Virus record (IMG/VR): IMGVR_UViG_3300044216_005818
Coordinates: 1,145 to 65,144 of that record
DNA from: a virus
Taxonomy: Duplodnaviria; Caudoviricetes
Length of the DNA: 64,000 nt
Direction: 5' to 3' (one strand)
The notes beneath the pieces are model-generated. The model made no database searches. It saw only the letters and a program-made list of their open reading frames with translations, and was not told the origin of the DNA. This document shows, piece by piece, positions 1 to 64,000 of this stretch. Made by a program: the position numbers and the translations under genes. Numbering within the stretch: the first letter of the stretch is position 1; each line of letters starts with the position of its first letter.

Positions 1-2
1 AA

Positions 3-1268
3 TATACTCCTGTTCAAGATGATCCTTTAAAAAAACTTGAATTAGTTGAAATAGAATTAGAAGAAGAAGAAATTATTGAAGAAGAAGAAGATTTATTTGT
101 AACTGGTTCTAATCCAGTAGTAGAAGAAACAGTTGAAGAAGAAAAAATCGAAAAAGATAATGAATTTTCAGATCCTGTATTTGATGCTTTAGATGAAGCC
201 GTTGAAGAAGGTATATTAAGCGAATATGAAGAAAATCCAGCTACCGGTACAACAGATTTATCAGAAGAAGAAAGACAAGAAGTAGATAATTCACCTACAC
301 AAGAACTTGGTGGAGAAGAATATATTGAAGTGGGCAGTGGTAATACATTAATAATTAATAATAGTAAAGAATACCAAGACTGGAAATCAAAAGGTAAGGG
401 TAAACAAGATTATCCTATGATTGTAAAACCTAAGAGAAGTGGTGGTAAAGAAGTTTTAGTTAACCCAAAATCTGTTTCAGATTTAATTAAACAACTAAAA
501 GCAGATAACGTAAATTCAACCGGGATAAGTAGAATAAAGAACCTAGTCATACATGTATCTGCAACCCCTTTCCAAACACAACATGATTTAGCTAATTTAT
601 TTATGAATGCAAAAAGCAATGGACAAGGGTGGACACGACATGGGTATAATATTAGTATTGATGATTTAGGGGGATGTAATTATAATGTTAATTTAAAAGA
701 TCCAGGTAACAGCTATGGATGCGGGGGAAACATATTTGAAAATAAATCAAGCGAAGGAAGTGGAATAGTTACTAATAGGAATTCTATAAATATATCTTGG
801 ATAGGTGATGGTAGTTCAGTATTAAATAGACCCGAACTTGCAGAAGGAGGGACAACAAAACCAAATATAACATCAGCCCAAGCATATGCACTTGAACAAA
901 TGGTTTTATATTTTGTAGAAGCATTCCCTAATATAAAAGTGTTTGGTCATAATCAAATAACTTTATCGGGGGGATATGGTAAATCTTGTCCTACTTTTGA
1001 CCCTGTTAAATATTTAACAAATATAGGAGTCCCTGATAAAAATATATATAAAAAACATATATATGATCATTCCCTACAACATTTAATAGATACATCTAAT
1101 GCTAAATGTAAAGCCTTTCAAATAAAAAAATATGGGGAACCCTTTGATGTAACTAATAAAGACCTTTTTAAAAATTTTAAAGGTTACTATAATGGTACAA
1201 AATACTCTAATACAGCAGATTATGTATATAGATTAGCCTTTCCTTCAGAGCGAGGAATAAATACTTAA
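3..1268 (+). CDS. 5'-truncated protein: acidic Glu-rich linker followed by a Zn-dependent N-acetylmuramoyl-L-alanine amidase (Amidase_2, T7-lysozyme-like) domain
   Basis: Frame is open from position 3 (YTPVQDDPLKKLELVEIELEEEE...) into the ORF-track GTG at 330, so that GTG is internal. Motifs LVIHVSAT, GY, FGHNQ and KSCP match T7-type amidase Zn ligands and catalytic residues. Confidence 0.8.
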   Translation, partial: YTPVQDDPLKKLELVEIELEEEEIIEEEEDLFVTGSNPVVEETVEEEKIEKDNEFSDPVFDALDEAVEEGILSEYEENPATGTTDLSEEERQEVDNSPTQELGGEEYIEVGSGNTLIINNSKEYQDWKSKGKGKQDYPMIVKPKRSGGKEVLVNPKSVSDLIKQLKADNVNSTGISRIKNLVIHVSATPFQTQHDLANLFMNAKSNGQGWTRHGYNISIDDLGGCNYNVNLKDPGNSYGCGGNIFENKSSEGSGIVTNRNSINISWIGDGSSVLNRPELAEGGTTKPNITSAQAYALEQMVLYFVEAFPNIKVFGHNQITLSGGYGKSCPTFDPVKYLTNIGVPDKNIYKKHIYDHSLQHLIDTSNAKCKAFQIKKYGEPFDVTNKDLFKNFKGYYNGTKYSNTADYVYRLAFPSERGINT

Positions 1269-1272
1269 TACT

Positions 1273-1710
1273 ATGGCAACAGATTTTATACAAGAAGATT
1301 TATACGTAGGTAAACAAATTTTAATAGATAGTGATCGATTAGTATTTAATGGTCGTGATGATAGCATATTTTCAACCTCTAATTTATTTTTATTTAAAAC
1401 CGAAGGTGAATTTCACATCAATACTAGAAAAGATACTTTTATTAATTCACCTAGAATATTTATTGGCCCTGTTGAAAATGGGGAAGATCCAAATATTCCG
1501 GCTGTTAAAAGTGATACTTTAAAATCTTTACTAACTGACTTAATTTTTGAGTTAAAAGTGTTTTTTAAAACCCAATACCCAAATACTTCGGGCTTACAAG
1601 GTCCTAACCCAGCGGTTAATAAGGGATTAGCAGTATCATTACTTAATGGTTTAGAAAGGGTAGAAAATAAATTAGATACTATTAAAAGCGACAAAGTATT
1701 TATAAAATGA
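1273..1710 (+). CDS. Hypothetical baseplate-region protein, possibly spike/gp5 C-terminal-like
   Basis: Short beta-strand-like segments (QILIDSDRLVFNG, GEFHINT, FINSPRIFIG); lies between the amidase and gp25. Confidence 0.45.
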   Translation: MATDFIQEDLYVGKQILIDSDRLVFNGRDDSIFSTSNLFLFKTEGEFHINTRKDTFINSPRIFIGPVENGEDPNIPAVKSDTLKSLLTDLIFELKVFFKTQYPNTSGLQGPNPAVNKGLAVSLLNGLERVENKLDTIKSDKVFIK

Positions 1711-2555
1711 TAGATAAATTATTAAATACTATTACTAATAGAAGTGCTAATTCTTTATCTGAAGCTAGAGAAAAAGTAGAATTTGTTACTACACAAGACC
1801 CCAAAAGTTTTGCATTATCTAAAGTTCCTAATCCTAATGATTTAAAAACCAGATTAGCTAAAATTGATAAAACAGACTTAACAGAACTTCAAAAAGCCCA
1901 GGAATATTATAATAAAACTGTTACAAGAGTAGAAATTGCTATAGCCCAAATAGAAGCAAAAAAAGGAAAATTACTCCAGATAAAAGGCAAATTAGATGGT
2001 GTATTAATTAGTTTACAAATCTTTGAAGACATTACAGTAATAATTAGACCTGTATTAAATATAATTAAAGGAGTATTAGCAGGTATTGATGGAGCCCTCG
2101 GTGCTAGTACCAGTTTAGCAGCAAACGGCTTAGTTATTAATAAATTAGGTGAAAAGAAGAAAAATTTAAAAGATAATGTAAAAAAAGCTAGAGGAGCTAT
2201 AGATAGTTTTAGTGATACTTCTTCTTTCTTTAAAAAAGAAACTGATAAAATAATGTCCCCCCTTGATAAAGCAATAAAGACTCTTGACGATATAATTAAT
2301 AGGTTAAAAGCTTTATTAGCCCAGTTAAAAGCTTTATGGATTCAATTTGGTTTAGGTGTTTCTTTACAACAATTATTAGAAGAAATTGAAAATTCTAACC
2401 AAACACCGGAAGATTGGTGGAATGATAACGAATTTGAAGCTATACCTGGTAGTAGTGAAAAAGGAGATATTACTGTAGGGTCTGAAGAAGAAAGTGAAGA
2501 GAGTGAAGAAAGTAAAGAAAGTAGCGCTATTGCATTTAAAAGATTTAAAGGTTAA
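1707..2555 (+). CDS. Hypothetical coiled-coil protein with acidic tail
   Basis: 282-aa ORF with ATGA overlap; heptad-like helical composition. Confidence 0.6.
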   Translation: MIDKLLNTITNRSANSLSEAREKVEFVTTQDPKSFALSKVPNPNDLKTRLAKIDKTDLTELQKAQEYYNKTVTRVEIAIAQIEAKKGKLLQIKGKLDGVLISLQIFEDITVIIRPVLNIIKGVLAGIDGALGASTSLAANGLVINKLGEKKKNLKDNVKKARGAIDSFSDTSSFFKKETDKIMSPLDKAIKTLDDIINRLKALLAQLKALWIQFGLGVSLQQLLEEIENSNQTPEDWWNDNEFEAIPGSSEKGDITVGSEEESEESEESKESSAIAFKRFKG

Positions 2556-2562
2556 TATTTAT
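2555..2562 (+). promoter_or_regulatory. ATATTTAT upstream motif (putative late promoter), representative copy
   Basis: Further intergenic copies at 13404, 31338, 34656, 36551, 36571, 38651, 41728, 42653, 43355, 45321, 48657, 50275, 55612 and 55791. Confidence 0.65.
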
Positions 2563-2577
2563 TAAAAACTAATAGAA

Positions 2578-2940
2578 ATGAAATTAGATACATTTGAAAA
2601 AATTATTAGAAAAGTTGTGCGTGAGGAAATTGACCATGCCTTGAGGCGTGAAATTGCTTTGTTAAAAGAAGAATTAAACACACAACCCCAGCAACGTGTA
2701 GTTGAAACTAGAGTTAATTCTCAAGAGGCTGAAAGTTTTAGAGCAAAATTAAAAGAACAGATGCCGCCCCCCAACTTTAATACGGGTAATGGTGCTTTAG
2801 ATTCTTTATTATCTGAAACAGCTTTAGCACCTACCCCAGAAGAAACATTTGCATCTAACGACCCTATAAATCAATTTATAAATAAAGATTATAGTCAACT
2901 TATGGAAGCTATAGATAAAAAAAGAGAATTTAGACCCTAA
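2578..2940 (+). CDS. Hypothetical protein with an IIRKVVREE-type leader
   Basis: ORF follows an ATATTTAT motif and is coupled to gp25 by a TAATG overlap. Confidence 0.65.
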   Translation: MKLDTFEKIIRKVVREEIDHALRREIALLKEELNTQPQQRVVETRVNSQEAESFRAKLKEQMPPPNFNTGNGALDSLLSETALAPTPEETFASNDPINQFINKDYSQLMEAIDKKREFRP

Positions 2941-3380
2941 TGGCTATTAAACCCCGCAAACTTGTTAGGATTGATCCTGTAGATGTAACTGATAAAACAG
3001 CGGTAGGGATACACTTTCCTTTTAATAAGAAAACAGTATTTACTTTAGATTATACTACTAAAGATCATGCTAAGTCTAAATTAGTTAATGTTTTATCTAC
3101 GTCTCCAGGAGAAAGATTAAACCAACCTAATTTTGGGGCGGGTTTAAAAAATAGATTATTTGAACAACAAACCGAAATAGCAGAAGAAGATCTAAAGGCA
3201 TATGTACTCCCTCAAGTAAATCAATTTGTTCCCGAAATAGAAATAAAAAATATTAATATAAAAACAGGAGGCATAGCAGGACACCAATTATTTGTTACCG
3301 TAAATTATTCTCTTGTTAATAATGAAGAAGAAGACTCAGTAACTTTAAGTTTTACAAATGATTTTGAAACTAATTACTAA
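2940..3380 (+). CDS. Baseplate wedge subunit, gp25/GPW-like
   Basis: LSTSPGERLNQPNFGAGLKNRLFE matches the gp25 motif (T.PGER...P.FG..L..LFE); size 146 aa. Confidence 0.88.
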   Translation: MAIKPRKLVRIDPVDVTDKTAVGIHFPFNKKTVFTLDYTTKDHAKSKLVNVLSTSPGERLNQPNFGAGLKNRLFEQQTEIAEEDLKAYVLPQVNQFVPEIEIKNINIKTGGIAGHQLFVTVNYSLVNNEEEDSVTLSFTNDFETNY

Positions 3381-5254
3381 TGGCATATAATACTAATAAT
3401 AATACAAGTAAAAAAGGCATAAGCTATTTAAATAAGGACTTTTCGGATTTTAAAAAAGCCTTAATTAATCTAGCAGAAGTATATTATCCGGATAATGTAA
3501 AAGACTTTTCTGAGGGTAGTCCTGGTACTATGTTTATTGAAATGGCTTCTTACGTAGGAGATGTACTATCTTTCTATACTGACGCTCAAGTACAAGAAAC
3601 TTTTTTACAATATGCCCAGGAAAGAGAAAATTTATATGCTTTAGCTTATAATCTAGGATATAGACCTGTAATAAGTAATCCTAGTATAGTTGAATTAGAG
3701 GTTTTTCAACAAATACCCGCATCAAGTGGATTACCTGATTATCGCTATGCATTAAGAATAGCTAAAAATTCTTCATTCCTTCCTAATAACAACACAGAAA
3801 TTAACTTCCTAACACAAAACGAAGTTAATTTTGCTTTTAGTTCATCTAATGACCCTACAGAACAAACAGTATATTCATTAGATGGAACAATTCCAGATTA
3901 TTATCTCTTAAAAAAGAAAGTTAAAGCTATAAGTGCTGAAATCAAAACTAAGTCTTTTGATATAGGGGCTGCTGAAAGGTTTAAAACCCTATCATTAGAT
4001 GATAGTAATATTATAGGTATACAATCAATACTCGATTCTGATGGAAATGAGTATGTAGAAGTACCTTATTTAGCACAAGAAACTGTATTTGAAGAAGTAC
4101 CTAATACAGAAGCTAACGATCCCGAATTAAAACAGTATAATAATCAGGTTCCTTTTTTATTAAGAAATAAAAAGGTTTCTAAAAGATTTGTATCTAGATT
4201 TAGATCTAATACAAACCTTGAAATTCAGTTTGGTGCTGGCTCTATAGGTGATGAAGATACAACTATAATTCCTAACCCTGATAATGTAGGTTTAGGAATT
4301 AAAGATGGAAGGTCTTTATTAGATTTATCATATGATCCTTCTAATTTTTTACACACTAAAGCATATGGGGAAGTTCCTTCAAATACTACTTTAACTGTAA
4401 CTTATTTAGTAGGAGGTGGAATTAATTCAAATGTAAATTCAAATACTATTACTAGAATAGGAGATGTAACCACAATTCCCCGACAAGGAGGATTAAATTC
4501 AGGTTTATTAACAGCAGCTGCAGATTCTGTAGCTTGTAATAACCCAGGTCCTGCTACTGGTGGGGGGCCAGGTGATACTGCTGAGGATATTAGATTAAAT
4601 GCTATTGCTAATTTTTCTTCTCAACAAAGAACTGTAACTAAAGAAGATTATTTATTTAGGTGTTTAGCTATGCCCCCACAATTTGGTTCTGTATCTAAGG
4701 CATATATGGCTCAAGATACCCAAATATCACTAGATACTAATAGAAGAGTAACTAATCCTAATGCCCTAAATTTATATGTTTTAGGATATGACACAAATAA
4801 AAACTTAGTAACTCTTAATGAAGCCGCCAAAATTAATTTAGCCACCTATTTAGAACAATACAGAATGTTAACTGATGCCATTAATATCAAAAATGCTTCT
4901 GTTATTAATTTTAAAGTAGAGTTTGGTATTTCTGTAAGATCTGGATTTTCTAATGATAGTGTGTTATTACAAAGTATCCAAGCCTTACAAGATTATTTTA
5001 ATGTAGATAATTGGCAAATTAACCAACCTATAGTAAAAGGAGACATAACAGGTATATTATATAATATAGATGGGGTATTAAATGTTAAAGACTTAGTTAT
5101 AGAAAACAAATTTGGAGAAAACTTAGGTTATTCTAAGTTCAAATATGATTTTGAATCAGCAACAAGAAATAATACTATATATCCATCATTAGATCCAAGT
5201 ATATTTGAATTAAAATATCCTAATACTGATATAATAGGTAGAGTAACATTATAA
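3380..5254 (+). CDS. Baseplate wedge protein, T4 gp6/baseplate-J-like
   Basis: DFSEGSPGTMFIEMASYVGDVLSFY, AYNLGYRP and QQRTVTKEDY motifs; directly follows gp25. Confidence 0.88.
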   Translation: MAYNTNNNTSKKGISYLNKDFSDFKKALINLAEVYYPDNVKDFSEGSPGTMFIEMASYVGDVLSFYTDAQVQETFLQYAQERENLYALAYNLGYRPVISNPSIVELEVFQQIPASSGLPDYRYALRIAKNSSFLPNNNTEINFLTQNEVNFAFSSSNDPTEQTVYSLDGTIPDYYLLKKKVKAISAEIKTKSFDIGAAERFKTLSLDDSNIIGIQSILDSDGNEYVEVPYLAQETVFEEVPNTEANDPELKQYNNQVPFLLRNKKVSKRFVSRFRSNTNLEIQFGAGSIGDEDTTIIPNPDNVGLGIKDGRSLLDLSYDPSNFLHTKAYGEVPSNTTLTVTYLVGGGINSNVNSNTITRIGDVTTIPRQGGLNSGLLTAAADSVACNNPGPATGGGPGDTAEDIRLNAIANFSSQQRTVTKEDYLFRCLAMPPQFGSVSKAYMAQDTQISLDTNRRVTNPNALNLYVLGYDTNKNLVTLNEAAKINLATYLEQYRMLTDAINIKNASVINFKVEFGISVRSGFSNDSVLLQSIQALQDYFNVDNWQINQPIVKGDITGILYNIDGVLNVKDLVIENKFGENLGYSKFKYDFESATRNNTIYPSLDPSIFELKYPNTDIIGRVTL

Positions 5255-5258
5255 AACT

Positions 5259-6446
5259 ATGGCACATTATTTTTTATTTCCAGAACAGGACACAACAATA
5301 TACTCTCATCCTACGAGAGCAATATTAAATACAGGGATAGATGAAATTCTAACTTTAGAAGATGAAGAATCAAACACTGATTTAAATTTCTACCCTAGTA
5401 GAATCTTAATCCAATTTAAACAGGATAAAATTAATGATGTAATTCAAAATAAAGTAAATACTAATACATTTAGTGCCAGTTTAAATTTATTCCAAACAGA
5501 ACATCGAGATTTAAGTGTAAATCAACATATACAGGTAAGACCAATAGCAGAAAGTTGGACTAACGGAACAGGAAGGTATGATAATTCTCCCACAATATCT
5601 GATGGTTGTTCTTGGATTTATAGAAATGGTAGCCCTGATGCTATATCTAATGATCCGTTAGGGGATAAGTGGCAAACCCATAGTTTTTCTCCTGGAGTAA
5701 CCGCTAGCTATATAGATGCCTCCCCAGGAGGTACTAGTTTTTATTTTGATACTAGCCCTATTATAAATACTGGATTTAATGTAAGTAGGTCTTATGGGTA
5801 TAACGATGATTTAGATTTATCTTTAGACTTAACTACACCTGTACTTAAACATGTTAGTAATAGTTTATTTGGTTCTATTTACCCTGAAGGTATAGAAAAT
5901 AATGGATTTTTAATTAAAAGATCAAGCAGCCAAGAATTTACTGCTATAGATGATGGAGAATTAAATTATTTTTCTATGGATACCCATACAATATTCCCTC
6001 CATTTTTAGATATTTCGTGGGATGATTCAGAATATGATAGAGAAAAACATGGAATTAGTGATAACCAAATTAAAACTTCAGGGGAATGTTATGTTACTTT
6101 AAGAAATAATAAAGAAAAATTTAGAACTTCTGAAGAATATAAATTTAGGCTTAATATAAGAGAATTATATCCTACAAGAAAATTTACTACTACTTCAAAT
6201 TTCCTAGACGTTAATTATTTTACTAGTAGATCATTTTATTCCCTAGTTGATTATGCTACTGAAGAAGTATTAATCCCCTTTGGTGAAGAATCAAAACTAA
6301 GCGCTGATGCAGAAGGAATGTACTTTAAAATATATATGAACGGTTTACAAGAAGAAAGATACTATAAGTTATTATTTAAACATGAAAACGATGATGGTAT
6401 CCAAGTTTATGATGACAAATATTACTTTAAAGTAGTTAAAACATAA
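5259..6446 (+). CDS. Putative baseplate/virion structural protein
   Basis: 395-aa ORF translationally coupled within the baseplate cluster; beta-rich composition. Confidence 0.6.
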   Translation: MAHYFLFPEQDTTIYSHPTRAILNTGIDEILTLEDEESNTDLNFYPSRILIQFKQDKINDVIQNKVNTNTFSASLNLFQTEHRDLSVNQHIQVRPIAESWTNGTGRYDNSPTISDGCSWIYRNGSPDAISNDPLGDKWQTHSFSPGVTASYIDASPGGTSFYFDTSPIINTGFNVSRSYGYNDDLDLSLDLTTPVLKHVSNSLFGSIYPEGIENNGFLIKRSSSQEFTAIDDGELNYFSMDTHTIFPPFLDISWDDSEYDREKHGISDNQIKTSGECYVTLRNNKEKFRTSEEYKFRLNIRELYPTRKFTTTSNFLDVNYFTSRSFYSLVDYATEEVLIPFGEESKLSADAEGMYFKIYMNGLQEERYYKLLFKHENDDGIQVYDDKYYFKVVKT

Positions 6447-7459
6447 TGGCTTACGGAACTGAAATACCAAATAATAAAGGAGTTGATACAGGAAAGGATA
6501 TAACTATAGGAAAAACAACAATTTTCCGTGATACCCAAGGTAATCCTGTAAGCCCCGTTGTCCCTGATGACACTAATGATACCCCTACTGAACCTTCACC
6601 AGTAGGTGATATTAATTTTGTAAAAAAAATCTATAGTAAAACTGCTTTACTTTCTAAAGTAAATAATTCTTTTAGTGAACTAACTAAACCACCAGTTTCT
6701 ATAGATATACCAGGATTTTTTAAAAGATATAATGAAATATTTTACGATCTTCCTAAAGAGGGAATCAATTCTCACTCGTCCTTAATTAAGGAAAGTACAG
6801 ATTTTGTAAGAAATTATGTAGACCCTAAAGATGCTATTATAATAGGATTAGAACAGCAAATAATTGACTTAGAACGCCAATTAACAAACCCTGAAGAAAT
6901 CCAAGAACACCCTGTGTTTAAAAATGGTACTATAGTTAAACTTAATGAACCCCATCAATATTATTATATGGATAAAGGATATAGAAGATATATTGAATGG
7001 AATACTGATATGATACGTGCTATTTTATTATCAATTAATGGTACGCCTGATACTGATTTAATCCCTATAATTACTAGAACTATGTTAGAAAATATCCCCC
7101 GAGGATTTCCTAATTTAAAAGAAAGTAATTTCGGTGAAGAATTTGATCCAACTCTTAATGCATCAGAAGATACTATATCTTATTTAAACTGGATATATGA
7201 TGAAAATGGTGATCCTGATGTAGATCCTAATAATTATGACACTAGAGACAAATATATAGAAGCACTAGAAGCCGATATAGAAGAAAAACAACTTTTAATA
7301 ACTAAGTTAAATAAAGAAATCAGAGATGAATACAACCCTCAAATTCTTACTTTAAAAAATTTAGACCCAATTTATTACGAAGAAACTTATGGTTCAGGGG
7401 AAGGTGGTTCAATAACTGTAACTTCAGATTCTGGTGGGAATAATAATAGATCATATTAA
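6446..7459 (+). CDS. Hypothetical protein (baseplate cluster)
   Basis: 337-aa ORF with TAATG coupling. Confidence 0.6.
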   Translation: MAYGTEIPNNKGVDTGKDITIGKTTIFRDTQGNPVSPVVPDDTNDTPTEPSPVGDINFVKKIYSKTALLSKVNNSFSELTKPPVSIDIPGFFKRYNEIFYDLPKEGINSHSSLIKESTDFVRNYVDPKDAIIIGLEQQIIDLERQLTNPEEIQEHPVFKNGTIVKLNEPHQYYYMDKGYRRYIEWNTDMIRAILLSINGTPDTDLIPIITRTMLENIPRGFPNLKESNFGEEFDPTLNASEDTISYLNWIYDENGDPDVDPNNYDTRDKYIEALEADIEEKQLLITKLNKEIRDEYNPQILTLKNLDPIYYEETYGSGEGGSITVTSDSGGNNNRSY

Positions 7460-7461
7460 AA

Positions 7462-7683
7462 ATGGCACTAACAGAAGAACAAAAAGAAAGATTAGCAAAT
7501 TTAATAGCTAATAAAAATAATATTCAAGAAGAAGTTGATCGTTTAAGAGGTATTAAATTTTCTACTCAAGAAACTTTAGCTACTTTAGGTAATTTATCTG
7601 ATGAACAAATAAATGAAATATGGCCGGGTACTGTAGTAATTGACTCAGGTTCCGATGGTACAAGTAATAGTGATAGACCCTAA
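7462..7683 (+). CDS. Small hypothetical protein
   Basis: 73-aa ORF filling the gap between neighbours; A-rich start context. Confidence 0.55.
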   Translation: MALTEEQKERLANLIANKNNIQEEVDRLRGIKFSTQETLATLGNLSDEQINEIWPGTVVIDSGSDGTSNSDRP

Positions 7684-7699
7684 TTAATATATAACCTAA

Positions 7700-10600
7700 A
7701 TGATAATTAACACATCTACTATAGAACATTTAAATGCTGTTGATTTAAATCAAGTTCAATCTAAAGATTTAATCCGCAAATTTGGTCAATCCAATGATTC
7801 GATTGAATTAACTATATTTGATGGTAATGGGAATGTATTAATTAGTGATGAAGAATTTACTGATTATACCCCCTATGAAGATCAAAAATCAATAGATATT
7901 GATTTTGAACAAGTATTAAAAGATTATGGTTTTAATACAGGTAAATATACACTAAATTTTTCTTTTCAACGTAAAACTTTAACTTCAGGCACTGCAAGAA
8001 GGTTTACTATTACAGAAATATCCCCTTCCAGAACAGAAATTAGATATATTTCTAATAAATTAAGTATAGATAATTTTATAACTAAAGCTAAAGATTTAAT
8101 TAATTTAGTTAATTCAACTTCATATTTTAAAGACTTAAATTTAAGTTTTGGTAATGGAGTTACTTCTTTAATAACTAATGCTCAAGTAGATGGTGAAACT
8201 GGATTAATTAAATTATATGAACCATTACCCCCAAGCGTTACAACGGGTAATAATTTTAGAGTTTATGAGGATATAATTAACCCTATAAATGTACTATCAG
8301 ATTTAGGAACATCTCCTACTCAAGATATTGGTATTAATCTCCAGGGTCCTAATTTTGAAATAGAATATAATGACGAATTAAGTGTTTCTTCTGAATTTAG
8401 AACGTATGATAAATTATTAAATAATGGGTCTATAACTTCAAGTTTTAATAATCTTCAAAATTATCTTAGTAGTAGTATACCATTAGATTTAGAATTTGAT
8501 AATCCTGACACACCTTCTGGGTATCACTTTGAAAACTTTATCCATTTCAGCTCAGCTACTGAAAGATTACAAAACTTTAGATATAAATTAAGTTTATTAG
8601 AATCTTATAAATCACAAGTAAATACACTAAATTCAATTACAGGCCCTGCATCTTCTTCATTTCCTACTATAGAAAATCAAAGAATTTTTAATGAAAAAAG
8701 GGATAAAGTAATAGAGGGGTTTGATTATTATGAAAGATACTTATATTTTGAATCTGGCGCTTATGCTTGGCCTAAAACTACTACTGGTACATATCCTCAT
8801 ATAAATGCTAATACTAATTCCCCTGCCGCAGTAGCTTGGTTTGGTGCACCCTTAAATGAATCCGAAAACATTTATTATGGGGGTATGATGTTAAGTGCTA
8901 GCTTATTTGATGATTGTAACCCTTATAACTTAACAAAAGCTATTCCACCTGATATTAGAGATAATATTCAAAACGAAGGTTTTAATTTATTTGTTGAAAT
9001 GATAGCTCAACACTTTGATGGTATTTGGGCTTATATTGATAGTTTAACCGATAAATACCAAGCACATAGTGGTATTAATGATGGTATATCCAAAGAATTA
9101 GTTTTCAATGCACTATCAGAAAAAGGAATTCGCGCCTATAGTCAATTTGAAAATGCTAATATATATGAATACTTTTTAGGTAATAATAAAGGAGCAGCAG
9201 CGTTTAGATATGAGGCTACAGACGGGTCTACTATGGTAACTTCTTCTCTTAACTCTATCCCTAAAGGTGATATATCAAAAGAAATCTGGAAAAGATTATA
9301 CCATAATGCTCCATATCTTTTAAAAACAAAAGGTACTGAACGTGGATTAAAAGCATTAATTGCATGTTATGGTATTCCTGAAACAGTACTCCATGTTAAA
9401 GAATATGGGGGCCCATTAGTAGATAAAACGGGATTTAGAACATTCAGCTATCAAAAAGAAAGCCGTATGGTAGATGTAGGTAGTAATGGTTCACACGTTG
9501 GATTAGTTAAAATTAATAATGCAATCACAGACCCTACTCCAGCTGAAAGTATCAAAACAGCACAAATAAGAGTTATCCCAAGTGCCTCTAGCGAAGTCCC
9601 TATATTTGCCATCCATAGGGAGAGTGGTAATAATAATTTTGCTCTTTTTGTATCTAAAAGTAACAATGAGTTAATAGAACCTAGTGTGAGTGCTTCTTTT
9701 GGTAAATTAGTAATATGCACTGGTAGTCTTTCTGATAGTATTAGTTCCACCACAGTAATTACAAGTTCTTTAATCCCTCTATTTAATGGGAAACCTTGGA
9801 ATTTTAGCCTTACTTGGGACAGTGGTTCATCTAACCAAATAAATGTTTATGCTACTCAAACTTCATTTAATAAAAATATATTTTTACAAAAACTTACTTT
9901 AACTGCTGAAAACGTATTCCAGGGAACTAATCATGATTTATACTATATCCCTATGGATAATGATAATGATGGGGTTTTTGGAATTTCTGATGCTAATCCT
10001 TATAGAAAAAGTAAAGCCCAAGAAGTCAGAGCCTACACAGAAATACTTACAGAGGATACTATAGTAACCCAATCATTATCTCCTTTTAATTATAATGGTA
10101 ATACTATTAGTTCAAGTTATGATACACTGAAGTTTAGATTCCCTTTAGGTTCGGATATTGGGGATATAGATGAAGATGCTGTTATTATTAATGCCCATTC
10201 AAATTCTAAATATAATAAAATACCTAATATTGATGGGTTTACTTATACAAGCACTACTGCAACTTTAAGAACAGCAAAAACCCACTCTATAGAAGAAACC
10301 CACCACTTAACTACACCCGATACAGTAGGTTCAGGAATGGTTTCAGATAAAATTAGAATTGATAATGGAACATTTGATGATAATTTCTTAGATCCTTTTA
10401 TTTCAGTTGAAACATCACCCCAAGATAGACAACCACTTGATTATTCAGATGTAGGAGTATTTTTCTCACCAACTTTTGAAATTAACGAAGATATAATTTA
10501 CACCTTAGGTGGATTTAGATTAGATGATTATATAGGTGATCCAACACATTATACAAGTGGTAGTTATCCTGATTTAAAAACAATTAGAGATATTTACACC

Positions 10601-10963
10601 CAAAAATTAGAAAGAAAATTAGGAATAGGTGATTATATAAGAACCATCCAATTCTTTGATCATACATTATTTAAAATGATTAAAGACTTTGTCCCAGCTA
10701 AAACCAACCTAAAAACAGGTTTAGTTATTGAGCCACATTATTTGGAAAGGGCAAAATTTGGTGGTACAAACATCGACTATGAACAAATTACTGAACACCC
10801 TTTTAATCTAAAAGCTACAGCTTCATTAGCAAATTCTACACATGAGGTAGAACATAATGTACTTATTGATGTAGATAAAGTTATTATTCAAGGTAGCTCA
10901 GCTACAGCTATTGAAAACACAGCTTTAACTAGTAGAAAAAGTAGATTTTATAGTATAAGTTAA
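7700..10963 (+). CDS. Large putative baseplate wedge protein (gp7-like role)
   Basis: 1087 aa in the baseplate cluster; IWKRLYHNAPYLLKTKGTERGLKALIACYG resembles the K-G-T-x-x-G wedge (gpI/gp7-like) motif. Confidence 0.55.
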   Translation: MIINTSTIEHLNAVDLNQVQSKDLIRKFGQSNDSIELTIFDGNGNVLISDEEFTDYTPYEDQKSIDIDFEQVLKDYGFNTGKYTLNFSFQRKTLTSGTARRFTITEISPSRTEIRYISNKLSIDNFITKAKDLINLVNSTSYFKDLNLSFGNGVTSLITNAQVDGETGLIKLYEPLPPSVTTGNNFRVYEDIINPINVLSDLGTSPTQDIGINLQGPNFEIEYNDELSVSSEFRTYDKLLNNGSITSSFNNLQNYLSSSIPLDLEFDNPDTPSGYHFENFIHFSSATERLQNFRYKLSLLESYKSQVNTLNSITGPASSSFPTIENQRIFNEKRDKVIEGFDYYERYLYFESGAYAWPKTTTGTYPHINANTNSPAAVAWFGAPLNESENIYYGGMMLSASLFDDCNPYNLTKAIPPDIRDNIQNEGFNLFVEMIAQHFDGIWAYIDSLTDKYQAHSGINDGISKELVFNALSEKGIRAYSQFENANIYEYFLGNNKGAAAFRYEATDGSTMVTSSLNSIPKGDISKEIWKRLYHNAPYLLKTKGTERGLKALIACYGIPETVLHVKEYGGPLVDKTGFRTFSYQKESRMVDVGSNGSHVGLVKINNAITDPTPAESIKTAQIRVIPSASSEVPIFAIHRESGNNNFALFVSKSNNELIEPSVSASFGKLVICTGSLSDSISSTTVITSSLIPLFNGKPWNFSLTWDSGSSNQINVYATQTSFNKNIFLQKLTLTAENVFQGTNHDLYYIPMDNDNDGVFGISDANPYRKSKAQEVRAYTEILTEDTIVTQSLSPFNYNGNTISSSYDTLKFRFPLGSDIGDIDEDAVIINAHSNSKYNKIPNIDGFTYTSTTATLRTAKTHSIEETHHLTTPDTVGSGMVSDKIRIDNGTFDDNFLDPFISVETSPQDRQPLDYSDVGVFFSPTFEINEDIIYTLGGFRLDDYIGDPTHYTSGSYPDLKTIRDIYTQKLERKLGIGDYIRTIQFFDHTLFKMIKDFVPAKTNLKTGLVIEPHYLERAKFGGTNIDYEQITEHPFNLKATASLANSTHEVEHNVLIDVDKVIIQGSSATAIENTALTSRKSRFYSIS

Positions 10964-10964
10964 A

Positions 10965-12716
10965 ATGAGAGAAAACAATATAAAAGGAGCCCAATTATTA
11001 CCTTTATTCGAGGTTGGCCAGATTAGTGCACTTACTTCTTCTAGAAACTATGATCCTAATAATGCTACTTCTGATAGAACTCATCAGGGAAATGTATCAA
11101 GTTCACTCCCCCTTCCGTTAGCTGTAGATGGAAATTTAGAAACCAGTACCCTTTTAATAAATACTGCCCCTAGTAGAACACAAGGGTGGGAAATAGATTT
11201 AAGAAATCCTAGAGAAGAAAAACGTACTATAACTAGTGGTGAATTATCTGCAACATCAAGTGGAGGTGGTATGAGTATTAATTTTGTTTCTAATGTGTTA
11301 GATAATGATCTTTCTACACAATGTAGTTTTGCTGGTGTTAATTCAGGTGAAAGTTATGGGTTTGATATTACTTTTACAGGTACATCACCACGAGTAAACA
11401 GAATACAAATGTCTACGGGTAATTCTGACACTAATAGTATTGATTATTTTGTTACATACCTTGAGGGATCTGATAAACCTTTTTGCCCTGCGAGGCAAAT
11501 TAATTTCTCAACTAATAATGCCCTAGAAGATTTTCCGTTACATTATAGCGCATCTGCTACTAGAGTAATTAAAGAACCACCATTTACTATAGATGGGTTA
11601 GCATGGAAAGGATTACATACACAATCTAATGAAGGTCATGCACTCCCTAGAATTAAAAAACTTAAAATTTTTGGTACTTCTACCTTTAATGGTACTGCTC
11701 TATTTCAGGCACTAAATGTTTTTGAAATTAATTATCAATATGAAGATGGTATTTCTCTAGAAAAAGTTAGAGTTAAAGTTAAATCTACATCTACTAACCA
11801 AGATTATAGACTAGACTATTCTACTGATGCTATTAATTATACCCGTGGTAGTGTTTATCATTTAGAAGATAATGTAGAATATGATCTCCCTATTCCTACC
11901 TCAGAAAAAATAAAAAAAATAAGATTAATAAGTTCTGAAGCATCAGAACTATTTGAAATTATTCCCTTTGCTCCTGTAGATAAAAAGGTAAACTTTGATT
12001 TTAATGATTCTATTTTAGAAACTAAAGCATGGAAATCATCCCGTTATAGTGGTAAACAATTACAAGGATCTCAAGTTAATAAATTTACAACAGGAGATGT
12101 TAGCTATGGTAAAACCCCAGTTATTCAAAATGTTTCTAGAAACATATACTTAGGTAGTAGAGTAATAGGTTTAGGACAAACTACTAGTACTCAAGTAGAT
12201 GATGCTTCACTATTAGTTTACCCCGGTTTTTCATATGTTACTGTACATGAATATCTTACAGTCCATGAAGATTTAAGTGTTACTAGACATACTGTTAGGG
12301 GGGATAATATCAATACTAATAATAATGCTAGAAAAGGATTCTACCAATCATTTTATAAGGATTTTCCTATAGGTTCAGATATTAATCTTAGATTTTTTGA
12401 CCCTAAAATACAAACCAGTATTAAACCCAGTTATAACATATATTTTAATGCAGGGCAATTACAAAGACTACTCCACGTACGTGAAAATGATACAACCCCA
12501 GGAAATAATTATGTTGTAACTCACCTTACGGGCTCTAACACTACAGAAATAAAAGTAGGTGGGGCCAGTAATTCAGTTACCTATAATGCTTCCTTTGATA
12601 TTTTTAATAAAGAGGATATAATTGATAATTATTTCTCGGGATCGTTATTAACTAATATATATGATACCACAACAGTTGCCGAAAGCTCCGGATTTGCTAG
12701 TAACGTTGTAAAATAA
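10965..12716 (+). CDS. Virion structural protein with discoidin/F5-8C-like beta-sandwich domains
   Basis: AVDGNLET..GWEIDL, VLDNDLST, YRLDYSTD..Y and IKKIRLI segments recall F5/8 type C domains. Confidence 0.5.
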   Translation: MRENNIKGAQLLPLFEVGQISALTSSRNYDPNNATSDRTHQGNVSSSLPLPLAVDGNLETSTLLINTAPSRTQGWEIDLRNPREEKRTITSGELSATSSGGGMSINFVSNVLDNDLSTQCSFAGVNSGESYGFDITFTGTSPRVNRIQMSTGNSDTNSIDYFVTYLEGSDKPFCPARQINFSTNNALEDFPLHYSASATRVIKEPPFTIDGLAWKGLHTQSNEGHALPRIKKLKIFGTSTFNGTALFQALNVFEINYQYEDGISLEKVRVKVKSTSTNQDYRLDYSTDAINYTRGSVYHLEDNVEYDLPIPTSEKIKKIRLISSEASELFEIIPFAPVDKKVNFDFNDSILETKAWKSSRYSGKQLQGSQVNKFTTGDVSYGKTPVIQNVSRNIYLGSRVIGLGQTTSTQVDDASLLVYPGFSYVTVHEYLTVHEDLSVTRHTVRGDNINTNNNARKGFYQSFYKDFPIGSDINLRFFDPKIQTSIKPSYNIYFNAGQLQRLLHVRENDTTPGNNYVVTHLTGSNTTEIKVGGASNSVTYNASFDIFNKEDIIDNYFSGSLLTNIYDTTTVAESSGFASNVVK

Positions 12717-12727
12717 AACACTAAAAA

Positions 12728-13396
12728 ATGGCTTTTTATACAGACGCACCTGTCATATCTCCAGCAGAAGAATTAGGGGGAAGAGGCTATGACCAATTTT
12801 TAAGGGCAACCTTCAACCACAGAGACACAGCAGATTATAGATATAATAAAAGAATTTTTATTACTATGTGTCAACCAGTATCTGCTTCTTCTGGCCCTTA
12901 TAACCCCCCAGGTACTTCTGGATCGGCAGGTATTGCCCCTTTAAGGACCATACTTTCAGGAAGTTATCCCGAAGAAACACAAGCAATAAAAACAAATGAT
13001 ATATCAGAATTATCCACTGCTGAAATAGTATCTTATGATAGAGATGAACAAAGATTTAATATATCTAAAAATTTTAATTTTAACCAAAACTATGTAGCAG
13101 TACAAAAAACAGGCAACGCAGACCATAATCACACGGCAACCCCAGGTAATTTTATTTCGGGTAGTTATGTACTTTCTATGTGTAATGATAATAATCCTTC
13201 ATTATTAGTAGAATTAAATAAGGAACAAGCATTGCCTGATGATATAGGGGATAATGAATTTGTTATTCTACCTGCTAACATACATCCTTTTATTAAAGAT
13301 AATTTAAATTATTTTTTAACTAAAGGAGGGATAAATGTTAGTGGTGATTCTACACCTAATATTAAATTAGATAATACTCATAGAAATCTTCTTTAA
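12728..13396 (+). CDS. Hypothetical structural protein
   Basis: 222-aa ORF in the tail cluster. Confidence 0.55.
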   Translation: MAFYTDAPVISPAEELGGRGYDQFLRATFNHRDTADYRYNKRIFITMCQPVSASSGPYNPPGTSGSAGIAPLRTILSGSYPEETQAIKTNDISELSTAEIVSYDRDEQRFNISKNFNFNQNYVAVQKTGNADHNHTATPGNFISGSYVLSMCNDNNPSLLVELNKEQALPDDIGDNEFVILPANIHPFIKDNLNYFLTKGGINVSGDSTPNIKLDNTHRNLL

Positions 13397-13430
13397 ATAA
13401 TATATATTTATAAACAAATAAAAAACTAAA

Positions 13431-14111
13431 ATGGGATATTTAGACAATTCAAGCGTTATTGTAGACGCTATATTAACTAAAAAAGGCCGTGAACTCTTAT
13501 CAAGACAAGATGGTACTTTTAAAATTACTCAATTTGCTCTTGCTGATGATGAAATTGATTATACACTTTATAACGAAAATCACCCTGATGGGTCTGCTTT
13601 TTATGGAGAAGCTATTGAAAATTTACCTTTAATAGAAGCTATTCCTAATGAAAGTAATACTATGATTTCAAAATTAGTTACTCTTGATAGAGGAACCTCT
13701 AAGATCCCAACCCTTGATACTATCCAACCAATCCAAAAAGGGAAAAACGGAACTTTTACTATAACTCCTGAAACATTAAATTACGATTCAACCAAAGAAA
13801 CAGCATATTCATTTACTGTTGCAGATAGAAGATTATTAGCAGCAGCTGGAGCTACTAGTGCAGCAAATACTTCTGCAGCATTAACAGATATTCCATTTAC
13901 AGGTACTTCACTTTCTCAAACATTTATTGGTACCTCATTTAGCGGTAGATTCTTAAATAGTAATACATTATTTGGTAGTAATAGTGCTTTAACTACCTCT
14001 TTAATAGTAATAGGTTTAGAAACGGGAGCTAGAGCAACAGTTTCATTAACTGTAACTAAAGAAAGTGGTGCTGGTGCTGACGCAGCAAGTCAAGCCCAAT
14101 CCACATACTAA
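13431..14111 (+). CDS. Putative baseplate/tail-fibre attachment protein
   Basis: N-terminal ILTKKGRELL...ITQFALAD resembles tail-collar/fibre-anchor N-termini; preceded by ATATTTATA. Confidence 0.55.
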   Translation: MGYLDNSSVIVDAILTKKGRELLSRQDGTFKITQFALADDEIDYTLYNENHPDGSAFYGEAIENLPLIEAIPNESNTMISKLVTLDRGTSKIPTLDTIQPIQKGKNGTFTITPETLNYDSTKETAYSFTVADRRLLAAAGATSAANTSAALTDIPFTGTSLSQTFIGTSFSGRFLNSNTLFGSNSALTTSLIVIGLETGARATVSLTVTKESGAGADAASQAQSTY

Positions 14112-14124
14112 TATTTAAATAGAC

Positions 14125-15174
14125 ATGGCAGATTCTTATACACAATTTTCAGAAGCAGATAAAGTAAGCAGCATAGATAGAGTTTTTGCTAGCGCTTGGT
14201 CTAACAATACTAATGACTTAGGAACTAGTCATTTTTCTTCTAGTACCCAATATGTAACCTCTGACCCCACAGCTAGTGGTGCCTTTTTTATGGAGATTTA
14301 TGATAAAGACCCATCAGACTCTACTGCTGAAGTCCAATATTCTATAGCTTATGGAAATAAAGATGGTGGGGGTGGGTTACAATTTAATGATGGTGCCGGA
14401 GCTGAAGATATTACTTCTACAAAAGCTATTTATAGCCAATATAGAAGTTTAGTATTTGGTGGAGATGAAAACCAAACATTTAATTTTAATGGTCATACCC
14501 CTAATGGAATATATGTAATTAATATTAATAGAGCTCGTTATAAAAATGCTTTAAGAATGGGTAATGTAGCCCTTCAACTCTCGGGATCAACCCACTTATT
14601 AAAACTAACAGATGATTCTGTAACCACATCAGGGTCAGCTAATGCCTTTAGACCTGGTGTTGGTAGAGAATTTAATATAGTATCAGGTTCATCTGGTACT
14701 AGAGTAGGTTCAAATAACACATATGTAGATGCTAGTGGTTCTTATGGTTTAATTTATCCAGATGCTGGGTTTATTATTTTAAACGAAGATGCTTTAGATG
14801 AATCCGCAGCTAATAAAGGAATTGCTTTAGGAACAGTAGTTACCTCGGACAATGAAGCTAGAAACCCTGTAAAACTACAAAATGCTCTTAAATTAGGTGG
14901 TTCGTTTATTTTAGATTCCCAAGAAGATATTGCTGGTAGATTTTATTTTATTAGAGTTAGAAACCAAGAATTCAACTACAGTACTAATGATTCTTTTACA
15001 GAAAATGATGGTTCTTTAAAGTATGATTCTATGATAGATAACCCTCAAGTATATATTACAACTGTAGGTTTATATAATGACAATCAAGATTTATTAGCAG
15101 TTGCTAAATTAAGCCAACCGTTACCAAAAGACTTTACAAAAGAAGCCCTTATTAAAGTTAAACTTGATTATTAA
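14125..15174 (+). CDS. Putative baseplate/tail structural protein
   Basis: C-terminal VYITTVGLYNDNQDLLAVAKLSQP motif is shared with the next gene and resembles fibre-anchor domains. Confidence 0.55.
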   Translation: MADSYTQFSEADKVSSIDRVFASAWSNNTNDLGTSHFSSSTQYVTSDPTASGAFFMEIYDKDPSDSTAEVQYSIAYGNKDGGGGLQFNDGAGAEDITSTKAIYSQYRSLVFGGDENQTFNFNGHTPNGIYVININRARYKNALRMGNVALQLSGSTHLLKLTDDSVTTSGSANAFRPGVGREFNIVSGSSGTRVGSNNTYVDASGSYGLIYPDAGFIILNEDALDESAANKGIALGTVVTSDNEARNPVKLQNALKLGGSFILDSQEDIAGRFYFIRVRNQEFNYSTNDSFTENDGSLKYDSMIDNPQVYITTVGLYNDNQDLLAVAKLSQPLPKDFTKEALIKVKLDY

Positions 15175-17765
15175 TGCCCGGCGTATTTAAAAAACTAAAT
15201 GCACAAGATGTAAAAATAACCTCTTTTGAAGCTCATAAGCAGTATTCTAGTACTACTTTATCTTCAATAGGTGCTACGGTTGACTTTGTTTATTGGTCTC
15301 CTTACAATAAATCTTACTTTACAAATGGAAATAGTAAATTTTATCAAATTGATAAACTTTATTATAGAAATTATATACAAGATAGGGCTAATAGGTTAGA
15401 ATTAGATAGTGCTACATATACTACTCAAGAACGAAGACTATATGAAAAAAGTACTGTAATTAGCTTACCTCAAAAAACTTTTGGTACAGGAGTACAACCG
15501 GGATCTTTTTTTGTTAGTTGCTCTTATTCTTCTTCAGGTGAACAATTTAATATAAGGGATGATAGTTTTGGTAATTTATACGATGTTTCAATAGGTAATG
15601 AAAATTTCCCCAATGAGGATAATAGAGTATTTTACTTAAGTCCTGTTAATTCCTACAGAAGGAAAAACCTAAACATTGACCCAGAAACGGGAAATGAATA
15701 TGTTAATCCTAAATTCCCCCTTGGATACGACAATACAGTTATAGATGATTCTTACCTTCAAAACACAGTAATATATCGAAATATAGAATTCACTACAGGA
15801 AGTGGGGATGTAGTGGGGGTTAACATTGGTGGTAATAATACATCACATCTTAGCAATTTTACTGGTTTTAGGCCATTTACAGATACTGCTAGTATTAAAA
15901 TACCCCACCAACCTTATTTGAATTTTAATAAGGATGAAAGTTTTACTATTTCTTTTTACTATAATCCTTCTGCAAAAGATATATCAAACGCTACTTCAAG
16001 TCAAGATTATTATTTATTTAGTAAAGAAGGAACTAAAACAGTCCCTCCATCAGTACCAGGTACTTCTTTAAGTAAAGAAGGTTCCAACCAAAAAACCATA
16101 GCCCCTGCTGGTCCAAAAATTCCTTATAGAGTATTTTATAGGGGCAACCACCCATCTGCTAATACAGCTTCTTTATTCTTTGAAAGAAGTGATGGTGATA
16201 GGAAACAAACTATTTCTACACAGTTTTTTAGTAGCGATTCTAATGAAATTAATCACCCAAGATTTGTATCAATAACAGTAGATAGTGAAGATAAAGACGT
16301 TACAATTAAGGTTGAAAATGTTAAAAATACAGCATCTCCGACCCTTACTTATAAAACCGTTTCTAACACCCTAAGTTCAGGACAATTAGGTAGAAATCTT
16401 TCTAATAAAGCGGATATATATTTTTATAACAAATCTAATTATGATGGGGGAAATAACCCCCTATTAACTAATAACCCTGGTAAAGGTGCTGGTGAAATTA
16501 GCCAATTCATGATATGGAATAAGGCACTTAGTTCTACTGAATTATCTAATGTTTCTGAATCTATAGTAGGTACTCCTAACGTAGGTAATTTATTTTATGA
16601 TAATGGCTTTGCAGTAATTACACACCCTAGATATGAGGATTTGCTTAGAAATTATGATATAAAATCAGTTAAATTTAATTCTAGTTTAGTTGTAGGGTCC
16701 GATGTAGGAAACGACCCTACAGGTTTACAGTTTAATAAAGATGGTACTAAATTATATATAACAGATAATGATAATGATGTAGTAGGGGAATATAATTTAA
16801 GTACTCCTTTTGACTTAACATCTGCATCGCACGTAAAAAATCATTCAGGTAATGGTATTACTACTAACCCTACTAGTTTAATTTTTAATGATGATGGAAG
16901 CAAGGCATATATGGGCTTTATTACTAATAAAGAGGTTAGAGAATTTAATCTATCAAGTTCTTACGATTTAGGTAGTAGAACACTCCTTGATCCCTCAGTG
17001 GGGTTTGACTTTTCTCCCCAAGGTATTCAGTTTAATAATGATGGTTCTAAATTTTATATTGCTGATTCTGGTAATGGGATGATTAAACAATTTAAAACAT
17101 CAACTCCTTTTAGTATTAAAGACCTTAAAATTGAAAACGATATATCTTCATCAAGAGATACTTCCAATATTACCTCTGTATCGGGTCATGTCCGGGTTGG
17201 GCCTTTTGATGTTGCCTTTAGTGAAGATGGGTATAAAATGTTTACTGTTGGAAGAGATGGTAATCTTAGGGGAACAATAGATTATTATAAATTAAAAAAT
17301 GCTTTTAAAATTAATACTGCGGCCTTTATAAATAGCCAAAGTTTAAGTAATCCTCCTATAAATGCTACTCTTCCCCACGGAATAACTTTTAATAATGAAG
17401 GAAATAAAGCATATATAGTAGACCTTAAAGGATCAAATGATAGCAATATCCAAGAATTTAGTTTACCTAGTGATATTATTACATTTAAGTATAAAAATAC
17501 GCACCCAATTACTGAAAACGAATACCAATGTACAGTAAAAGAAAATGAATTTGAATTCACCCGAAATGTAACAGCTAGAGAAAATAATACGGAGGAAGGA
17601 GAAAATGTATCCTCTTTTGTTACAGGATCAAACTTTAAACCCTATGTAACTACTATTGGATTGTATGATAATAATGGTAATTTATTAGTAGTAGGGAAAT
17701 TAGGACAACCTATAAAAGTAAGTAGTGAAACAGATACTACATTCGTTATAAGATTTGACACATGA
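15174..17765 (+). CDS. Tail/baseplate protein with LamG-like domain and beta-propeller repeats
   Basis: LNFNKDESFTISFY and GEISQFMIWNKALSSTE are LamG-like. Five P-x-G-[ILV]-x-F-[NS]-x-[DE]-G-x-K repeats follow. C-terminal YVTTIGLYDNNGNLLVVGKLGQP is paralogous to the previous gene. Confidence 0.7.
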   Translation: MPGVFKKLNAQDVKITSFEAHKQYSSTTLSSIGATVDFVYWSPYNKSYFTNGNSKFYQIDKLYYRNYIQDRANRLELDSATYTTQERRLYEKSTVISLPQKTFGTGVQPGSFFVSCSYSSSGEQFNIRDDSFGNLYDVSIGNENFPNEDNRVFYLSPVNSYRRKNLNIDPETGNEYVNPKFPLGYDNTVIDDSYLQNTVIYRNIEFTTGSGDVVGVNIGGNNTSHLSNFTGFRPFTDTASIKIPHQPYLNFNKDESFTISFYYNPSAKDISNATSSQDYYLFSKEGTKTVPPSVPGTSLSKEGSNQKTIAPAGPKIPYRVFYRGNHPSANTASLFFERSDGDRKQTISTQFFSSDSNEINHPRFVSITVDSEDKDVTIKVENVKNTASPTLTYKTVSNTLSSGQLGRNLSNKADIYFYNKSNYDGGNNPLLTNNPGKGAGEISQFMIWNKALSSTELSNVSESIVGTPNVGNLFYDNGFAVITHPRYEDLLRNYDIKSVKFNSSLVVGSDVGNDPTGLQFNKDGTKLYITDNDNDVVGEYNLSTPFDLTSASHVKNHSGNGITTNPTSLIFNDDGSKAYMGFITNKEVREFNLSSSYDLGSRTLLDPSVGFDFSPQGIQFNNDGSKFYIADSGNGMIKQFKTSTPFSIKDLKIENDISSSRDTSNITSVSGHVRVGPFDVAFSEDGYKMFTVGRDGNLRGTIDYYKLKNAFKINTAAFINSQSLSNPPINATLPHGITFNNEGNKAYIVDLKGSNDSNIQEFSLPSDIITFKYKNTHPITENEYQCTVKENEFEFTRNVTARENNTEEGENVSSFVTGSNFKPYVTTIGLYDNNGNLLVVGKLGQPIKVSSETDTTFVIRFDT

Positions 17766-18187
17766 TAATACCAGAAAGTTATGAACAATTCCCAGAAGGC
17801 ACATATGGATACGTTTACCAAACAACCCATATCCCTACTGGAAAAAAGTATATTGGCAAAAAGTCATTAATATACAACCAAAAGAAAAAAATTGGTAAAC
17901 GCGAAGCCGCCTTATGGGAAGGTAAAGGTAGACCACCAGTTTATAAGCAAGTTCAAAAAGAAAGCGATTGGAAAACCTATTATGGTTCTCATCAATTTAT
18001 TAAAGATGAGATTAAAAATGGTAATCAAGCTGATTTTGAGCGTATAATTTTGCAATTAGCATATTCTAAAAAAGAATTAACTTATTTGGAAAATAAAGCA
18101 TTATTTAGTATGGGTGTATTAGAAACCGAAGATTACTTAAACGATAATATTGAAGGAAGATATTTCAAAAAAGATTTTGGCTTTTGA
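17762..18187 (+). CDS. GIY-YIG superfamily nuclease (Seg-like, catalytic domain only)
   Basis: GYVY...KKYIGKK motif, then YYGS, a conserved Glu (TYLE) and YLN. Confidence 0.65.
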   Translation: MIIPESYEQFPEGTYGYVYQTTHIPTGKKYIGKKSLIYNQKKKIGKREAALWEGKGRPPVYKQVQKESDWKTYYGSHQFIKDEIKNGNQADFERIILQLAYSKKELTYLENKALFSMGVLETEDYLNDNIEGRYFKKDFGF

Positions 18188-18206
18188 CCTTTCTTTCATA
18201 TATTTA
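18176..18206 (+). promoter_or_regulatory. Bacteroidota-type sigma70 promoter upstream of primase
   Basis: TTTG (18176-18179), 19-nt spacer, TATATTTA (18199-18206); the host consensus is TTTG-N19-21-TAnnTTTG. Confidence 0.55.
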
Positions 18207-18210
18207 AGGC

Positions 18211-19131
18211 ATGAAGGAGGACCGCCTTATTTATTTACTAGAAAGTCTATTAGGAAAAAGCAAAAGCGCACGAGGAGGAGACGAGGCCGTATTTAGTTGT
18301 CCTAATTGTAATCACCATAAGAAAAAACTTACACTAAATAAACTAACTCAAAAATACCAATGTTGGGTTTGTGGTTTTAAAGGTGCTAGAGCAATACAAC
18401 TCCTTAAATTTATTAAGGCCCCATATACAGCATTTCAAGAATTAAAAGAAATTGATGCTCAGTATAATTTTAAAACAGCACACGTAGAAAAACCTAAAGA
18501 CCAACTTCAATTACCTGAAGGATTTACTACATTACTTAAAGGTAAAGGCTTAATTAGAGATAAAGCATATCATTACCTAAAATCTCGTGGAATTACAGCA
18601 CAAGATATAGTAAAATATAACATAGGATATATTGAAGAAGGTAAATTAGCTAATTTTATAATAATACCAAGTTATGATAGACACGGAACCCTCAACTACT
18701 GGGTGGGTCGCTCGTTTGATCCACAAGCTTACCACAAGCACAAGCTTCCGCCAACATCAAAAGATATTATTGGCTTTGACATGCTTTGTAACTTTAATAT
18801 TCCTATTATCATTTGTGAAGGTGCCTTTGATGCAATCGCAATCAAGCGAAATGCCGTGCCCTTGTTTGGAAAACGAATTAGTAAATCACTCTATAAGGAA
18901 CTTGTTAGAGGACGAGTAAAACAAATATACCTTGCACTTGATCAAGATGCTATAAATGATTCGCTTAAGTATGCTAAGGAACTTATGGCATATGGTAAAG
19001 AAATATTTTTATTAGAGCTTGGGGGTAAAGATCCAAGTGATTTAGGGTTTGAAGAAATGACTCGCATATTACAAAACGCAAAACCACTAACCTTCCAGGG
19101 ATTAGTAGAAAAGAAAATCTTATACCAGTGA
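18211..19131 (+). CDS. DNA primase (DnaG/gp61-like: Zn finger plus TOPRIM)
   Basis: CPNC...CWVC zinc finger; IIICEGAFDAI and LALDQD TOPRIM motifs; KDPSD. Confidence 0.88.
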   Translation: MKEDRLIYLLESLLGKSKSARGGDEAVFSCPNCNHHKKKLTLNKLTQKYQCWVCGFKGARAIQLLKFIKAPYTAFQELKEIDAQYNFKTAHVEKPKDQLQLPEGFTTLLKGKGLIRDKAYHYLKSRGITAQDIVKYNIGYIEEGKLANFIIIPSYDRHGTLNYWVGRSFDPQAYHKHKLPPTSKDIIGFDMLCNFNIPIIICEGAFDAIAIKRNAVPLFGKRISKSLYKELVRGRVKQIYLALDQDAINDSLKYAKELMAYGKEIFLLELGGKDPSDLGFEEMTRILQNAKPLTFQGLVEKKILYQ

Positions 19132-19159
19132 GTTATATGTATAACAAACTGCAGTTTAC

Positions 19160-22100
19160 ATGAAAGTAGCCCTTTTACCAGGTGGGTTTAAACCACCTCA
19201 TCTTGGACATTATAATATGGCAAAATATCTTGCAGATTTTGCTGATAATGTTATAGTAAGAATTGGATCAAAAGAACGAGAAGGTATAGGGCCTAGATTA
19301 GCTTTAGAAATTTTTAATTATTATAAAGCATCTGATCCAGATCCAAGAGCACAAAAACTTACTATTAGCTTAGCACAAGCTGCATCTCCTGTAAGAGATG
19401 TTTATGATTTTGTTGAAAAAATAGCTCCTGAAGGATCAGAGTTAATTTTAGGAATAGGGGAGAAAGATGCTAAAGACGGAAGATATAATAGTATCCCCAA
19501 ATTTGCAGAACCTCGTAATATTAAAGCTAAAATTGAATTAGTACCACCTCAAGCAGGGGGTATTTCAGGTACGCGTATGCGTGAAATTATTAAAAATAAT
19601 AATAAAGAAGAATTTTTTAAATTCATTCCTGAATTTTTACCTGAAGAAATTAAAGAAGAAATTTGGACTAAATTGTTAGATACTACTATGCCCACTGATA
19701 TAGATGAAATGATGGGTGGTACTATGAATCAACAAGAAATGAATAAACATATGGCTAATATGAAAAAGCTACGTAAATTCTTTTCTAAACAAGGCGACCA
19801 AATGACCCAAATCCCTACTAATTTGACTAAAGGATTACGTAGAAAATTATATGAAGGACGCTACGATGCAGAAACTTTAATAATATCCCGCTTTATTATA
19901 GATATGTTTAAGGATGAATTTGGTAAAAATTATGAAGATGATTTTGAAGAAATAGGAAAATTAAGGAGGTCCGATAAAAAAGAAGACACTGCGGTTTCTT
20001 ATGATTTAGAATTATATTTTTACCCTACTGACTTTGATAAACTAGGTCCAAACCCATTTATTGTAAATGCAGGTGCGGATGATGAATCAATGTTTATTCA
20101 AATTAACTATCAACCTGATATGTTTCCTAAAGCATATAATGATTTAATAGCTGAAATTAAAGATTCTGTAAGACATGAATTAGAACATATAGGGCAATTT
20201 CATTTTGATAAAGGAGTTAAAGGTGATTTAGAAAAAGACGAAAAAGATTTACCTACGTTTGAATATCTTACTTTAGATTATGAAATTCCTGCTCATGTAA
20301 TGGGGATTTATAAAAATGCTAAAACAAGAAAAATTTCATTTACTCAAGCATTACAGGATTTTATAGATAGTAAAGCCGAAGAACTATCTAATGATCAGGA
20401 AGATAAAATAACCCAAATTTATACAGATTATGCTCGTAAACATTTACCGGCAGCTAAATTAGATGAAGGTGATACTTACGAAAAAATGGCTGCTAAGGGT
20501 AAAAAAGCGGGCAACCTAAAACAGGGTACTGTTAGAAAACGTTTAAACATTCCTAAAGGTGAAAAAATACCTCTTTCATTAATTAATAAAGAGTTAGCAC
20601 GCCTTAGAAAAATGGAAAAGCGGAGTGCTAAAAACCAAAAGTATTATAAAGCACTTACATTAGCTAAAACGTTAAAAACTACAACTCATAAAGAAAATAT
20701 AGATCCTGAAGCTCAAAGAAAACATAAAGGTAAATCGGCCCCGTATGGTTCTGCTTATGAACCCGTGAAAGAAGGAGACCCTAAAGTAGGCACAGGTAAA
20801 AAACCAAAAGGATCAGGACGTAGACTTTATACAGATGAAGATCCTACAGATACAGTAAAAGTTAAATTTAGTACTAGACAAGATATAGTAAATACTTTAT
20901 CTAAAAAGTCATTTAAAGCTAAATCACATGCTCGCCAATCACAGATTATTAATTTAATTCATCAAAGAGTTAGAGCAGCTTTATCCCGGGCTAAAGATCC
21001 TGCAGTAAAAAAACGACTACGTTCGGCATTTGAATATATTAAAAAACGTAAAGAAGCTTCTAAAAGAAAAACACAACGCTTAAAAAAAGAAGGTATGTAT
21101 CCTCCTTATAAAGCTAATCAAGTACAACAAACTAGATATAAAGCAAGTGATACATTTACTAGAGATCCTAAAAAATCTAAAAAATTAGGATACCTTGAAG
21201 AAATAGGAATTGATTTATCTAACTATAGTGGTCAAATACTTCCTGGTGATGTTTTACGTGCTCCTAAAGGATTTCCATTAGGAGGTAAAAAATTAGAAAA
21301 ATCTAAAGTAGTAAAAGTAATTAAAAATTCTAGAGAAGGTGTCAATCGTTATAAATTATCCGTAGAAGATAAAGACGGTAAAAGATATACAGTGCGTAAT
21401 TTTGAAATGGATGGGGAATATAAAGGTAAAAAATTACCTAAATTTGGCCTTATTCGTAAATCTAAAAAAAATATAGATGAAATGAAATTATTTTCACAAG
21501 AATGGTGGTTTGATGTAATCGCTGAAGAAATATTATATGAAGGTGGTGCTGCTGGACATATGGCTCATCCATTTGATTTACCAAATGTTAAAACAGGTAA
21601 AGATTTAATTAAGTCATTTGAACAAGCTGCTGATAGTCTTAAAAAAGCACCTGGTAGTGTTAAGATAGATGGCGTAAATGCGTCAATTAGATTAATAAAT
21701 CTCGACGGAAAACGAATCTTCGCCATGGACCGCGGATCAAAAAAGGCACTTGATTTACGTGGCGTTACTAAAGCTGACTTAGAAGATAGATTTGGTGCTG
21801 GCCACGGGATGATTAAAGCTGGTGGTAATGTATTAGATATATTTAATGATGCCTTACCATCAATTCAAGAAGAATTAAGAGCATTGGGGTTAATTGATGA
21901 TCCTAATATTATGTTTAATATGGAGTATGTTAGTGGTAAATCAAATGTTCAAGACTATGGTAAAAATTTCCTAGCAATCCACGGTTTACTAAAAGTAGAA
22001 ACTAAAGAAGTACAAGGAGCTCGTAAAATGTTAACTAAAAGAGTAACATCTGAAAAACTATATGATAAAGCTGATTTAGAAGAATTACTTAAAAAATTAG

Positions 22101-22609
22101 AACCTTTTGCTAAAAAGAAAGGATTTGAAATTTATGGTTCTGTACCTACCAGATTTACTAAAGAACCAGATTTTAAATCTGCTTTAAACACCAAATACAC
22201 AATCGATACAGCCGAAGGCGATGAAACTAAAACTTTAGCCCAATGGTTAGATAGGGTTAATAGTATTCCTAAAACTGATCGTTTAAAAATGAATATTGAA
22301 GAAACTGACTCTATTAAAGATGTTGGTGCACTAAGTAAACAAGTATATTTTGCTGTATTTGGTGGTGAAAATGTAGACTCATTATTTAGTAGTGAACAAG
22401 AAGTTAATAAAGCAATCCAAGGAGCTACTACATACTTAGCAACAGAAAAGTTAGGCGACGCAATACTAGATGTGTTAGATTCACCTATGGGTTCTGTTAA
22501 TGATCACGAAGGTGTAGTTATACGTGATGATAAAATTTCACCTAGACCATTTAAAGTTACAGGTAAATTTATAACCGGAGGTGTATCCTCAGATTTTCAG
22601 AAAAAATGA
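19160..22609 (+). CDS. Multidomain protein: N-terminal HxGH cytidylyltransferase-like domain, HExxH zincin-like domain, basic modules, C-terminal ligase-type nucleotidyltransferase-like domain
   Basis: GGFKPPHLGH and ISGTRMR; VRHELEH; KIDGVN...NMEY...HEGVVIR...FKVTG. Confidence 0.7.
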   Translation: MKVALLPGGFKPPHLGHYNMAKYLADFADNVIVRIGSKEREGIGPRLALEIFNYYKASDPDPRAQKLTISLAQAASPVRDVYDFVEKIAPEGSELILGIGEKDAKDGRYNSIPKFAEPRNIKAKIELVPPQAGGISGTRMREIIKNNNKEEFFKFIPEFLPEEIKEEIWTKLLDTTMPTDIDEMMGGTMNQQEMNKHMANMKKLRKFFSKQGDQMTQIPTNLTKGLRRKLYEGRYDAETLIISRFIIDMFKDEFGKNYEDDFEEIGKLRRSDKKEDTAVSYDLELYFYPTDFDKLGPNPFIVNAGADDESMFIQINYQPDMFPKAYNDLIAEIKDSVRHELEHIGQFHFDKGVKGDLEKDEKDLPTFEYLTLDYEIPAHVMGIYKNAKTRKISFTQALQDFIDSKAEELSNDQEDKITQIYTDYARKHLPAAKLDEGDTYEKMAAKGKKAGNLKQGTVRKRLNIPKGEKIPLSLINKELARLRKMEKRSAKNQKYYKALTLAKTLKTTTHKENIDPEAQRKHKGKSAPYGSAYEPVKEGDPKVGTGKKPKGSGRRLYTDEDPTDTVKVKFSTRQDIVNTLSKKSFKAKSHARQSQIINLIHQRVRAALSRAKDPAVKKRLRSAFEYIKKRKEASKRKTQRLKKEGMYPPYKANQVQQTRYKASDTFTRDPKKSKKLGYLEEIGIDLSNYSGQILPGDVLRAPKGFPLGGKKLEKSKVVKVIKNSREGVNRYKLSVEDKDGKRYTVRNFEMDGEYKGKKLPKFGLIRKSKKNIDEMKLFSQEWWFDVIAEEILYEGGAAGHMAHPFDLPNVKTGKDLIKSFEQAADSLKKAPGSVKIDGVNASIRLINLDGKRIFAMDRGSKKALDLRGVTKADLEDRFGAGHGMIKAGGNVLDIFNDALPSIQEELRALGLIDDPNIMFNMEYVSGKSNVQDYGKNFLAIHGLLKVETKEVQGARKMLTKRVTSEKLYDKADLEELLKKLEPFAKKKGFEIYGSVPTRFTKEPDFKSALNTKYTIDTAEGDETKTLAQWLDRVNSIPKTDRLKMNIEETDSIKDVGALSKQVYFAVFGGENVDSLFSSEQEVNKAIQGATTYLATEKLGDAILDVLDSPMGSVNDHEGVVIRDDKISPRPFKVTGKFITGGVSSDFQKK

Positions 22610-22941
22610 AATTAAAAGATATATTAAACGAAATTACTATTAGTCGTAACATTGAAATCGACATTGTAGGTAATGATATTATGATAAAACAAGGTGACCG
22701 TGTAAATGGTAAACTTGTTAGTATTAGTATAGCCTATGTAGGAATGTCAGATCGCATTTATAGAGGCTATTTATTTGTAGATGATGGTGGATCTAGACCA
22801 CAACAAATAAACCTTGATGGTGGTGAAAGAGGATTATTTGAATTTTATGATGCTGTAGGTGCTGGAAGAGGAGCCCAAGCAAGAGAGTTTTTTGAAAAAT
22901 ATGGCGTTGAAATAAGGGCCACAGAATTTGATGTAAGTTAA
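22606..22941 (+). CDS. Hypothetical protein with MKLKDILNE leader (putative head-internal protein)
   Basis: Leader is almost identical to that of 46500..46856. Confidence 0.65.
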   Translation: MKLKDILNEITISRNIEIDIVGNDIMIKQGDRVNGKLVSISIAYVGMSDRIYRGYLFVDDGGSRPQQINLDGGERGLFEFYDAVGAGRGAQAREFFEKYGVEIRATEFDVS

Positions 22942-22946
22942 AAGTT

Positions 22947-23516
22947 ATGCTAAATAAAGAATTTAAAAGAAAAGATGTAGAACGTATGCGTAACCTTATT
23001 AAAGGTAAAACAGGCGAATCTGCTGAGTTGCAAGTTGGTTATACTGCAAAAAAAAAAGATTATAAAGAAGGAGATATCTGGGAAGAAGGGGGTAAAAGAT
23101 GGACTATTAAAGATGGTATAAAACAAACTTATACTAAACTTGATAGAGTTAAAAAAGAAGCTATTTTGCCTTTATTCTGCCCTAATTGTGGCTCTTTAAT
23201 GAAAAAGCGTTTAGATGCTAAAATGTATAAAATACATAAGACATGTTTTGATTGTGTAGTTGAAATGGAAGCTAAATTAAAACGTGAAGGTAAATATGAA
23301 GAGTATGAGCGTAAAATGATGATAGATAATGCTAAAGATATGGTAAACGATTATGAAACATATCTTTTAGAAGCTATAAATACATCAAATACTCAATATG
23401 TATCTGAAAGAGGTGAAGTAGAAAGATGGAAAGGAGGGGTAGATAAAGAAAAACTTACTAAAGAAATTAAAGAAGCAGTTTCAGAATTTAAAGAAAAACT
23501 AGAAGAAAATGATTAA
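22947..23516 (+). CDS. Hypothetical Zn-finger protein
   Basis: CPNC...CFDC motif and helical C-terminus. Confidence 0.65.
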   Translation: MLNKEFKRKDVERMRNLIKGKTGESAELQVGYTAKKKDYKEGDIWEEGGKRWTIKDGIKQTYTKLDRVKKEAILPLFCPNCGSLMKKRLDAKMYKIHKTCFDCVVEMEAKLKREGKYEEYERKMMIDNAKDMVNDYETYLLEAINTSNTQYVSERGEVERWKGGVDKEKLTKEIKEAVSEFKEKLEEND

Positions 23517-24384
23517 ATTGCGAGAACTTTTATTCGGCAAACCCGATTGTGATTGTGGTTGTGATGATTGTAATGGTACTAAACTTAATGAAGGAGTTAA
23601 AGTATCTGAAAATTTACAATACCATTTAGATAATAAAATCCCATTAGGTGAGTCAATTTTTAGAATTAGCTCTAACGCCCATGTTAAATTATTCGCAGAA
23701 ACCCGAAAACTATGGGAAGCTGGTAAAATGCAATTATCTGAAGCAGATGAATACTACATGCACACAGATGCTGGTCGTCAAGGAATGTATGGGGGTAAAT
23801 TAGTACCCCTTGATTTGCCATATATTATGGAAAGTAGTAGTGGTCCATTTGTATCTAAACACCCTTGGGCATATGGTCCTGATGATGAGTTTGGTAGGTT
23901 TACTTACTCAGATGAAATGGAATCTTTAGCTAAAATAGTAGCCGATAAAATGGGTGGAGAAGTAGAAGGATATGGTATAGAGGACGGTGAAATCATTGTT
24001 GCTACTAATGGTATGGAGTATATAGTTGATCGTCAAGGAAATGTTAAACCAAATAGTGAACGCCCTTCGTTTACTGGTCTTCCGTTTACTGAAGCTAAAA
24101 AACCAAAAAAGAAAAACCCACCATTAAATAAACCAAAACGAGGGGGTCCTAAGGCATATTATGTTTATGTAAGAGACCCTAGAACTAAAAAAGTTAAAAA
24201 AGTTACATTTGGTTCAGGTGGTTTAAAAGCAAAATTAGGAAATAAAGAAGCATCACAAGCATTTGCAAAAAGACATGATTGTAAAAATAAAAAAGATAGG
24301 ACTAAAGCTAGTTACTGGAGTTGCAACCTTCCTAGATATCATAAGCAGTTGGGTCTTGCAACACCTGCCTCAACTTTCTGGTAA
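23509..24384 (+). CDS. Modular putative head-internal protein with basic, Cys/His-containing C-terminal module
   Basis: MIKLRELL leader; C-terminal KKVKKVTFG...AKRHDC...ASYWSC module. Confidence 0.65.
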   Translation: MIKLRELLFGKPDCDCGCDDCNGTKLNEGVKVSENLQYHLDNKIPLGESIFRISSNAHVKLFAETRKLWEAGKMQLSEADEYYMHTDAGRQGMYGGKLVPLDLPYIMESSSGPFVSKHPWAYGPDDEFGRFTYSDEMESLAKIVADKMGGEVEGYGIEDGEIIVATNGMEYIVDRQGNVKPNSERPSFTGLPFTEAKKPKKKNPPLNKPKRGGPKAYYVYVRDPRTKKVKKVTFGSGGLKAKLGNKEASQAFAKRHDCKNKKDRTKASYWSCNLPRYHKQLGLATPASTFW

Positions 24385-24664
24385 ACCCTATACTGATATA
24401 ATAGAAGCGGACGGCACAACAAGTCGTCTGTTTTCTACTTTAACTAAACCAGAAGCCCTAAAATGGCATATGGATGATGAGGATAGAACCATTACAGTTC
24501 TTAATAAAACTAATTGGCAATTTCAATTTGAAGATCAATTACCCGTTTCTTTAAATAAGCCTATATTTATTGAGAGACATCAATGGCATCGTCTTATAAA
24601 AGGAGACGGTCCTTTAATGATTAGTATCTATAAACATGCAAGAACGCAAACTAACAAAACCTGA
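24263..24664 (+). CDS. Small cupin-like protein; true start uncertain
   Basis: KWHMDDEDR...FIERHQWHRLIKG fits a two-motif cupin metal site. The N-terminal ~39 codons overlap the upstream gene. Confidence 0.55.
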   Translation: MQKDMIVKIKKIGLKLVTGVATFLDIISSWVLQHLPQLSGKPYTDIIEADGTTSRLFSTLTKPEALKWHMDDEDRTITVLNKTNWQFQFEDQLPVSLNKPIFIERHQWHRLIKGDGPLMISIYKHARTQTNKT

Positions 24665-25397
24665 AGCTAAAGCTAAAGAGCGTATAGTAAAAGATTTAAA
24701 GGGAGCTAAGGCTGACTTTAAAAAACGCTATGGTAAAGATGCTAAAGCCGTTATGTATGCTACTGCTACTAAACGTGCTAAAAAAATAGCCGAAACAGAC
24801 TGTGGTTGTGGTAAAAAAGGCCAATGTGAAAGTCTTAAAACTAATGCTGTTATTAATGAGTTAATTGAAGATTTAGTTTACGAAGAATTATGTAAACGTG
24901 GTAAAGCTTACATAGCTGCTCGTAAAAGAGCGGGAGAAAAATCATCTGCATATCTATCTGGACGCGCTGTAAAAGTATGCAAAGGACAAATTAAAGGTGC
25001 AGGAGGTAAAAGAAAAAAATCTTATAAAAATGAATCCCTATATAACCAACTTAAACCACAAGTATTAAATCATTTAGAAGAATTATTTAATGATCCTCAT
25101 TTTGCGATAATTGCAGAATATAATGTTGAAGAGGCTAATATAGATGAAAGTTTAAGAAACTGGTTTAAAAGAGAAAATTGGGTTCGTATTGATACCCAGG
25201 GAAATATAGCAGGTAAGTGTGGTACAATGCCTAAGGGTAAAGCAACACAACGTTGCTTACCTAGAGCTAAAGCAAAATCACTTACTAAAGCCCAACGCAG
25301 AGCTACAGCTAGAAAAAAAGTTAGAGGTAGTAAAAAAGGAAAACAATTTGTTAGAAATACTAAAAAAGCTAAAGTTAGCTTTAAAAAGAAAAAATAA
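24636..25397 (+). CDS. Basic modular putative head-internal protein
   Basis: K/R-rich modules separated by x-x-E junctions; LCKRG...AVKVCKG module is paralogous to 27274..27525. Confidence 0.65.
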   Translation: MQERKLTKPEAKAKERIVKDLKGAKADFKKRYGKDAKAVMYATATKRAKKIAETDCGCGKKGQCESLKTNAVINELIEDLVYEELCKRGKAYIAARKRAGEKSSAYLSGRAVKVCKGQIKGAGGKRKKSYKNESLYNQLKPQVLNHLEELFNDPHFAIIAEYNVEEANIDESLRNWFKRENWVRIDTQGNIAGKCGTMPKGKATQRCLPRAKAKSLTKAQRRATARKKVRGSKKGKQFVRNTKKAKVSFKKKK

Positions 25398-25399
25398 TT

Positions 25400-25714
25400 A
25401 TGGCAAGAAAAGTAAATGCAAAAACCCAAATTAAAAAACTTCTTGATAAAACTGAAGTTGATGAAAAGTTATTAGGCAAAATAAAAGAGGCCTTAGAAAA
25501 AACAGACGTTGATGATAAAATTTTAGACGCTTATACTGACGCTAAAGAATCTGGTTTACTAGATAAAATTAAGTGCTATATAAAGTGTTATGGAGGATAT
25601 GTATTAGCGGTAGGAGCTGGTTGTTTATTTGGAGTTAATGTTTGGTGGGGCTTAGGTTTCCTAGTCGCAGCAGGTGTTTGGGCAAATAAAGTAACAGCTT
25701 GTCCTTTAAAATAA
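25400..25714 (+). CDS. Small membrane protein (holin candidate)
   Basis: Charged N-terminus and a C-terminal hydrophobic hairpin (GGYVLAVGAGCLFG / VWWGLGFLVAAGVWA). Confidence 0.5.
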   Translation: MARKVNAKTQIKKLLDKTEVDEKLLGKIKEALEKTDVDDKILDAYTDAKESGLLDKIKCYIKCYGGYVLAVGAGCLFGVNVWWGLGFLVAAGVWANKVTACPLK

Positions 25715-25723
25715 TATAATAAC

Positions 25724-27274
25724 ATGGATTTTTTAGACGAAGCAGTATATAATATAAAAAAAGGTGCCATGCCACCTGATCCTGAATCATTAGATAAGGA
25801 TGATGTTGTAAACATTGGTGAAAAAAAATTAGACCCTGTTGGTAAAGAAGACGATGACATTAATAATGATGGAAAAGTAAATAGTACTGATAAGTACTTA
25901 GCTAATAAAAGAAAGGCAATAGCTAAAGCTCTTTTAAAGTCTAAAAAAACCATTAAAAAAGAAGATCTTGAAGAAGGTAAGTTATCTAATGCTTTAGGTG
26001 GTGCTGCTATGCTTGCAAGTTTATTATTAATAGGTAAACTTAATTCAAACGATAAAGTAGTACAACGTTTAAAAGCCGAATATGAACAAGCAGAACCAGC
26101 TCAAAAAGATTCTATTCAAAATCTATTAACTAAAAGATTAATATTTTTAGATACGGGAGAGTTTGATGATTCTACCCCTATGGATGAAAATGTTGCTTTA
26201 AAAGGATTAGATGCCGTAGGAGGATTTATAGCTAGGGGATTAAGTAAACTTACCTCTTCAGAAAAAATTAAACTTACAGGAGTTATAGATGCCCTTGATA
26301 AACTTATTGATATACCTGATATCCCTGATGATAAAAAAACGTTTTTAAAAAACACTATCAAGGATTTAGAAGCAGGGAAGGAAAGTCCTTTTAAAGGAGA
26401 TAAAAAAAAAGAAAAAGAATTTTTTGATTTTTTAGATAAAACCTCTATTTCTAAAGAAGAAAAAGAAGCTATTATGAAACAAAATAATAATCTTAAAAGT
26501 AAAGAACAAATTAAAGGAACCGGAGGCAAAACTTTAGTAGACCCATCTGGTAAGCCTATTACACGAGCTGATATGAAAGAAGATAAAAAAGAAGAATTTA
26601 ACTATAAGGCTCCTAAAGATAAAGATAAGGATGATATTAAAATAGATCCTGATACCCAATTTAAAGTTGATTTAAAACACCTTATTCAAAAACACATGAT
26701 GGAAGGTAAGTCTAAAGAAGATGTAATCAAACTTACTAAAAAATTAATGGCTAAACTTCATAATAAAGGTGAAGTTAAAATCGATGGTACTACACTTATA
26801 TTTAAAGAAGCTGATGTCCCTCAAGATACACAACTAGCCCTTCCAGAACCACCTAAACGTACAGCAAACTTTTTAGGTCCTGATAATATGGATTATGAGG
26901 GGGGAATGGCAAAATCACAAATGCTTAAAATGAAAAATTATGCTAAAGCATTATGTGATATGATTGATGATGAAACACAATTAGAGTCATGGGTCCAAGC
27001 TAAACTAACTAAAGCTTCTGATTATATGTCTTCAGTTTACCATTATTTAGATTATCAACGCACTAAAAATGTAAATGAAGCAATGATTAGTGGTAAAAAA
27101 GTTGATCCTAGAAGTTTAGAAGGTGAAGACAATATGTTTACTTATGCCGAATTTATGGATGGTACTAAATTAACTGATGATGAATTAGATCAATTAACTG
27201 ATGATGGTGATATGCTATATAGTTACTTTGGTCCTGGTGGTGTAGGACATGTCCCTAGAAGTGATTTTATGTAA
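25724..27274 (+). CDS. Modular putative head-internal protein
   Basis: DDDINNDGKVNSTDKYL is an EF-hand/dockerin-like loop; DYEGGMAKSQ...WVQAKLTKASDY helical module; many x-x-E junctions. Confidence 0.65.
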   Translation: MDFLDEAVYNIKKGAMPPDPESLDKDDVVNIGEKKLDPVGKEDDDINNDGKVNSTDKYLANKRKAIAKALLKSKKTIKKEDLEEGKLSNALGGAAMLASLLLIGKLNSNDKVVQRLKAEYEQAEPAQKDSIQNLLTKRLIFLDTGEFDDSTPMDENVALKGLDAVGGFIARGLSKLTSSEKIKLTGVIDALDKLIDIPDIPDDKKTFLKNTIKDLEAGKESPFKGDKKKEKEFFDFLDKTSISKEEKEAIMKQNNNLKSKEQIKGTGGKTLVDPSGKPITRADMKEDKKEEFNYKAPKDKDKDDIKIDPDTQFKVDLKHLIQKHMMEGKSKEDVIKLTKKLMAKLHNKGEVKIDGTTLIFKEADVPQDTQLALPEPPKRTANFLGPDNMDYEGGMAKSQMLKMKNYAKALCDMIDDETQLESWVQAKLTKASDYMSSVYHYLDYQRTKNVNEAMISGKKVDPRSLEGEDNMFTYAEFMDGTKLTDDELDQLTDDGDMLYSYFGPGGVGHVPRSDFM

Positions 27275-27525
27275 TGCAACCCTTAATTAGAGAATATATT
27301 AGACAATATTTAGAAGAAGCACTATGTAAAAGAGGATATGCTTATATAGCTAAAAGAAAACGACAAGGTGAAAAACATAATCCGTTTTTAATGGCTAGAG
27401 CAGTTAAAGTATGTAAAGGACAAATAAAAGGAGTAGGAGGTAAACAGAAAAAAGATTTTAGACCAGGTAAAGGTAAAAAAAGATCAGCACAAGGTAGAAA
27501 ACCAGATATAGTATCTAATAAATGA
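27274..27525 (+). CDS. Small basic protein, paralogue of a module in 24636..25397
   Basis: LCKRGYAYIAKRKRQGEK...RAVKVCKGQIKG. Confidence 0.65.
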   Translation: MQPLIREYIRQYLEEALCKRGYAYIAKRKRQGEKHNPFLMARAVKVCKGQIKGVGGKQKKDFRPGKGKKRSAQGRKPDIVSNK

Positions 27526-27962
27526 ATAAATTAACTGAACAACGGCTAAGACGTAAAATACGTCAAATAATAAGAGAGGAACGTGAATATCAACTTCGCC
27601 AATTATCTCCTGGGGCACATAGTGCTTTAGGACAAGATACTTTAGGTATTCCTCCTTCAGCTGTAGTTGATGTTAAAATTATTAAAGCACCAAAACCAGT
27701 TTTTAAATGTTTTTTAGACAATGGCCAATCATTTAATTTAATTGATAATGGTGAATATATGCAAGCTGATATTAATCGTATTTTATTTGATTTAGATAGA
27801 ACAGATGACATTAAGGGCGCAAAATATGAGCTTGAAAAATTAATGCAAAAAGGTAGCATTAAAAAAGACGATGAAGAAACTGAAACAGATATATCAGCAG
27901 CTGAACCAGACACACCTGCTGCAGAACCCGCAGACGAACCAGTAGATGAACCCGAAGTATAA
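27522..27962 (+). CDS. Hypothetical protein with acidic tail
   Basis: LRRKIRQIIREE leader; ATGA-type coupling. Confidence 0.6.
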   Translation: MNKLTEQRLRRKIRQIIREEREYQLRQLSPGAHSALGQDTLGIPPSAVVDVKIIKAPKPVFKCFLDNGQSFNLIDNGEYMQADINRILFDLDRTDDIKGAKYELEKLMQKGSIKKDDEETETDISAAEPDTPAAEPADEPVDEPEV

Positions 27963-28357
27963 TGAATAATAATCCAGAATTTAAACAAGCCCTAATGGGT
28001 ATTTATAAGGACGGGTGTAAAAAATTCAATATCCGAAACACCCCCATAGTAATACTCCGCAAAGATGCCGAAAATGGGGCAATGACTTTAGGTCGTACTG
28101 CTTATTATGATCCTTCTGAATTAAAAATAGTATTATATATTACAGGACGTCATCCTAAAGATATACTTAGATCATTTGCTCATGAATTAATCCACCACGT
28201 TCAAAATGAAAGGGGTGATTTACACTTAGGGGACTCAAGCGATCCCCAATATGCCCAAAACGACGAACATCTTCGCAAAATGGAAAAAGAAGCATATTTA
28301 CAAGGAAATTTATTAATGAGAGATTTTGAAGATAATTTTAAGTATCAACAAGAATAA
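27962..28357 (+). CDS. Zincin-like metallopeptidase-family protein
   Basis: LGRTAYY...ILRSFAHELIHHVQ...MEKEAY: HExxH plus downstream Glu. Confidence 0.6.
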   Translation: MNNNPEFKQALMGIYKDGCKKFNIRNTPIVILRKDAENGAMTLGRTAYYDPSELKIVLYITGRHPKDILRSFAHELIHHVQNERGDLHLGDSSDPQYAQNDEHLRKMEKEAYLQGNLLMRDFEDNFKYQQE

Positions 28358-28415
28358 TATATGTAACAACGTATAGACTGATTCATAGCCAGTCGAAAAA
28401 ATTAGAACTGAGAGC

Positions 28416-28448
28416 TGTGGCCTCCATTTGGAGGCCACACTTTATTTT
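28416..28448 (+). terminator. Intrinsic terminator-like hairpin
   Basis: TGTGGCCTCCA-TT-TGGAGGCCACA perfect 11-bp inverted repeat followed by CTTTATTTT. Confidence 0.7.
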
Positions 28449-28458
28449 CGTATATTTA
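28427..28458 (+). promoter_or_regulatory. Bacteroidota-type sigma70 promoter for the FAD-oxidoreductase unit
   Basis: TTTG (28427-28430), 20-nt spacer, TATATTTA (28451-28458). Confidence 0.65.
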
Positions 28459-28475
28459 ATAGTTAAGATTAAGCA

Positions 28476-29828
28476 ATGGAAAAAATAGTAATAATCGGAG
28501 CCGGTGTAGCGGGCGTAAACGCTGCAACTAAATTAGTAGATAATGGTTATCCTGGTGATTTGATTACCATTATTGATATGGGTAATGATCCATATAAGCG
28601 TAAACCAGAAGAAGTAATGACTGGGTTTATGGGCGCAGGAGGTTGGAGTGACGGTAAGTTAACGTATCATACTTCAATTGGGGGGCATATGTCCAAATAT
28701 TGTGGTGAAGACAAAGCTATGTCGTTATTTAGCGAAGTAATTGAGAATTTTAAACGATTCCATCCTAAACCAGAAGCGGTACAATGTTCAAATCCGGTTG
28801 CAGAACCTGATTTTATTAAACCATATTTTGGGCTACGTTTATTTCCAGTATGGCACGTAGGTACTGATTACCTCCATGAAATTGGTAAGAATTGGTATGA
28901 TTTCTTATGTGATAAGGGTGTTAATTTCCATTGGAATACTAAAGTATCTAAGGTATTTTTTGAAGATAATAGAGTTGCCTTTGAATATGTTAATAAAGAT
29001 CGTAAAGGTGGAGGTACTCTTGGTTATAATCGTTTAATTTTTGGTGTAGGTAAGTCGGGTATTGATTTTGGTAAGCGTTTAGCAGAACATTATGAATTAC
29101 CAACTGAAGCAAAACCAGTACAAATTGGTGTACGTTTTGAAGCACCACAAAAACACTTCCAAAAACTAATTGATATTAGTTACGATTTTAAATTATACCG
29201 TAAGTTTGAAGATAAAGGTGTATCATTAAGGTCGTTCTGTACTAATAATAATGCTGCTTATGTAGCTGTAGAAGAAACATATGGTGATCACAGCTATAAC
29301 GGCCATGCTAAAAAGGATAAAGCATATCGCAATGATATGACTAATTTTGGCATTTTAATGGAGATTAGAGGTATAGATAAACCATTTGATTGGTCACGTG
29401 AAGCAGTTAAAAAACTTCAAGTTAATGGTACAGGTACTTATTACTCGCCTAGCCATAGAGTACCATCTAAAACAAGTGAGGGTGAGTATGTTAAAACTGA
29501 AATTGTGAATAGTTTAGATCCATTATATGATGCTATTGGTAATAATGCTGTTTATATTGAGGATTTTATTGAAGATATGACCAAAGTATTCCCTACATTA
29601 GGTAATGATTGGGGTGTTTATATGCCCGAAGTAAAATATCTATCACCAGAACCACTTGTAGATTATAATAACCTATCACTTAAAACAGTACCAAATGTCC
29701 ACTTTGTAGGCGATGCTCTCTCAGCAAGGGGTATTACAGTAAGTGGGGCACAAGGTACATATGTTGCAGAATCAATTTTAAAGGTTAGAAAATTAGATAT
29801 TTTAGACGAAGTTAGAAGTTATAAATAA
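28476..29828 (+). CDS. FAD-dependent oxidoreductase (uncharacterised NAD(P)/FAD dehydrogenase family)
   Basis: IVIIGAGVAG dinucleotide-binding motif, GAGGWSDGKL, IGVRFE, C-terminal VHFVGD...GITVSGAQG. Confidence 0.8.
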   Translation: MEKIVIIGAGVAGVNAATKLVDNGYPGDLITIIDMGNDPYKRKPEEVMTGFMGAGGWSDGKLTYHTSIGGHMSKYCGEDKAMSLFSEVIENFKRFHPKPEAVQCSNPVAEPDFIKPYFGLRLFPVWHVGTDYLHEIGKNWYDFLCDKGVNFHWNTKVSKVFFEDNRVAFEYVNKDRKGGGTLGYNRLIFGVGKSGIDFGKRLAEHYELPTEAKPVQIGVRFEAPQKHFQKLIDISYDFKLYRKFEDKGVSLRSFCTNNNAAYVAVEETYGDHSYNGHAKKDKAYRNDMTNFGILMEIRGIDKPFDWSREAVKKLQVNGTGTYYSPSHRVPSKTSEGEYVKTEIVNSLDPLYDAIGNNAVYIEDFIEDMTKVFPTLGNDWGVYMPEVKYLSPEPLVDYNNLSLKTVPNVHFVGDALSARGITVSGAQGTYVAESILKVRKLDILDEVRSYK

Positions 29829-30136
29829 TGAGTAAAGAAAATAAAAAATTTAAAGAAGCTCGGGCTATTGAAGAACAAAATAGACTTCGTGGTGTAGAAG
29901 ATTTCCCTAAATCTAGAAAATTAGTTTCACCAGATGGTACTATAGCTTATATATGGGATAATAAACTTCATAATTGGGATGGTCCAGCTCTTATACCTGG
30001 GGGTGATAAACGTAAAAGAGAATATTATATTTATGGTATCCAATATTCAGAAGAAGAGTGGAAAGATAGAAAACGTAGTGGTAAGGGTTTGCCCTGGTAT
30101 AAAGACCCAAGATTTAAAGGAAGAAACGCAGGATAA
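29828..30136 (+). CDS. Hypothetical protein with one LH-x-x-DGPA unit
   Basis: WDNKLHNWDGPALI...EYYIYG; TAATG coupling. Confidence 0.6.
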   Translation: MSKENKKFKEARAIEEQNRLRGVEDFPKSRKLVSPDGTIAYIWDNKLHNWDGPALIPGGDKRKREYYIYGIQYSEEEWKDRKRSGKGLPWYKDPRFKGRNAG

Positions 30137-30657
30137 TGAAAATAGGTTTTTGTGGAACAATGAGTGTAGGTAAAACTACATTAGTAAAAGCACTTCAGGA
30201 AATCCCTGAATTAAAAAATTATAAATTTGCTACCGAACGCAGTGCATATCTTAATTCTTTAGGCATACCTCTTAATCATGAAACAACTATAGAGGGGCAA
30301 ACAATATTTCTCGCTGAACGTGTAAGTGAGTTAATGCAGCCTAATATAGTTACAGATAGAACTATTATAGATGTTATGGCATTTACTAAATGTGCTAAAA
30401 AAACTAGTATAATAGATGGGGATGCTTTTGAGGAATATGCTAAACGTTTTATCTATCAATATGATTATATGTTTTATATCTCTCCAGAAGGTATGGATAT
30501 GGAAGATAATGGTGTAAGAGAAACTAATTTAGAATATAGAAATGAAATTGACGTATGTATACAAAATTTATTAAAAAAACATCGTCGTTTTTATACAACA
30601 ATTAAAGGTTCTACGGAAGAACGAATCGAACAAATATTAAACATAGTAAAATTTTAA
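30136..30657 (+). CDS. P-loop kinase (AAA_28 / NadR-kinase / nucleoside-kinase-like)
   Basis: IGFCGTMSVGKTT Walker A, VTDRTIID and GVRE lid motif. Confidence 0.75.
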   Translation: MKIGFCGTMSVGKTTLVKALQEIPELKNYKFATERSAYLNSLGIPLNHETTIEGQTIFLAERVSELMQPNIVTDRTIIDVMAFTKCAKKTSIIDGDAFEEYAKRFIYQYDYMFYISPEGMDMEDNGVRETNLEYRNEIDVCIQNLLKKHRRFYTTIKGSTEERIEQILNIVKF

Positions 30658-30659
30658 TC

Positions 30660-30950
30660 ATGAAAATTTGGAAATGGATATTAGGGCTATTCGCAGTATT
30701 AGGAGGTGCCGCTGCAATAGCTTCTACACAAAAGAAAAAAGAGCACGATAAAAAGGTTAAAGAAAACCAAAATAAAATTAAAACTGTACGAGCTAAAACT
30801 AAAAAAGTAGAAGCACAACGTGCCGAAACTAAAAAAGCAGTTAATACTCAAAAGAAAAAAGTTGTTAAAGCTAAAACACAGGTTAAAAACACTAGCAATG
30901 CTAAAAAAGTAACAGGTGATTTTAAAAAAAAGTATAGAAGAAAAAAATGA
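30660..30950 (+). CDS. N-terminally membrane-anchored basic coiled-coil protein (i-spanin-like)
   Basis: One N-terminal TM segment (WILGLFAVLGGAAAIA), then a Lys-rich coiled coil. Confidence 0.5.
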   Translation: MKIWKWILGLFAVLGGAAAIASTQKKKEHDKKVKENQNKIKTVRAKTKKVEAQRAETKKAVNTQKKKVVKAKTQVKNTSNAKKVTGDFKKKYRRKK

Positions 30951-31330
30951 AAAACTTATTATTAATTTTATTTTTAGGTTTATCTAGTATTTTTTACGCC
31001 CAACAAGATACTTTAAAAATCCCTGCGGATGAGTTAGAGCAATTTTTTCTTGCCCTTGATACCCTTGAAATACAAGATTCGGCTAAAGCTGTATTAATTA
31101 CCGAACTTGAACGTACTATTAAACTATATGAACTTTTAATTGAACAAGATAGTTTAGTTATAGATTACAAAAACCAAGAAATAATTTTACTTAATGAACA
31201 AATTAAACTACATTTAAATTATATAGATTCACAGGATAAATGGTATAACAAACCTGGAGTAAATGTAGCTGCTGGTGTGTTAAGTACTATATTTTTAATA
31301 CAAGCTTTAGATTATACGCTGCCTGATTAA
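30947..31330 (+). CDS. Signal-peptide protein with coiled coil and C-terminal hydrophobic helix (spanin-partner candidate)
   Basis: MKNLLLILFLGLSSIFYA signal; VNVAAGVLSTIFLIQAL tail; ATGA overlap with the previous gene. Confidence 0.5.
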   Translation: MKNLLLILFLGLSSIFYAQQDTLKIPADELEQFFLALDTLEIQDSAKAVLITELERTIKLYELLIEQDSLVIDYKNQEIILLNEQIKLHLNYIDSQDKWYNKPGVNVAAGVLSTIFLIQALDYTLPD

Positions 31331-31371
31331 GTTTTATATATTTATTATTGTTAACAACAATATTTTGCAAA

Positions 31372-33000
31372 ATGAATAAAAACGAAATCAAGCAAATTAT
31401 ACTTGAAGAAATCGAAGCTGTTATGAATGAAATGGCTTCCCCTGAGCAATTAGCCGCAGATTCACGTCCCGAAGAAGATGATTTTTCTCTCGAGGATGAA
31501 ATGGAAATGGCAAGAGATTTTAATGATGAACAAGATGCTATATTTGGTAAACCTAACTTTGTAGAAGAAGAAGGTTTAGAAGAAATGGCTCGTACATCTA
31601 ATGTTTTTAAGCTTAGCCAAGAAGCTAGCATGAAAGATGTTCTTCAATTTATGCAACGTGTAAACGATGTTTTAAAAACATATAAATCACCAGGACAAAA
31701 GCGCCCTAAAAAGCGTTTTACACCTGAAGAAATGAAAACCCTAGCTACAGCAATGCTTAAGCCTGAGGGCTTTACTTCTAAGGATGTAATTGCTGCTACT
31801 TCATATAATAGCCCAGCTCAAGCAAATAAGTTCTTAAAAGCGCTTGAAATGAAAGGTTTAATCACATTAACTTCTCAACTTAAAAAAGCAATGGAACCAA
31901 CTCGCGATCCAAATGCTCCTGAAACTAGGGGTAGAAAGAGAAGAGACGCAGAATTTGATATGTCAGATGATCCAATGGCTGACTTAGATGCCTTAGGCTT
32001 AGGAGGTAATATTGATCTAAGCGATCCATTAGCAGAAATCTCAATGAAAACTTTTGCAAGCGCTTTTAATAAAGCCTTAGAAAGGGGCGAAGTTAAACGT
32101 GCTGAAAACTTGTCTAATACCTTTTTTAGAAACTTTATAGGGCAAGAATTTTCATTTGGTAAAATAACAGACATAGAATTATTGCAATTTGACGGATTGT
32201 CAATGGTAATGGGTAGGGATGGTACAATGAAACCTACTCGAGGTGGAAAAGCTGGAGTAGGGGGTGTTAAAATTCAAGTTGATGTTACATCTGGGAAAAA
32301 TCTTGTTACAGGAGGAAGCATGCCTTATTTAATTAGATATGATATTCAACCTGATAGAATTACTACTAAAAGTATAACTAAACAAACTGATACAGGCATT
32401 GAAATGGTTCCTATAGAAAGAAGAGACGCAAGGCTTATACAGAAAATAGTTACTACTATATACCCAGGTACAAAATATGCTACAGGAACAGAAGGATTTA
32501 ATATTAAAGGATTAAGAGAAAACAACAACACCATGAGTGAATTAGAAAAATACATTAAAAAAGTAATCAAAGAAGCTAAAAATCCATTAGCTAAAAAGAT
32601 GAAAGAAATCGAAAACCAAGGACGCAGAGCAGCCCTTGAAACTAAACTTGCAGCAATCGATGAAATGATCGAAGAAACTGAAGGTCGTTTAACTCGTATT
32701 GATGAAGATAATGAGTTTAGAGACATGATGGATAAGAATGCTGTTAAAGAAGTTCGCAAGCAACTTAAAGAACTTGAAAGAGCTAAAGCCAAACTTCAGA
32801 AAGAATACGGTAAAATGAAAAAAATGGCTTTACCTAAAAACTATGATGAAGACGAAAAAGGCAAAGTGATGGACGAAGAAGCACCTGTAGCTGAAGATGC
32901 TATTGATGCTGCTATTGATGAAGTTGAATTAGAAGAAGATAACTTTGAACTTAATGAATCAGTTAAACGTATGCAAAAATTAGCTAACCTTAAAGGTTAA
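31372..33000 (+). CDS. Acidic modular protein with a winged-helix-like segment; putative prohead/internal protein
   Basis: ATG 31372 is preferred to TTG 31348, which abuts the ATATTTAT motif. GFTSKDVIAATSYNSPAQANKFLKALEMKGLI resembles a wHTH; C-terminal coiled coil. Confidence 0.65.
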   Translation: MNKNEIKQIILEEIEAVMNEMASPEQLAADSRPEEDDFSLEDEMEMARDFNDEQDAIFGKPNFVEEEGLEEMARTSNVFKLSQEASMKDVLQFMQRVNDVLKTYKSPGQKRPKKRFTPEEMKTLATAMLKPEGFTSKDVIAATSYNSPAQANKFLKALEMKGLITLTSQLKKAMEPTRDPNAPETRGRKRRDAEFDMSDDPMADLDALGLGGNIDLSDPLAEISMKTFASAFNKALERGEVKRAENLSNTFFRNFIGQEFSFGKITDIELLQFDGLSMVMGRDGTMKPTRGGKAGVGGVKIQVDVTSGKNLVTGGSMPYLIRYDIQPDRITTKSITKQTDTGIEMVPIERRDARLIQKIVTTIYPGTKYATGTEGFNIKGLRENNNTMSELEKYIKKVIKEAKNPLAKKMKEIENQGRRAALETKLAAIDEMIEETEGRLTRIDEDNEFRDMMDKNAVKEVRKQLKELERAKAKLQKEYGKMKKMALPKNYDEDEKGKVMDEEAPVAEDAIDAAIDEVELEEDNFELNESVKRMQKLANLKG

Positions 33001-33020
33001 GTCAATTATATATTAAAATT

Positions 33021-33047
33021 AAGGGGACTTCGGTCCCCTTTCTTTTT
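33021..33047 (+). terminator. Intrinsic terminator with cUUCGg tetraloop
   Basis: AAGGGGAC-TTCG-GTCCCCTT followed by TCTTTTT. Confidence 0.85.
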
Positions 33048-33062
33048 AGCTACGTATATACG

Positions 33063-34655
33063 ATGGCAGACATTAAAGCAATTATAAAGCAGGAATTTGT
33101 TAAATCAGCAAGCGATCCTGTTTATTTTATGAAAAAATATTGTTGGATTCAACACCCAACAAGAGGTAGAACACAGTTTAACCTATACCCATTTCAAGAA
33201 AAAGTATTAGGACTACTAAATAAACACGATAAGTCAGTAATCCTAAAATCAAGACAGCTTGGTATTTCAACACTTTCAGCAGGTATAGCTTTACACATGA
33301 TGTTATTCCAAAAGGATAAAAACATCCTTGTAATAGCAACAAAACAGGAAACAGCAAAAAACCTAGTAACTAAAGTACGATTTATGTACGATCAGTTACC
33401 TAGTTGGTTAAAATTACCTACAATGGAAAACAACCGACTATCACTGCGACTTAAAAACGGGTCTCAAATTAAAGCAGTATCTGCAGCAGGTGATGCTGGT
33501 AGATCAGAAGCCATTTCACTTCTGGTAATTGATGAGGCTGCATTTATTGAGGAAAATAGAATTGAAGAGATTTGGGGTTCAGCACAACAAACACTTGCTA
33601 CTGGTGGTAGAGCAATTATATTATCTACACCAAATGGTACTGGTAACTGGTTTCATAGGCAATGGACTAAAGCACAAGACGGTACTAGTGGTTTTACACC
33701 TATTAGATTACCTTGGACTGTACACCCAGAACGAAATCAGGAATGGAGAGATAAACAAGATGATGAATTAGGAGATAGAATGGCGGCACAAGAATGTGAT
33801 TGCGATTTTACAACCTCTGGTGATACAGTATTTCCCCCTGAAATAATAAATCATATAGAAGCTACAATGTTAAAAGATCCCTTAGAAAAGCGTGGTATGA
33901 ATAGCAGCTTATGGGTTTGGGAATACCCAGATTATACAAGACAATATATGGTTGTAGCTGACGTAGCTAGAGGTGATTCTAAAGACTATTCAGCATTTCA
34001 TATTATAGACATTGAAAATTGCACGCAAGTAGCTGAATTTAAAGACCATTTACCAACTAAAGATTTTGGTAGAATATTATATAATATAGCAACTGAGTAT
34101 AATAAAGCATTACTTGTAATTGAAAATGCAAATATTGGGTGGGCTGCTATACAAGAAGTAATTGATATGGGTTATGAAAACCTATATTATAGTCCTAAAG
34201 ATGAAAAATTTACCCGTGATGCTGAAGCATACATTGCTAAAGGGTATGATTTAATAGATAAATCTAAAATGGTACCAGGCTTTACTATGTCACTTAGAAC
34301 AAGACCATTAACTATTGCTAAATTAGATGCATATGTAAAAGAACAAAGTATACAGATTCAATCAAGACGTACATTAGATGAATTAAGAACCTTTGTTTGG
34401 AAAAATGGCCGACCAGAAGCCCAAACGGGGTATAATGATGACCTAATTATGTCTATAGCTACTGCGTGTTACGTGCGAGATACTGCGCTAAAATTTGCTC
34501 AGCACGGGGTTGACTTAACTAGAGCTATGCTTGCAAATACTACTAAGGCTTCATATAATCCATTTTTTAGTTCTACCCAAATCAATGACCCCAAACAAGC
34601 ATATAAAATGAAAATTGGAGGAAGAGATGAAGATTTGTCTTGGCTTTTAGATTAA
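33063..34655 (+). CDS. terL: Terminase large subunit (T4 gp17-like)
   Basis: LKSRQLGIST Walker A, LLVIDEAA Walker B, STPNG, and nuclease motifs VADVARG..DYSA and DDLIMS. Confidence 0.95.
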   Translation: MADIKAIIKQEFVKSASDPVYFMKKYCWIQHPTRGRTQFNLYPFQEKVLGLLNKHDKSVILKSRQLGISTLSAGIALHMMLFQKDKNILVIATKQETAKNLVTKVRFMYDQLPSWLKLPTMENNRLSLRLKNGSQIKAVSAAGDAGRSEAISLLVIDEAAFIEENRIEEIWGSAQQTLATGGRAIILSTPNGTGNWFHRQWTKAQDGTSGFTPIRLPWTVHPERNQEWRDKQDDELGDRMAAQECDCDFTTSGDTVFPPEIINHIEATMLKDPLEKRGMNSSLWVWEYPDYTRQYMVVADVARGDSKDYSAFHIIDIENCTQVAEFKDHLPTKDFGRILYNIATEYNKALLVIENANIGWAAIQEVIDMGYENLYYSPKDEKFTRDAEAYIAKGYDLIDKSKMVPGFTMSLRTRPLTIAKLDAYVKEQSIQIQSRRTLDELRTFVWKNGRPEAQTGYNDDLIMSIATACYVRDTALKFAQHGVDLTRAMLANTTKASYNPFFSSTQINDPKQAYKMKIGGRDEDLSWLLD

Positions 34656-34663
34656 ATATTTAT
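34656..34663 (+). promoter_or_regulatory. ATATTTAT putative late promoter of the portal gene
   Basis: 23 nt before the portal ATG. Confidence 0.6.
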
Positions 34664-34685
34664 ACACACATAATAAACCATTAAT

Positions 34686-36533
34686 ATGGCAGATACTAGC
34701 TTATTTACACGATTACGAAGATTATTTTCTAATGATGTTATCATAAGAAACGTTGGTGGGAAACAATTAAAAGTAATGGATGTTGATCGTATTCAAAAAT
34801 ACGGCAACTTAGAATCTAATTCACTTTATGATAGATTTACTCGATTACATAGACCAGTAGGTTCTTCTCTACAATATAACCCTACTCTTAATTATTCATC
34901 TATGCGCCTCCAGCTTTATAGCGATTATGAGGCAATGGATTATGATTCATTAATTGCTCCAGCACTTGATATTATTTCAGAAGAAGCAACTCTTAAAAAT
35001 GAGTATGGAGATGTATTAACTATTAAATCATCTAATGAAAACGTTAAACGTGTACTCCATAATTTATTTTATGATGTGTTAAATGTAGAATTTAATTTAC
35101 CTTCTTGGGTTCGTCAGATGTGTAAATATGGCGATTTTTATTTACACTTACAAATCTCAGAAAAGTTTGGTGTTTATAATGTTTTACCTCTTTCTGTTTA
35201 TCAAGTAGTAAGAGAAGAAGGTATGGATCCCGAAAACCCAAGTTATGTTCAATTTATACTTGACCCTAATGGTTTATCACAATCTAACACATATAGCGCT
35301 AGAAGAAGTGATCAGATGAAACTTGAAAATTACGAAGTAGCCCATTTTAGGTTATTATCAGACGCTGCTTATCTTCCATATGGTAGATCCTATCTTGAAC
35401 CAGCTCGTAAAGTATTTAAGCAATTAATCTTGATGGAGGATGCAATGCTTATTCATAGAATTATGCGCGCCCCAGAAAAAAGAATATTTTATATGAATGT
35501 AGGCGGTATTCCTCCTAATGAAATTGATTCATTTATGGAAAAAACCGTTCGCCAGATGAAAAAAACCCCGTATGTTGATCAACAAACAGGTGACTATAAT
35601 CTAAAATTTAATATTCAAAACATGACTGAAGATTTTTATATTCCAGTCAGAGGTAATGATTCATCAACTAAAATCGAAACCACAAAAGGTCTTGATTATG
35701 ATGGCACAACTGATATTGAATACTTAAAAAATCGAATGTTAGCTGCCCTTAAAATTCCTAAAGCTTTCTTAGGGTACGATGAAAATCTTGAAGGTAAATC
35801 AACACTAGCTGCTATGGATATTCGTTTTGCACGTACAATTGAACGCTTACAGAGAACTATTGTGTCTGAATTACATAAAATAGCTTTAGTCCATTTATAT
35901 ACTCAAGGGTTTACTGATGCTGACTTAGTAGATTTTGAATTAGAACTAACAGGCCCGTCAATTGTATTTGAACAAGAAAAAACTGAATTATATAAAGCTA
36001 AAGTTGAACTAGCCAATTCTATTTCAGATAAAAAAATCTTAAGCAGTGATTTTGTTTACAAAAACATATTTAATCTTTCGGAACAAGAAATCGATCACGA
36101 AAAAAATAGATCTTTAGATGATGCCGCCCACATATTTAGATTAAACCAAATAGAAAACGAAGGTAATGATCCTATTGAATCAGGTGAATCATATGGCACA
36201 CCACATGATTTAGCTAATTTATATTCTACTAAAAGAGATAAAACCATTAAAGATATTCCTGATGGGTACGATGAAAATGAGCCAGGGCGTCCTAAACAAA
36301 AACTTAGTAGATATGATACAGACCAAGCTAATATGGGTAGAGATCCTTTAGGTAAAGCCGGTTTAACAGCAGATGATACCCCGGATAGAACTAATAATGT
36401 CTCTACGTTTGCTTTAGAAGAAAATTCTAGAATTCTTAAAAAATTATCTTTAAATAGAATTAGTGGTAAACAAATACTAAATGAAAAGAATAAATCTTCT
36501 TTATTAGATGAAGAAAACATTATAAAAGAGTAA
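34686..36533 (+). CDS. Portal protein (T4 gp20-like)
   Basis: MEDAMLIHRIMRAPEKRIFY, EDFYIPVRG and ALKIPKAFL are gp20 signatures. Confidence 0.93.
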   Translation: MADTSLFTRLRRLFSNDVIIRNVGGKQLKVMDVDRIQKYGNLESNSLYDRFTRLHRPVGSSLQYNPTLNYSSMRLQLYSDYEAMDYDSLIAPALDIISEEATLKNEYGDVLTIKSSNENVKRVLHNLFYDVLNVEFNLPSWVRQMCKYGDFYLHLQISEKFGVYNVLPLSVYQVVREEGMDPENPSYVQFILDPNGLSQSNTYSARRSDQMKLENYEVAHFRLLSDAAYLPYGRSYLEPARKVFKQLILMEDAMLIHRIMRAPEKRIFYMNVGGIPPNEIDSFMEKTVRQMKKTPYVDQQTGDYNLKFNIQNMTEDFYIPVRGNDSSTKIETTKGLDYDGTTDIEYLKNRMLAALKIPKAFLGYDENLEGKSTLAAMDIRFARTIERLQRTIVSELHKIALVHLYTQGFTDADLVDFELELTGPSIVFEQEKTELYKAKVELANSISDKKILSSDFVYKNIFNLSEQEIDHEKNRSLDDAAHIFRLNQIENEGNDPIESGESYGTPHDLANLYSTKRDKTIKDIPDGYDENEPGRPKQKLSRYDTDQANMGRDPLGKAGLTADDTPDRTNNVSTFALEENSRILKKLSLNRISGKQILNEKNKSSLLDEENIIKE

Positions 36534-36581
36534 TTTTCAGGACTCTCTACATATTTATATAGGAATAAATATATTTATTAC

Positions 36582-37427
36582 ATGAAACCTAAGCATTCCA
36601 AGTACAAAAATACGGGAATATTATTTGAATTATTAACGAGGCAAATTACTTCGGAGACTATTTCAAATTCTTCCCCTAAAGCTGTAGGTATTTTAAAAAA
36701 GTTTTTTAGTAATAATTCTAATTTACTAAAAGAATATCAAATATATCACGCTCTTCTTAATAAAAAGTTTAATAAAGAAGCAAACGCTACTGTGTTGTTA
36801 GAAACTTTAGTTGATGCACACAATAAATTAAATAAATCTACTTTAAGGAGAGAAAGATATAATTTAGTTAGAGAAATAAAAGATACTTATAATATAGAGG
36901 ACTTTTTTAAAGCAAAAATTCCTAATTATAAAATATATGCTAGCATATATAATTTATTAGAGAATAAAAATGCTAATCCTATGTCTGTAGTAGACTCTAA
37001 AGTAGCTATATTAGAACATATTACTAATAAAAATCTTCCTAATAAACCTAAAAAAGAAATGGTTATGGAAGAATATGAAAAATTTGATAAAGAAACTAGA
37101 GCATTAACATATAAAATGTTAATGGAAAAGTTTAATGAAAAATATTCTGGGTTAGGGGATAATCAAAAACGTTTATTAAAAGAATATGTTTATAATGTTT
37201 CTAATAGTCCTAAACTTAAAGCTTTTTTAAATAAAGAAATTAAAACTATTAAAGAAGAATTAGAAACTTTATCTAAAAACACAGATCAAGTTACTAAAAT
37301 AAAATTAACAGAGGTAAAAAATTTAATTAAACCTCTTTGTAAAAAATCATCGGTACATGATGATAATGTAATTAATTTATTAAATTACTATTCATTAGTT
37401 AATGAATTAAGAACTGCACAAGCATGA
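36582..37427 (+). CDS. Helical prohead-associated hypothetical protein
   Basis: 281-aa ORF between portal and protease, preceded by two ATATTTAT motifs. Confidence 0.6.
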   Translation: MKPKHSKYKNTGILFELLTRQITSETISNSSPKAVGILKKFFSNNSNLLKEYQIYHALLNKKFNKEANATVLLETLVDAHNKLNKSTLRRERYNLVREIKDTYNIEDFFKAKIPNYKIYASIYNLLENKNANPMSVVDSKVAILEHITNKNLPNKPKKEMVMEEYEKFDKETRALTYKMLMEKFNEKYSGLGDNQKRLLKEYVYNVSNSPKLKAFLNKEIKTIKEELETLSKNTDQVTKIKLTEVKNLIKPLCKKSSVHDDNVINLLNYYSLVNELRTAQA

Positions 37428-37612
37428 ATATAGAAGAACTTAAATCCCTTATCCGTGAACTTATTAAAACGGAAATCGAAGAAGGCTCAACTACCGGCAC
37501 TGGTGCTTCTATTACTACTGGTAATAGCGAAGCTTATGCTACACCTAGAGCATTCGGAAATAATAAAAGAAAAAAAAGAAGGGGTTATATGGGATATAAA
37601 GAAGTAAAATAA
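37424..37612 (+). CDS. Small prohead core-like protein
   Basis: LKSLIRELIKTEIEE leader followed by a basic tail. Confidence 0.55.
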   Translation: MNIEELKSLIRELIKTEIEEGSTTGTGASITTGNSEAYATPRAFGNNKRKKRRGYMGYKEVK

Positions 37613-37619
37613 ATAAGTT

Positions 37620-37760
37620 ATGGCAAGAAAAATTAGCGCATTCGATTTTAATAAAAAAGATAATAAAGTAAATAGACCCGGTATCCATGCTAAAACTAAG
37701 CATAGTAACCATAAAAACTCTAAAAACTATAGAAAACTGAATAGAGGCCAAGGAAGATGA
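37620..37760 (+). CDS. 46-aa highly basic peptide (absent from the ORF track)
   Basis: MARKISAFDFNKKDNKVNRPGIHAKTKHSNHKNSKNYRKLNRGQGR; fills the gap exactly and overlaps the protease start (ATGA). Confidence 0.65.
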   Translation: MARKISAFDFNKKDNKVNRPGIHAKTKHSNHKNSKNYRKLNRGQGR

Positions 37761-38362
37761 AACAATTACTTATAGAACATATACCGTTTAAAGTAGATAA
37801 ACTTTTAGTTGAACAATCTATTAAAGAAAATAAACCTTTAAGAGTAGGTGGTATTATACAAAGAGCTGGTGTTAAAAACCATAATGGTAGAATCTATGAG
37901 CAAAAAATTCTCGAAAGAGAAATTAAAAAATATATTGATGGTCCTGTTAGAGAAAAAAGAGCCCTGGGTGAATTAGATCACCCAGACTCTTCTGTTATTA
38001 ATTTAAATAACGTATCTCATAATATAGTAGAAGTTACTATGAAGGGAAACGATGTACATGGAGTAGTAGAAATATTAACTACCCCTGCGGGAAATATTTT
38101 AAAAGAATTATTTCGTTGTGGAGTTACAGTTGGTATATCTTCTAGAGGTATGGGTTCAGTAGAAGAAAATGCTGATGGTGTATTAATGGTACAAGAAGAT
38201 TTTGATCTTCTATGCTTTGATTTTGTTTCAACACCTTCTACTCCGGGTGCTTATATGGCTCCTATGAATGAGGGAGTAAATACCTCCACAACAGACTATA
38301 TTAAAGTTAATAGTATTATTAGAGATATAATCTGTGATAATACAGGAATGTGTAAGTGTTAA
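37757..38362 (+). CDS. Prohead protease (T4 gp21-like)
   Basis: NHNGRIY, ALGELDHP, SHNI, VGISSRGMGS and DFVSTPS. Confidence 0.93.
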   Translation: MKQLLIEHIPFKVDKLLVEQSIKENKPLRVGGIIQRAGVKNHNGRIYEQKILEREIKKYIDGPVREKRALGELDHPDSSVINLNNVSHNIVEVTMKGNDVHGVVEILTTPAGNILKELFRCGVTVGISSRGMGSVEENADGVLMVQEDFDLLCFDFVSTPSTPGAYMAPMNEGVNTSTTDYIKVNSIIRDIICDNTGMCKC

Positions 38363-38592
38363 TCCTTACCAAGGTATCCTTTAATAAAGCTATAAATAAA
38401 AATAGCTGATGCTAAAGGCCACCCTAGTATAACCCAAAATCTGTCTGACCACTCCATAGGGTATCCTGCTTTTTCAATAGCTCTTTCAAGTAAAGCAGCT
38501 ACTATAACCCCTATTAAGAAATAAGTACATACTGTTCGAAGATTAGTAATATCTTCAATAAATGCTACTGCTAATAATTCAAATGGATTCAT
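38359..38592 (-). CDS. Small two-TM membrane protein on the antisense strand
   Basis: MNPFELL... 77 aa with two hydrophobic segments. ATG at 38592 lies just downstream of a host-type promoter; the longer ORF-track start would run through that promoter. Confidence 0.6.
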   Translation of the reverse strand: MNPFELLAVAFIEDITNLRTVCTYFLIGVIVAALLERAIEKAGYPMEWSDRFWVILGWPLASAIFIYSFIKGYLGKD

Positions 38593-38610
38593 AATACAAA
38601 TAGTTTTCCC

Positions 38611-38642
38611 TAAAGATACAATAAAATTTTTGGTTTTCCAAA
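38611..38642 (-). promoter_or_regulatory. Bacteroidota-type sigma70 promoter (minus strand)
   Basis: Minus strand reads TTTG-GAAAACCAAAAATTTTATTG-TATCTTTA (20-nt spacer), similar to the promoter at 28427. Confidence 0.65.
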
Positions 38643-38650
38643 TTTTTTTT

Positions 38651-38658
38651 ATATTTAT
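38651..38658 (+). promoter_or_regulatory. ATATTTAT putative late promoter of the scaffold-MCP unit
   Basis: Back-to-back with the minus-strand host-type promoter; followed by a ~120-nt structured leader. Confidence 0.55.
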
Positions 38659-38786
38659 TTCTAGAAAAAGCATACGTTATATTAAAATAACGTCCCTGGA
38701 TTTTAAAAACAAATCCCTATTAGAGATACTAAAATCTCTATTTCCCGTATTTTATTTACTGGAGGCCTAAAAAACAATTTAAAAAA

Positions 38787-39968
38787 ATGGCTGAATTATT
38801 AAAAGAGGCAATCGCTGATGCGAAAGCTGTTAGAGAAGTCGCTTTACAAAATGCTAAAATGGCATTAGAAGAAGCGTTTGACTCTAAAATTAAAAACATG
38901 CTCTCTGCTCGGTTAGCAGAAGAGTTAGAAGAAGATGTCGAACTCGAAGAGACATATGATGAAGACGAAAAGTCTGAAGGTATGTCTTATGATGAGGACG
39001 ATAAAGTAGATGAGATGTCTTATGATGAAGACGATGTTGATGAAGCTTATCACGAAGATGAAGTTGACGAAGAAATTAACCTTGATGAACTCATGGCTGA
39101 GCTTGAAGAAATGTCATATGATGAAGACGATGACATGAAAGAAGGCAAAAAGAAAGACGATGATGACATGAAAGAAGGTAAGAAAAAAGACGACGACGAC
39201 ATGAAAGAAGGTAAGAAAAAAGACGACGACGACATGAAAGAAGGTAAGAAGAAGGATGACGATGATCTTAAAGAAGGTGAAGTCAATGAACTTGCTGGCT
39301 TAGCTACTGTTGCTAGTATAATTGCTGCCGCGGGTGGTATTGAAGCTATCTTATCTAAAGGTCGTGCTGGTAAACTTTCTGGTAAAATGGAATCCGTTTA
39401 CAAAGCTTTAGAAGGCATGGCTAGCGGTGCTGGCGCTGCCCGTAGAAGTGAAGGTGTAGACGATCTTGATGAAAACATCGACATTGATGCTTTAATTGCT
39501 GAAATCGAATCTGAAATCGAAGAAGGTAAAAAGAAGGACGATGATGACATGAAAGAAGGTAAGAAAAAAGACGATGATGACGTAAAAGAAGGTAAGAAAA
39601 AGGCTGAAAAAGACCTTGAAGAAGCCCTTGCTACCGTTGCTTCTCTTAAAGAAACCATTTCAGAAATGAATCTTCTTAACAGTAAACTCCTCTACTGCAA
39701 CAAACTATTCAGAGCTAATGCACTTACTGAAGCCCAAAAAGTTAAAGTAATTGATGCATTAGACAAATCTGCTACAACTAGTGAAGCTAAATTGGTATTT
39801 GAAACACTTCAAGAATCATTTAACTTTACAGGTGTAGAAAAAAGAGCAATTAAAGAAGGTTTAGGACGTGCTTCTAAAGCTGCTGGAACTGCTCCTAAAA
39901 AGGTTATAACGGAATCCGTTGACGAGACAGTGTCAAGATTCCAAAAACTTGCAAACATTAATAAATAA
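38787..39968 (+). CDS. Prohead scaffold/core protein (T4 gp22-like)
   Basis: Very acidic, lies between protease and MCP; C-terminal LNSKLLYCNKLF...LTEAQK.KVI; ends RFQKLANI. Confidence 0.82.
   Translation: MAELLKEAIADAKAVREVALQNAKMALEEAFDSKIKNMLSARLAEELEEDVELEETYDEDEKSEGMSYDEDDKVDEMSYDEDDVDEAYHEDEVDEEINLDELMAELEEMSYDEDDDMKEGKKKDDDDMKEGKKKDDDDMKEGKKKDDDDMKEGKKKDDDDLKEGEVNELAGLATVASIIAAAGGIEAILSKGRAGKLSGKMESVYKALEGMASGAGAARRSEGVDDLDENIDIDALIAEIESEIEEGKKKDDDDMKEGKKKDDDDVKEGKKKAEKDLEEALATVASLKETISEMNLLNSKLLYCNKLFRANALTEAQKVKVIDALDKSATTSEAKLVFETLQESFNFTGVEKRAIKEGLGRASKAAGTAPKKVITESVDETVSRFQKLANINK
39123..39278 (+). repeat. 33-bp coding tandem repeat (DDDDMKEGKKK, ~4.7 copies)
   Basis: gacgacgacgacatgaaagaaggtaagaaaaaa-like units, in frame, differing mostly at synonymous positions. 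Confidence 0.95.
39522..39602 (+). repeat. Second cluster of the scaffold repeat (~2.5 copies)
   Basis: EGKKKDDDDMKEGKKKDDDDVKEGKKK. Confidence 0.9.
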
Positions 39969-39979
39969 TATTAGAAAAC

Positions 39980-41677
39980 ATGAATGTTAATACATTATTA
40001 GAGGGTGCTTCCCCGCTCCAACATCAGCAGGCTGAATCTGCTAAGTTGGCAGGCAAATGGGAAAAATCCGGTCTCTTAGAAGGTCTTAATGGCCACGAGA
40101 GCGAAAAAGCAAACATGGCTGTTCTTCTTGAAAATCAGGCTAGACAATTAGTCCAAGAAGCCAGCCAAACAGGTACTACTACTAGTATCACAAATGGTTC
40201 AAATAGTGAAGCTTGGGCTGGTGTTGCTCTTCCACTTGTAAGAAGAGTATTTGGAGAAATCGTTGCTAAAGACCTTGTGTCTGTTCAGCCAATGAACCTC
40301 CCTTCAGGCCTTATCTTCTACCTTGACTTCCAATATGGTACTGGTGCACCTACTGACTCTAACAATAAGCTACAACCAGTTAATCAGAGTTTATATGGTG
40401 CTGCTGCCGATTTAAAAACCAATGACATCCCTACAGGAGGTGGTATTACCCAAGCAGGTAAAGGTTTATATGGTGCTGGTAGATTTGGTTACTCTATTAA
40501 CGAACAGTCTCAAGCAGTTACTAACGTAGCGTTAAATGCTGTTGGTGAAAACCAGTACACTACAGGTTCCGTTGTTATGGAAGATGTAAACTTTAATGGC
40601 GAATTTTTAGCTAACACAGGTTCTGGTGCTTACCAAAAGATTACCGTTCGTACTCAAGACTTAGATAACGTTGATTTAGAAGGTGCTAGAGCATTTACTA
40701 TTAGTGGTTCAAACATTAATACTGTTTACAACGAGTTTACTAAAGTTACTGGTACTTCTACTTCAGGAACTATTACCTTTATTGTGTCAGCTTCTGCAGC
40801 AACCCAAGGTCAAGATCTTAAAATTCTCTTCCAACAAGGTCCCGATAACCTTGATGATAGAGGCGATTTCGAGGAAGGTAGATCAGGTGTTTCTTCAGGA
40901 TTTGCTGGTGGAGGAAATGTCTCAACTATGGACATCCCAGAAATTAATGTTCAGTTAAGAAGTGAAACTGTAACTGCGAAAACTCGTAAGTTAAAGGCTC
41001 AATGGACACCAGAATTCGCTCAGGATTTAAATGCTTACCACAGTATTGATGCTGAAGCTGAATTAACGTCTATTCTTTCTGAATATATTTCAATGGAAAT
41101 TGATCTTGAAGTACTTGATTTACTTATCAGAAATGCTGATACTACTAACCACTGGAGTGCCCAAGTTGGTAAAGAAGTAGATGACTCTGGCTCAACTACT
41201 TCCGCAAGCGATCAGTACTATACTAAGATGTCTTGGTTCCAGACTTTAGGTGTTAAACTTCAATCTGTTAGCAACACAATCCACCAGAAAACTCTTCGTG
41301 GTGGTGCTAACTTCCTTGTTGTTTCACCAAAAATTAGCACAATCCTTGAATCAATTCCTGGATTCGCTGCTGATTCTCCTGGCGATCAAAACAAGTACGC
41401 TATGGGTGTTCAGAAAATCGGTGCTATCAACTCTAGATACACGGTTTACAAGAACCCATACATTACTGAAAATGTAATCTTAATGGGTTATAAGGGTAAC
41501 CAGTTCCTTGAAACAGGTGCTGTATTTGCTCCGTATATTCCGTTAATTATGACTCCTCTTGTGTACGATCCGGTATCCTTCACTCCAAGAAAGGGTATCA
41601 TGACTCGTTACGCTAAGAAGATGGTAAGACCTGACTTCTACGGTAAGGTATTCTGCCACGATTTACAAAACGTGTAA
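39980..41677 (+). CDS. Major capsid protein (T4 gp23-like)
   Basis: LVSVQPMNLPSGLIFY, AKTRKLKAQWTPEFAQDLNAYH, YAPY-like FAPYIPL and GIMTRY. Confidence 0.96.
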   Translation: MNVNTLLEGASPLQHQQAESAKLAGKWEKSGLLEGLNGHESEKANMAVLLENQARQLVQEASQTGTTTSITNGSNSEAWAGVALPLVRRVFGEIVAKDLVSVQPMNLPSGLIFYLDFQYGTGAPTDSNNKLQPVNQSLYGAAADLKTNDIPTGGGITQAGKGLYGAGRFGYSINEQSQAVTNVALNAVGENQYTTGSVVMEDVNFNGEFLANTGSGAYQKITVRTQDLDNVDLEGARAFTISGSNINTVYNEFTKVTGTSTSGTITFIVSASAATQGQDLKILFQQGPDNLDDRGDFEEGRSGVSSGFAGGGNVSTMDIPEINVQLRSETVTAKTRKLKAQWTPEFAQDLNAYHSIDAEAELTSILSEYISMEIDLEVLDLLIRNADTTNHWSAQVGKEVDDSGSTTSASDQYYTKMSWFQTLGVKLQSVSNTIHQKTLRGGANFLVVSPKISTILESIPGFAADSPGDQNKYAMGVQKIGAINSRYTVYKNPYITENVILMGYKGNQFLETGAVFAPYIPLIMTPLVYDPVSFTPRKGIMTRYAKKMVRPDFYGKVFCHDLQNV

Positions 41678-41700
41678 TAGGAGTTATTATTCTTTTTAAG

Positions 41701-41727
41701 AAAGGGCCGCGTAAGCGGCCCTTTTTT
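41701..41727 (+). terminator. Intrinsic terminator after MCP (GNRA loop)
   Basis: AAAGGGCCGC-GTAA-GCGGCCCTTT followed by T-run. Confidence 0.9.
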
Positions 41728-41765
41728 ATATTTATTAATAGAAACCTTAAAAAATCATTTTAACT

Positions 41766-42599
41766 ATGGCCCAAAAAACCCAAACACAATTAAGTGATGA
41801 CCTTAATGCGGGAGTTGAATCACCCCGAAATATAATAAGAAGTTTAGTAGATAGTACTATAACTAAGCAAGATTTAAATTTTGTAGATAATCCTAATTTT
41901 AAGTTAAATACCTCTTTATGTTTACCTGAGTGTTTAACTTTAGGATTAAATCCAACCTGGATTCAAAACTTTGGAGGTGCTACACTAGCAGCTGGAGACC
42001 ATACAACTGACATTCATATGTTAGATGTATTAACACCAACAAATACATTATTTAAAATGTCTTTAGCTTTAGGTAGACTAGCAAGACAAGGAACCGCTGT
42101 AACTGCTGCTCAAGCTGAACAAATATTTGGTTTAACATCCGTTAATGGTAAACTCCTTGACATGACAGATATTGCAACTGGTACAACTGAATTTATTCCC
42201 CCAGCAAAATCTGTAATAACTGTATCTGGCCGCACAGCAGCAAACGTAGCATTAACCGGCCAGGGTGATTTAGCATCAGATCAAGACATGGCATTAATTT
42301 TATTTAATGATTATGTTATTGAAAACGGTCACAATTTAGATGTTGAAACCCATGCAAATAATGAACACTTAGCGGCAGCATGTGAGTTTATTGTATCAGG
42401 TAATAATACAAATGTATTTGATAGACAAGGAGCTACAACAGACGGTCACCAAAACATTATTTTAACCGCTACTGGTGATACTACAATTCTTCCTGGATCA
42501 TTTATTTATTTAAACCCAGGTGCAGATACAGATGAACTAACTATTAAAGGTTGTTTAAGAACAACTGGAGGTACAATCGCAGTAACATACGCAGCGTAA
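41766..42599 (+). CDS. Hypothetical protein, candidate capsid decoration/accessory protein
   Basis: Directly after MCP with its own ATATTTAT motif and terminator; Thr/Gly/Ala-rich, beta-type composition. Confidence 0.5.
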   Translation: MAQKTQTQLSDDLNAGVESPRNIIRSLVDSTITKQDLNFVDNPNFKLNTSLCLPECLTLGLNPTWIQNFGGATLAAGDHTTDIHMLDVLTPTNTLFKMSLALGRLARQGTAVTAAQAEQIFGLTSVNGKLLDMTDIATGTTEFIPPAKSVITVSGRTAANVALTGQGDLASDQDMALILFNDYVIENGHNLDVETHANNEHLAAACEFIVSGNNTNVFDRQGATTDGHQNIILTATGDTTILPGSFIYLNPGADTDELTIKGCLRTTGGTIAVTYAA

Positions 42600-42623
42600 T
42601 AACTAAATTACATATACTTTTAG

Positions 42624-42652
42624 AAAGAGCCGCGCAAGCGGCTCTTTTTTTT
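42624..42652 (+). terminator. Intrinsic terminator (GNRA loop)
   Basis: AAAGAGCCGC-GCAA-GCGGCTCTTT followed by T-run. Confidence 0.9.
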
Positions 42653-42689
42653 ATATTTATAACTGACAAACGTTTTTAATCCATTCATA

Positions 42690-43355
42690 ATGGCTAAACA
42701 AAATATTGAAAAAACCCCACCTAAGGGTAATATTAGGTTCTCAATATCTTTATCAGAAGAACAAAAAGCTGCTAAAACTGAAATTTTAAAGCACCCATTT
42801 AATTTTGTAGTTGGTAAAGCAGGTAGTGGTAAAACATTATTAGCAGTACAAGTAGCTTTAGATCAAGTATTTAAAAGACAATTTAATAAAATTATTATTA
42901 CTAGGCCTACTATTTCAACTGAAGATAATGGATTCCTTCCAGGGTCCGAACGTGAAAAAATGGAACCATGGTTAGTACCTATTCGTTCTAATATGCGTAA
43001 GGTTTATAATAAACCTGATATTTTAGAAAAAATGGAAAAAGAAGAAAAAATTGAGTTAGTATCATTAGCTCATTTTAGAGGCAGAACATTTGATAATGCT
43101 GTAGTAATAGTAGATGAATATCAAAATTTAACTAAATCTCAATTAGCAATGTGTATTGGTAGATTAGGTAAAGATAGTAAAATGATATTCTGTGGTGATT
43201 CTTACCAGATAGATTTAAGAGACAAACAACATTCTGCTTACCATGATATGGCTAAACTCGCAAATTCTGATTTTGTATTTAAAACAGTATTAACAGATTC
43301 CCATAGACATGCCGCAATAGATAATCTTTTAGAGTTGTTAAATGGATATCACTGA
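42690..43355 (+). CDS. phoH: PhoH-family ATPase
   Basis: GKAGSGKT Walker A, IIITRP, GFLPG, FRGRTF, VIVDEYQN, GD..Q.D and HR motifs. Confidence 0.93.
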   Translation: MAKQNIEKTPPKGNIRFSISLSEEQKAAKTEILKHPFNFVVGKAGSGKTLLAVQVALDQVFKRQFNKIIITRPTISTEDNGFLPGSEREKMEPWLVPIRSNMRKVYNKPDILEKMEKEEKIELVSLAHFRGRTFDNAVVIVDEYQNLTKSQLAMCIGRLGKDSKMIFCGDSYQIDLRDKQHSAYHDMAKLANSDFVFKTVLTDSHRHAAIDNLLELLNGYH

Positions 43356-43376
43356 TATTTATAATAAAATACTCTT

Positions 43377-43781
43377 ATGGCAGCTGGAAAATATAACTTT
43401 GTAATAGAACAAGGATCAACAGTAGATTTTGAAATAGCATATACTGACTCCAATAATAATAAAATAGATTTAACTGATTATAGAGGCAGAATGCAAATTA
43501 GGGATAAATTCCCGGGACCCCAAAATATAAATAATTCTACCCTTATTATTACTTTATCTTCTAGTTTAGAAGATGATGGTACTGGATTAAATTTTAGTGG
43601 ATCAAGTGATATTAACCCCCCTACTTCTGGTACCATTGGAGTATTTATAGATGCTGAACGTACAGCTGCTTTTAATTTTAATAAAGCAATATATGATTTA
43701 GAAATTGTATCTGGTAGTATTGTTACCCGATTAATAGAAGGAAATGTTACACTAACTAAAGAAGTAACTATAGCACCTTAA
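43377..43781 (+). CDS. Conserved-type virion adaptor/Ig-like protein
   Basis: IEQGST...IDLTDY.GRMQIR...AIYDLEI...RLIEG.V pattern; lies before a fibre gene. Confidence 0.55.
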   Translation: MAAGKYNFVIEQGSTVDFEIAYTDSNNNKIDLTDYRGRMQIRDKFPGPQNINNSTLIITLSSSLEDDGTGLNFSGSSDINPPTSGTIGVFIDAERTAAFNFNKAIYDLEIVSGSIVTRLIEGNVTLTKEVTIAP

Positions 43782-43782
43782 T

Positions 43783-45309
43783 ATGGCTAATAAAATTACT
43801 ATTTCAAATACCGATAATAAGGTTACTATAACTTCACAGGTAAATAATAGTATTAATACTACTACTAATAGTACACTAGTAACGGTAACTCAAGGTTCTT
43901 CACGTGTTATAACGGTTAATACCCCGGGCCCTAAAGGAGACCCTGGTGCTAGCGGTGGTCTTATAGGTCCTGATATTTTAATTAGAAATATAAGCGCCTC
44001 AGGTGATATAAGTGCTTCAGGAAATATAATAGCAGAAACATTATTTTCTGATAATGTAGGGGGAAATCTTATAAAAAAACAAGCCACCCCTACATCTAAC
44101 ACTTTTGCTTCTTGGGTTGATTCTTCTATAGTTAAAAGTTATTCAGACTTTCAAGCTAACGATAGTAATATATCGTATAAACCTCAAGGATATGGCCCCC
44201 AATATAGTTTATTTGAAGCAAATTCCCAAAATCGATTTGTACAATTAGGTACTATAGATACAGGTCTTACTGAATTTAAAGTAGACGATTCTAATGTAAA
44301 CATGACCATGAAGTTTACAGCAGATGAAATTACACATACTTTTGATAAAAAAGGTATAGAAGTACAAGGAAGTATAACAGCATCAGGTATTATAAGCGCA
44401 AGTCAAGGATTAGTTATACCTTCATTAGATATAGGAGGTTTAACTTCTTTAGGACACGATCACAAAGTAGTAATAGCTAGTAATGATAGAGGTAGGTTAT
44501 CTATATTAGATGGATTTACTTTTAATATTACTGATAGTAGATTAGTAAGTCCTTCTGCTTCATTCTCGTTTATTAATGGAACAAGTGCAAGTATTAGTGA
44601 TATATTCGCTACTAACATTAATCCAGATGGTACTACTCTAAACATTGGATCTACAAGCAATCCAGGTATTTTACATATACAAGGAGATACAGAAGCTGGA
44701 GCTGGTGCAGGTAGCCCTCATTTGAAACTTGAAGGTGATTGGCACCCTGTTGCTGAATTAGATATAACACTAAGTCAATATGGAGCCGAATACGATTCTC
44801 ATCTACATGAATTTAAATCAGATGGCACCGCTAGCGTATCAATAACAGGTACTGGAGGAGTTCAAGTAAATAATGCTCTCAGTATTGAAGCTGGAAGCAA
44901 TAGAATAGTTAATTTAGGGGGTGGGCAGTTAGGGGATGGTTTTAGATTACGAACAGGTGAAAATTTACAAACTTTTAACCATACTAGCTTTGTATATGAT
45001 TGGTTAGAATGGACGGGAACTGGTGCTGATCAAGGATATAAATTCCACACATACACTCATAAAAATCTTATAACATTAGATGGTGATACAGCTAATGTAG
45101 AAATAGGTAATAGTGATACTGGTAGTGTTAATTTTCTCAATGGTAGTATAACAGCTTCAGGTGATATAAGTGCAAGTGGAACTGGTTCGTTTGAACGAAT
45201 AAAATTAAATTATGATACTATGCCCACTTCAGATCCTAATATAAAAGGTGTAGTTTATAGAAGTAGTAGTTTAGGATTAAATAATTTATTATTTATATCG
45301 GCAGGATAA
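43783..45309 (+). CDS. Fibre-like protein (neck/whisker position)
   Basis: Short collagen-like GPKGDPGASG and repeated ITASGxISAS motifs; upstream of the neck gene. Confidence 0.6.
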   Translation: MANKITISNTDNKVTITSQVNNSINTTTNSTLVTVTQGSSRVITVNTPGPKGDPGASGGLIGPDILIRNISASGDISASGNIIAETLFSDNVGGNLIKKQATPTSNTFASWVDSSIVKSYSDFQANDSNISYKPQGYGPQYSLFEANSQNRFVQLGTIDTGLTEFKVDDSNVNMTMKFTADEITHTFDKKGIEVQGSITASGIISASQGLVIPSLDIGGLTSLGHDHKVVIASNDRGRLSILDGFTFNITDSRLVSPSASFSFINGTSASISDIFATNINPDGTTLNIGSTSNPGILHIQGDTEAGAGAGSPHLKLEGDWHPVAELDITLSQYGAEYDSHLHEFKSDGTASVSITGTGGVQVNNALSIEAGSNRIVNLGGGQLGDGFRLRTGENLQTFNHTSFVYDWLEWTGTGADQGYKFHTYTHKNLITLDGDTANVEIGNSDTGSVNFLNGSITASGDISASGTGSFERIKLNYDTMPTSDPNIKGVVYRSSSLGLNNLLFISAG

Positions 45310-45345
45310 TAACTCTGTCTATATTTATAACCAAATACTGTATTT

Positions 45346-46500
45346 ATGGCAACTATTACTATTTGGCCCGGGTCCTCATCATTTTCTAATACTACAAATC
45401 CTACACCATTTGGTTTTTATGATTCTGATTCAGAATTTCAAACCAATGCGGATAAAGTATCAACCTGGTGTGCTCAAAGATTAGGATACCCTATAGTAGA
45501 TATAGAATTACAAGCTGTAAATTTCTACACAGCATTTGAAGAATCCATTACAACATATGCTCAATACCTTTATCAATACGAGATAATTGAAAATATGAGT
45601 ACTTTAGATGGATCGCCCGCTGAAAATGATTTAAATAACCAATATATACAACCTAACTTAGGCAATTTAATATCTGTTGCAGAACAATATGGAACTGAAG
45701 CAGGTACAGGAGGTAACTTAGATTATAAAACAGGTAGTATAGATGTAGTTTCAGGACAACAAAGATATTCATTAACAGATCTATTTACAAATGTAAGTGA
45801 ATCGGGTAATAATATTGAAATTAAAAAAATATATCATTATGCTCCAGCTGCTATAGTAAGGTATTTTGACCCATATGCTGGAACAGGTACAGGTATTCAA
45901 TCATTAATGGAAACCTTTGGGTTTGGTAATTATTCACCTGGTGTAAACTTTATGTTAATGCCTACTTATTATGATGCTTTAAAAGTTCAAGCTATTGAAC
46001 TTAATGATCAAATTAGAAAATCTGCTTATAGCTTTGAAGTAACTAATAATAATAATTTAAAATTATTCCCTATACCTAGAAGAGACGAAAAATTATTCTT
46101 TGATTATGTCGTTAAAGATGGTAGAAATAACCCAGTAAGAAACACTTCAACTAATTTAGTTACAGATGTTTCTAATGTACCTTATACAAATATTTCTTAT
46201 GAAACTATAAATGCCCCAGGTAGACAATGGATTTTTAGATACACATTAGCTATTGCTAAAGAAATGTTAGCTAGTATAAGAGGTAAATATTCATCAATTC
46301 CTATTCCGGGTGCCGATGTTACTACTAATGCAGGTGAATTAAGAAGCGAAGCAGCTTCAGAAAAACAAGCACTTATAGAAGAATTAAAATTAATGCTTGA
46401 AGAATCCTCAAGAGCTAAATATACTGAAAGAGATGCTCAAATAGCACAAAACACACAAGATGTTATGTATAAAGTACCCTATCCAATATATATTTACTAA
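45346..46500 (+). CDS. Neck/head-tail adaptor (T4 gp13-like)
   Basis: QRLGYPIVDIEL, WIFRYTLAIAKEML..IRGKY and NAGEL..EA..E...L.EEL. Confidence 0.8.
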   Translation: MATITIWPGSSSFSNTTNPTPFGFYDSDSEFQTNADKVSTWCAQRLGYPIVDIELQAVNFYTAFEESITTYAQYLYQYEIIENMSTLDGSPAENDLNNQYIQPNLGNLISVAEQYGTEAGTGGNLDYKTGSIDVVSGQQRYSLTDLFTNVSESGNNIEIKKIYHYAPAAIVRYFDPYAGTGTGIQSLMETFGFGNYSPGVNFMLMPTYYDALKVQAIELNDQIRKSAYSFEVTNNNNLKLFPIPRRDEKLFFDYVVKDGRNNPVRNTSTNLVTDVSNVPYTNISYETINAPGRQWIFRYTLAIAKEMLASIRGKYSSIPIPGADVTTNAGELRSEAASEKQALIEELKLMLEESSRAKYTERDAQIAQNTQDVMYKVPYPIYIY

Positions 46501-46856
46501 TGGTTAAATTAAAAGACATATTAAACGAAATTATACAAATATATTCTGTAAGTGTAGTGATAGTATCCGATAATGATGCTAACTTTACTGATATTCTTGA
46601 TGGGATGAGAGCTACTAGAAAAGTCACAATTATTAATGCTAACACTTCTGATGAAATAGAAGCAAAAAACAGAGCTAGAAATGATGGAAAAGAAATCCAC
46701 ACTGCTACTTTAAAGTTTGCAGCTGGAAAAGATCCTAAACAAGATTTAGAATTTTTAAAAACTACTATGTTAAGTAGTGATAAAGGTGATCCCGAAATGA
46801 GGATCAAAGGGTTACGTCATTTAATTTTTAAACCTGAAACTTTAACTAAAGTATAA
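46500..46856 (+). CDS. Hypothetical protein with MVKLKDILNE leader
   Basis: Coupled between the gp13-like and gp14-like genes; leader shared with 22606. Confidence 0.65.
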   Translation: MVKLKDILNEIIQIYSVSVVIVSDNDANFTDILDGMRATRKVTIINANTSDEIEAKNRARNDGKEIHTATLKFAAGKDPKQDLEFLKTTMLSSDKGDPEMRIKGLRHLIFKPETLTKV

Positions 46857-47413
46857 TGCCTTTATTTGGTGGTGCAAGAGATATATCCCTACTTAGAACT
46901 ATGAATAGGGAATTAATTAATGATATTATCCAACAAGAAGTTGGGTTTTATAAATTTGTATTACCTGATTCTGATACAAACGTTTATGGAGAAGCTGAAA
47001 ATAAAGTATATTATGAGCCTATGTTAGTTCCTTGTTTAATTGAAAGAGAAGACCAAGCATGGAACGAAACAGATTTTGGTCCAGATTCTACACAACAAAT
47101 GACTTTTAGATTTTTAAGAGATGATTTAGTAGATAAAAATTTAGTTCCTGAAGTAGGTGATATAGTATTATATAATAATGATTATTTTGAATTTAATAGC
47201 TTAATCGAAAACCAATTCTTTACAGGAAAAAACCCAGACTACTCCATGAATAATGATACTGATGATTTTGGTGTTTCTATTTCTATAATATGCAAAGGAA
47301 GTAAATTAAGAGTAGAACAATTAAAAACAGTTCCTCTTAGAAGTAATATTTATCCTACGACCGAAAAGGTTGAACGGACTGATGCTAACCCACGAAATCA
47401 ACTTTATAGCTAA
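46856..47413 (+). CDS. Neck/head-closure protein (T4 gp14-like)
   Basis: NVYGEA, PEVGDIV and YFE motifs; position after gp13-like. Confidence 0.72.
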   Translation: MPLFGGARDISLLRTMNRELINDIIQQEVGFYKFVLPDSDTNVYGEAENKVYYEPMLVPCLIEREDQAWNETDFGPDSTQQMTFRFLRDDLVDKNLVPEVGDIVLYNNDYFEFNSLIENQFFTGKNPDYSMNNDTDDFGVSISIICKGSKLRVEQLKTVPLRSNIYPTTEKVERTDANPRNQLYS

Positions 47414-48657
47414 TGGCTAATAAAATAGCAAAAAAACCAAAAATCTCTAGGCAATATGAATTATCTCAACAAAAGATAATTGATAATGCTGTAGATCTAG
47501 GAGGCCTTCCAGATATTCCTGCTATTGATTTAGCACCTGATAATAGACCTAATATTAATAGAGCTAATATTATCAGTAAAGATGATTCTACTTCTAACAG
47601 TGGGTTTCATCTAGGTCTCCAAGATATTGATGAAGCAATATTTTATTATTTTGAAAATGTTATAAAACCTACTGTATTATCTAATGGAGATTTAGTAGAT
47701 GTTCCTGTAATATATGGTTCAGGTGAAAGATGGAAATTAGCTCAAAAAGATGGTTTTTATAGAGATAAAAACCAAAAAATACAGACTCCTTTAGTAATGC
47801 TTAAAAGAGAGTCTATTGAAAAACGTAGAGATTTAGGTAATAAACTAGATGCTAATAATCCACAACTTTATATTACCCAACAAGAAAAATATACTAGAAA
47901 AAACCAGTATGATAGGTTTTCTTTATTAAATAATAGGATTCCTAAAAAAGAATTTAATGCCGTAGTAATCCCTGACTATATTAACTTAACTTATAGTGGT
48001 ATTATATGGACTGATTATATTTCTCAACTAAATAAAATTATTGAAGCTATAAACTATTCTTCTGATGCTTATTGGGGGGATCCCGAAAGGTTTAAGTTTA
48101 TGGCTATGATAGATTCATTTAACAATATAAATGAATTAAGTAGTGATGATGGAAGAATAGTAAGAGCTAACTTTACTTTAAAATTGCAAGGGTATGTAGT
48201 TCCTGATAATGTCCAGAAAAAACTAAAAGAACAAAACACTAGATACTTTAGTAAAGCCCAAATAGTATTAAACCAAGCTACCACAGTTATAGAAGAACCA
48301 AGTACTAGATCTAAAGTTTTAAGAGGAGCTCCAGTTAAAAGCACAGGTGGTTCTACTACAAATATAAATACTAATACTACTAATACAGGGATAGATGATG
48401 ATTGGCAAATTATTGGTGAAGTTATAAAATCAAATAGAGATGTAGAAGTTACTGGTTATGTCCACTTAAACTTTGATAGAGACGCTAGTAATCCTAACAT
48501 TAATTCAGATTTATTTTTAATACAAGACTCAGGCAATGATATTTTAAAAGTAAATAATGATGGAGTATTAGTTTTTAAAAATTTTAATAGCTTACCCGCT
48601 CCTGTAGCAGGAGGATTACTTATACAAAATAATGAACTTTATTTGGGAATTGATTAA
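47413..48657 (+). CDS. Tail terminator / sheath stabiliser (T4 gp15-like) with C-terminal extension
   Basis: VPVIYGSGERW, PDYINLTYSGIIWT..QLNKIIE and RIVRANFTLKLQGY. Confidence 0.7.
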   Translation: MANKIAKKPKISRQYELSQQKIIDNAVDLGGLPDIPAIDLAPDNRPNINRANIISKDDSTSNSGFHLGLQDIDEAIFYYFENVIKPTVLSNGDLVDVPVIYGSGERWKLAQKDGFYRDKNQKIQTPLVMLKRESIEKRRDLGNKLDANNPQLYITQQEKYTRKNQYDRFSLLNNRIPKKEFNAVVIPDYINLTYSGIIWTDYISQLNKIIEAINYSSDAYWGDPERFKFMAMIDSFNNINELSSDDGRIVRANFTLKLQGYVVPDNVQKKLKEQNTRYFSKAQIVLNQATTVIEEPSTRSKVLRGAPVKSTGGSTTNINTNTTNTGIDDDWQIIGEVIKSNRDVEVTGYVHLNFDRDASNPNINSDLFLIQDSGNDILKVNNDGVLVFKNFNSLPAPVAGGLLIQNNELYLGID

Positions 48658-48674
48658 TATTTATATATAAAAAT

Positions 48675-48917
48675 ATGGCTTCGTTTAGTGACTTAAAAAA
48701 CAAATTAAAAGGTAAAACAGTTTCACCTTCAACTCCTACTAGTGATGTCTCTTCTGACAATGCTCCTTCTAATTTTTTTGAATTAGAAGAATCTCGATAT
48801 TTATTATCGTTAATTGCTAAATCAGATTTTAGTGGAAAAGATGTACAAATGGTATATAACATAGCTTATAAGCTACAAAAAGAAATACAAACTTATTTAG
48901 ATAACGAAAATGGCTAA
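48675..48917 (+). CDS. Small helical protein, paralogue of 55635..55787
   Basis: FSGKDVQMVYNI..KLQ versus ILGKDAHMVSSA..KFE. Confidence 0.6.
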   Translation: MASFSDLKNKLKGKTVSPSTPTSDVSSDNAPSNFFELEESRYLLSLIAKSDFSGKDVQMVYNIAYKLQKEIQTYLDNENG

Positions 48918-50253
48918 ATTTAATGATCCTAAAACGGAGGCAGGTTATCTAGGAAATAATGCTAACCTTTCTGCTTCTTTTGCTGCTTCTAGTGACAATA
49001 GAATCGATGGTGTTTTATTTGAAACATCAAGCATAAGTAAAATTCCTGCTAGATTAGATAATGGTGATCAAGCTAAATTTGTAGATCTAACTAAAGTAGT
49101 TACGGGATCTGGAGGTGGGGTATTTAGAGAACCTTTATCTGGTTTAGTATATGTACCTTTTAGAAAAAAAGATATCCAAGATAGCCTTATAGGTGAAAAT
49201 TCACATATTAAAAATAATTTTTTACCAGATTCATACCTTCAAATTAGTAAATCTTTTGCTAGCCGATTTAATAGTATAGGAGATAATACCATATTTAATT
49301 ACCTAGTAGAAGAATTTTATACAGGTAGTGTAGAAGGATTTGTGGGTTCTGCTACTGCTTCTTTAAATACTTTTACCCCGGATGGGTTAACCTCTTCATT
49401 TAGTGGTATTGACCCAGCAACTGGTTATGATATGACCTTTGATTTTAGTAACTCAAATTTTGTTACTAATTTAGAACTAGCCTTTAACCCTGGGGGTGAA
49501 GCACACACCTTAAGAACAGCTACTTTTATTCCTAAATTCCAACATAAATTTACTAATAGAGCAGGTAATACTACAAATAGATGTTTAGTTACTAGTTCTT
49601 TAGCTTCAATTAATGGTATATTAGGAGTAGATACAAGCGCAACAGGATCACCTTCAGGTAGTATTTGTGGTATTGGTGGTAGTACCAGCGGTACCCAAGT
49701 AAATATTAATGGATCAGACACTGCTGCTGGTACTTATACTAGAAACCTTATAAAAGGTAGAGTTGGAGGAGATGGAGACTCAGGAAGCTTAGCTTCCACA
49801 TATGATGATCTTTTACCACGTAGAGAATATATAATTTATCCTTTTGGAACTGTTGTAGCAAGCGGCTCATTTAGATATTATGCTGATACTCCTAATTCTG
49901 CTGCTACTTCCTCATCAGCCGCTAGAAGAGTAATAATAACAGAAACTACCTCTTCTTCAGATATTAGAACGTTATTCTACGCTGCAGGAGGAACTAATGG
50001 ACCTAGTGGATCCCATACAGGAAGTAGATTTTTACATGGCCAAGATCATAAAACTTTAGGATCACCGGTACATGCTGATCCATTACTTCAATCTACAGCT
50101 TCTATAGGTTTTTACGCTCCTTTAGGTAGTACAATTAGTGATGGATGTTATGAAATAAACACTGCTAGCTTTGATAATGGTGGTAGTACTTTAACTCCAA
50201 CCCTTATGATGGTCCCTAGAATTAAAAGCAAAGTAACAGTTTCAGGAACATAA
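48910..50253 (+). CDS. Putative virion structural protein
   Basis: Ser/Gly/Thr-rich 447-aa ORF at the start of the fibre array. Confidence 0.55.
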   Translation: MAKFNDPKTEAGYLGNNANLSASFAASSDNRIDGVLFETSSISKIPARLDNGDQAKFVDLTKVVTGSGGGVFREPLSGLVYVPFRKKDIQDSLIGENSHIKNNFLPDSYLQISKSFASRFNSIGDNTIFNYLVEEFYTGSVEGFVGSATASLNTFTPDGLTSSFSGIDPATGYDMTFDFSNSNFVTNLELAFNPGGEAHTLRTATFIPKFQHKFTNRAGNTTNRCLVTSSLASINGILGVDTSATGSPSGSICGIGGSTSGTQVNINGSDTAAGTYTRNLIKGRVGGDGDSGSLASTYDDLLPRREYIIYPFGTVVASGSFRYYADTPNSAATSSSAARRVIITETTSSSDIRTLFYAAGGTNGPSGSHTGSRFLHGQDHKTLGSPVHADPLLQSTASIGFYAPLGSTISDGCYEINTASFDNGGSTLTPTLMMVPRIKSKVTVSGT

Positions 50254-50305
50254 CTAATTTTTATAAATTTTTATATATTTATCATTGATACAAAATAAAT
50301 AACAC

Positions 50306-53300
50306 ATGGCAAACTGGAAAAAAGTACTAGTATCCGGGTCTAATATAGATGTAAATTTAATATCAGGATCCCAATTACAATTAACAGGTATAGGTGGACT
50401 GCCTGCAAATATGGCAGCTACATCAACCGTTCTTACTGTTGACCATTCAGGAAGTGTTACCGCAATATCCCAAGGAAGTTTAGAAGGTGCTCAACAATTA
50501 TTTGGTATCAAGGGTAGTAAAGTTGTTGGTGGTAACCATGGATTTGCTGTTATTGATACTGCTGGTACAATAGGAGATTCTGATAAGTTATTATTTACTA
50601 CTTCTTCAGATCAGGGCTTTAATTTTTCAATTACCCCGGGTACTGATACTACTCATTCTATATCGTTTATTGCACCTCAAGCTTTAAAAATAACATCTGA
50701 CGTTGTATTTAATACAGTTACAGTTGACGATAAATTAATCCACAATGGAGATTCAGATACTTCTATAGGATTTGACGGACAAAATTCATTTAGATTTGAG
50801 GCGGGTGGTAATAAAATGATGGTAATGTCTACCATCAATGCTGGTGGTAGTGATGAAAAATTAGTATACGCTTTTAATAATAGCGGTAGTAATTTAAATA
50901 TAGGATATAGTGCAGAAATGCTTGGTGGCTCAGTCCACCCTTCAAAAGATGCTACTTTTGTAATTAGCCAAAAACAAGATATAAATGATCCTAGAACCCT
51001 AGGTGCATTAAGTGAATTTGCCTTTATGGTATCTGGTTCTAAAGTTGGTATCGGTGCTAATATAGCTAATGGAGGTGATTATATTGCAGGTGCACTTACT
51101 TCTAATAATGAAAGAGAAAGAGGAAGATTAAAAAATGTAAAGTTATTTATTTCAGGTGGTGATTTAAAGATCACAGGTTCCTCAATTACTGCTTCTTTAA
51201 CAGAAAATACTGCAGTACACTCATTAGTAACATTTAATACTTCTTCAGAAGGATTTGAATATGCTACCGCGGATGCTATAGCTAGTGCAATTAGTGAGGA
51301 AATTTCAGGATCATTTATATCCGCTTCTGATTCATTATATAACCAAATACAAGGTATAACCACATTTGATGGTACAAATGTAGAAGCAAGTGCTTCTGCT
51401 GGTATTAGATTCCAAGTAGGAACCTCAGGATCTACAGATAATGGTGTTAGCGTTCCATTAGTTGACTCAGCCTCATTTGTAGGTGCTACTAATCAAATTG
51501 CTATTAGTAATACTACATCAGGTTCTAGCATAGGAATAGATGTAGGTTTAACCGATGATGTAACTATAACAAATACTCTTACCGTTGCTAATGAGGGTGA
51601 TGCAGGCGTTGCTCTTGAAGTTGTTGGCGGTTTAAGTGCTAGTGGAGAAATAACCGCTTCTGCCCTACAGATTGAAGGGGATGCTACCGTTACAGGTACT
51701 ATGAATGCAGGTACGTTCAACATTATTGGTGTTGGGCTTGTTGAAAATCAAATCAGTATTACTACTGGTAGTACTAGTTTTGGTACCTCAAGCATAGATA
51801 CACACACCTTTACAGGTTCCTTAGAAGTATCAGGTAGTGCTAATATTGTTGGTCCAGTATCAATAACTGATACTTTAAATGTAGGTCAAATAGATGCTAC
51901 TGGCTCAGCTAATACTAGCTCCTTTGATTATATAGCTACTACTGGTATTAGTTCAAGTGGCCAAATAAGAGCCGATTTAACAGAAAATGGTACTATATTA
52001 AGCAATGTAGTTGTATACGATACTAATACAGGTGAATTACATATTACTGCTTCTTCAGCATTTGGAGGAGGAGGAGGTTCTGATACCCTTGGAACACCTA
52101 CTGATACCTCTTTTGAGGACGGTTTATTAGATTTCACTCCTGGTGTAACTACTATAACAAATGCTGTAGATGAAATAAACGAAGTATTAGCTGCTATAGC
52201 TCCTTCTCCTGCACCAAACCTAGCAGGACTAAGTAACTCTACAACATCTGAGGGCATTACTAAAGAAGGCAACTTATCATTTGGTGGTTCTCAAAATATT
52301 GATACTTATACTAATGCAGATCAATATACTTCTTTAGAGGGTGAATCAGGCCTTTCAGATGTAGGGTATAATGGTAAATTTGATGATTTAGATGAAATAA
52401 TCGGCACTGCTGAAGGTAGTATGACTACTGTAGCTGACCGCCAATTAGGTATTATTAATGCTGCATCTGGTTATACAGCACTTGGGTTTAAACTTAATGA
52501 ACATGTTGTTGCCGATACAGGTACCGGAGGTACTAACTTTGGGGCAGACGCTTTCGGGGATGGGGATAAAGGAGTATTAGCTTTATATGTAAATAATTTA
52601 GATAGCCCTGTACATACAGTTTCTTTAACAGGATCTGATGGACCCGTTGCAGCACCTGGCAACGATGTAAACAGTGATGGTTCAGGATTTCTAGGCTTAT
52701 CTGGTGTAAATAGTGCTTCTTTTACAAGCACAGGAGCTGTATTAGGAAGTTTCCAACATAGATCGGGATCGGTTCTTATAGCAGGGCCAAACCAAAGAAA
52801 TGGTTGGAACTATGCTGTAGTTAAGCACCAATTAGAAGGTTCAGTTAGAACTACTAACTATGTAACTTGGGTAAACGAAATAGATAATAGTCTTATAACA
52901 GCTGAATTTAAAGACTCAACACCTAACTCAATTGATCAATCAGGTACTAAATTCCTTTCAGGTATAGGATATCGTACTAGTGTTACACTTAACAATAATC
53001 TTGAGGTTACAAACGCCTATAGAAATGTTTATTCAGATGAATCGGATGCAATTACTGCTACAAATACAGTAGCTACTAATAATACTTATACTCTAACGGT
53101 TAAAGCTACTAATGGACTGTCCACAAACACAGGAAATGGTATTGCAATGCCTGGATTAGCAACAACAGCAGCTGCCTCAGCTTCTAAATTACATGTTACC
53201 TCATCTGCTCCCCTTCAATCAGATGTAGCTGTAGTAGTTTTATCTGGTAGTGCTGCCGCTACAACACAGCTTGTTGTTAAACACCCAACAAAAACTAATC

Positions 53301-54124
53301 TAACAGAAAACAGCCATATTAGTTTATCAGCTAAAGACGGTATTTTATATGATACTAGAACAGATGATTCTACTGCTACAAAAGAAACATTTGTTGCAGA
53401 AACCTTTAGATTAAGAAGTGGTTCATACGATACCCAACAAAGTGTCCGAGATTTTGCCTCTCCAATAGGAAACGGCCCATTATTCTTTGCTAGTAGTGCC
53501 TCATTACTAACAGACACAGGTACGAATAATGAAACCTCAGAATTAGTAGTAACACCAATAACCACACCTGGTGCAAGTGCTACTACAACAAAGAATACAG
53601 GAAATGGTGCTCTAGTATACCCAACTAGAGTAGCTAATTATTCTACAATAGGGGTTAGATCAGGAACACCCCCTAATTATAATGGATCTGGTGTTTCTAA
53701 TACAAGATTTTATTTTAGAGCTTTCCAAAAAGCCGCTGGTCAAGGTACCGCTAATACTATAGATTATACTCTAAAAGGATCAGGTAACCTAGCTACTATA
53801 GGTTTTGCAGGAATTACAGATGATACAAGTACTTCAACTAAATTAGGATTAGGAATTAAATTACCGGGAGCTACAGCATTCCTAGATGCTTCTCAAAATA
53901 TAGATAACTCAAATAACCTCTTAACCGAAGGTGCTGGTTGTTTTGATGCAGGTGCAAACGGTGGAGCTATAGATATTACACTTAACTGTACAAACGTTGT
54001 TAATATGAATACAGCTGCCGGTGGTGGTAGTATTGCAGCAGAAGACTATGTAGTATTTAGAATTGCTTATAAGTCTAACTTCACAGGTTATGTAAATGAA
54101 ATTTCAATAAACAACTTCGGATAA
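50306..54124 (+). CDS. Long tail-fibre/virion protein
   Basis: MANWKKVLVSGS N-terminus shared with 55875; fibre-like low-complexity beta repeats; 1272 aa. Confidence 0.65.
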   Translation: MANWKKVLVSGSNIDVNLISGSQLQLTGIGGLPANMAATSTVLTVDHSGSVTAISQGSLEGAQQLFGIKGSKVVGGNHGFAVIDTAGTIGDSDKLLFTTSSDQGFNFSITPGTDTTHSISFIAPQALKITSDVVFNTVTVDDKLIHNGDSDTSIGFDGQNSFRFEAGGNKMMVMSTINAGGSDEKLVYAFNNSGSNLNIGYSAEMLGGSVHPSKDATFVISQKQDINDPRTLGALSEFAFMVSGSKVGIGANIANGGDYIAGALTSNNERERGRLKNVKLFISGGDLKITGSSITASLTENTAVHSLVTFNTSSEGFEYATADAIASAISEEISGSFISASDSLYNQIQGITTFDGTNVEASASAGIRFQVGTSGSTDNGVSVPLVDSASFVGATNQIAISNTTSGSSIGIDVGLTDDVTITNTLTVANEGDAGVALEVVGGLSASGEITASALQIEGDATVTGTMNAGTFNIIGVGLVENQISITTGSTSFGTSSIDTHTFTGSLEVSGSANIVGPVSITDTLNVGQIDATGSANTSSFDYIATTGISSSGQIRADLTENGTILSNVVVYDTNTGELHITASSAFGGGGGSDTLGTPTDTSFEDGLLDFTPGVTTITNAVDEINEVLAAIAPSPAPNLAGLSNSTTSEGITKEGNLSFGGSQNIDTYTNADQYTSLEGESGLSDVGYNGKFDDLDEIIGTAEGSMTTVADRQLGIINAASGYTALGFKLNEHVVADTGTGGTNFGADAFGDGDKGVLALYVNNLDSPVHTVSLTGSDGPVAAPGNDVNSDGSGFLGLSGVNSASFTSTGAVLGSFQHRSGSVLIAGPNQRNGWNYAVVKHQLEGSVRTTNYVTWVNEIDNSLITAEFKDSTPNSIDQSGTKFLSGIGYRTSVTLNNNLEVTNAYRNVYSDESDAITATNTVATNNTYTLTVKATNGLSTNTGNGIAMPGLATTAAASASKLHVTSSAPLQSDVAVVVLSGSAAATTQLVVKHPTKTNLTENSHISLSAKDGILYDTRTDDSTATKETFVAETFRLRSGSYDTQQSVRDFASPIGNGPLFFASSASLLTDTGTNNETSELVVTPITTPGASATTTKNTGNGALVYPTRVANYSTIGVRSGTPPNYNGSGVSNTRFYFRAFQKAAGQGTANTIDYTLKGSGNLATIGFAGITDDTSTSTKLGLGIKLPGATAFLDASQNIDNSNNLLTEGAGCFDAGANGGAIDITLNCTNVVNMNTAAGGGSIAAEDYVVFRIAYKSNFTGYVNEISINNFG

Positions 54125-54137
54125 AAACTAACTTAAT

Positions 54138-55601
54138 ATGGCCATTAATACAAAAATATTATCAGATATAGCCTTTAAAAAGCTAGCGGGCGCATCACAC
54201 ACAACCGTAGCTAATAGTGCTTTACAGGAATCTATAGCATCTAATGTACAGTTATCATCGGATGTCATTTTCGGCCAGAAAATACCTGGTGCTCCTGGTA
54301 ACCCTGCTAGTACTGATATATACACTACAGCTAGTAATGCTGGTGGAGAATTTGTTGTACAGTTAGTAGAATTTGATCTTGTTGCCCTTGCTTCTTCTGT
54401 ATATGCAGCAGGCGATTCAAGTGTAGGAGGCCAAGGTGATGCAGTTGATTCTGGTGATACTACCTCATTTGACCAAGTTGATAGTGGTGAAGCTAATACA
54501 CTTACTACACACTCATTTGCTCTACAATTCCCATCAAATTACGTAGCATCACAAGCTAATGGTAAAAATAACCCATTAGCAGGTACAGGTGTTGGATTTG
54601 ATAATAATGCCTTTGTCCATGATAGTAAAGGTAGAGTTCAAATTGTTCCTACCTTCTTTAACGAAGGTAGTGTAGATTACTTACCTAGACTTACTGATGA
54701 AAATGGTAATGCCCTTGATATTGGTGGTAGTGCTCAAGATTTCTACTTGGATACATTTGCAGGTGTCTTATTTAGACAAGATGGTAATAATTCTTTAGAT
54801 GCTTCTTCCGATCTATATGCAGTACCTAAAAAATTAAAAGCCTATGTTTACATAGGTAAAATGCAATCCGAATCTATAGATACTTCGGTTCCAAGTTTAG
54901 CAGACGTTACAGCAGTTGGTGCTACTACTAGCCAAGATATAGTAATTAGTGCTTCCTTAACAGTACACAGTGGCTCTAACTCTGAATTAGTTGATTTTAC
55001 AAATGTTGACTTTAGTGGTTCTAATGGTCAATTTGATGGTAACTTAGGAGTTAATGGTAATTCTAGTGTAATTGGCAATATAGAAGCCGGAGGTAACCTT
55101 AATGTTGATGGTAATATTACCGTAGGTGGTAATCAAACAATTACTGGTGATTTAATTGTAAATGGCAGTACAACTACTATTAACACTACAGATCTTTTAG
55201 TAGAAGATAGATTTATATTATTAGCTTCTGGAAACCTAGCAGATGCACCAGGAGATGGTGGTATAATAGTTCAAACAGGCCAAGATGACGCCGGTAAAAA
55301 CGCAGGTACAGCATTATTTTATGATGCAGACAGGTTAAGTTGGGGTATATCAGCAGCTACTTCATCACTTTCCTCTGAATTAGTAGGACATGAAGATGAT
55401 GATATTACTGCCCAAGTAAATGTACTTACTGTAGATATACAAAACGGTGCTCCTTTAAGTACTGGTGGATCTATTGCAAGACCAAGACCACTTATGGGTG
55501 GTAATAATGCTGGTCAAGATGGTAGATTCGCTCTTGGTCAAATGTATGTAGACTATAATGATACTACTAACGGAGGTCTATATATCTACTTACCGGAATA
55601 A
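54138..55601 (+). CDS. Tail-fibre-like protein
   Basis: GNLGVNGN/GNLNVDGNITVGGN/GDLIVNG beta-helix-like repeats; VEDRFILLASG...DGGIIV. Confidence 0.65.
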   Translation: MAINTKILSDIAFKKLAGASHTTVANSALQESIASNVQLSSDVIFGQKIPGAPGNPASTDIYTTASNAGGEFVVQLVEFDLVALASSVYAAGDSSVGGQGDAVDSGDTTSFDQVDSGEANTLTTHSFALQFPSNYVASQANGKNNPLAGTGVGFDNNAFVHDSKGRVQIVPTFFNEGSVDYLPRLTDENGNALDIGGSAQDFYLDTFAGVLFRQDGNNSLDASSDLYAVPKKLKAYVYIGKMQSESIDTSVPSLADVTAVGATTSQDIVISASLTVHSGSNSELVDFTNVDFSGSNGQFDGNLGVNGNSSVIGNIEAGGNLNVDGNITVGGNQTITGDLIVNGSTTTINTTDLLVEDRFILLASGNLADAPGDGGIIVQTGQDDAGKNAGTALFYDADRLSWGISAATSSLSSELVGHEDDDITAQVNVLTVDIQNGAPLSTGGSIARPRPLMGGNNAGQDGRFALGQMYVDYNDTTNGGLYIYLPE

Positions 55602-55634
55602 TAATTAGTTTATATTTATATATAAACAATTGTT

Positions 55635-55787
55635 ATGATTACATTAAAATTAGAACCCCAAGAAATTCAATTAGCAATTACTGCTATAAATCAGGCTCAT
55701 ATCCTTGGTAAGGATGCCCACATGGTATCTAGTGCATTAAAGAAGTTTGAAAGTAAGTTAGAAAATTTTAAGCCAGTTCAAGGCTAA
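55635..55787 (+). CDS. 50-aa protein (absent from the ORF track), candidate fibre chaperone
   Basis: MITLKLEPQEIQLAITAINQAHILGKDAHMVSSALKKFESKLENFKPVQG; preceded by ATATTTATA; similar to 48675..48917. Confidence 0.65.
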   Translation: MITLKLEPQEIQLAITAINQAHILGKDAHMVSSALKKFESKLENFKPVQG

Positions 55788-55805
55788 TTCATATTTATCA
55801 TAAAC

Positions 55806-55862
55806 CTATTATTGGCCTGAAAAGGAAGTAGGCAGCAACAGTGCTGTATCTAACCATAATAG
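55806..55862 (+). ncRNA. Candidate structured 5'-leader RNA (unassigned family)
   Basis: CTATTAT/ATAATAG closing stem encloses CCT-GAAA-AGG and CAGCA-ACAG-TGCTG hairpins. Confidence 0.4.
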
Positions 55863-55874
55863 AAAAAATATTAG

Positions 55875-57257
55875 ATGCCTAACTGGAAAAAAGTCATACT
55901 TTCCGGCAGTAATGCCGTATTAAACGAAATAACAGCTAGTTCCTTACCTGCAGGAACGGGTAATGAACCTTTAGTAGCATATAGTGCAGGTGCAGGGGGT
56001 TTTGTCCAAGTAGAACAAGGTAACCTTGATTCTATTATAGATAATGATTGGCATATAGGAACCCAATTTTTATCTTCAAGTAAACATATAGCGGTATCGG
56101 GTGCTATTACTGCTAGCATGACAGGTAGTACTATCCCTAGTGATTTTCTACCTACAGATTTATATGGGGGAACATATGTTCCACCTACTGTTGTTTTCTC
56201 ACTTACCGAAGGTAATACTTCTACGGATGTCTTAACAGGTGTAACGAGCTTTTCTCCATCTCTCAATTTTGGCATTGCACCTAGTAATAGTTTTTTCAAT
56301 AATTTTATTGAAATAACTAAAATTGAAGTTAAAGGTGGAGGTTTACATTTAGCAAACCAAAGTATTTTTGGAATCGAAAGTATTACTGTAGGTGGACAAA
56401 CCCTTGTAGAGGGCGCTTTTATAGATGCATCAGGTAATACTACAACCGATTTTGTAACAGTATGGAATGGCACAGATTTAACTGCTGGAGGAGGATCTAG
56501 TGGTTGGCAGAATTACAGTTTAGGTAGTGGGAATCCTCAGGCTGTTACCTTTGATTCACAATTTCCCTTTAATACTAATATAGGAATTACGGTTAAACCA
56601 GGTACTGGTAATTTTGGTAATTTAGAATTTAAATTTTATTGGAAAATTGCAGGTGCCCAAAGTATAGGTGAAGCCGGCTCTAATGGTAAAGGAATAGCAC
56701 TAGCGGGATTACCACAAGGTAACGGTAATTATGCGGGCCAATTTTGGAATATAGACCCACGACCTGGATCTATCCAGTTTGAAGAAGCCCCTAGAGGATT
56801 AAGCATTACAATAGGTAGACTCCTTAATGGGCCAGATACTAGATCATCCCATCTTGATTTTTATATACAAGATGGAGCAAACGATCTACTTAATGCTGGC
56901 TCTGTTAGATATATAAATGGGGGTATGCAATACGGCACTAACTCTGATAGAAGACTAAAAGAAAATATAAAAGCAAGTAAGTTAGGATTAGAAGAAATAC
57001 TACAATTAAAACCTAAAGAGTTTAATTTTAAAAACCATTCAGAGCATACTCATTTAGGATTAATAGCTCAAGAAACCTATAAAGTAATACCTAATGTTGT
57101 TACTAAAGGAACAGACAATACAGTTAGTGCACAAAACCATAGAGCTAATCCTTGGTCTATAGACTATTCTAAAATAGTTCCATATTTAATAAACGCGGTT
57201 AAGCAACAACAAAAACAAATTGAAAAGCTTGAAAAAGAAATAAAAAAGCTAAAATAA
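55875..57257 (+). CDS. Tail fibre with C-terminal peptidase S74 intramolecular chaperone
   Basis: SDRRLKENIK...LGLIAQE...IDYSKIVPYLINAVKQQQKQIEKLE. Confidence 0.85.
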   Translation: MPNWKKVILSGSNAVLNEITASSLPAGTGNEPLVAYSAGAGGFVQVEQGNLDSIIDNDWHIGTQFLSSSKHIAVSGAITASMTGSTIPSDFLPTDLYGGTYVPPTVVFSLTEGNTSTDVLTGVTSFSPSLNFGIAPSNSFFNNFIEITKIEVKGGGLHLANQSIFGIESITVGGQTLVEGAFIDASGNTTTDFVTVWNGTDLTAGGGSSGWQNYSLGSGNPQAVTFDSQFPFNTNIGITVKPGTGNFGNLEFKFYWKIAGAQSIGEAGSNGKGIALAGLPQGNGNYAGQFWNIDPRPGSIQFEEAPRGLSITIGRLLNGPDTRSSHLDFYIQDGANDLLNAGSVRYINGGMQYGTNSDRRLKENIKASKLGLEEILQLKPKEFNFKNHSEHTHLGLIAQETYKVIPNVVTKGTDNTVSAQNHRANPWSIDYSKIVPYLINAVKQQQKQIEKLEKEIKKLK

Positions 57258-60200
57258 ATGGGATTACAATATACACATAAAGGAATATTAATTGTAGATA
57301 CCTCTAGAGGCTCTGTTACAGGTTCTGGGCAGGGCTTTGGTAGTTTAGATCCTAATAAAATTACAGCTGTCTTAGGGCACAGTCCTGATTTTAGATCTTT
57401 TCAAATAACAATTCCCTCTTCCTCTAACACAGATAGAGGGGATATAAGTGCACTAGCAATAACTCAATCTAATGGTATTGTTTCATTAGGTATAGGAACT
57501 AGTAAACCTGTAGGTTCATTAGATATAATAGGTAGTGGTTCTACTCCTCCGAATATACTTTTAAGAACAAACGAAGACGGGATAATTACTCTAAATGAAG
57601 AAACCGGTAAAATTAAATTTGTAATAGAATCTGGTTCATTTGCTTTATCAAATGATACACAACAACTCACCCAAACTATTAGTGGTTCTACAGCAGAAAT
57701 ATTTTCACGAGTAACTGATATAACGAGTGGTGGGGTTAGAGGTAGTTTAGTATTTGGTCTTAGTAAAGATAGTGTTTCATCTAGTATTGATGCGCTTGCT
57801 TTAGGATTTAATGAAGGTCCCCCAGAACTTGCATCTGGTGACATACATGCTGTTTTATCAGGTAGTATAGCTATGAATGCTTTAACTCCTAGAATAATTT
57901 TAGCAAAAAATGATGGAACACAACCTGTTGCACAAATTGGTAGCGTAAACTCATCCAACCTTAATGAAGGATCGATTATATTAAGAGATTCAGCTGCTAA
58001 TGATGATGGTTATTTTGTTATTAGAAAAGGTCAAAATAGTTTTTTAACTGGTAATGGAAATTTAGGTATTGGTACTTCATCACCTTCTACTAAATTATCA
58101 GTATCAGGTTCAATAAGTGCAAGTGGAGATGTAATAGCATCTAGACTTATAACATCTGGCTCAACTACTAATTCTGGTTTAGTATTTGAACATAATGGGG
58201 GCCTTACAGCTAATCGCATAAATTTAACTTCTGCCCAAAACATGCAATTTAGGGCAGGTGGTGCATTTCAATTTGCAAGTAGCGTACAAATTTTAGATAA
58301 TAAAAAATTACAATTTAATACTGAAGGTAATGCATCTAAAGCAAAAATTACTGCTACCTCTGGATCTGTTCCAGGACAAGTAAGATTAGATATTGAAGAT
58401 GCCTCAAATAGTCCTAAAGTATCTATTATTACTTCCGGAAGTTCAGGATTAGAGGGTAACGTTGGTATAGGAACAACTAATCCTGCGTCACCTCTTCATA
58501 TATTTGAAAGTTCGTCTGGTGCGGGAACTGGAGTAGGGTTAACTATTGAAAACGATGGAACAGGAGATGCTATAGCTCAATTCTTACTTACTGGAACTAA
58601 AAGATGGGTAATGGGTATAGACAACAGTGATTCTAACAAATTTAAAATCGCTGATTCTTCAAACCTTAATACCGATGCTTTGTTTACTATAGATGGTGAT
58701 GGAAACGTTGGTATAGGAACTACATCACCGGGCTCATTATTATCATTAGCTAAAGGTGATGCTACTGTATATGATAGTACTGATGATGATGGTCAGAGAA
58801 ATGTTGGTCCTACTATTTTATTAGAAAATACCAGCTCTGTTAGTAATACGTTTGGTCAAATATTATTTGATTCAGATGATTCAAATCAAGGTATAGCAAG
58901 AATAGCATTCTTAGATACAGGTGAGGCAAGTACTGATATAGCTTTTGTTACTGAACATACTAATACCAAATCCGAAAAACTAAGGATTGCTAGTGATGGT
59001 AAAGTGGGTATAGGAACAACTTCTCCAAGAGAAACATTAGAAGTAGCAGGCAACATAAGAGCAGTAGGTGATGTAATAGCTCAGCGATATATTGTATCGT
59101 CTTCTGTAAGTCACATAACCCAGTCATTTAGCAGTGGTAGCACAATATTTGGCGATACACTTGAGGATACACACCAATTTACTGGTAGTTTATTATTAAC
59201 AGGAAGTTTAGTAGCTGATTTAAGCACAGATACTTCTGGTGAAAGAACCCCTCTTGTAATTGACAATGATGGTAATGTAACTATAGCAAATGCTGATTTC
59301 ACAACTATTACAGCAACTTCGGTTAGTGGTGCTATAGATGCCGCTACAGGTTCGTTTGTTACTAATGATCAAACTAGTTCATTTTTTGATAATTTAGGCA
59401 ACCATATAGCTACCCAAGACTTAGATATGGCGGGAAACAGTATTTCTGCTAGTTTACACATTACTGCATCAGGTAATATAAGTTCAAGTGCAACTTCAAC
59501 AGGTTCGTTTGGGCATGTATTTGTAAGTAGTAGTATTCATGTAGGATCATTAGGAGGAACCACTGATAGTACAGGGATATACCATTCTAATGGTATTCCT
59601 ATGATGTTTCATGGAAATGATCCTGGGGTTACTCCTCGATTTAATTTTTTTGGGGCATCCCAGGTCCCTAGTGGGTCATTTTTTCAGGGTGCCCCCGCAA
59701 TTATAAGGTCAAGTACAACGGATGATTTAAGTATAGAACCTGGTAGAGTATTTGTTTCTGGTGCTTTAAAATTAAAACCAAATTCTGTACTTGGAAATAG
59801 TCAAGTTGCTGTAGAATATGAAATCAATAATCCCCTTATAGTTACCCAATCAGGAGTAACAGATGCTTCTGAACACGTTATAGAAGTAATAGGATGTGAA
59901 TCTGGTTCAAATTATACAGAAGGAGTTGTAAAAGCTATTGGATTTATGAAAAGGGGTACAGATTTTACAGGAGCCCCATCCTTATATACAACCTACCCAA
60001 ACGTAGCAGCATGTTGTATACCCGTATTTAGAATTCCAACCAGTAGAGCTAGTTCTATTACTTTCCAACCAATAATAACATATAGAGCACAAAGTGGTGC
60101 AGGAAACACTGACCCTGGTGTTATAACTCTTCCCAAAGCAACCGCTACTTTTGGTATTAATTTTAATACATCCCTACAACTAAATTATGATGATTCAAGT

Positions 60201-60626
60201 ATAATAAATATAAATGGATCACAATTTACCTCCAATGTTGCATATGGTGTATCTGGGGGGTCTACAAATATTGGTCAACTACTATTAAACCCTACTGTTG
60301 GTAGATATAATTTATCAACAGCTATTGATTTAATAGATAGTGATGGTAAAGGAAACGCTACAAACTTATTTAATACTCAATTTCAAACCTCACAAGTAGC
60401 TTCTTCCTTACCTACCCCATATGTAATAGCAAGTACAGAACACAACGGTGTAACTAATTTATTATTTGCTGTAGTTACAAATACTTCATATATTCTTTAT
60501 GGGGATAAACATAGCCCTTTATCCGATACCTACCAACCCTCTAGTACTGGAAGAGTAGAAGTACTTCAAAGTGGCGTTCCAGTAGAAGTAGAAGTATTAG
60601 TTAATTATACATGCACGAAATATTAA
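57258..60626 (+). CDS. Long tail-fibre protein
   Basis: Repeated GN[LV]GIGTT.P units; ITASGNISSS and FSSGSTIFGD..DTHQFTGS modules. Confidence 0.78.
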   Translation: MGLQYTHKGILIVDTSRGSVTGSGQGFGSLDPNKITAVLGHSPDFRSFQITIPSSSNTDRGDISALAITQSNGIVSLGIGTSKPVGSLDIIGSGSTPPNILLRTNEDGIITLNEETGKIKFVIESGSFALSNDTQQLTQTISGSTAEIFSRVTDITSGGVRGSLVFGLSKDSVSSSIDALALGFNEGPPELASGDIHAVLSGSIAMNALTPRIILAKNDGTQPVAQIGSVNSSNLNEGSIILRDSAANDDGYFVIRKGQNSFLTGNGNLGIGTSSPSTKLSVSGSISASGDVIASRLITSGSTTNSGLVFEHNGGLTANRINLTSAQNMQFRAGGAFQFASSVQILDNKKLQFNTEGNASKAKITATSGSVPGQVRLDIEDASNSPKVSIITSGSSGLEGNVGIGTTNPASPLHIFESSSGAGTGVGLTIENDGTGDAIAQFLLTGTKRWVMGIDNSDSNKFKIADSSNLNTDALFTIDGDGNVGIGTTSPGSLLSLAKGDATVYDSTDDDGQRNVGPTILLENTSSVSNTFGQILFDSDDSNQGIARIAFLDTGEASTDIAFVTEHTNTKSEKLRIASDGKVGIGTTSPRETLEVAGNIRAVGDVIAQRYIVSSSVSHITQSFSSGSTIFGDTLEDTHQFTGSLLLTGSLVADLSTDTSGERTPLVIDNDGNVTIANADFTTITATSVSGAIDAATGSFVTNDQTSSFFDNLGNHIATQDLDMAGNSISASLHITASGNISSSATSTGSFGHVFVSSSIHVGSLGGTTDSTGIYHSNGIPMMFHGNDPGVTPRFNFFGASQVPSGSFFQGAPAIIRSSTTDDLSIEPGRVFVSGALKLKPNSVLGNSQVAVEYEINNPLIVTQSGVTDASEHVIEVIGCESGSNYTEGVVKAIGFMKRGTDFTGAPSLYTTYPNVAACCIPVFRIPTSRASSITFQPIITYRAQSGAGNTDPGVITLPKATATFGINFNTSLQLNYDDSSIININGSQFTSNVAYGVSGGSTNIGQLLLNPTVGRYNLSTAIDLIDSDGKGNATNLFNTQFQTSQVASSLPTPYVIASTEHNGVTNLLFAVVTNTSYILYGDKHSPLSDTYQPSSTGRVEVLQSGVPVEVEVLVNYTCTKY

Positions 60627-60635
60627 AAAAATAAC

Positions 60636-63600
60636 ATGCCTTTAAATAAATTAGACATATTATCACATTCAAGTTCTTACTATGGGGGAATTAATATTTA
60701 TAAAGATGTTGAAACATTTGCTAGTTCAAGTGTAGCCCCATTAGGAAGTTCTTCACTTACTTTCTATCAAGTAAGAACAGATAGTGATGATATTACTTTT
60801 ACAAAAACTGTTGAAAATAGTAATAATACTAAAAATCTTTTAAGAGGTAACATTACGGGAAATACTACAAAATTTGGTATTGGTTTCCAAACTAGTAGCT
60901 TTTTACAAAAATCTTTTGAAATTAGAACAGCAACAGGATCAGAACCAGCTTCTATAGTATTAAGAACTAATGAAGATGGAGTTGTTCAAATAGGAGAAGA
61001 AACTGGAAGAATAATATTTGCTAGAGAATCAGCTTCTTTTCACCCAGAACTAGATGAATTTATTGTTAGTGGTTCTACTGCAGAAATATTTTCTAGAGTT
61101 ACAGGTATTAATGGAGGTACTCCCTTTGGATCGTTAGTATTTCAAACTAATACGGATGCAGGGACTGTAAATCAAGAAGTTATGGAAATAGGCCCTGGTA
61201 AGGGCAGTACTCAAGCTTCAACTCCAGGTGTAGGAATTTCAGGTAGTTTAAAAATTATAGATTCATTCCCAATTTTTGAATTACAAGAATCAAGCGGGAA
61301 TACTATACCTGTAGAAATAAGAACAAAACCTACAGATAATGATCAGGGTATTATTAAAATTAGACAAGCCGAAAATACTACTGTTTCTATAGGTGATGAT
61401 AGTACTGGTGGTTACCACCTTATCAGTGGTAGTGGTGCTATATTTGCTTCTTTATCACTGGATAATACTACAGCAAATAAAACAGTTATGTATAATACTT
61501 CTACCGGTCAATTCTTCTACTCAGGAAGTTTTGGTACCGGTGGTGGTGGTGGTGGGGGTAGTGATAATCTAGGTAACCACACAGCAGAAGAAGACTTAGA
61601 CTTAGCAGGTTTTAATATTAAAAATGTTGCTAATATAACATCCTCAGGTATTATAAGTGCAAGTGGAGAATCACACATTTTAGGTTTTAAATCTATTACA
61701 TCTGTTTTAGGTGCATTTCAGGGGGGTGCTGCAGGGAATAATGGTTTAGTAGTATCAAATAATGCACTCATTACGGGTAACATAACATCTTCGGGTATTC
61801 TAAGTGCAAGTGGGGGAGTAATAACTAATGATCTTACAGTAGCAGGAACAACAACCCTTAATGGAGATACAATTACAGGTGATATAAGTGCAAGTGGTGG
61901 TATAAGTGCAAGTAAAGTACTTACTCAAGATATTGTGTTAGGATCCCTTGGAAGTATTTTTATAAAAGACATTGCTGGCAATACAGACGATACGGCAATA
62001 GTTAATGGGTCTGATGTAGGTATAGTTTTTGGTGATTCTGATATGCCGTCCGAAATAGATGCTACAAAAATTACACTTGATGCATCTAGTAAGATAATAC
62101 TAGACTCAGATACAGATTCTATTGATATTAGAGGAAACATTACAGCTTCAAATAATATAAGTGCAAGTGGGCAATTATCTGCGACATCAGTTACAGGATT
62201 TATTGCAGGTGATAGTGCTAATAGAGTATTAACTTCTGATGGCGATGGTACCTTTACTGCCGAAGATAGTCTTACTTTTGATGGTACAACTTTTAATCTC
62301 CAATCCCAGCACATAAATATGCAAGCCAGTGGTGATGGATTTGACCTAACAGGTAACATTACAGCATCTGGAAATGTAAGTGCAAGTGGCAATTTATTTG
62401 CTAATTTAGCTGACAATAGTGATACTAGCTTTAAAACAGTTATGTACGATACTACTACAGGTAAATTCTTTAGAACAGGAAGTTATGGAGCCGGAGGAAC
62501 TGGGACCTCAATTACCGGTACAGATACCCACGTATTATTTTTCGATGGTGATGATAATCCCGCAGGAGATTCTGGTTTAACTTATAATAAAACTACTGAT
62601 ACTCTCTTTGTAGCTGGCGCTATAGAACATGCTGGGGATGCTAATACGGGAATATTTTTTGATAGTGATACAATTACTTTAAAAGGTAATAACGCAGTTA
62701 TAGCTCAATTTGATACAACTCAAATTGACTTTAGAGAAAACCTATTATCGACTGGAGAAGGTATATTCCATAGTGCTCAGCTTTATGACTATGGTAACCA
62801 AAACGATGTAAATGCTACTTCTGGATTTAGGGTAAATAGTGATAAAGCCTACACACATGTTACACCACAACCGTGGTCTAACACATGGTGTCTTACAGGA
62901 GTCCCTATAGTACACACTGGCCAAGGTAATGGCTATGTACAACAATATCCTAGAAACTACATGGTATTTGGTGAATCAAGTAACCTAGTAATGATAAACC
63001 CGGGTGTTCAAGGTGATGGTGATGGTGGGCCCGGAGATATAAAACCAGATATTGGTGGTGGTTTAGTAAACGTTGGAATCCCAACAATGATAATTAAGGG
63101 GTTAGACTTAGAATTAATACCTTCAGGTGCTAATGTAGGAGGCAATACAGCTGGTATTAGAATAGCATCAGGTGATGTTTCTGCTAGTGTTAGCCCTGGT
63201 ATATTCTTTTATGGTAAAGATAATACTACAAATATTTCTGGATCCTTCTTCTATAGTAGTGCTTCTGCAGAAATTAGATTTGATACCGGGAGTAATGCTG
63301 TAAAATTCTTTGCGGGTTCTACTACTGAAGATCTTAAAGAAGTATTACATATCTCTAAGTCAGGAGATAACCCTCGAATTGGTGTTGGTACTAATAACCC
63401 TATTAGAGCATTTGACTTTAAAGAAGTTAGAGATGATGATAGAGGAGGTGAAATATTAATTAGAGGTTCTAGATCAACTATAGGTGCTGAAAATAATGAT
63501 GAAGTAGGTAGAATTAATTTTGCTATTGATAGTGCTAGTTTTGGAAAAATTGACACTTCAGGATCAGCAGCAGAAATAGTAGCAATTGTAGACTCAGTTG

Positions 63601-64000
63601 ACCAAACTGGTATTCAAGGTCATATGTCACTTAGAATAGCAAATGCTAAAACAGGAGCACCTACAGAAATATTAAAACTATCTAGTAGTATTTCAGTACT
63701 TAATTCTCCTTTAGATTTGAATGGCGCTTTAAATGTTGATTTAAGTAATATTAATGCTTCTACTATAAATCGTTATAATAATACAAGTACTAGAATTGAA
63801 TTAGCATCTAACCATTTAGAATTTTATGGTAATGCTTATGGTATGAAAATAAGCAATACTGGTATTGATGCTAACCCTAATGGGTTAACAAATATGGATT
63901 TCAGAGTTAGAAGCGACAATGACGCTGCTGCTATACTTGTAGATTCTGGTGATGATACGATTACTTTAGGTAGTGGAGCAGACACACACGTAACAGCTTC
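60636..64000 (+). CDS. 3'-truncated long tail-fibre protein (absent from the ORF track)
   Basis: ATG at 60636 (MPLNKLDILSHSSSYY...). All segments translated by eye, including ~62.0-63.6 kb, are open in this frame; shares LRTNEDG..EETG modules with the previous gene. Confidence 0.78.
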   Translation, partial: MPLNKLDILSHSSSYYGGINIYKDVETFASSSVAPLGSSSLTFYQVRTDSDDITFTKTVENSNNTKNLLRGNITGNTTKFGIGFQTSSFLQKSFEIRTATGSEPASIVLRTNEDGVVQIGEETGRIIFARESASFHPELDEFIVSGSTAEIFSRVTGINGGTPFGSLVFQTNTDAGTVNQEVMEIGPGKGSTQASTPGVGISGSLKIIDSFPIFELQESSGNTIPVEIRTKPTDNDQGIIKIRQAENTTVSIGDDSTGGYHLISGSGAIFASLSLDNTTANKTVMYNTSTGQFFYSGSFGTGGGGGGGSDNLGNHTAEEDLDLAGFNIKNVANITSSGIISASGESHILGFKSITSVLGAFQGGAAGNNGLVVSNNALITGNITSSGILSASGGVITNDLTVAGTTTLNGDTITGDISASGGISASKVLTQDIVLGSLGSIFIKDIAGNTDDTAIVNGSDVGIVFGDSDMPSEIDATKITLDASSKIILDSDTDSIDIRGNITASNNISASGQLSATSVTGFIAGDSANRVLTSDGDGTFTAEDSLTFDGTTFNLQSQHINMQASGDGFDLTGNITASGNVSASGNLFANLADNSDTSFKTVMYDTTTGKFFRTGSYGAGGTGTSITGTDTHVLFFDGDDNPAGDSGLTYNKTTDTLFVAGAIEHAGDANTGIFFDSDTITLKGNNAVIAQFDTTQIDFRENLLSTGEGIFHSAQLYDYGNQNDVNATSGFRVNSDKAYTHVTPQPWSNTWCLTGVPIVHTGQGNGYVQQYPRNYMVFGESSNLVMINPGVQGDGDGGPGDIKPDIGGGLVNVGIPTMIIKGLDLELIPSGANVGGNTAGIRIASGDVSASVSPGIFFYGKDNTTNISGSFFYSSASAEIRFDTGSNAVKFFAGSTTEDLKEVLHISKSGDNPRIGVGTNNPIRAFDFKEVRDDDRGGEILIRGSRSTIGAENNDEVGRINFAIDSASFGKIDTSGSAAEIVAIVDSVDQTGIQGHMSLRIANAKTGAPTEILKLSSSISVLNSPLDLNGALNVDLSNINASTINRYNNTSTRIELASNHLEFYGNAYGMKISNTGIDANPNGLTNMDFRVRSDNDAAAILVDSGDDTITLGSGADTHVTA

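Follow-up and report, generated by a model that had tools for sequence, protein, structure and literature searches.

The 1149-aa polyprotein of a marine, T4-like phage (one distantly related to T4) is, on balance, probably a chain of phage head cargo that is cut by the phage's own S77 protease, with the resulting enzymes injected together with the DNA. An initial annotation had proposed a head-packaged polyprotein from the letters of the DNA, and our comparative analysis supports that interpretation as a prediction. Of the refuting outcomes that the annotation had named, none was seen among those that can be checked in silico. The polyprotein gene occupies positions 19160-22609 of the window, the 64,000-nucleotide stretch of viral DNA that we analyzed, and its translation contains no stop. 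All features described below are on the plus strand.

The polyprotein is a chain of modules joined at hydrophobic-x-Glu sites

The initial annotation listed eight junctions, most of them reading hydrophobic-x-Glu, and all eight are present in the translated ORF where it had placed them. They are DIDE/MM (Glu183), KLYE/GR (Glu232), KLDE/GD (Glu436), PVKE/GD (Glu538), LKKE/GM (Glu644, a loose fit with K at P3), YLEE/IG (Glu681), NIDE/MK (Glu774) and ILYE/GG (Glu794), where the slash marks the proposed cut. Glu512 (THKE/NIDP), which was not on that list, is found at a peak of homologue breakpoints near residue 510 and is probably a further junction site. In the AlphaFold model, eight of the nine sites lie within linkers of pLDDT <50, and Glu644 sits three residues ahead of such a linker. 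The ILYE/GG joint is not packed against the ligase-like domain. Domain boundaries derived from the model coincide with the x-x-E sites, and the description of the protein as a chain of unrelated modules is borne out, with about ten units.

Motif counts within the polyprotein alone are weak evidence beyond chance. The polyprotein has three of the 20 [LI]xEG sites in the 20,533 aa of the window's ORFs, and Glu residues with a hydrophobic P3 are modestly enriched in its low-pLDDT linkers (Fisher P = 0.04). The position of the motif at linkers and breakpoints is a stronger test than counts in a single protein. Annotation of the whole protein returned a sub-threshold CTP_transf_like match alone in Pfam and one 'cytidyltransferase' match in PHROGs. 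A phmmer search of the PDB with the whole polyprotein gave nothing meaningful, and Pfam detected no LPD or MuF domain.

Three modules resemble enzymes

Module NT (19160..19708, aa 1-183, ending in DIDE/) has a folded NMNAT/PPAT-like part at aa 1-178, with pLDDT of about 90 in AlphaFold. It carries GGFKPPHLGH (PHLGH) and ISGTRMR, the HxGH and ISxTxxR motifs of a nucleotidyltransferase, and its Pfam match to CTP_transf_like is weak (E = 0.011; 16.4 bits vs a cut-off of 21). VIA aligned NT with the NaMN adenylyltransferase 3h05_B (Z = 14.6, rmsd 2.9, 153 residues), and Foldseek matched it to PPAT and NMNAT (TM about 0.7). From these motifs and the modeled Rossmann-like fold, we predict that NT is an HxGH adenylyltransferase of the NMNAT/PPAT type.

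Module ZN (19856..20467, aa 233-436) is an acidic alpha/beta module that starts at G233 and ends in KLDE/. Its RHExEH..Q..E motif is nearly invariant, and G233 and E436 are at least 90% conserved. When folded alone, ZN reached a pLDDT of 87.6. The best match to a known fold had a Z of 6.0, with only helices aligned, in a wide VIA search and E > 0.4 in the PDB by Foldseek; faint, non-significant structural matches were to the metallopeptidases HtpX, 4l7a, SprT-like and IrrE. In BFVD, ZN matched a stand-alone 241-aa protein of an uncultured phage (E = 2.4e-10), and all of its matches there were to uncharacterised phage proteins. The nearest named cluster in the ESM Atlas was LPD23, at only 0.88.

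Module LIG (21542..22609, aa 795-1149) resembles a ligase/capping-type nucleotidyltransferase, begins with GGAAGHMxHPFD and is modeled at a pLDDT above 90. K835-x-D-G, E922, E1117-G1118 and K1132 are invariant among 24 family members. VIA aligned LIG with T4 Rnl1 9do4_B over 189 residues (Z = 8.0, rmsd 4.3). No match to LIG was found in Pfam or among PDB sequences, and a profile of 24 LIG relatives likewise found nothing among PDB sequences (best E = 0.21).

Basic segments and leader-like connectors separate the enzyme-like modules

Connector L1 (19709..19855, aa 184-232) is a basic, leader-like peptide of 49 aa and low pLDDT that starts with MM and ends in KLYE/. In homologues, at least 23 different sequences occur downstream of this KLYE. 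The basic peptides B1 (aa 437-512, pI 10.5) and B1b (aa 513-538) occupy 20468..20773 and end in THKE/ and PVKE/, respectively; their limits match homologue breakpoint peaks at 510 and 538/539 as well as the junction catalogue described below. B2 (20774..21091, aa 539-644, pI 11.0) is a basic helical module that ends in LKKE/ and is modeled at pLDDT 84-94 over aa 560-645. Across the family the P3 residue of the B2 junction is K or R, which counts against the cargo reading. In the podovirus HTVC033P, B2 is a plain stand-alone ORF of 96 aa (gp40) with neither a leader nor a terminal motif, and we count this in favor of the cargo reading.

The stretch 21092..21481 encodes the basic peptide B3 (aa 645-681, ending in YLEE/) and the beta-rich SH (aa 682-774, ending in NIDE/). 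It is followed by leader L2 (21482..21541, aa 775-794), a 20-aa amphipathic acidic helix that runs from MKLFS to ILYE/ and is modeled as a helix at 780-790 with disorder from there to aa 798. L2 precedes other cargo modules in other homologues (ITEELIYE/ELCKRG). Both leader-like segments of the polyprotein are internal, whereas a capsid-targeting leader is N-terminal. The polyprotein's own N-terminus, MKVALLPGGF, is Rossmann strand 1 and has no leader, a further point against the cargo reading.

Homologues are shuffled at the same sites

These modules recur in more than 1000 marine metagenomic homologues, where their order differs, some are missing or foreign domains interrupt them, and module architectures vary among the matches listed (120 homologues). 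The foreign domains DUF6973, DUF5661 and DUF192 are inserted exactly at junction sites. Breakpoints between homologues coincide with the sites of the initial annotation, and modules in relatives occur alone or reshuffled with limits at these x-x-E sites.

To describe the junctions, we catalogued 427 distinct contexts that follow nine types of module. P1 itself is Glu in 73% of them, and hydrophobic-x-Glu is present at -2..+6 residues in 83%, compared to 19.5% at random control positions. The residue at P3 is L (48%), V (21%), I (20%) or Y (8%), with L/V/I making up 89%, and P1' is variable (G 38%, M 12%, N 10%, K 9%). An analysis of sharp alignment breakpoints, which is independent of the first-listed sites and uses pairs that are at least 60% identical, agrees with the catalogue. 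Glu is the last aligned residue at 39% of 743 such breakpoints vs a 7.7% background, and hydrophobic-x-Glu lies within +/-3 residues at 61% vs 14% at random positions. Counted over phylogenetically non-independent sequences, x-x-E sites are about four times commoner at module boundaries than at random positions. An all-against-all breakpoint comparison that had no identity filter was too noisy (26.5% vs 14%) and was replaced by the sharp breakpoints.

Spacers of 3-5 residues between modules also end in the motif (TTTN/VNE/x, GYLED/NAVDE/GDTY and KKQ/KTNE/x). We considered recombination at shared nucleotide joints as the source of the motif and rejected it, because the joints share only codons (GATGAA and TATGAA GG), with no microhomology beyond them, and the motif is degenerate at the amino-acid level.

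The joints could instead be linker features or fusion scars of an uncleaved, polyvalent-type multidomain enzyme that acts as a single chain, whether in the cytoplasm or in the virion. Met right after two joints (MMGG, MKLFS and also GMYPPYK) does resemble a fusion scar, the gene adjoins replication and nucleotide-metabolism genes, and some polyvalent proteins are transferred at full length (PMC5512222). However, passive linkers would not retain an invariant Glu, with L/V/I at P3, when P2 and P1' are free to vary, and passive 3-5-residue spacers would not be rebuilt to the same motif end. The modules are also encoded separately in other genomes, and therefore a single chain is not needed for function. 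We consider an uncleaved enzyme unlikely.

Modules are also separate genes

Separate ORFs that correspond to modules begin at junctions, and some carry N-terminal leaders of 10-15 aa that end in the motif, such as MIKILDILME/MYPPYK, MNQLTKFLVDGILNE/...GGFKPP and M....LLxE/GGAAGHM. From the B3/SH stretch, P0234 is a stand-alone ORF that starts with MYPMYNA at the junction, and in P0252 the same module stands behind the leader MIKILDILME/. Stand-alone forms of LIG start with MGGAAGHM or have a short leader ending in hh-x-E/GG. A few ligase homologues have Cys or Met, not Glu, ahead of GG, which speaks against the cargo reading.

Three neighboring genes in the window are internal modules of polyproteins elsewhere. 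The first encodes a 253-aa basic protein (24636..25397) that is 66% identical to aa 672-886 of P0014, where the block is flanked by ...GYTED/IDE/ and ...LNKE/G. The second encodes an 83-aa basic protein (27274..27525) with the leader MQPLIREYIRQYLE/ and 71-78% identity to internal parts of P0152 and P0137. The third encodes a 131-aa HExxH (HELIHH) protein (27962..28357) that is 40-50% identical to internal or terminal parts of P0276, P0148, P0265 and P0199, and it is also a module within gp182 of the Flavobacterium phage vB_FspM_immuto.

The phage encodes an S77 protease, and its capsid leader and scaffold share the motif

The proposed processing enzyme is a prohead protease at 37757..38362 (Peptidase_S77 PF03420, E = 2.5e-30; phrog_207, E = 2e-54), encoded 15 kb downstream of the polyprotein gene. 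The initial annotation had invoked cleavage after L/I-x-E by T4 gp21, and this specificity is indeed reported for the Peptidase_S77 family (PMC9026906). The N-terminus of the window's protease has LIE at aa 7, which we liken to LIE-9 at the N-terminus of T4 gp21 (PMC9026906).

The signature was also said to recur in the major capsid protein leader and the scaffold, and it is present in both (NTLLE/GA and MKE/G). The leader of the gp23-type major capsid protein (39980..40132; Pfam Gp23, E = 9e-79) has three L-L-E sites, NTLLE/GA (aa 8), SGLLE/GL (aa 34) and AVLLE/NQ (aa 51), and all three are kept in immuto, whose capsid protein is 54% identical. The scaffold-like acidic protein (38787..39968) has 17 h-x-E[GAM] sites and eight (M/L/V)KE/GKKK repeats, which are D-rich and of the form ...MKE/GKKK. 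For an S77 substrate we looked for an S77 gene in the same phage, linker sites of the L/I-x-E type and the motif in the capsid leader and scaffold, and all of these are found. The protease is also present on three of five long IMG/VR contigs that carry close relatives; this co-occurrence is expected from kinship alone and proves nothing.

Cleavage by the prohead protease need not make the pieces cargo. The polyprotein could be a core or scaffold accessory that leaves the head, as do the fragments of the T4 core proteins gp22, gp67 and gp68 after they are cut (PMC9026906), or cleavage could dispose of enzymes used in the producing cell. The scaffold of this phage does use the same motif many times. 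However, a disposable scaffold is unlikely to hold three enzyme-like domains that are folded, well conserved and intact in their catalytic motifs, and in both size and charge the basic peptides are like the internal proteins bound to DNA, which makes this explanation quite unlikely.

Self-cleavage by the embedded HExxH module, a published proposal for polyvalent proteins (PMC5512222) that would leave the head protease uninvolved, draws on the nearly invariant RHExEH..Q..E and the faint metallopeptidase matches of ZN but is highly improbable: HExEH is missing in 96 of 236 long homologues, and the recurring junction motif is therefore independent of this module; neighboring mosaic proteins in the window that lack an HExxH module still have hydrophobic-x-Glu sites; the capsid protein and scaffold bear the same motif; VIA and Foldseek detected no zincin fold in ZN; and the signature reported for the gp21 family is Glu at P1 and a hydrophobic residue at P3.

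Gene context bears on the cargo reading in both directions. Against it, the polyprotein gene follows DNA primase, as in immuto, and not head genes. The terminase gene is 10 kb downstream on the same strand, with thymidylate kinase and other metabolic genes in between. The 28-nt gap upstream of the polyprotein gene holds TATATGTATAA, which is one mismatch from TATATTTATAA, a sequence that precedes portal, phoH and a number of further genes in the head-tail region. We count this near-match in favor of head cargo. Literature searches turned up no virion proteome for a relative.

Proposed mechanism and significance

We propose that the full-length chain would be incorporated into the prohead core, to which L1 and L2, amphipathic and leader-like in their resemblance to capsid-targeting sequences, may bring it. 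In T4, a capsid-targeting sequence of ten residues carries foreign proteins fused to it into the head, and Asp at P1 blocks the processing of this sequence (PMC9026906). The S77 protease would cut after the Glu of an exposed (L/V/I/Y)-x-E in each linker and release about ten products. These would be an NMNAT/PPAT-type adenylyltransferase of 20.6 kDa, an HExxH module of 23.9 kDa, a ligase-like enzyme of 38.9 kDa with the new N-terminus GGAAGHM, two short leaders, and five basic peptides or small modules (pI 8.3-11) that could bind packaged DNA like the T4 internal proteins.

We infer that the products would be retained in the head and be present in the virion, and that the enzymes would enter the host with the DNA and act ahead of any phage gene expression. 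Plausible roles, which depend on the substrates predicted for these enzymes, are resynthesis of nucleotide cofactors (NAD-type) and repair of nucleic-acid ends against host defences. Because each module would have its own cut site, modules could be added, lost, permuted or split into genes with no functional loss, and this would account for the shuffling seen in homologues.

We give even chances to a broader claim, namely that the hydrophobic-x-Glu joint is a plug-and-play code, by which any module that it flanks can pass from polyproteins to single genes with leaders and back, and that the more than 1000 chains of marine phages distantly related to T4 form a combinatorial arsenal of injected effectors, all matured by one head protease. 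Among these effectors would be an orphan ligase-like family that owes its working N-terminus, GGAAGHMxHPFD, to the cut.

If the cargo reading is true, the polyprotein strategy known from other viruses would extend to tailed phages: a single translation product, targeted once and processed by a single protease, would place stoichiometric enzymes and DNA-binding peptides in the capsid. The rapid exchange of injected effectors among abundant marine phages would then be explained, and hydrophobic-x-Glu in a disordered joint would become a sequence rule for finding head cargo in uncultured phages. Counter-defence by enzymes of the cofactor-making and ligase types would be expected early, before transcription. 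The arrangement also suggests a natural template for filling T4-type capsids with several foreign proteins. Immuto, which is in culture, allows the prediction to be tested directly.

Comparison with known systems

The T4 internal proteins IPI, IPII and IPIII and Alt share with the cargo system predicted here a T4-type S77 protease that cuts after hydrophobic-x-Glu (PMC9026906, PMC3012670), short amphipathic leaders ending in the motif, and a diverse, fast-changing cargo set of basic small proteins plus an enzyme. T4 cargo, however, is made from separate genes with one N-terminal 10-aa leader each, whereas here up to ten units share a chain that has a cut site at every joint and a leaderless N-terminus. 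The enzymes also differ, an HxGH adenylyltransferase and a ligase-like domain here and an ADP-ribosyltransferase in the T4 Alt system.

In immuto, the closest cultured relative, the counterpart is gp182 (907 aa, annotated NMNAT). Beyond its similar capsid protein, near-primase gene position and S77 protease, immuto resembles our phage in the HxGH module, both HExxH modules and the joints TLAE/A, VVKE/G and VMAE/GRYD of gp182. It differs in module order, in an extra N-terminal part of about 290 aa and in having no ligase-like module.

In the giant phages phiKZ, 201phi2-1 and SPN3US, the gp21-related proteases gp175/gp245 process numerous head and ejection proteins, in many cases at multiple sites per protein, as proposed here, and the cut follows (S/A/G or A)-x-Glu (PMC10052503, PMC9026906). 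Those cuts mostly remove or fragment N-terminal propeptides of one mature protein (13 of 14 mapped SPN3US sites). Unlike the cuts proposed for the polyprotein, which would separate independent enzymes strung in one chain, they have no such role, and their P3 residue is small where that of the polyprotein family is L/V/I.

Polyvalent proteins (Iyer, Burroughs, Anand, de Souza and Aravind 2017; PMC5512222) are likewise large, with many unrelated domains in variable architectures, and are predicted to be packaged in the virion and injected, often with an HExxH module. The polyprotein's about ten units fall within their range of 2 to 15 unrelated domains. Their release is proposed to occur through an embedded zincin-like or a C-terminal assemblin-like peptidase (PMC5512222), whereas the uniform junction motif of the polyprotein fits a protease encoded in trans, and its lineage is that of marine phages distantly related to T4. 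As predicted here, the cargo polyprotein would be a variation on both the T4 internal-protein/Alt system and the polyvalent-protein system.

Gene setting and predicted structure of the polyprotein

The window covers almost the whole of a 65,144-base viral contig (G+C 33%) and encodes baseplate, primase, terminase, portal, a prohead protease (Peptidase_S77, 37757-38362; Pfam E 2.5e-30), an acidic scaffold-like protein and a gp23-type capsid protein. Among cultured phages, the nearest is Flavobacterium phage immuto, whose capsid protein is 54% identical. The polyprotein ORF (19160-22609, + strand) is uninterrupted over 1149 codons and follows primase, as it does in immuto. Within the 28-nt gap 5' of the gene lies TATATGTATAA, one mismatch from TATATTTATAA, which stands directly upstream of portal, phoH and several further head-tail-region genes. 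This resemblance is a weak hint that the polyprotein might be co-expressed with those genes. The motif (T)ATATTTATA(A) precedes many gene starts by roughly 15-25 nt (for example 34656, 36551, 41728, 42653, 43355 and 45321) and, for several head-tail-region genes, falls between one stop codon and the next start; it may be a late promoter of the phage.

We modelled the polyprotein with AlphaFold using 66 homologues as input. Confidence was high for residues 1-178, 235-432 and 800-1145 and for helical basic segments at about 455-505 and 560-645. Between these parts, pLDDT fell below 50 (179-193, 212-217, 223-232, 435-453, 507-560, 647-670, 676-734 and 746-798). The model of the first domain, which carries HxGH and ISxTxxR motifs, matches the structures of NMN/NaMN adenylyltransferases and PPAT (VIA Z 14.6 to 3h05_B; Foldseek TM ~0.7). 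The middle module (residues 233-436) has an almost invariant RHExEH..Q..E motif. Modelled alone, it gave a confident fold (pLDDT 87.6) that matched no solved fold in structure searches and, in BFVD, solely uncharacterised phage proteins. The last domain has no sequence relative in Pfam or PDB, its K-x-D-G, E, E-G and K residues are invariant and in ligase order, and its model aligns weakly with T4 RNA ligase 1 (Z 8.0, 189 residues). The pieces predicted between the enzymes are basic (26-106 residues, pI 8.3-11).

A hydrophobic-x-Glu motif marks module boundaries

The initial annotation proposed that the modules are joined at head-protease sites, and all eight motifs it listed were found where it had placed them, at Glu183, 232, 436, 538, 644, 681, 774 and 794. 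Eight of nine junction sites fall inside stretches with pLDDT below 50, in line with the proposed boundaries; Glu644 lies three residues ahead of one.

We catalogued the sequence after each module end in 298 proteins, giving 427 distinct contexts. In 73% of them the module ended in Glu, and hydrophobic-x-Glu occurred within -2 to +6 residues in 83%, compared with 19.5% of random positions, these being counts over sequences that are not phylogenetically independent. P3 was L (48%), V (21%), I (20%) or Y (8%), P2 was free, and P1' was mostly G (38%), M (12%), N (10%) or K (9%). The sole exception was the end of the basic module B2 (residues 539-644), with K or R at P3. Even spacers of 3-5 residues joining two modules end in the motif (TTTN↓VNE↓, GYLED↓NAVDE↓, KKQ↓KTNE↓; ↓, putative cut). 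A second analysis, independent of the annotated sites, used sharp alignment ends between homologue pairs at least 60% identical. Of its 743 contexts, 39% had Glu as the final aligned residue (background, 7.7%) and 61% had the motif within three residues on either side (14%). At the joints, no nucleotide microhomology extends further than the codons for the motif, indicating that junction conservation acts at the protein level.

A few relatives of the ligase-like module (P0145, P0146, P0206 and P0204) have Cys or Met, not Glu, immediately ahead of GG(A/S)AGHM (LLxCG↓G). These lineages may use a different protease or may lack cleavage.

Modules are shuffled and occur as separate genes

The polyprotein matches 2043 representative clusters (E up to 0.001) and has more than 1000 relatives of 770-1364 residues in marine metagenomes. 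We compared module order by BLAST against the first 120. As the modular reading anticipates, modules are permuted (e.g. 1-436, 540-774, 434-496, 771-1149; or 1-440, 647-681, 536-647, 777-1149); some are deleted, and others are broken up by foreign domains (DUF6973, DUF5661, DUF192). Breakpoints, again in non-independent sequences, cluster at 183, 229, 433-436, 510, 538/539, 643-647, 681, 765-774 and 788-795.

Modules also stand alone in metagenomes. The ligase-like module (~350 residues) begins MGGAAGHM or follows a 5-25-residue leader ending hh-x-E↓GG. The homologue P0234 begins MYPMYNA, precisely at the 644/645 joint; in P0252 that module follows a leader of ten residues, MIKILDILME↓, and in P0260 an HxGH module is preceded by MNQLTKFLVDGILNE↓. 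Within the window, genes 24636-25397, 27274-27525 and 27962-28357 are found elsewhere as internal polyprotein modules. The leader MKLKDILNE is common to genes 22606 and 46500 (22606-22640 and 46500-46533; 27 of 28 nucleotides identical); their proteins are otherwise unrelated, and the leader resembles that of P0252.

The region 22606-28357 is a block of small basic or acidic mosaic proteins, several containing units of polyprotein homologues; a Cys-containing unit, LCKRG..AVKVCKGQIKG, appears twice (genes 24636 and 27274). In the podovirus HTVC033P, a Pelagibacter phage, B2 is a plain 96-aa ORF (gp40) in which leader and terminal motif are both absent. This protein and gp39 (3998-4536), both small and very basic, are related to B2 and to the C-terminal end of the product of window gene 24636, so these basic units circulate beyond T4-like phages.

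The junction motif recurs in head proteins

T4 gp21 cleaves after L/I-x-E (PMC9026906). Here, the capsid-protein leader contains three L-L-E sites, all kept in immuto, and LIE occurs at residue 7 of the protease itself. The scaffold-like protein (38787-39968) has eight MKE↓G repeats, near-identical units of ~11 residues (DDDD-M/L/V-KE-GKKK). Each holds a putative cut site, so the scaffold would be chopped to very short charged peptides.

Two other proteins carry similar sites. A 112-aa ORF just 5' of the protease (37424-37760) begins MNIEELKSLIRELIKTEIEE↓G and might be a small component of the prohead core, comparable to T4 gp67/gp68. A 542-aa acidic protein (31372-33000) has the leader MNKNEIKQIILE↓E, hydrophobic-x-Glu sites dense in its C-terminal third and no match in PHROG; it could be a further protein of the core or the cargo.

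From these sequence patterns, we think it probable that the chain is built into the prohead and cut at every joint by the S77 protease, and that the released enzymes and basic peptides would remain with the DNA and be injected. Some observations count against this reading: the chain's own N-terminus lacks a leader, the gene sits after primase in both phages, and Cys or Met replaces the junction Glu in a handful of ligase relatives. An uncleaved polyvalent enzyme is unlikely, and cleavage at the joints without delivery is improbable. Self-cleavage by the HExxH module is very doubtful: 96 of 236 long homologues lack that module, so the motif can be accounted for without processing by it.

Relation to known systems

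Packaging in the head and processing by gp21 are established for the T4 internal proteins and Alt. Ten-residue capsid-targeting sequences ending in L/I-x-E load these proteins, and even foreign fusions, into the T4 head (PMC9026906; PMC3012670). In giant phages, head proteins that are cut at several sites are likewise established (PMC10052503), and virion-borne polyvalent proteins have been predicted (PMC5512222; PMC9503650). Our literature searches found no description that combines a chain of enzymes and peptides, each independent and each joint bearing the motif of a trans-acting head protease, with module shuffling between polyproteins and leader-bearing single genes.

Follow-up and report, generated by a model that had tools for sequence, protein, structure and literature searches.

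Two systems of phage T4 provide the frame for the locus analysed here. The first is RNA repair, in which T4 Rnl1, acting with Pnk, mends tRNA cut by host anticodon nucleases; Rnl1 combines a nucleotidyltransferase core with an N-terminal segment and a C-terminal tRNA-specificity domain. The second is the internal-protein system, for which both the L/I-x-E cleavage rule of the prohead protease gp21 and the part played by the capsid-targeting sequence have been described (PMC9026906). Within the 64,000-nucleotide viral stretch that was analysed (IMGVR_UViG_3300044216_005818:1145-65144; the window), an open reading frame on the plus strand at 19160-22609 encodes a chain of 1149 residues that joins an RNA-ligase-like domain to signals of the internal-protein type. 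Its end, in frame at 21542-22609 (+), encodes 355 residues plus the stop codon (ORF residues 795-1149) and constitutes a ligase-like covalent nucleotidyltransferase domain. The explanation that we prefer, with a confidence that stands about halfway, is that this domain, a catalytically intact member of a new family with a predicted activity, is an RNA-ligase-like enzyme (a polynucleotide ligase or 5'-adenylyltransferase) that is loaded into the capsid and released by a protease.

The domain, numbered 1-355 in what follows, begins with the signature GGAAGHMAHPFD (21542-21577, +; residues 1-12), the predicted mature N-terminus after cleavage, and then presents ligase motifs in the order I, Ia-like, III, IIIa, IV and V. 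Motif I, KIDGVN (21662-21679, +; residues 41-46), contains K41, the predicted nucleotidyl-accepting lysine, and is followed by DRG (21728-21736, +; residues 63-65), the arginine of which, at K41+23, would be the functional equivalent of motif Ia. Motif III (FNMEY, residues 125-129, including E128) and motif IIIa (FLAIHG, residues 143-148) lie at 21914-21985 (+), while motif IV (HEGVVIR, residues 322-328) and motif V (FKVTG, residues 337-341) lie at 22505-22564 (+); between IIIa and IV an alpha/beta subdomain specific to the family is inserted (21989-22441, +; about residues 150-300). All of the motif strings listed in the original prediction, made from the sequence by itself, are therefore present in the translation and in the order given there, with residues that are invariant among relatives. 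In 376 full-length family domains K41, G44, N126, N135, E323, G324, K338 and G341 are 100% conserved, D43, N46 and E128 are conserved at 99-100% (E128 at 99%), D63 and R64 of DRG and H147 at 99%, and G2, H6, M7, H9, P10 and F11 of the N-terminal signature at 95-99%; E128, F143/H147, E323-G324 and K338 follow one another in order, each at 93-100%. We consequently give almost no credence to the idea of a non-catalytic packaged head protein with a residual ligase-like fold. Enzymatic activity is indeed not needed in the T4 internal proteins (PMC9026906), but here every catalytic motif residue is kept at 99-100% across the 376 sequences, at identities down to about 35%.

The protein ends 14 residues past FKVTG, and standalone relatives stop there too, so no OB domain follows motif V, as had been proposed. 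The same prediction called the domain an orphan, a description that must be given up because the family is large and has an almost constant partner domain (see below). Its relatives number 410 (50%-identity cluster representatives at E <= 0.001), of which 216 reach E <= 1e-30, and this number together with the invariant motif residues makes the domain more than a chance resemblance. The exact stretch was found again in more than 17 seawater metagenome studies; metatranscriptome contigs cover limited, small parts of it. A tblastn search with the domain as query, in 50,697 records of isolate phages, gave no match at E <= 0.01 and thus no cultured phage that has exactly this family.

The AlphaFold (AF2) model of the domain has a pLDDT of 93.9 and a pTM of 0.90. 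In a structural search of 48,161 chains, 23 of the 24 PDB chains at Z >= 5 were RNA ligases, DNA ligases or capping enzymes, with T4 Rnl1 the best (7.7), followed by Prochlorococcus Lig (7.3), NgrRnl and the fungal Trl1 ligase domain (both 6.8), REL1 (6.6) and Rnl2 (6.3); the top Z is modest, given that 7-8 is typical for best matches in general. The comparison with Rnl1 and Rnl2 that had been suggested as a check thus returns RNA ligases as the best neighbours. Foldseek of the domain against the PDB gave nothing below E 0.05, with RNA ligases scattered among the weak rows, and the alignments to solved ligases, though they span 1-350, cover only 145-196 of the 355 residues. In the absence of a single strong structural match, the case rests on the enrichment for one superfamily together with the motifs. 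Model residues 1-348 align on Rnl1 53-251, ranges that are consistent with a correspondence of K41, E128, E323 and K338 to Rnl1 K99, E159, E227 and K240. Capping enzymes have the same fold and occur in the same structural list (range 4.1-5.5; PBCV-1 5.5, PCE1 4.7, Cet1-associated Ceg1 4.6), which might recommend an mRNA-capping-type guanylyltransferase for phage or host 5' RNA ends. This is a very improbable reading: the capping enzymes score below every RNA ligase family, their OB domain is absent here, the motif strings are nearest to those of Rnl1 and Rnl2, and capping is not known from tailed phages.

A Pfam search of the domain gave no significant match, and none at all to PF09511 (RNA_lig_T4_1). 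The sole Pfam signal is a sub-threshold one to RNA_ligase (PF09414; 16.5 bits against a curated cut-off of 27 bits, E 0.0097) over residues 266-339, that is, motifs IV-V, and only 2 of 28 relatives match this model (E about 0.009). NCBIfam and PHROGs offered nothing useful for the domain, and among the PDB sequences neither the single sequence nor a 28-sequence profile retrieved a ligase at E <= 10. Comparisons by hhalign of the family profile with single-sequence T4 Rnl1 and T4 DNA ligase were not significant; against a 25-sequence Rnl1 profile 32 columns only were aligned, covering motifs III-IIIa (P 0.006, probability 6%), with this stretch placed on NFEFV...LILLNV of T4 Rnl1 and E128 on E159. 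Among protein language-model look-alikes, which provide a lead only, RNA_ligase clusters come after DUF6267, a family discussed below. Because a ligase fold is present, yet the Pfam, PDB-sequence and profile searches lack significance, the domain is a previously unnamed family within the covalent nucleotidyltransferase (ligase/capping) superfamily.

Within that superfamily the domain appears closest, in modelled fold and in motifs, to RNA ligases of the Rnl1/Rnl2 type, although it differs from each of them in architecture. With T4 Rnl1 (PF09511), which together with the Trl1 domain is its best structural neighbour, it shares motifs III/IIIa that align by profile (N-x-E-[FY]-V...) and a similar spacing and wording of motifs IV-V (EGYVAV...FKIK with E227/K240 in Rnl1, EGVVIR...FKVTG here). 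The sequence match is nonetheless insignificant, both terminal extensions of Rnl1 are missing, an insert of about 150 residues separates IIIa from IV, the GGAxGHMxHPFD N-terminus is peculiar to this family when set beside Rnl1 and Trl1, and the linked enzyme is an HxGH adenylyltransferase, whereas Rnl1 acts with Pnkp. Motif I, read as KIDGVNAS, resembles KIHGTNFS of T4 Rnl2, and both have an arginine some 20-23 residues further on (AKRTG at K35+20 in Rnl2, DRG at K41+23 here). The PF09414 family to which Rnl2, REL1, Rnl3 and Rnl5 belong reaches Z 5.6-6.8 in the fold comparison; the C-terminal domain of Rnl2 and the N-terminal OB-like domain of Rnl5 are both wanting here, and motif V has one lysine (FKVTG) as opposed to K-x-K. 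Minimal ATP-dependent DNA ligases (Chlorella virus ligase, Lig E-type) likewise have the same core (Z 5.2-7.3) and a small size, but carry an OB domain after motif V, where the present protein ends. The enzyme would consequently be a nucleotidyltransferase core alone, joined to the family insert of about 150 residues and to the N-terminal signature, with no OB or other C-terminal domain. K41 would most likely take AMP from ATP (or NAD+) and pass it to the 5'-phosphate end of RNA or DNA, which might then be sealed or left adenylylated.

The surroundings of the gene bear on which polynucleotide might be concerned. It adjoins a DnaG-type primase and a SegE-like endonuclease and does not lie among head genes, and the neighbours of relatives include UvsY and a UvsW-like helicase. 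No PF01068 match turned up in the records of the window and of five relatives, and neither a PF01068 nor a PF01653 DNA ligase occurs in a 174-kb relative (CheckV 100% complete) or in four partial ones. Such a context, along with the tie between Prochlorococcus Lig and Rnl1 in the fold search, would suit a phage replicative or repair DNA ligase that seals nicks in the cytoplasm with the family insert in place of an OB domain. We think this unlikely, if worth keeping in mind: the domain has no OB or known DNA-binding domain, its motifs I/Ia are like those of Rnl2 (KIHGTN...R) and not like the KxDGxR that is the motif I consensus of DNA ligases, capsid-targeting leaders (see below) favour a packaged protein over a replisome enzyme, and a missing DNA ligase gene does not in itself assign that role. 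For the T4 late-promoter motif TATAAATA there are 23 occurrences where 20.8 are expected, none of them upstream of the gene, and the motif is uninformative on the timing of expression.

At the other end of the same chain (19160-19708, +) lies the partner domain, an HxGH adenylyltransferase (PPHLGH ... ISGTRMR) of PPAT/NMNAT fold, with an AF2 pLDDT of 92.3 and Foldseek matches in the PDB to PPAT and NMNAT (E about 1e-6, prob 1.0). The prediction that the domain is paired with a second nucleotidyltransferase is thereby borne out, and the co-occurrence of the two across phages, also proposed as a check, is extensive: they are fused in 310 of 388 relatives, in either order (222 NMNAT-to-ligase, 88 ligase-to-NMNAT). 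A further 55 are standalone proteins, and in the four standalone copies checked (L085, L086, L076/77 and L030) the partner gene is adjacent or within about 1.2 kb. The ligase-like domain would accordingly be half of a fixed two-enzyme unit, the halves residing here in one 1149-residue chain whose modules are linked by L/I-x-E sites. Given that this coupling, in both fusion orders, is to a small-molecule-type adenylyltransferase fold, and that no nucleic-acid-binding domain is recognisable, the acceptor might not be a polynucleotide end at all; the domain might transfer NMP to a protein or to some small phosphorylated metabolite, or serve with its partner in a NAD-type dinucleotide pathway. In the isolate Flavobacterium phage immuto, moreover, the same partner stands beside an apparent Pol-beta-type nucleotidyltransferase instead. 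We judge such an acceptor improbable, since all characterised motif-I-lysine enzymes of the ligase/capping fold are known to act on polynucleotide 5' ends, and since R64 (motif Ia-like) and K338 (motif V), which make nucleic-acid or nucleotide contacts in ligases, are invariant.

Between the two enzymes are variable middle modules (19709-21481, +), among them an HExxH module (about 19856-20467), two that are basic and a small one that is beta-rich. Their boundaries were taken from BLAST and their order is shuffled in relatives; residues 183, 232, 436, 538, 647 and 774 mark the x-E|G or x-E|M junctions that delimit them. A reading of the beta-rich module (residues 648-774) as an Rnl5-like N-terminal OB domain was dropped: most relatives lack this module, and a leader and a cleavage-type site lie between it and the ligase-like domain.

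That leader, MKLFSQEWWFDVIAEEILYE (21482-21541, +), resembles T4 internal-protein leaders and ends in a predicted prohead-protease site, L-Y-E|G, so that the junction before the domain reads ILYE|GG. Among 389 relatives the residue before the domain (P1) is Glu in 375 and P3 is L, I or V in 385; Glu at P1 with L/I/V at P3 is the T4 gp21 cleavage motif, and cleavage at this site is predicted. In 35 relatives the start, M|G, falls exactly at the domain N-terminus. Alternatively, the conserved L-x-E might belong to the structure of the domain rather than mark a cleavage site. Short leaders (MKTFKQYILNE and MKTFKEYILNE, for instance) are reminiscent of MKTFKEF.. of T4 IPI and MKTYQEFIAE of IPII/III, and 54 of 94 short leaders of standalone relatives fit a pattern of aromatic residues near positions 4 and 7; leaders of the type M-K-T-F-K-Q/E-F/Y...L/I-x-E are common to family relatives and to T4 IPI, IPII, IPIII and Alt. 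In the 1149-residue ORF the leader-like MKLFSQEWW... is internal, and the N-terminus, MKVALLPGG, has no capsid-targeting leader. The genome also encodes a T4 gp21-type prohead protease (Peptidase_S77; 37757-38362, +; PF03420, E 9e-32, above the curated cut-off), the predicted cutter of the polyprotein junctions. Protease and variable, shuffled cargo together recall the T4 internal-protein system, whereas the predicted cargo here is unlike T4 internal proteins in being an enzyme chain in one ORF with internal leaders.

In the reading that we prefer, the protease would cut the chain inside the prohead to yield a ligase-like enzyme starting at Gly795. Since the protein carries the signals that T4-like phages use for capsid loading, this enzyme would probably be injected along with the phage DNA; it might then act in the next host before phage genes are expressed, in break repair or in counter-defence. 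The suggestion of virion delivery is strengthened by leaders, L/I-x-E sites and protease, and by S-SZBM1_140, a cyanophage homologue of the partner that was detected by LC-MS in CsCl-purified virions (PMC9146016), matches the partner-domain HMM at 2e-13 and has the leader MRFRQFIIE|A. It is weakened by the position of the gene, beside a primase and outside the head genes, and by the leaderless N-terminus of the ORF; for the ligase half a further weakness is that the ligase-like neighbour S-SZBM1_141 (DUF6267) is not listed in that virion proteome, the cytidylyltransferase alone being reported (PMC9146016). An extension that we hold to be rather doubtful makes of the pair an injected two-adenylyltransferase kit for break repair or end modification, in which the HxGH enzyme would either produce NAD+ or some other A-pp-X dinucleotide on the spot, as AMP donor, or directly pre-adenylylate 5'-phosphate ends, and the OB-less core would seal them. 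Were this correct, an incoming phage would be independent of the host ligase and of NAD+/ATP pools depleted by host defence, a ligation pathway would be split over two unrelated nucleotidyltransferase folds, and the first known ligase delivered within a virion would have been found.

If the preferred explanation is true, very abundant T4-like seawater phages would carry in their capsids a ligase-type enzyme outside the described ligase families, a seventh or later RNA-ligase-like lineage that consists of the core alone with a new insert and is of interest for enzymology and possibly as a reagent. The strict coupling of a ligase to an HxGH adenylyltransferase would call for a biochemical explanation, and the internal-protein idea of T4 would come to include, besides small inhibitors and Alt, enzymes of repair type delivered as protease-cut polyproteins. 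There would similarly be a testable function for the 'cytidylyltransferase' gene of T4-like cyanophages, which the window's partner HMM recovers at 1e-12 to 2e-13, and possibly for the DUF6267 gene next to it. That pair offers a parallel arrangement, with KWDG...EGYV...IKLV in ligase order followed by the HxGH transferase gene. Homology of DUF6267 to the ligase-like domain is a lead: DUF6267 is the top protein language-model look-alike of the domain, and BFVD gives weak fold matches to cyanophage members. Searched with the DUF6267 HMM, the window's record yields nothing at E <= 10, the domain-family HMM misses the cyanophage DUF6267 proteins, no profile similarity was found between the two families, and an L-x-E|G leader is missing from those DUF6267 proteins that were checked. 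DUF6267 occurs in 469 phage records, and the 'cytidylyltransferase' and DUF6267 genes, at present labelled as auxiliary metabolic genes, are found in the majority of the T4-like cyanophage records that were searched (469 records).

The ligase-like domain at 21542-22609 (plus strand), the final 355 residues and stop codon of a 1149-residue ORF (19160-22609, plus strand), is filed, on its sequence and a predicted structure, as a new RNA-ligase-like family in the covalent nucleotidyltransferase superfamily. In domain numbering, an N-terminal signature, GGAAGHMAHPFD (residues 1-12), precedes KIDGVN (41-46), DRG (63-65), FNMEY (125-129), FLAIHG (143-148), HEGVVIR (322-328) and FKVTG (337-341), with only 14 residues of the ORF translation between FKVTG and the chain end; all motif strings quoted in the original prediction are found there in ligase order. 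Aligning 376 full-length domains of the family to its HMM shows K41, G44, E323, G324 and K338 to be invariant (100%), with D43, N46, N126, E128 and N135 kept at 99-100%. HMMER searches of 1.8 billion cluster representatives recovered 410 clusters at E <= 0.001, of which 216 reach E <= 1e-30. Nearly all of these alignments run precisely from residue 1 to residue 355. The domain may be C-terminal, N-terminal, or a standalone protein of about 335-400 aa. By these sequence comparisons it is a genuine, widespread evolutionary unit, and a literature search found no published description of the family. Pfam offered RNA_ligase (PF09414) alone, over motifs IV-V only and at 16.5 bits (cut-off 27); neither PHROGs, NCBIfam, nor sequence and profile searches of the PDB gave a match. 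Because profile tests against T4 RNA ligase 1 (Rnl1), PF09414, PF01068 and DUF6267, a Pfam family of T4-like cyanophages, each failed, the domain is not considered a member of any of these.

The AlphaFold2 model (28 relatives) is very confident (pLDDT 93.9, pTM 0.90). Foldseek returned no PDB match at E < 0.05. When the model was aligned exhaustively to each of 48,161 representative chains, 24 scored Z >= 5, 23 of them RNA ligases, DNA ligases or capping enzymes. Rnl1 tops the list (Z 7.7), followed by Prochlorococcus Lig (7.3), NgrRnl and the Trl1 ligase domain (both 6.8), REL1 (6.6), T4 RNA ligase 2 (Rnl2; 6.3), MthRnl and Chlorella virus ligase (both 5.9) and the PBCV-1 capping enzyme (5.5). 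Given that a Z of 7-8 is an ordinary best score for this method and every Z here is modest, the superfamily case rests on the near-exclusive enrichment together with the invariant motifs. Superposition on the ligases takes in just 145-196 of the 355 residues, the remainder being mostly a family-specific insert of about 150 residues modelled between motifs IIIa and IV. Model residues 1-348 align to Rnl1 53-251; consistent with these ranges, Rnl1 K99, E159, E227-G228 and K240 (positions from the T4 gene sequence) are counterparts of K41, E128, E323-G324 and K338. Against a 25-sequence Rnl1 alignment, motifs III-IIIa alone align (P 0.006), in the right register despite a probability of 6%. Likewise, KIHGTNFS...AKRTG of Rnl2 resembles KIDGVNAS...AMDRGS in motif I and the next Arg. 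Sequence and model suggest a domain that works like an RNA ligase core of the Rnl1/Rnl2 kind. Unlike these and the other tested ligase families, it lacks any accessory domain, has its own N-terminal signature and insert, is tied to an obligate partner of a different nucleotidyltransferase fold, and bears predicted capsid-loading signals. It may instead serve as a DNA ligase, a role compatible with, though not decided by, the lack of canonical DNA or RNA ligase families in the window record and in those of five relatives, one of them a complete 174-kb genome.

For the RNA-ligase-like family, partner linkage is the strongest comparative signal. Residues 1-183 of the same ORF, an HxGH adenylyltransferase domain, hold PPHLGH and ISGTRMR; their AlphaFold2 model (pLDDT 92.3) matches phosphopantetheine and NMN/NaMN adenylyltransferases (Foldseek, E about 1e-6, probability 1.0), a match that does not fix the substrate. 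Among 388 unique family proteins the HxGH domain lies upstream of the ligase-like domain in 222 and downstream in 88, with 55 standalone and 23 in other layouts; fusions make up all but a few of 80 viral loci plus the window. Beside the standalone genes of relatives L076/L077 and L030 an HxGH gene is adjacent or 1.2 kb off, and beside the more distant ones of L085 and L086 it is directly next downstream. The proposed pairing with a second nucleotidyltransferase is seen in most of the family. That the two domains are fused in either order, and otherwise tend to be encoded side by side, suggests that they act as a single functional unit. A 516-residue ORF (25724-27274), whose residues 23-83 match several PHROGs, one labelled cytidyltransferase, is a candidate second HxGH-related gene of this region. 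In the nearest cultured phage, Flavobacterium phage immuto, a 907-aa protein annotated NMNAT/NadR (L087:5119-7842) occupies the syntenic place after the primase. It has a Pol-beta-type-looking nucleotidyltransferase N-terminus (GS...DFGDLD), the same HxGH domain and two HExxH modules but lacks a ligase-like domain; the partner slot thus appears to be filled by another nucleotidyltransferase fold.

The module junctions carry possible signals for processing and capsid loading. In 425 unique family proteins with the signature located (the 388 set plus viral-loci ORFs), the domain begins directly after the initiator Met in 35; otherwise Glu immediately precedes it (375 of 389), and L, I or V stands at -3 (385 of 389). 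The T4 prohead protease gp21 is known to cut after L/I-x-E (PMC9026906), and a gp21-type protease is encoded at 37757-38362 (PF03420, E 9e-32). Short family leaders (MKTFKQYILNE, MKTFKEYILNE, MITFKQYLLNE, MNTFEEYFLLE) compare with the N-termini of the T4 internal head proteins IPI (MKTFKEFTS..ITE) and IPII and IPIII (MKTYQEFIAE), read from the T4 genome; in the IPIII leader, positions 4 and 7 matter for capsid targeting and 8 and 10 for processing (PMC9026906). Neighbours of standalone relatives, the HxGH partner included, carry the same leader type (MQTFKQFVHE/A, MTFEKFFTE/Q; slashes mark predicted cleavage). Across the start of the ligase module the window ORF reads IDE/MKLFSQEWWFDVIAEEILYE/GGAAGHM, and further x-E/G or x-E/M sites at residues 183, 232, 436, 538, 647 and 774 coincide with borders of modules shuffled among close relatives (BLAST). 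In L049:8555-11029 (824 aa) and proteins P0137 and P0138, the leader/ligase junction is the exact site of an in-frame segment resembling an HNH endonuclease. This segment is flanked by a remnant LLTE/GGAADH and by LLLC/GGAGGHM, with P1 Cys in place of Glu; it may be a mobile element targeting that junction.

For the partner family there is experimental support in one published case: CsCl-purified virions of the T4-like cyanophage S-SZBM1 yielded a single detected enzyme, the 'cytidylyltransferase' S-SZBM1_140, and the adjacent DUF6267 protein is absent from the listed virion proteome (PMC9146016). The partner HMM hits S-SZBM1_140 at 2e-13, and the protein's N-terminus reads MRFRQFIIE/A. DUF6267 proteins of T4-like cyanophages (Prochlorococcus phage P-HM1, L090:1480-3242; Synechococcus phage S-SZBM1, L096) show KWDG...EGYV...IKLV in ligase order, a 'cytidylyltransferase' gene coming next. 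Homologues occur in 469 phage records, and DUF6267 may be an unrecognised ligase-like family.

K41 conservation is the observed starting point, and we infer every later step. K41 would be adenylylated, most likely from ATP, with NAD+ possible because of the HxGH partner; AMP would then move to a 5'-phosphate end, which would be sealed or left capped, with the partner working in the same pathway. A single chain would hold both enzymes until the prohead protease cuts it, and they would then enter the host along with the DNA. On sequence and model, the ligase-like family is real, new and catalytically intact-looking and its partner well supported; virion delivery of the ligase-like enzyme is a plausible hypothesis.

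The source of the window is a T4-like phage represented by an IMG/VR contig of 65 kb (about 44% complete); its large terminase shares 58% identity with the immuto one. A SegE-like GIY-YIG endonuclease and a DnaG-type primase lie upstream of the gene, and the identical stretch turns up in 17 or more studies of seawater metagenomes. The cargo that relatives hold in frame between the constant domains is unrelated (Fe/Mn superoxide dismutase, plastocyanin, GNAT, DUF192, a HAD-like domain; for example L019:1431-5660, 1410 aa, L022:6596-11044 and L018:2944-6981). The window's HExxH module (19856-20467, residues 233-436; VRHELEHIG), whose motif is shared with the immuto protein, may be a metal enzyme such as a zincin-like peptidase. 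A short basic module, GDPKVGTGKKPKGSGRRLYTDEDPTDTVKV... (20778-20904, residues about 540-582), stands out in one seawater metagenome, where its contig depths sum to about 82,000 while most of the remaining polyprotein gene stays between a few hundred and a few thousand. Pelagibacter phage HTVC033P has a match of 49% identity to it. The module seems to be small, extremely abundant and common to many marine phages. Module rearrangements are visible in seawater metagenome contigs of the recurring stretch: those of runs X1 and X3 (20465-21479) join 20686 to 21479, 21073 to 21200, and 21443 back to about 20460-20465, which indicates co-occurring variants with different module orders or deletions at the polyprotein locus.
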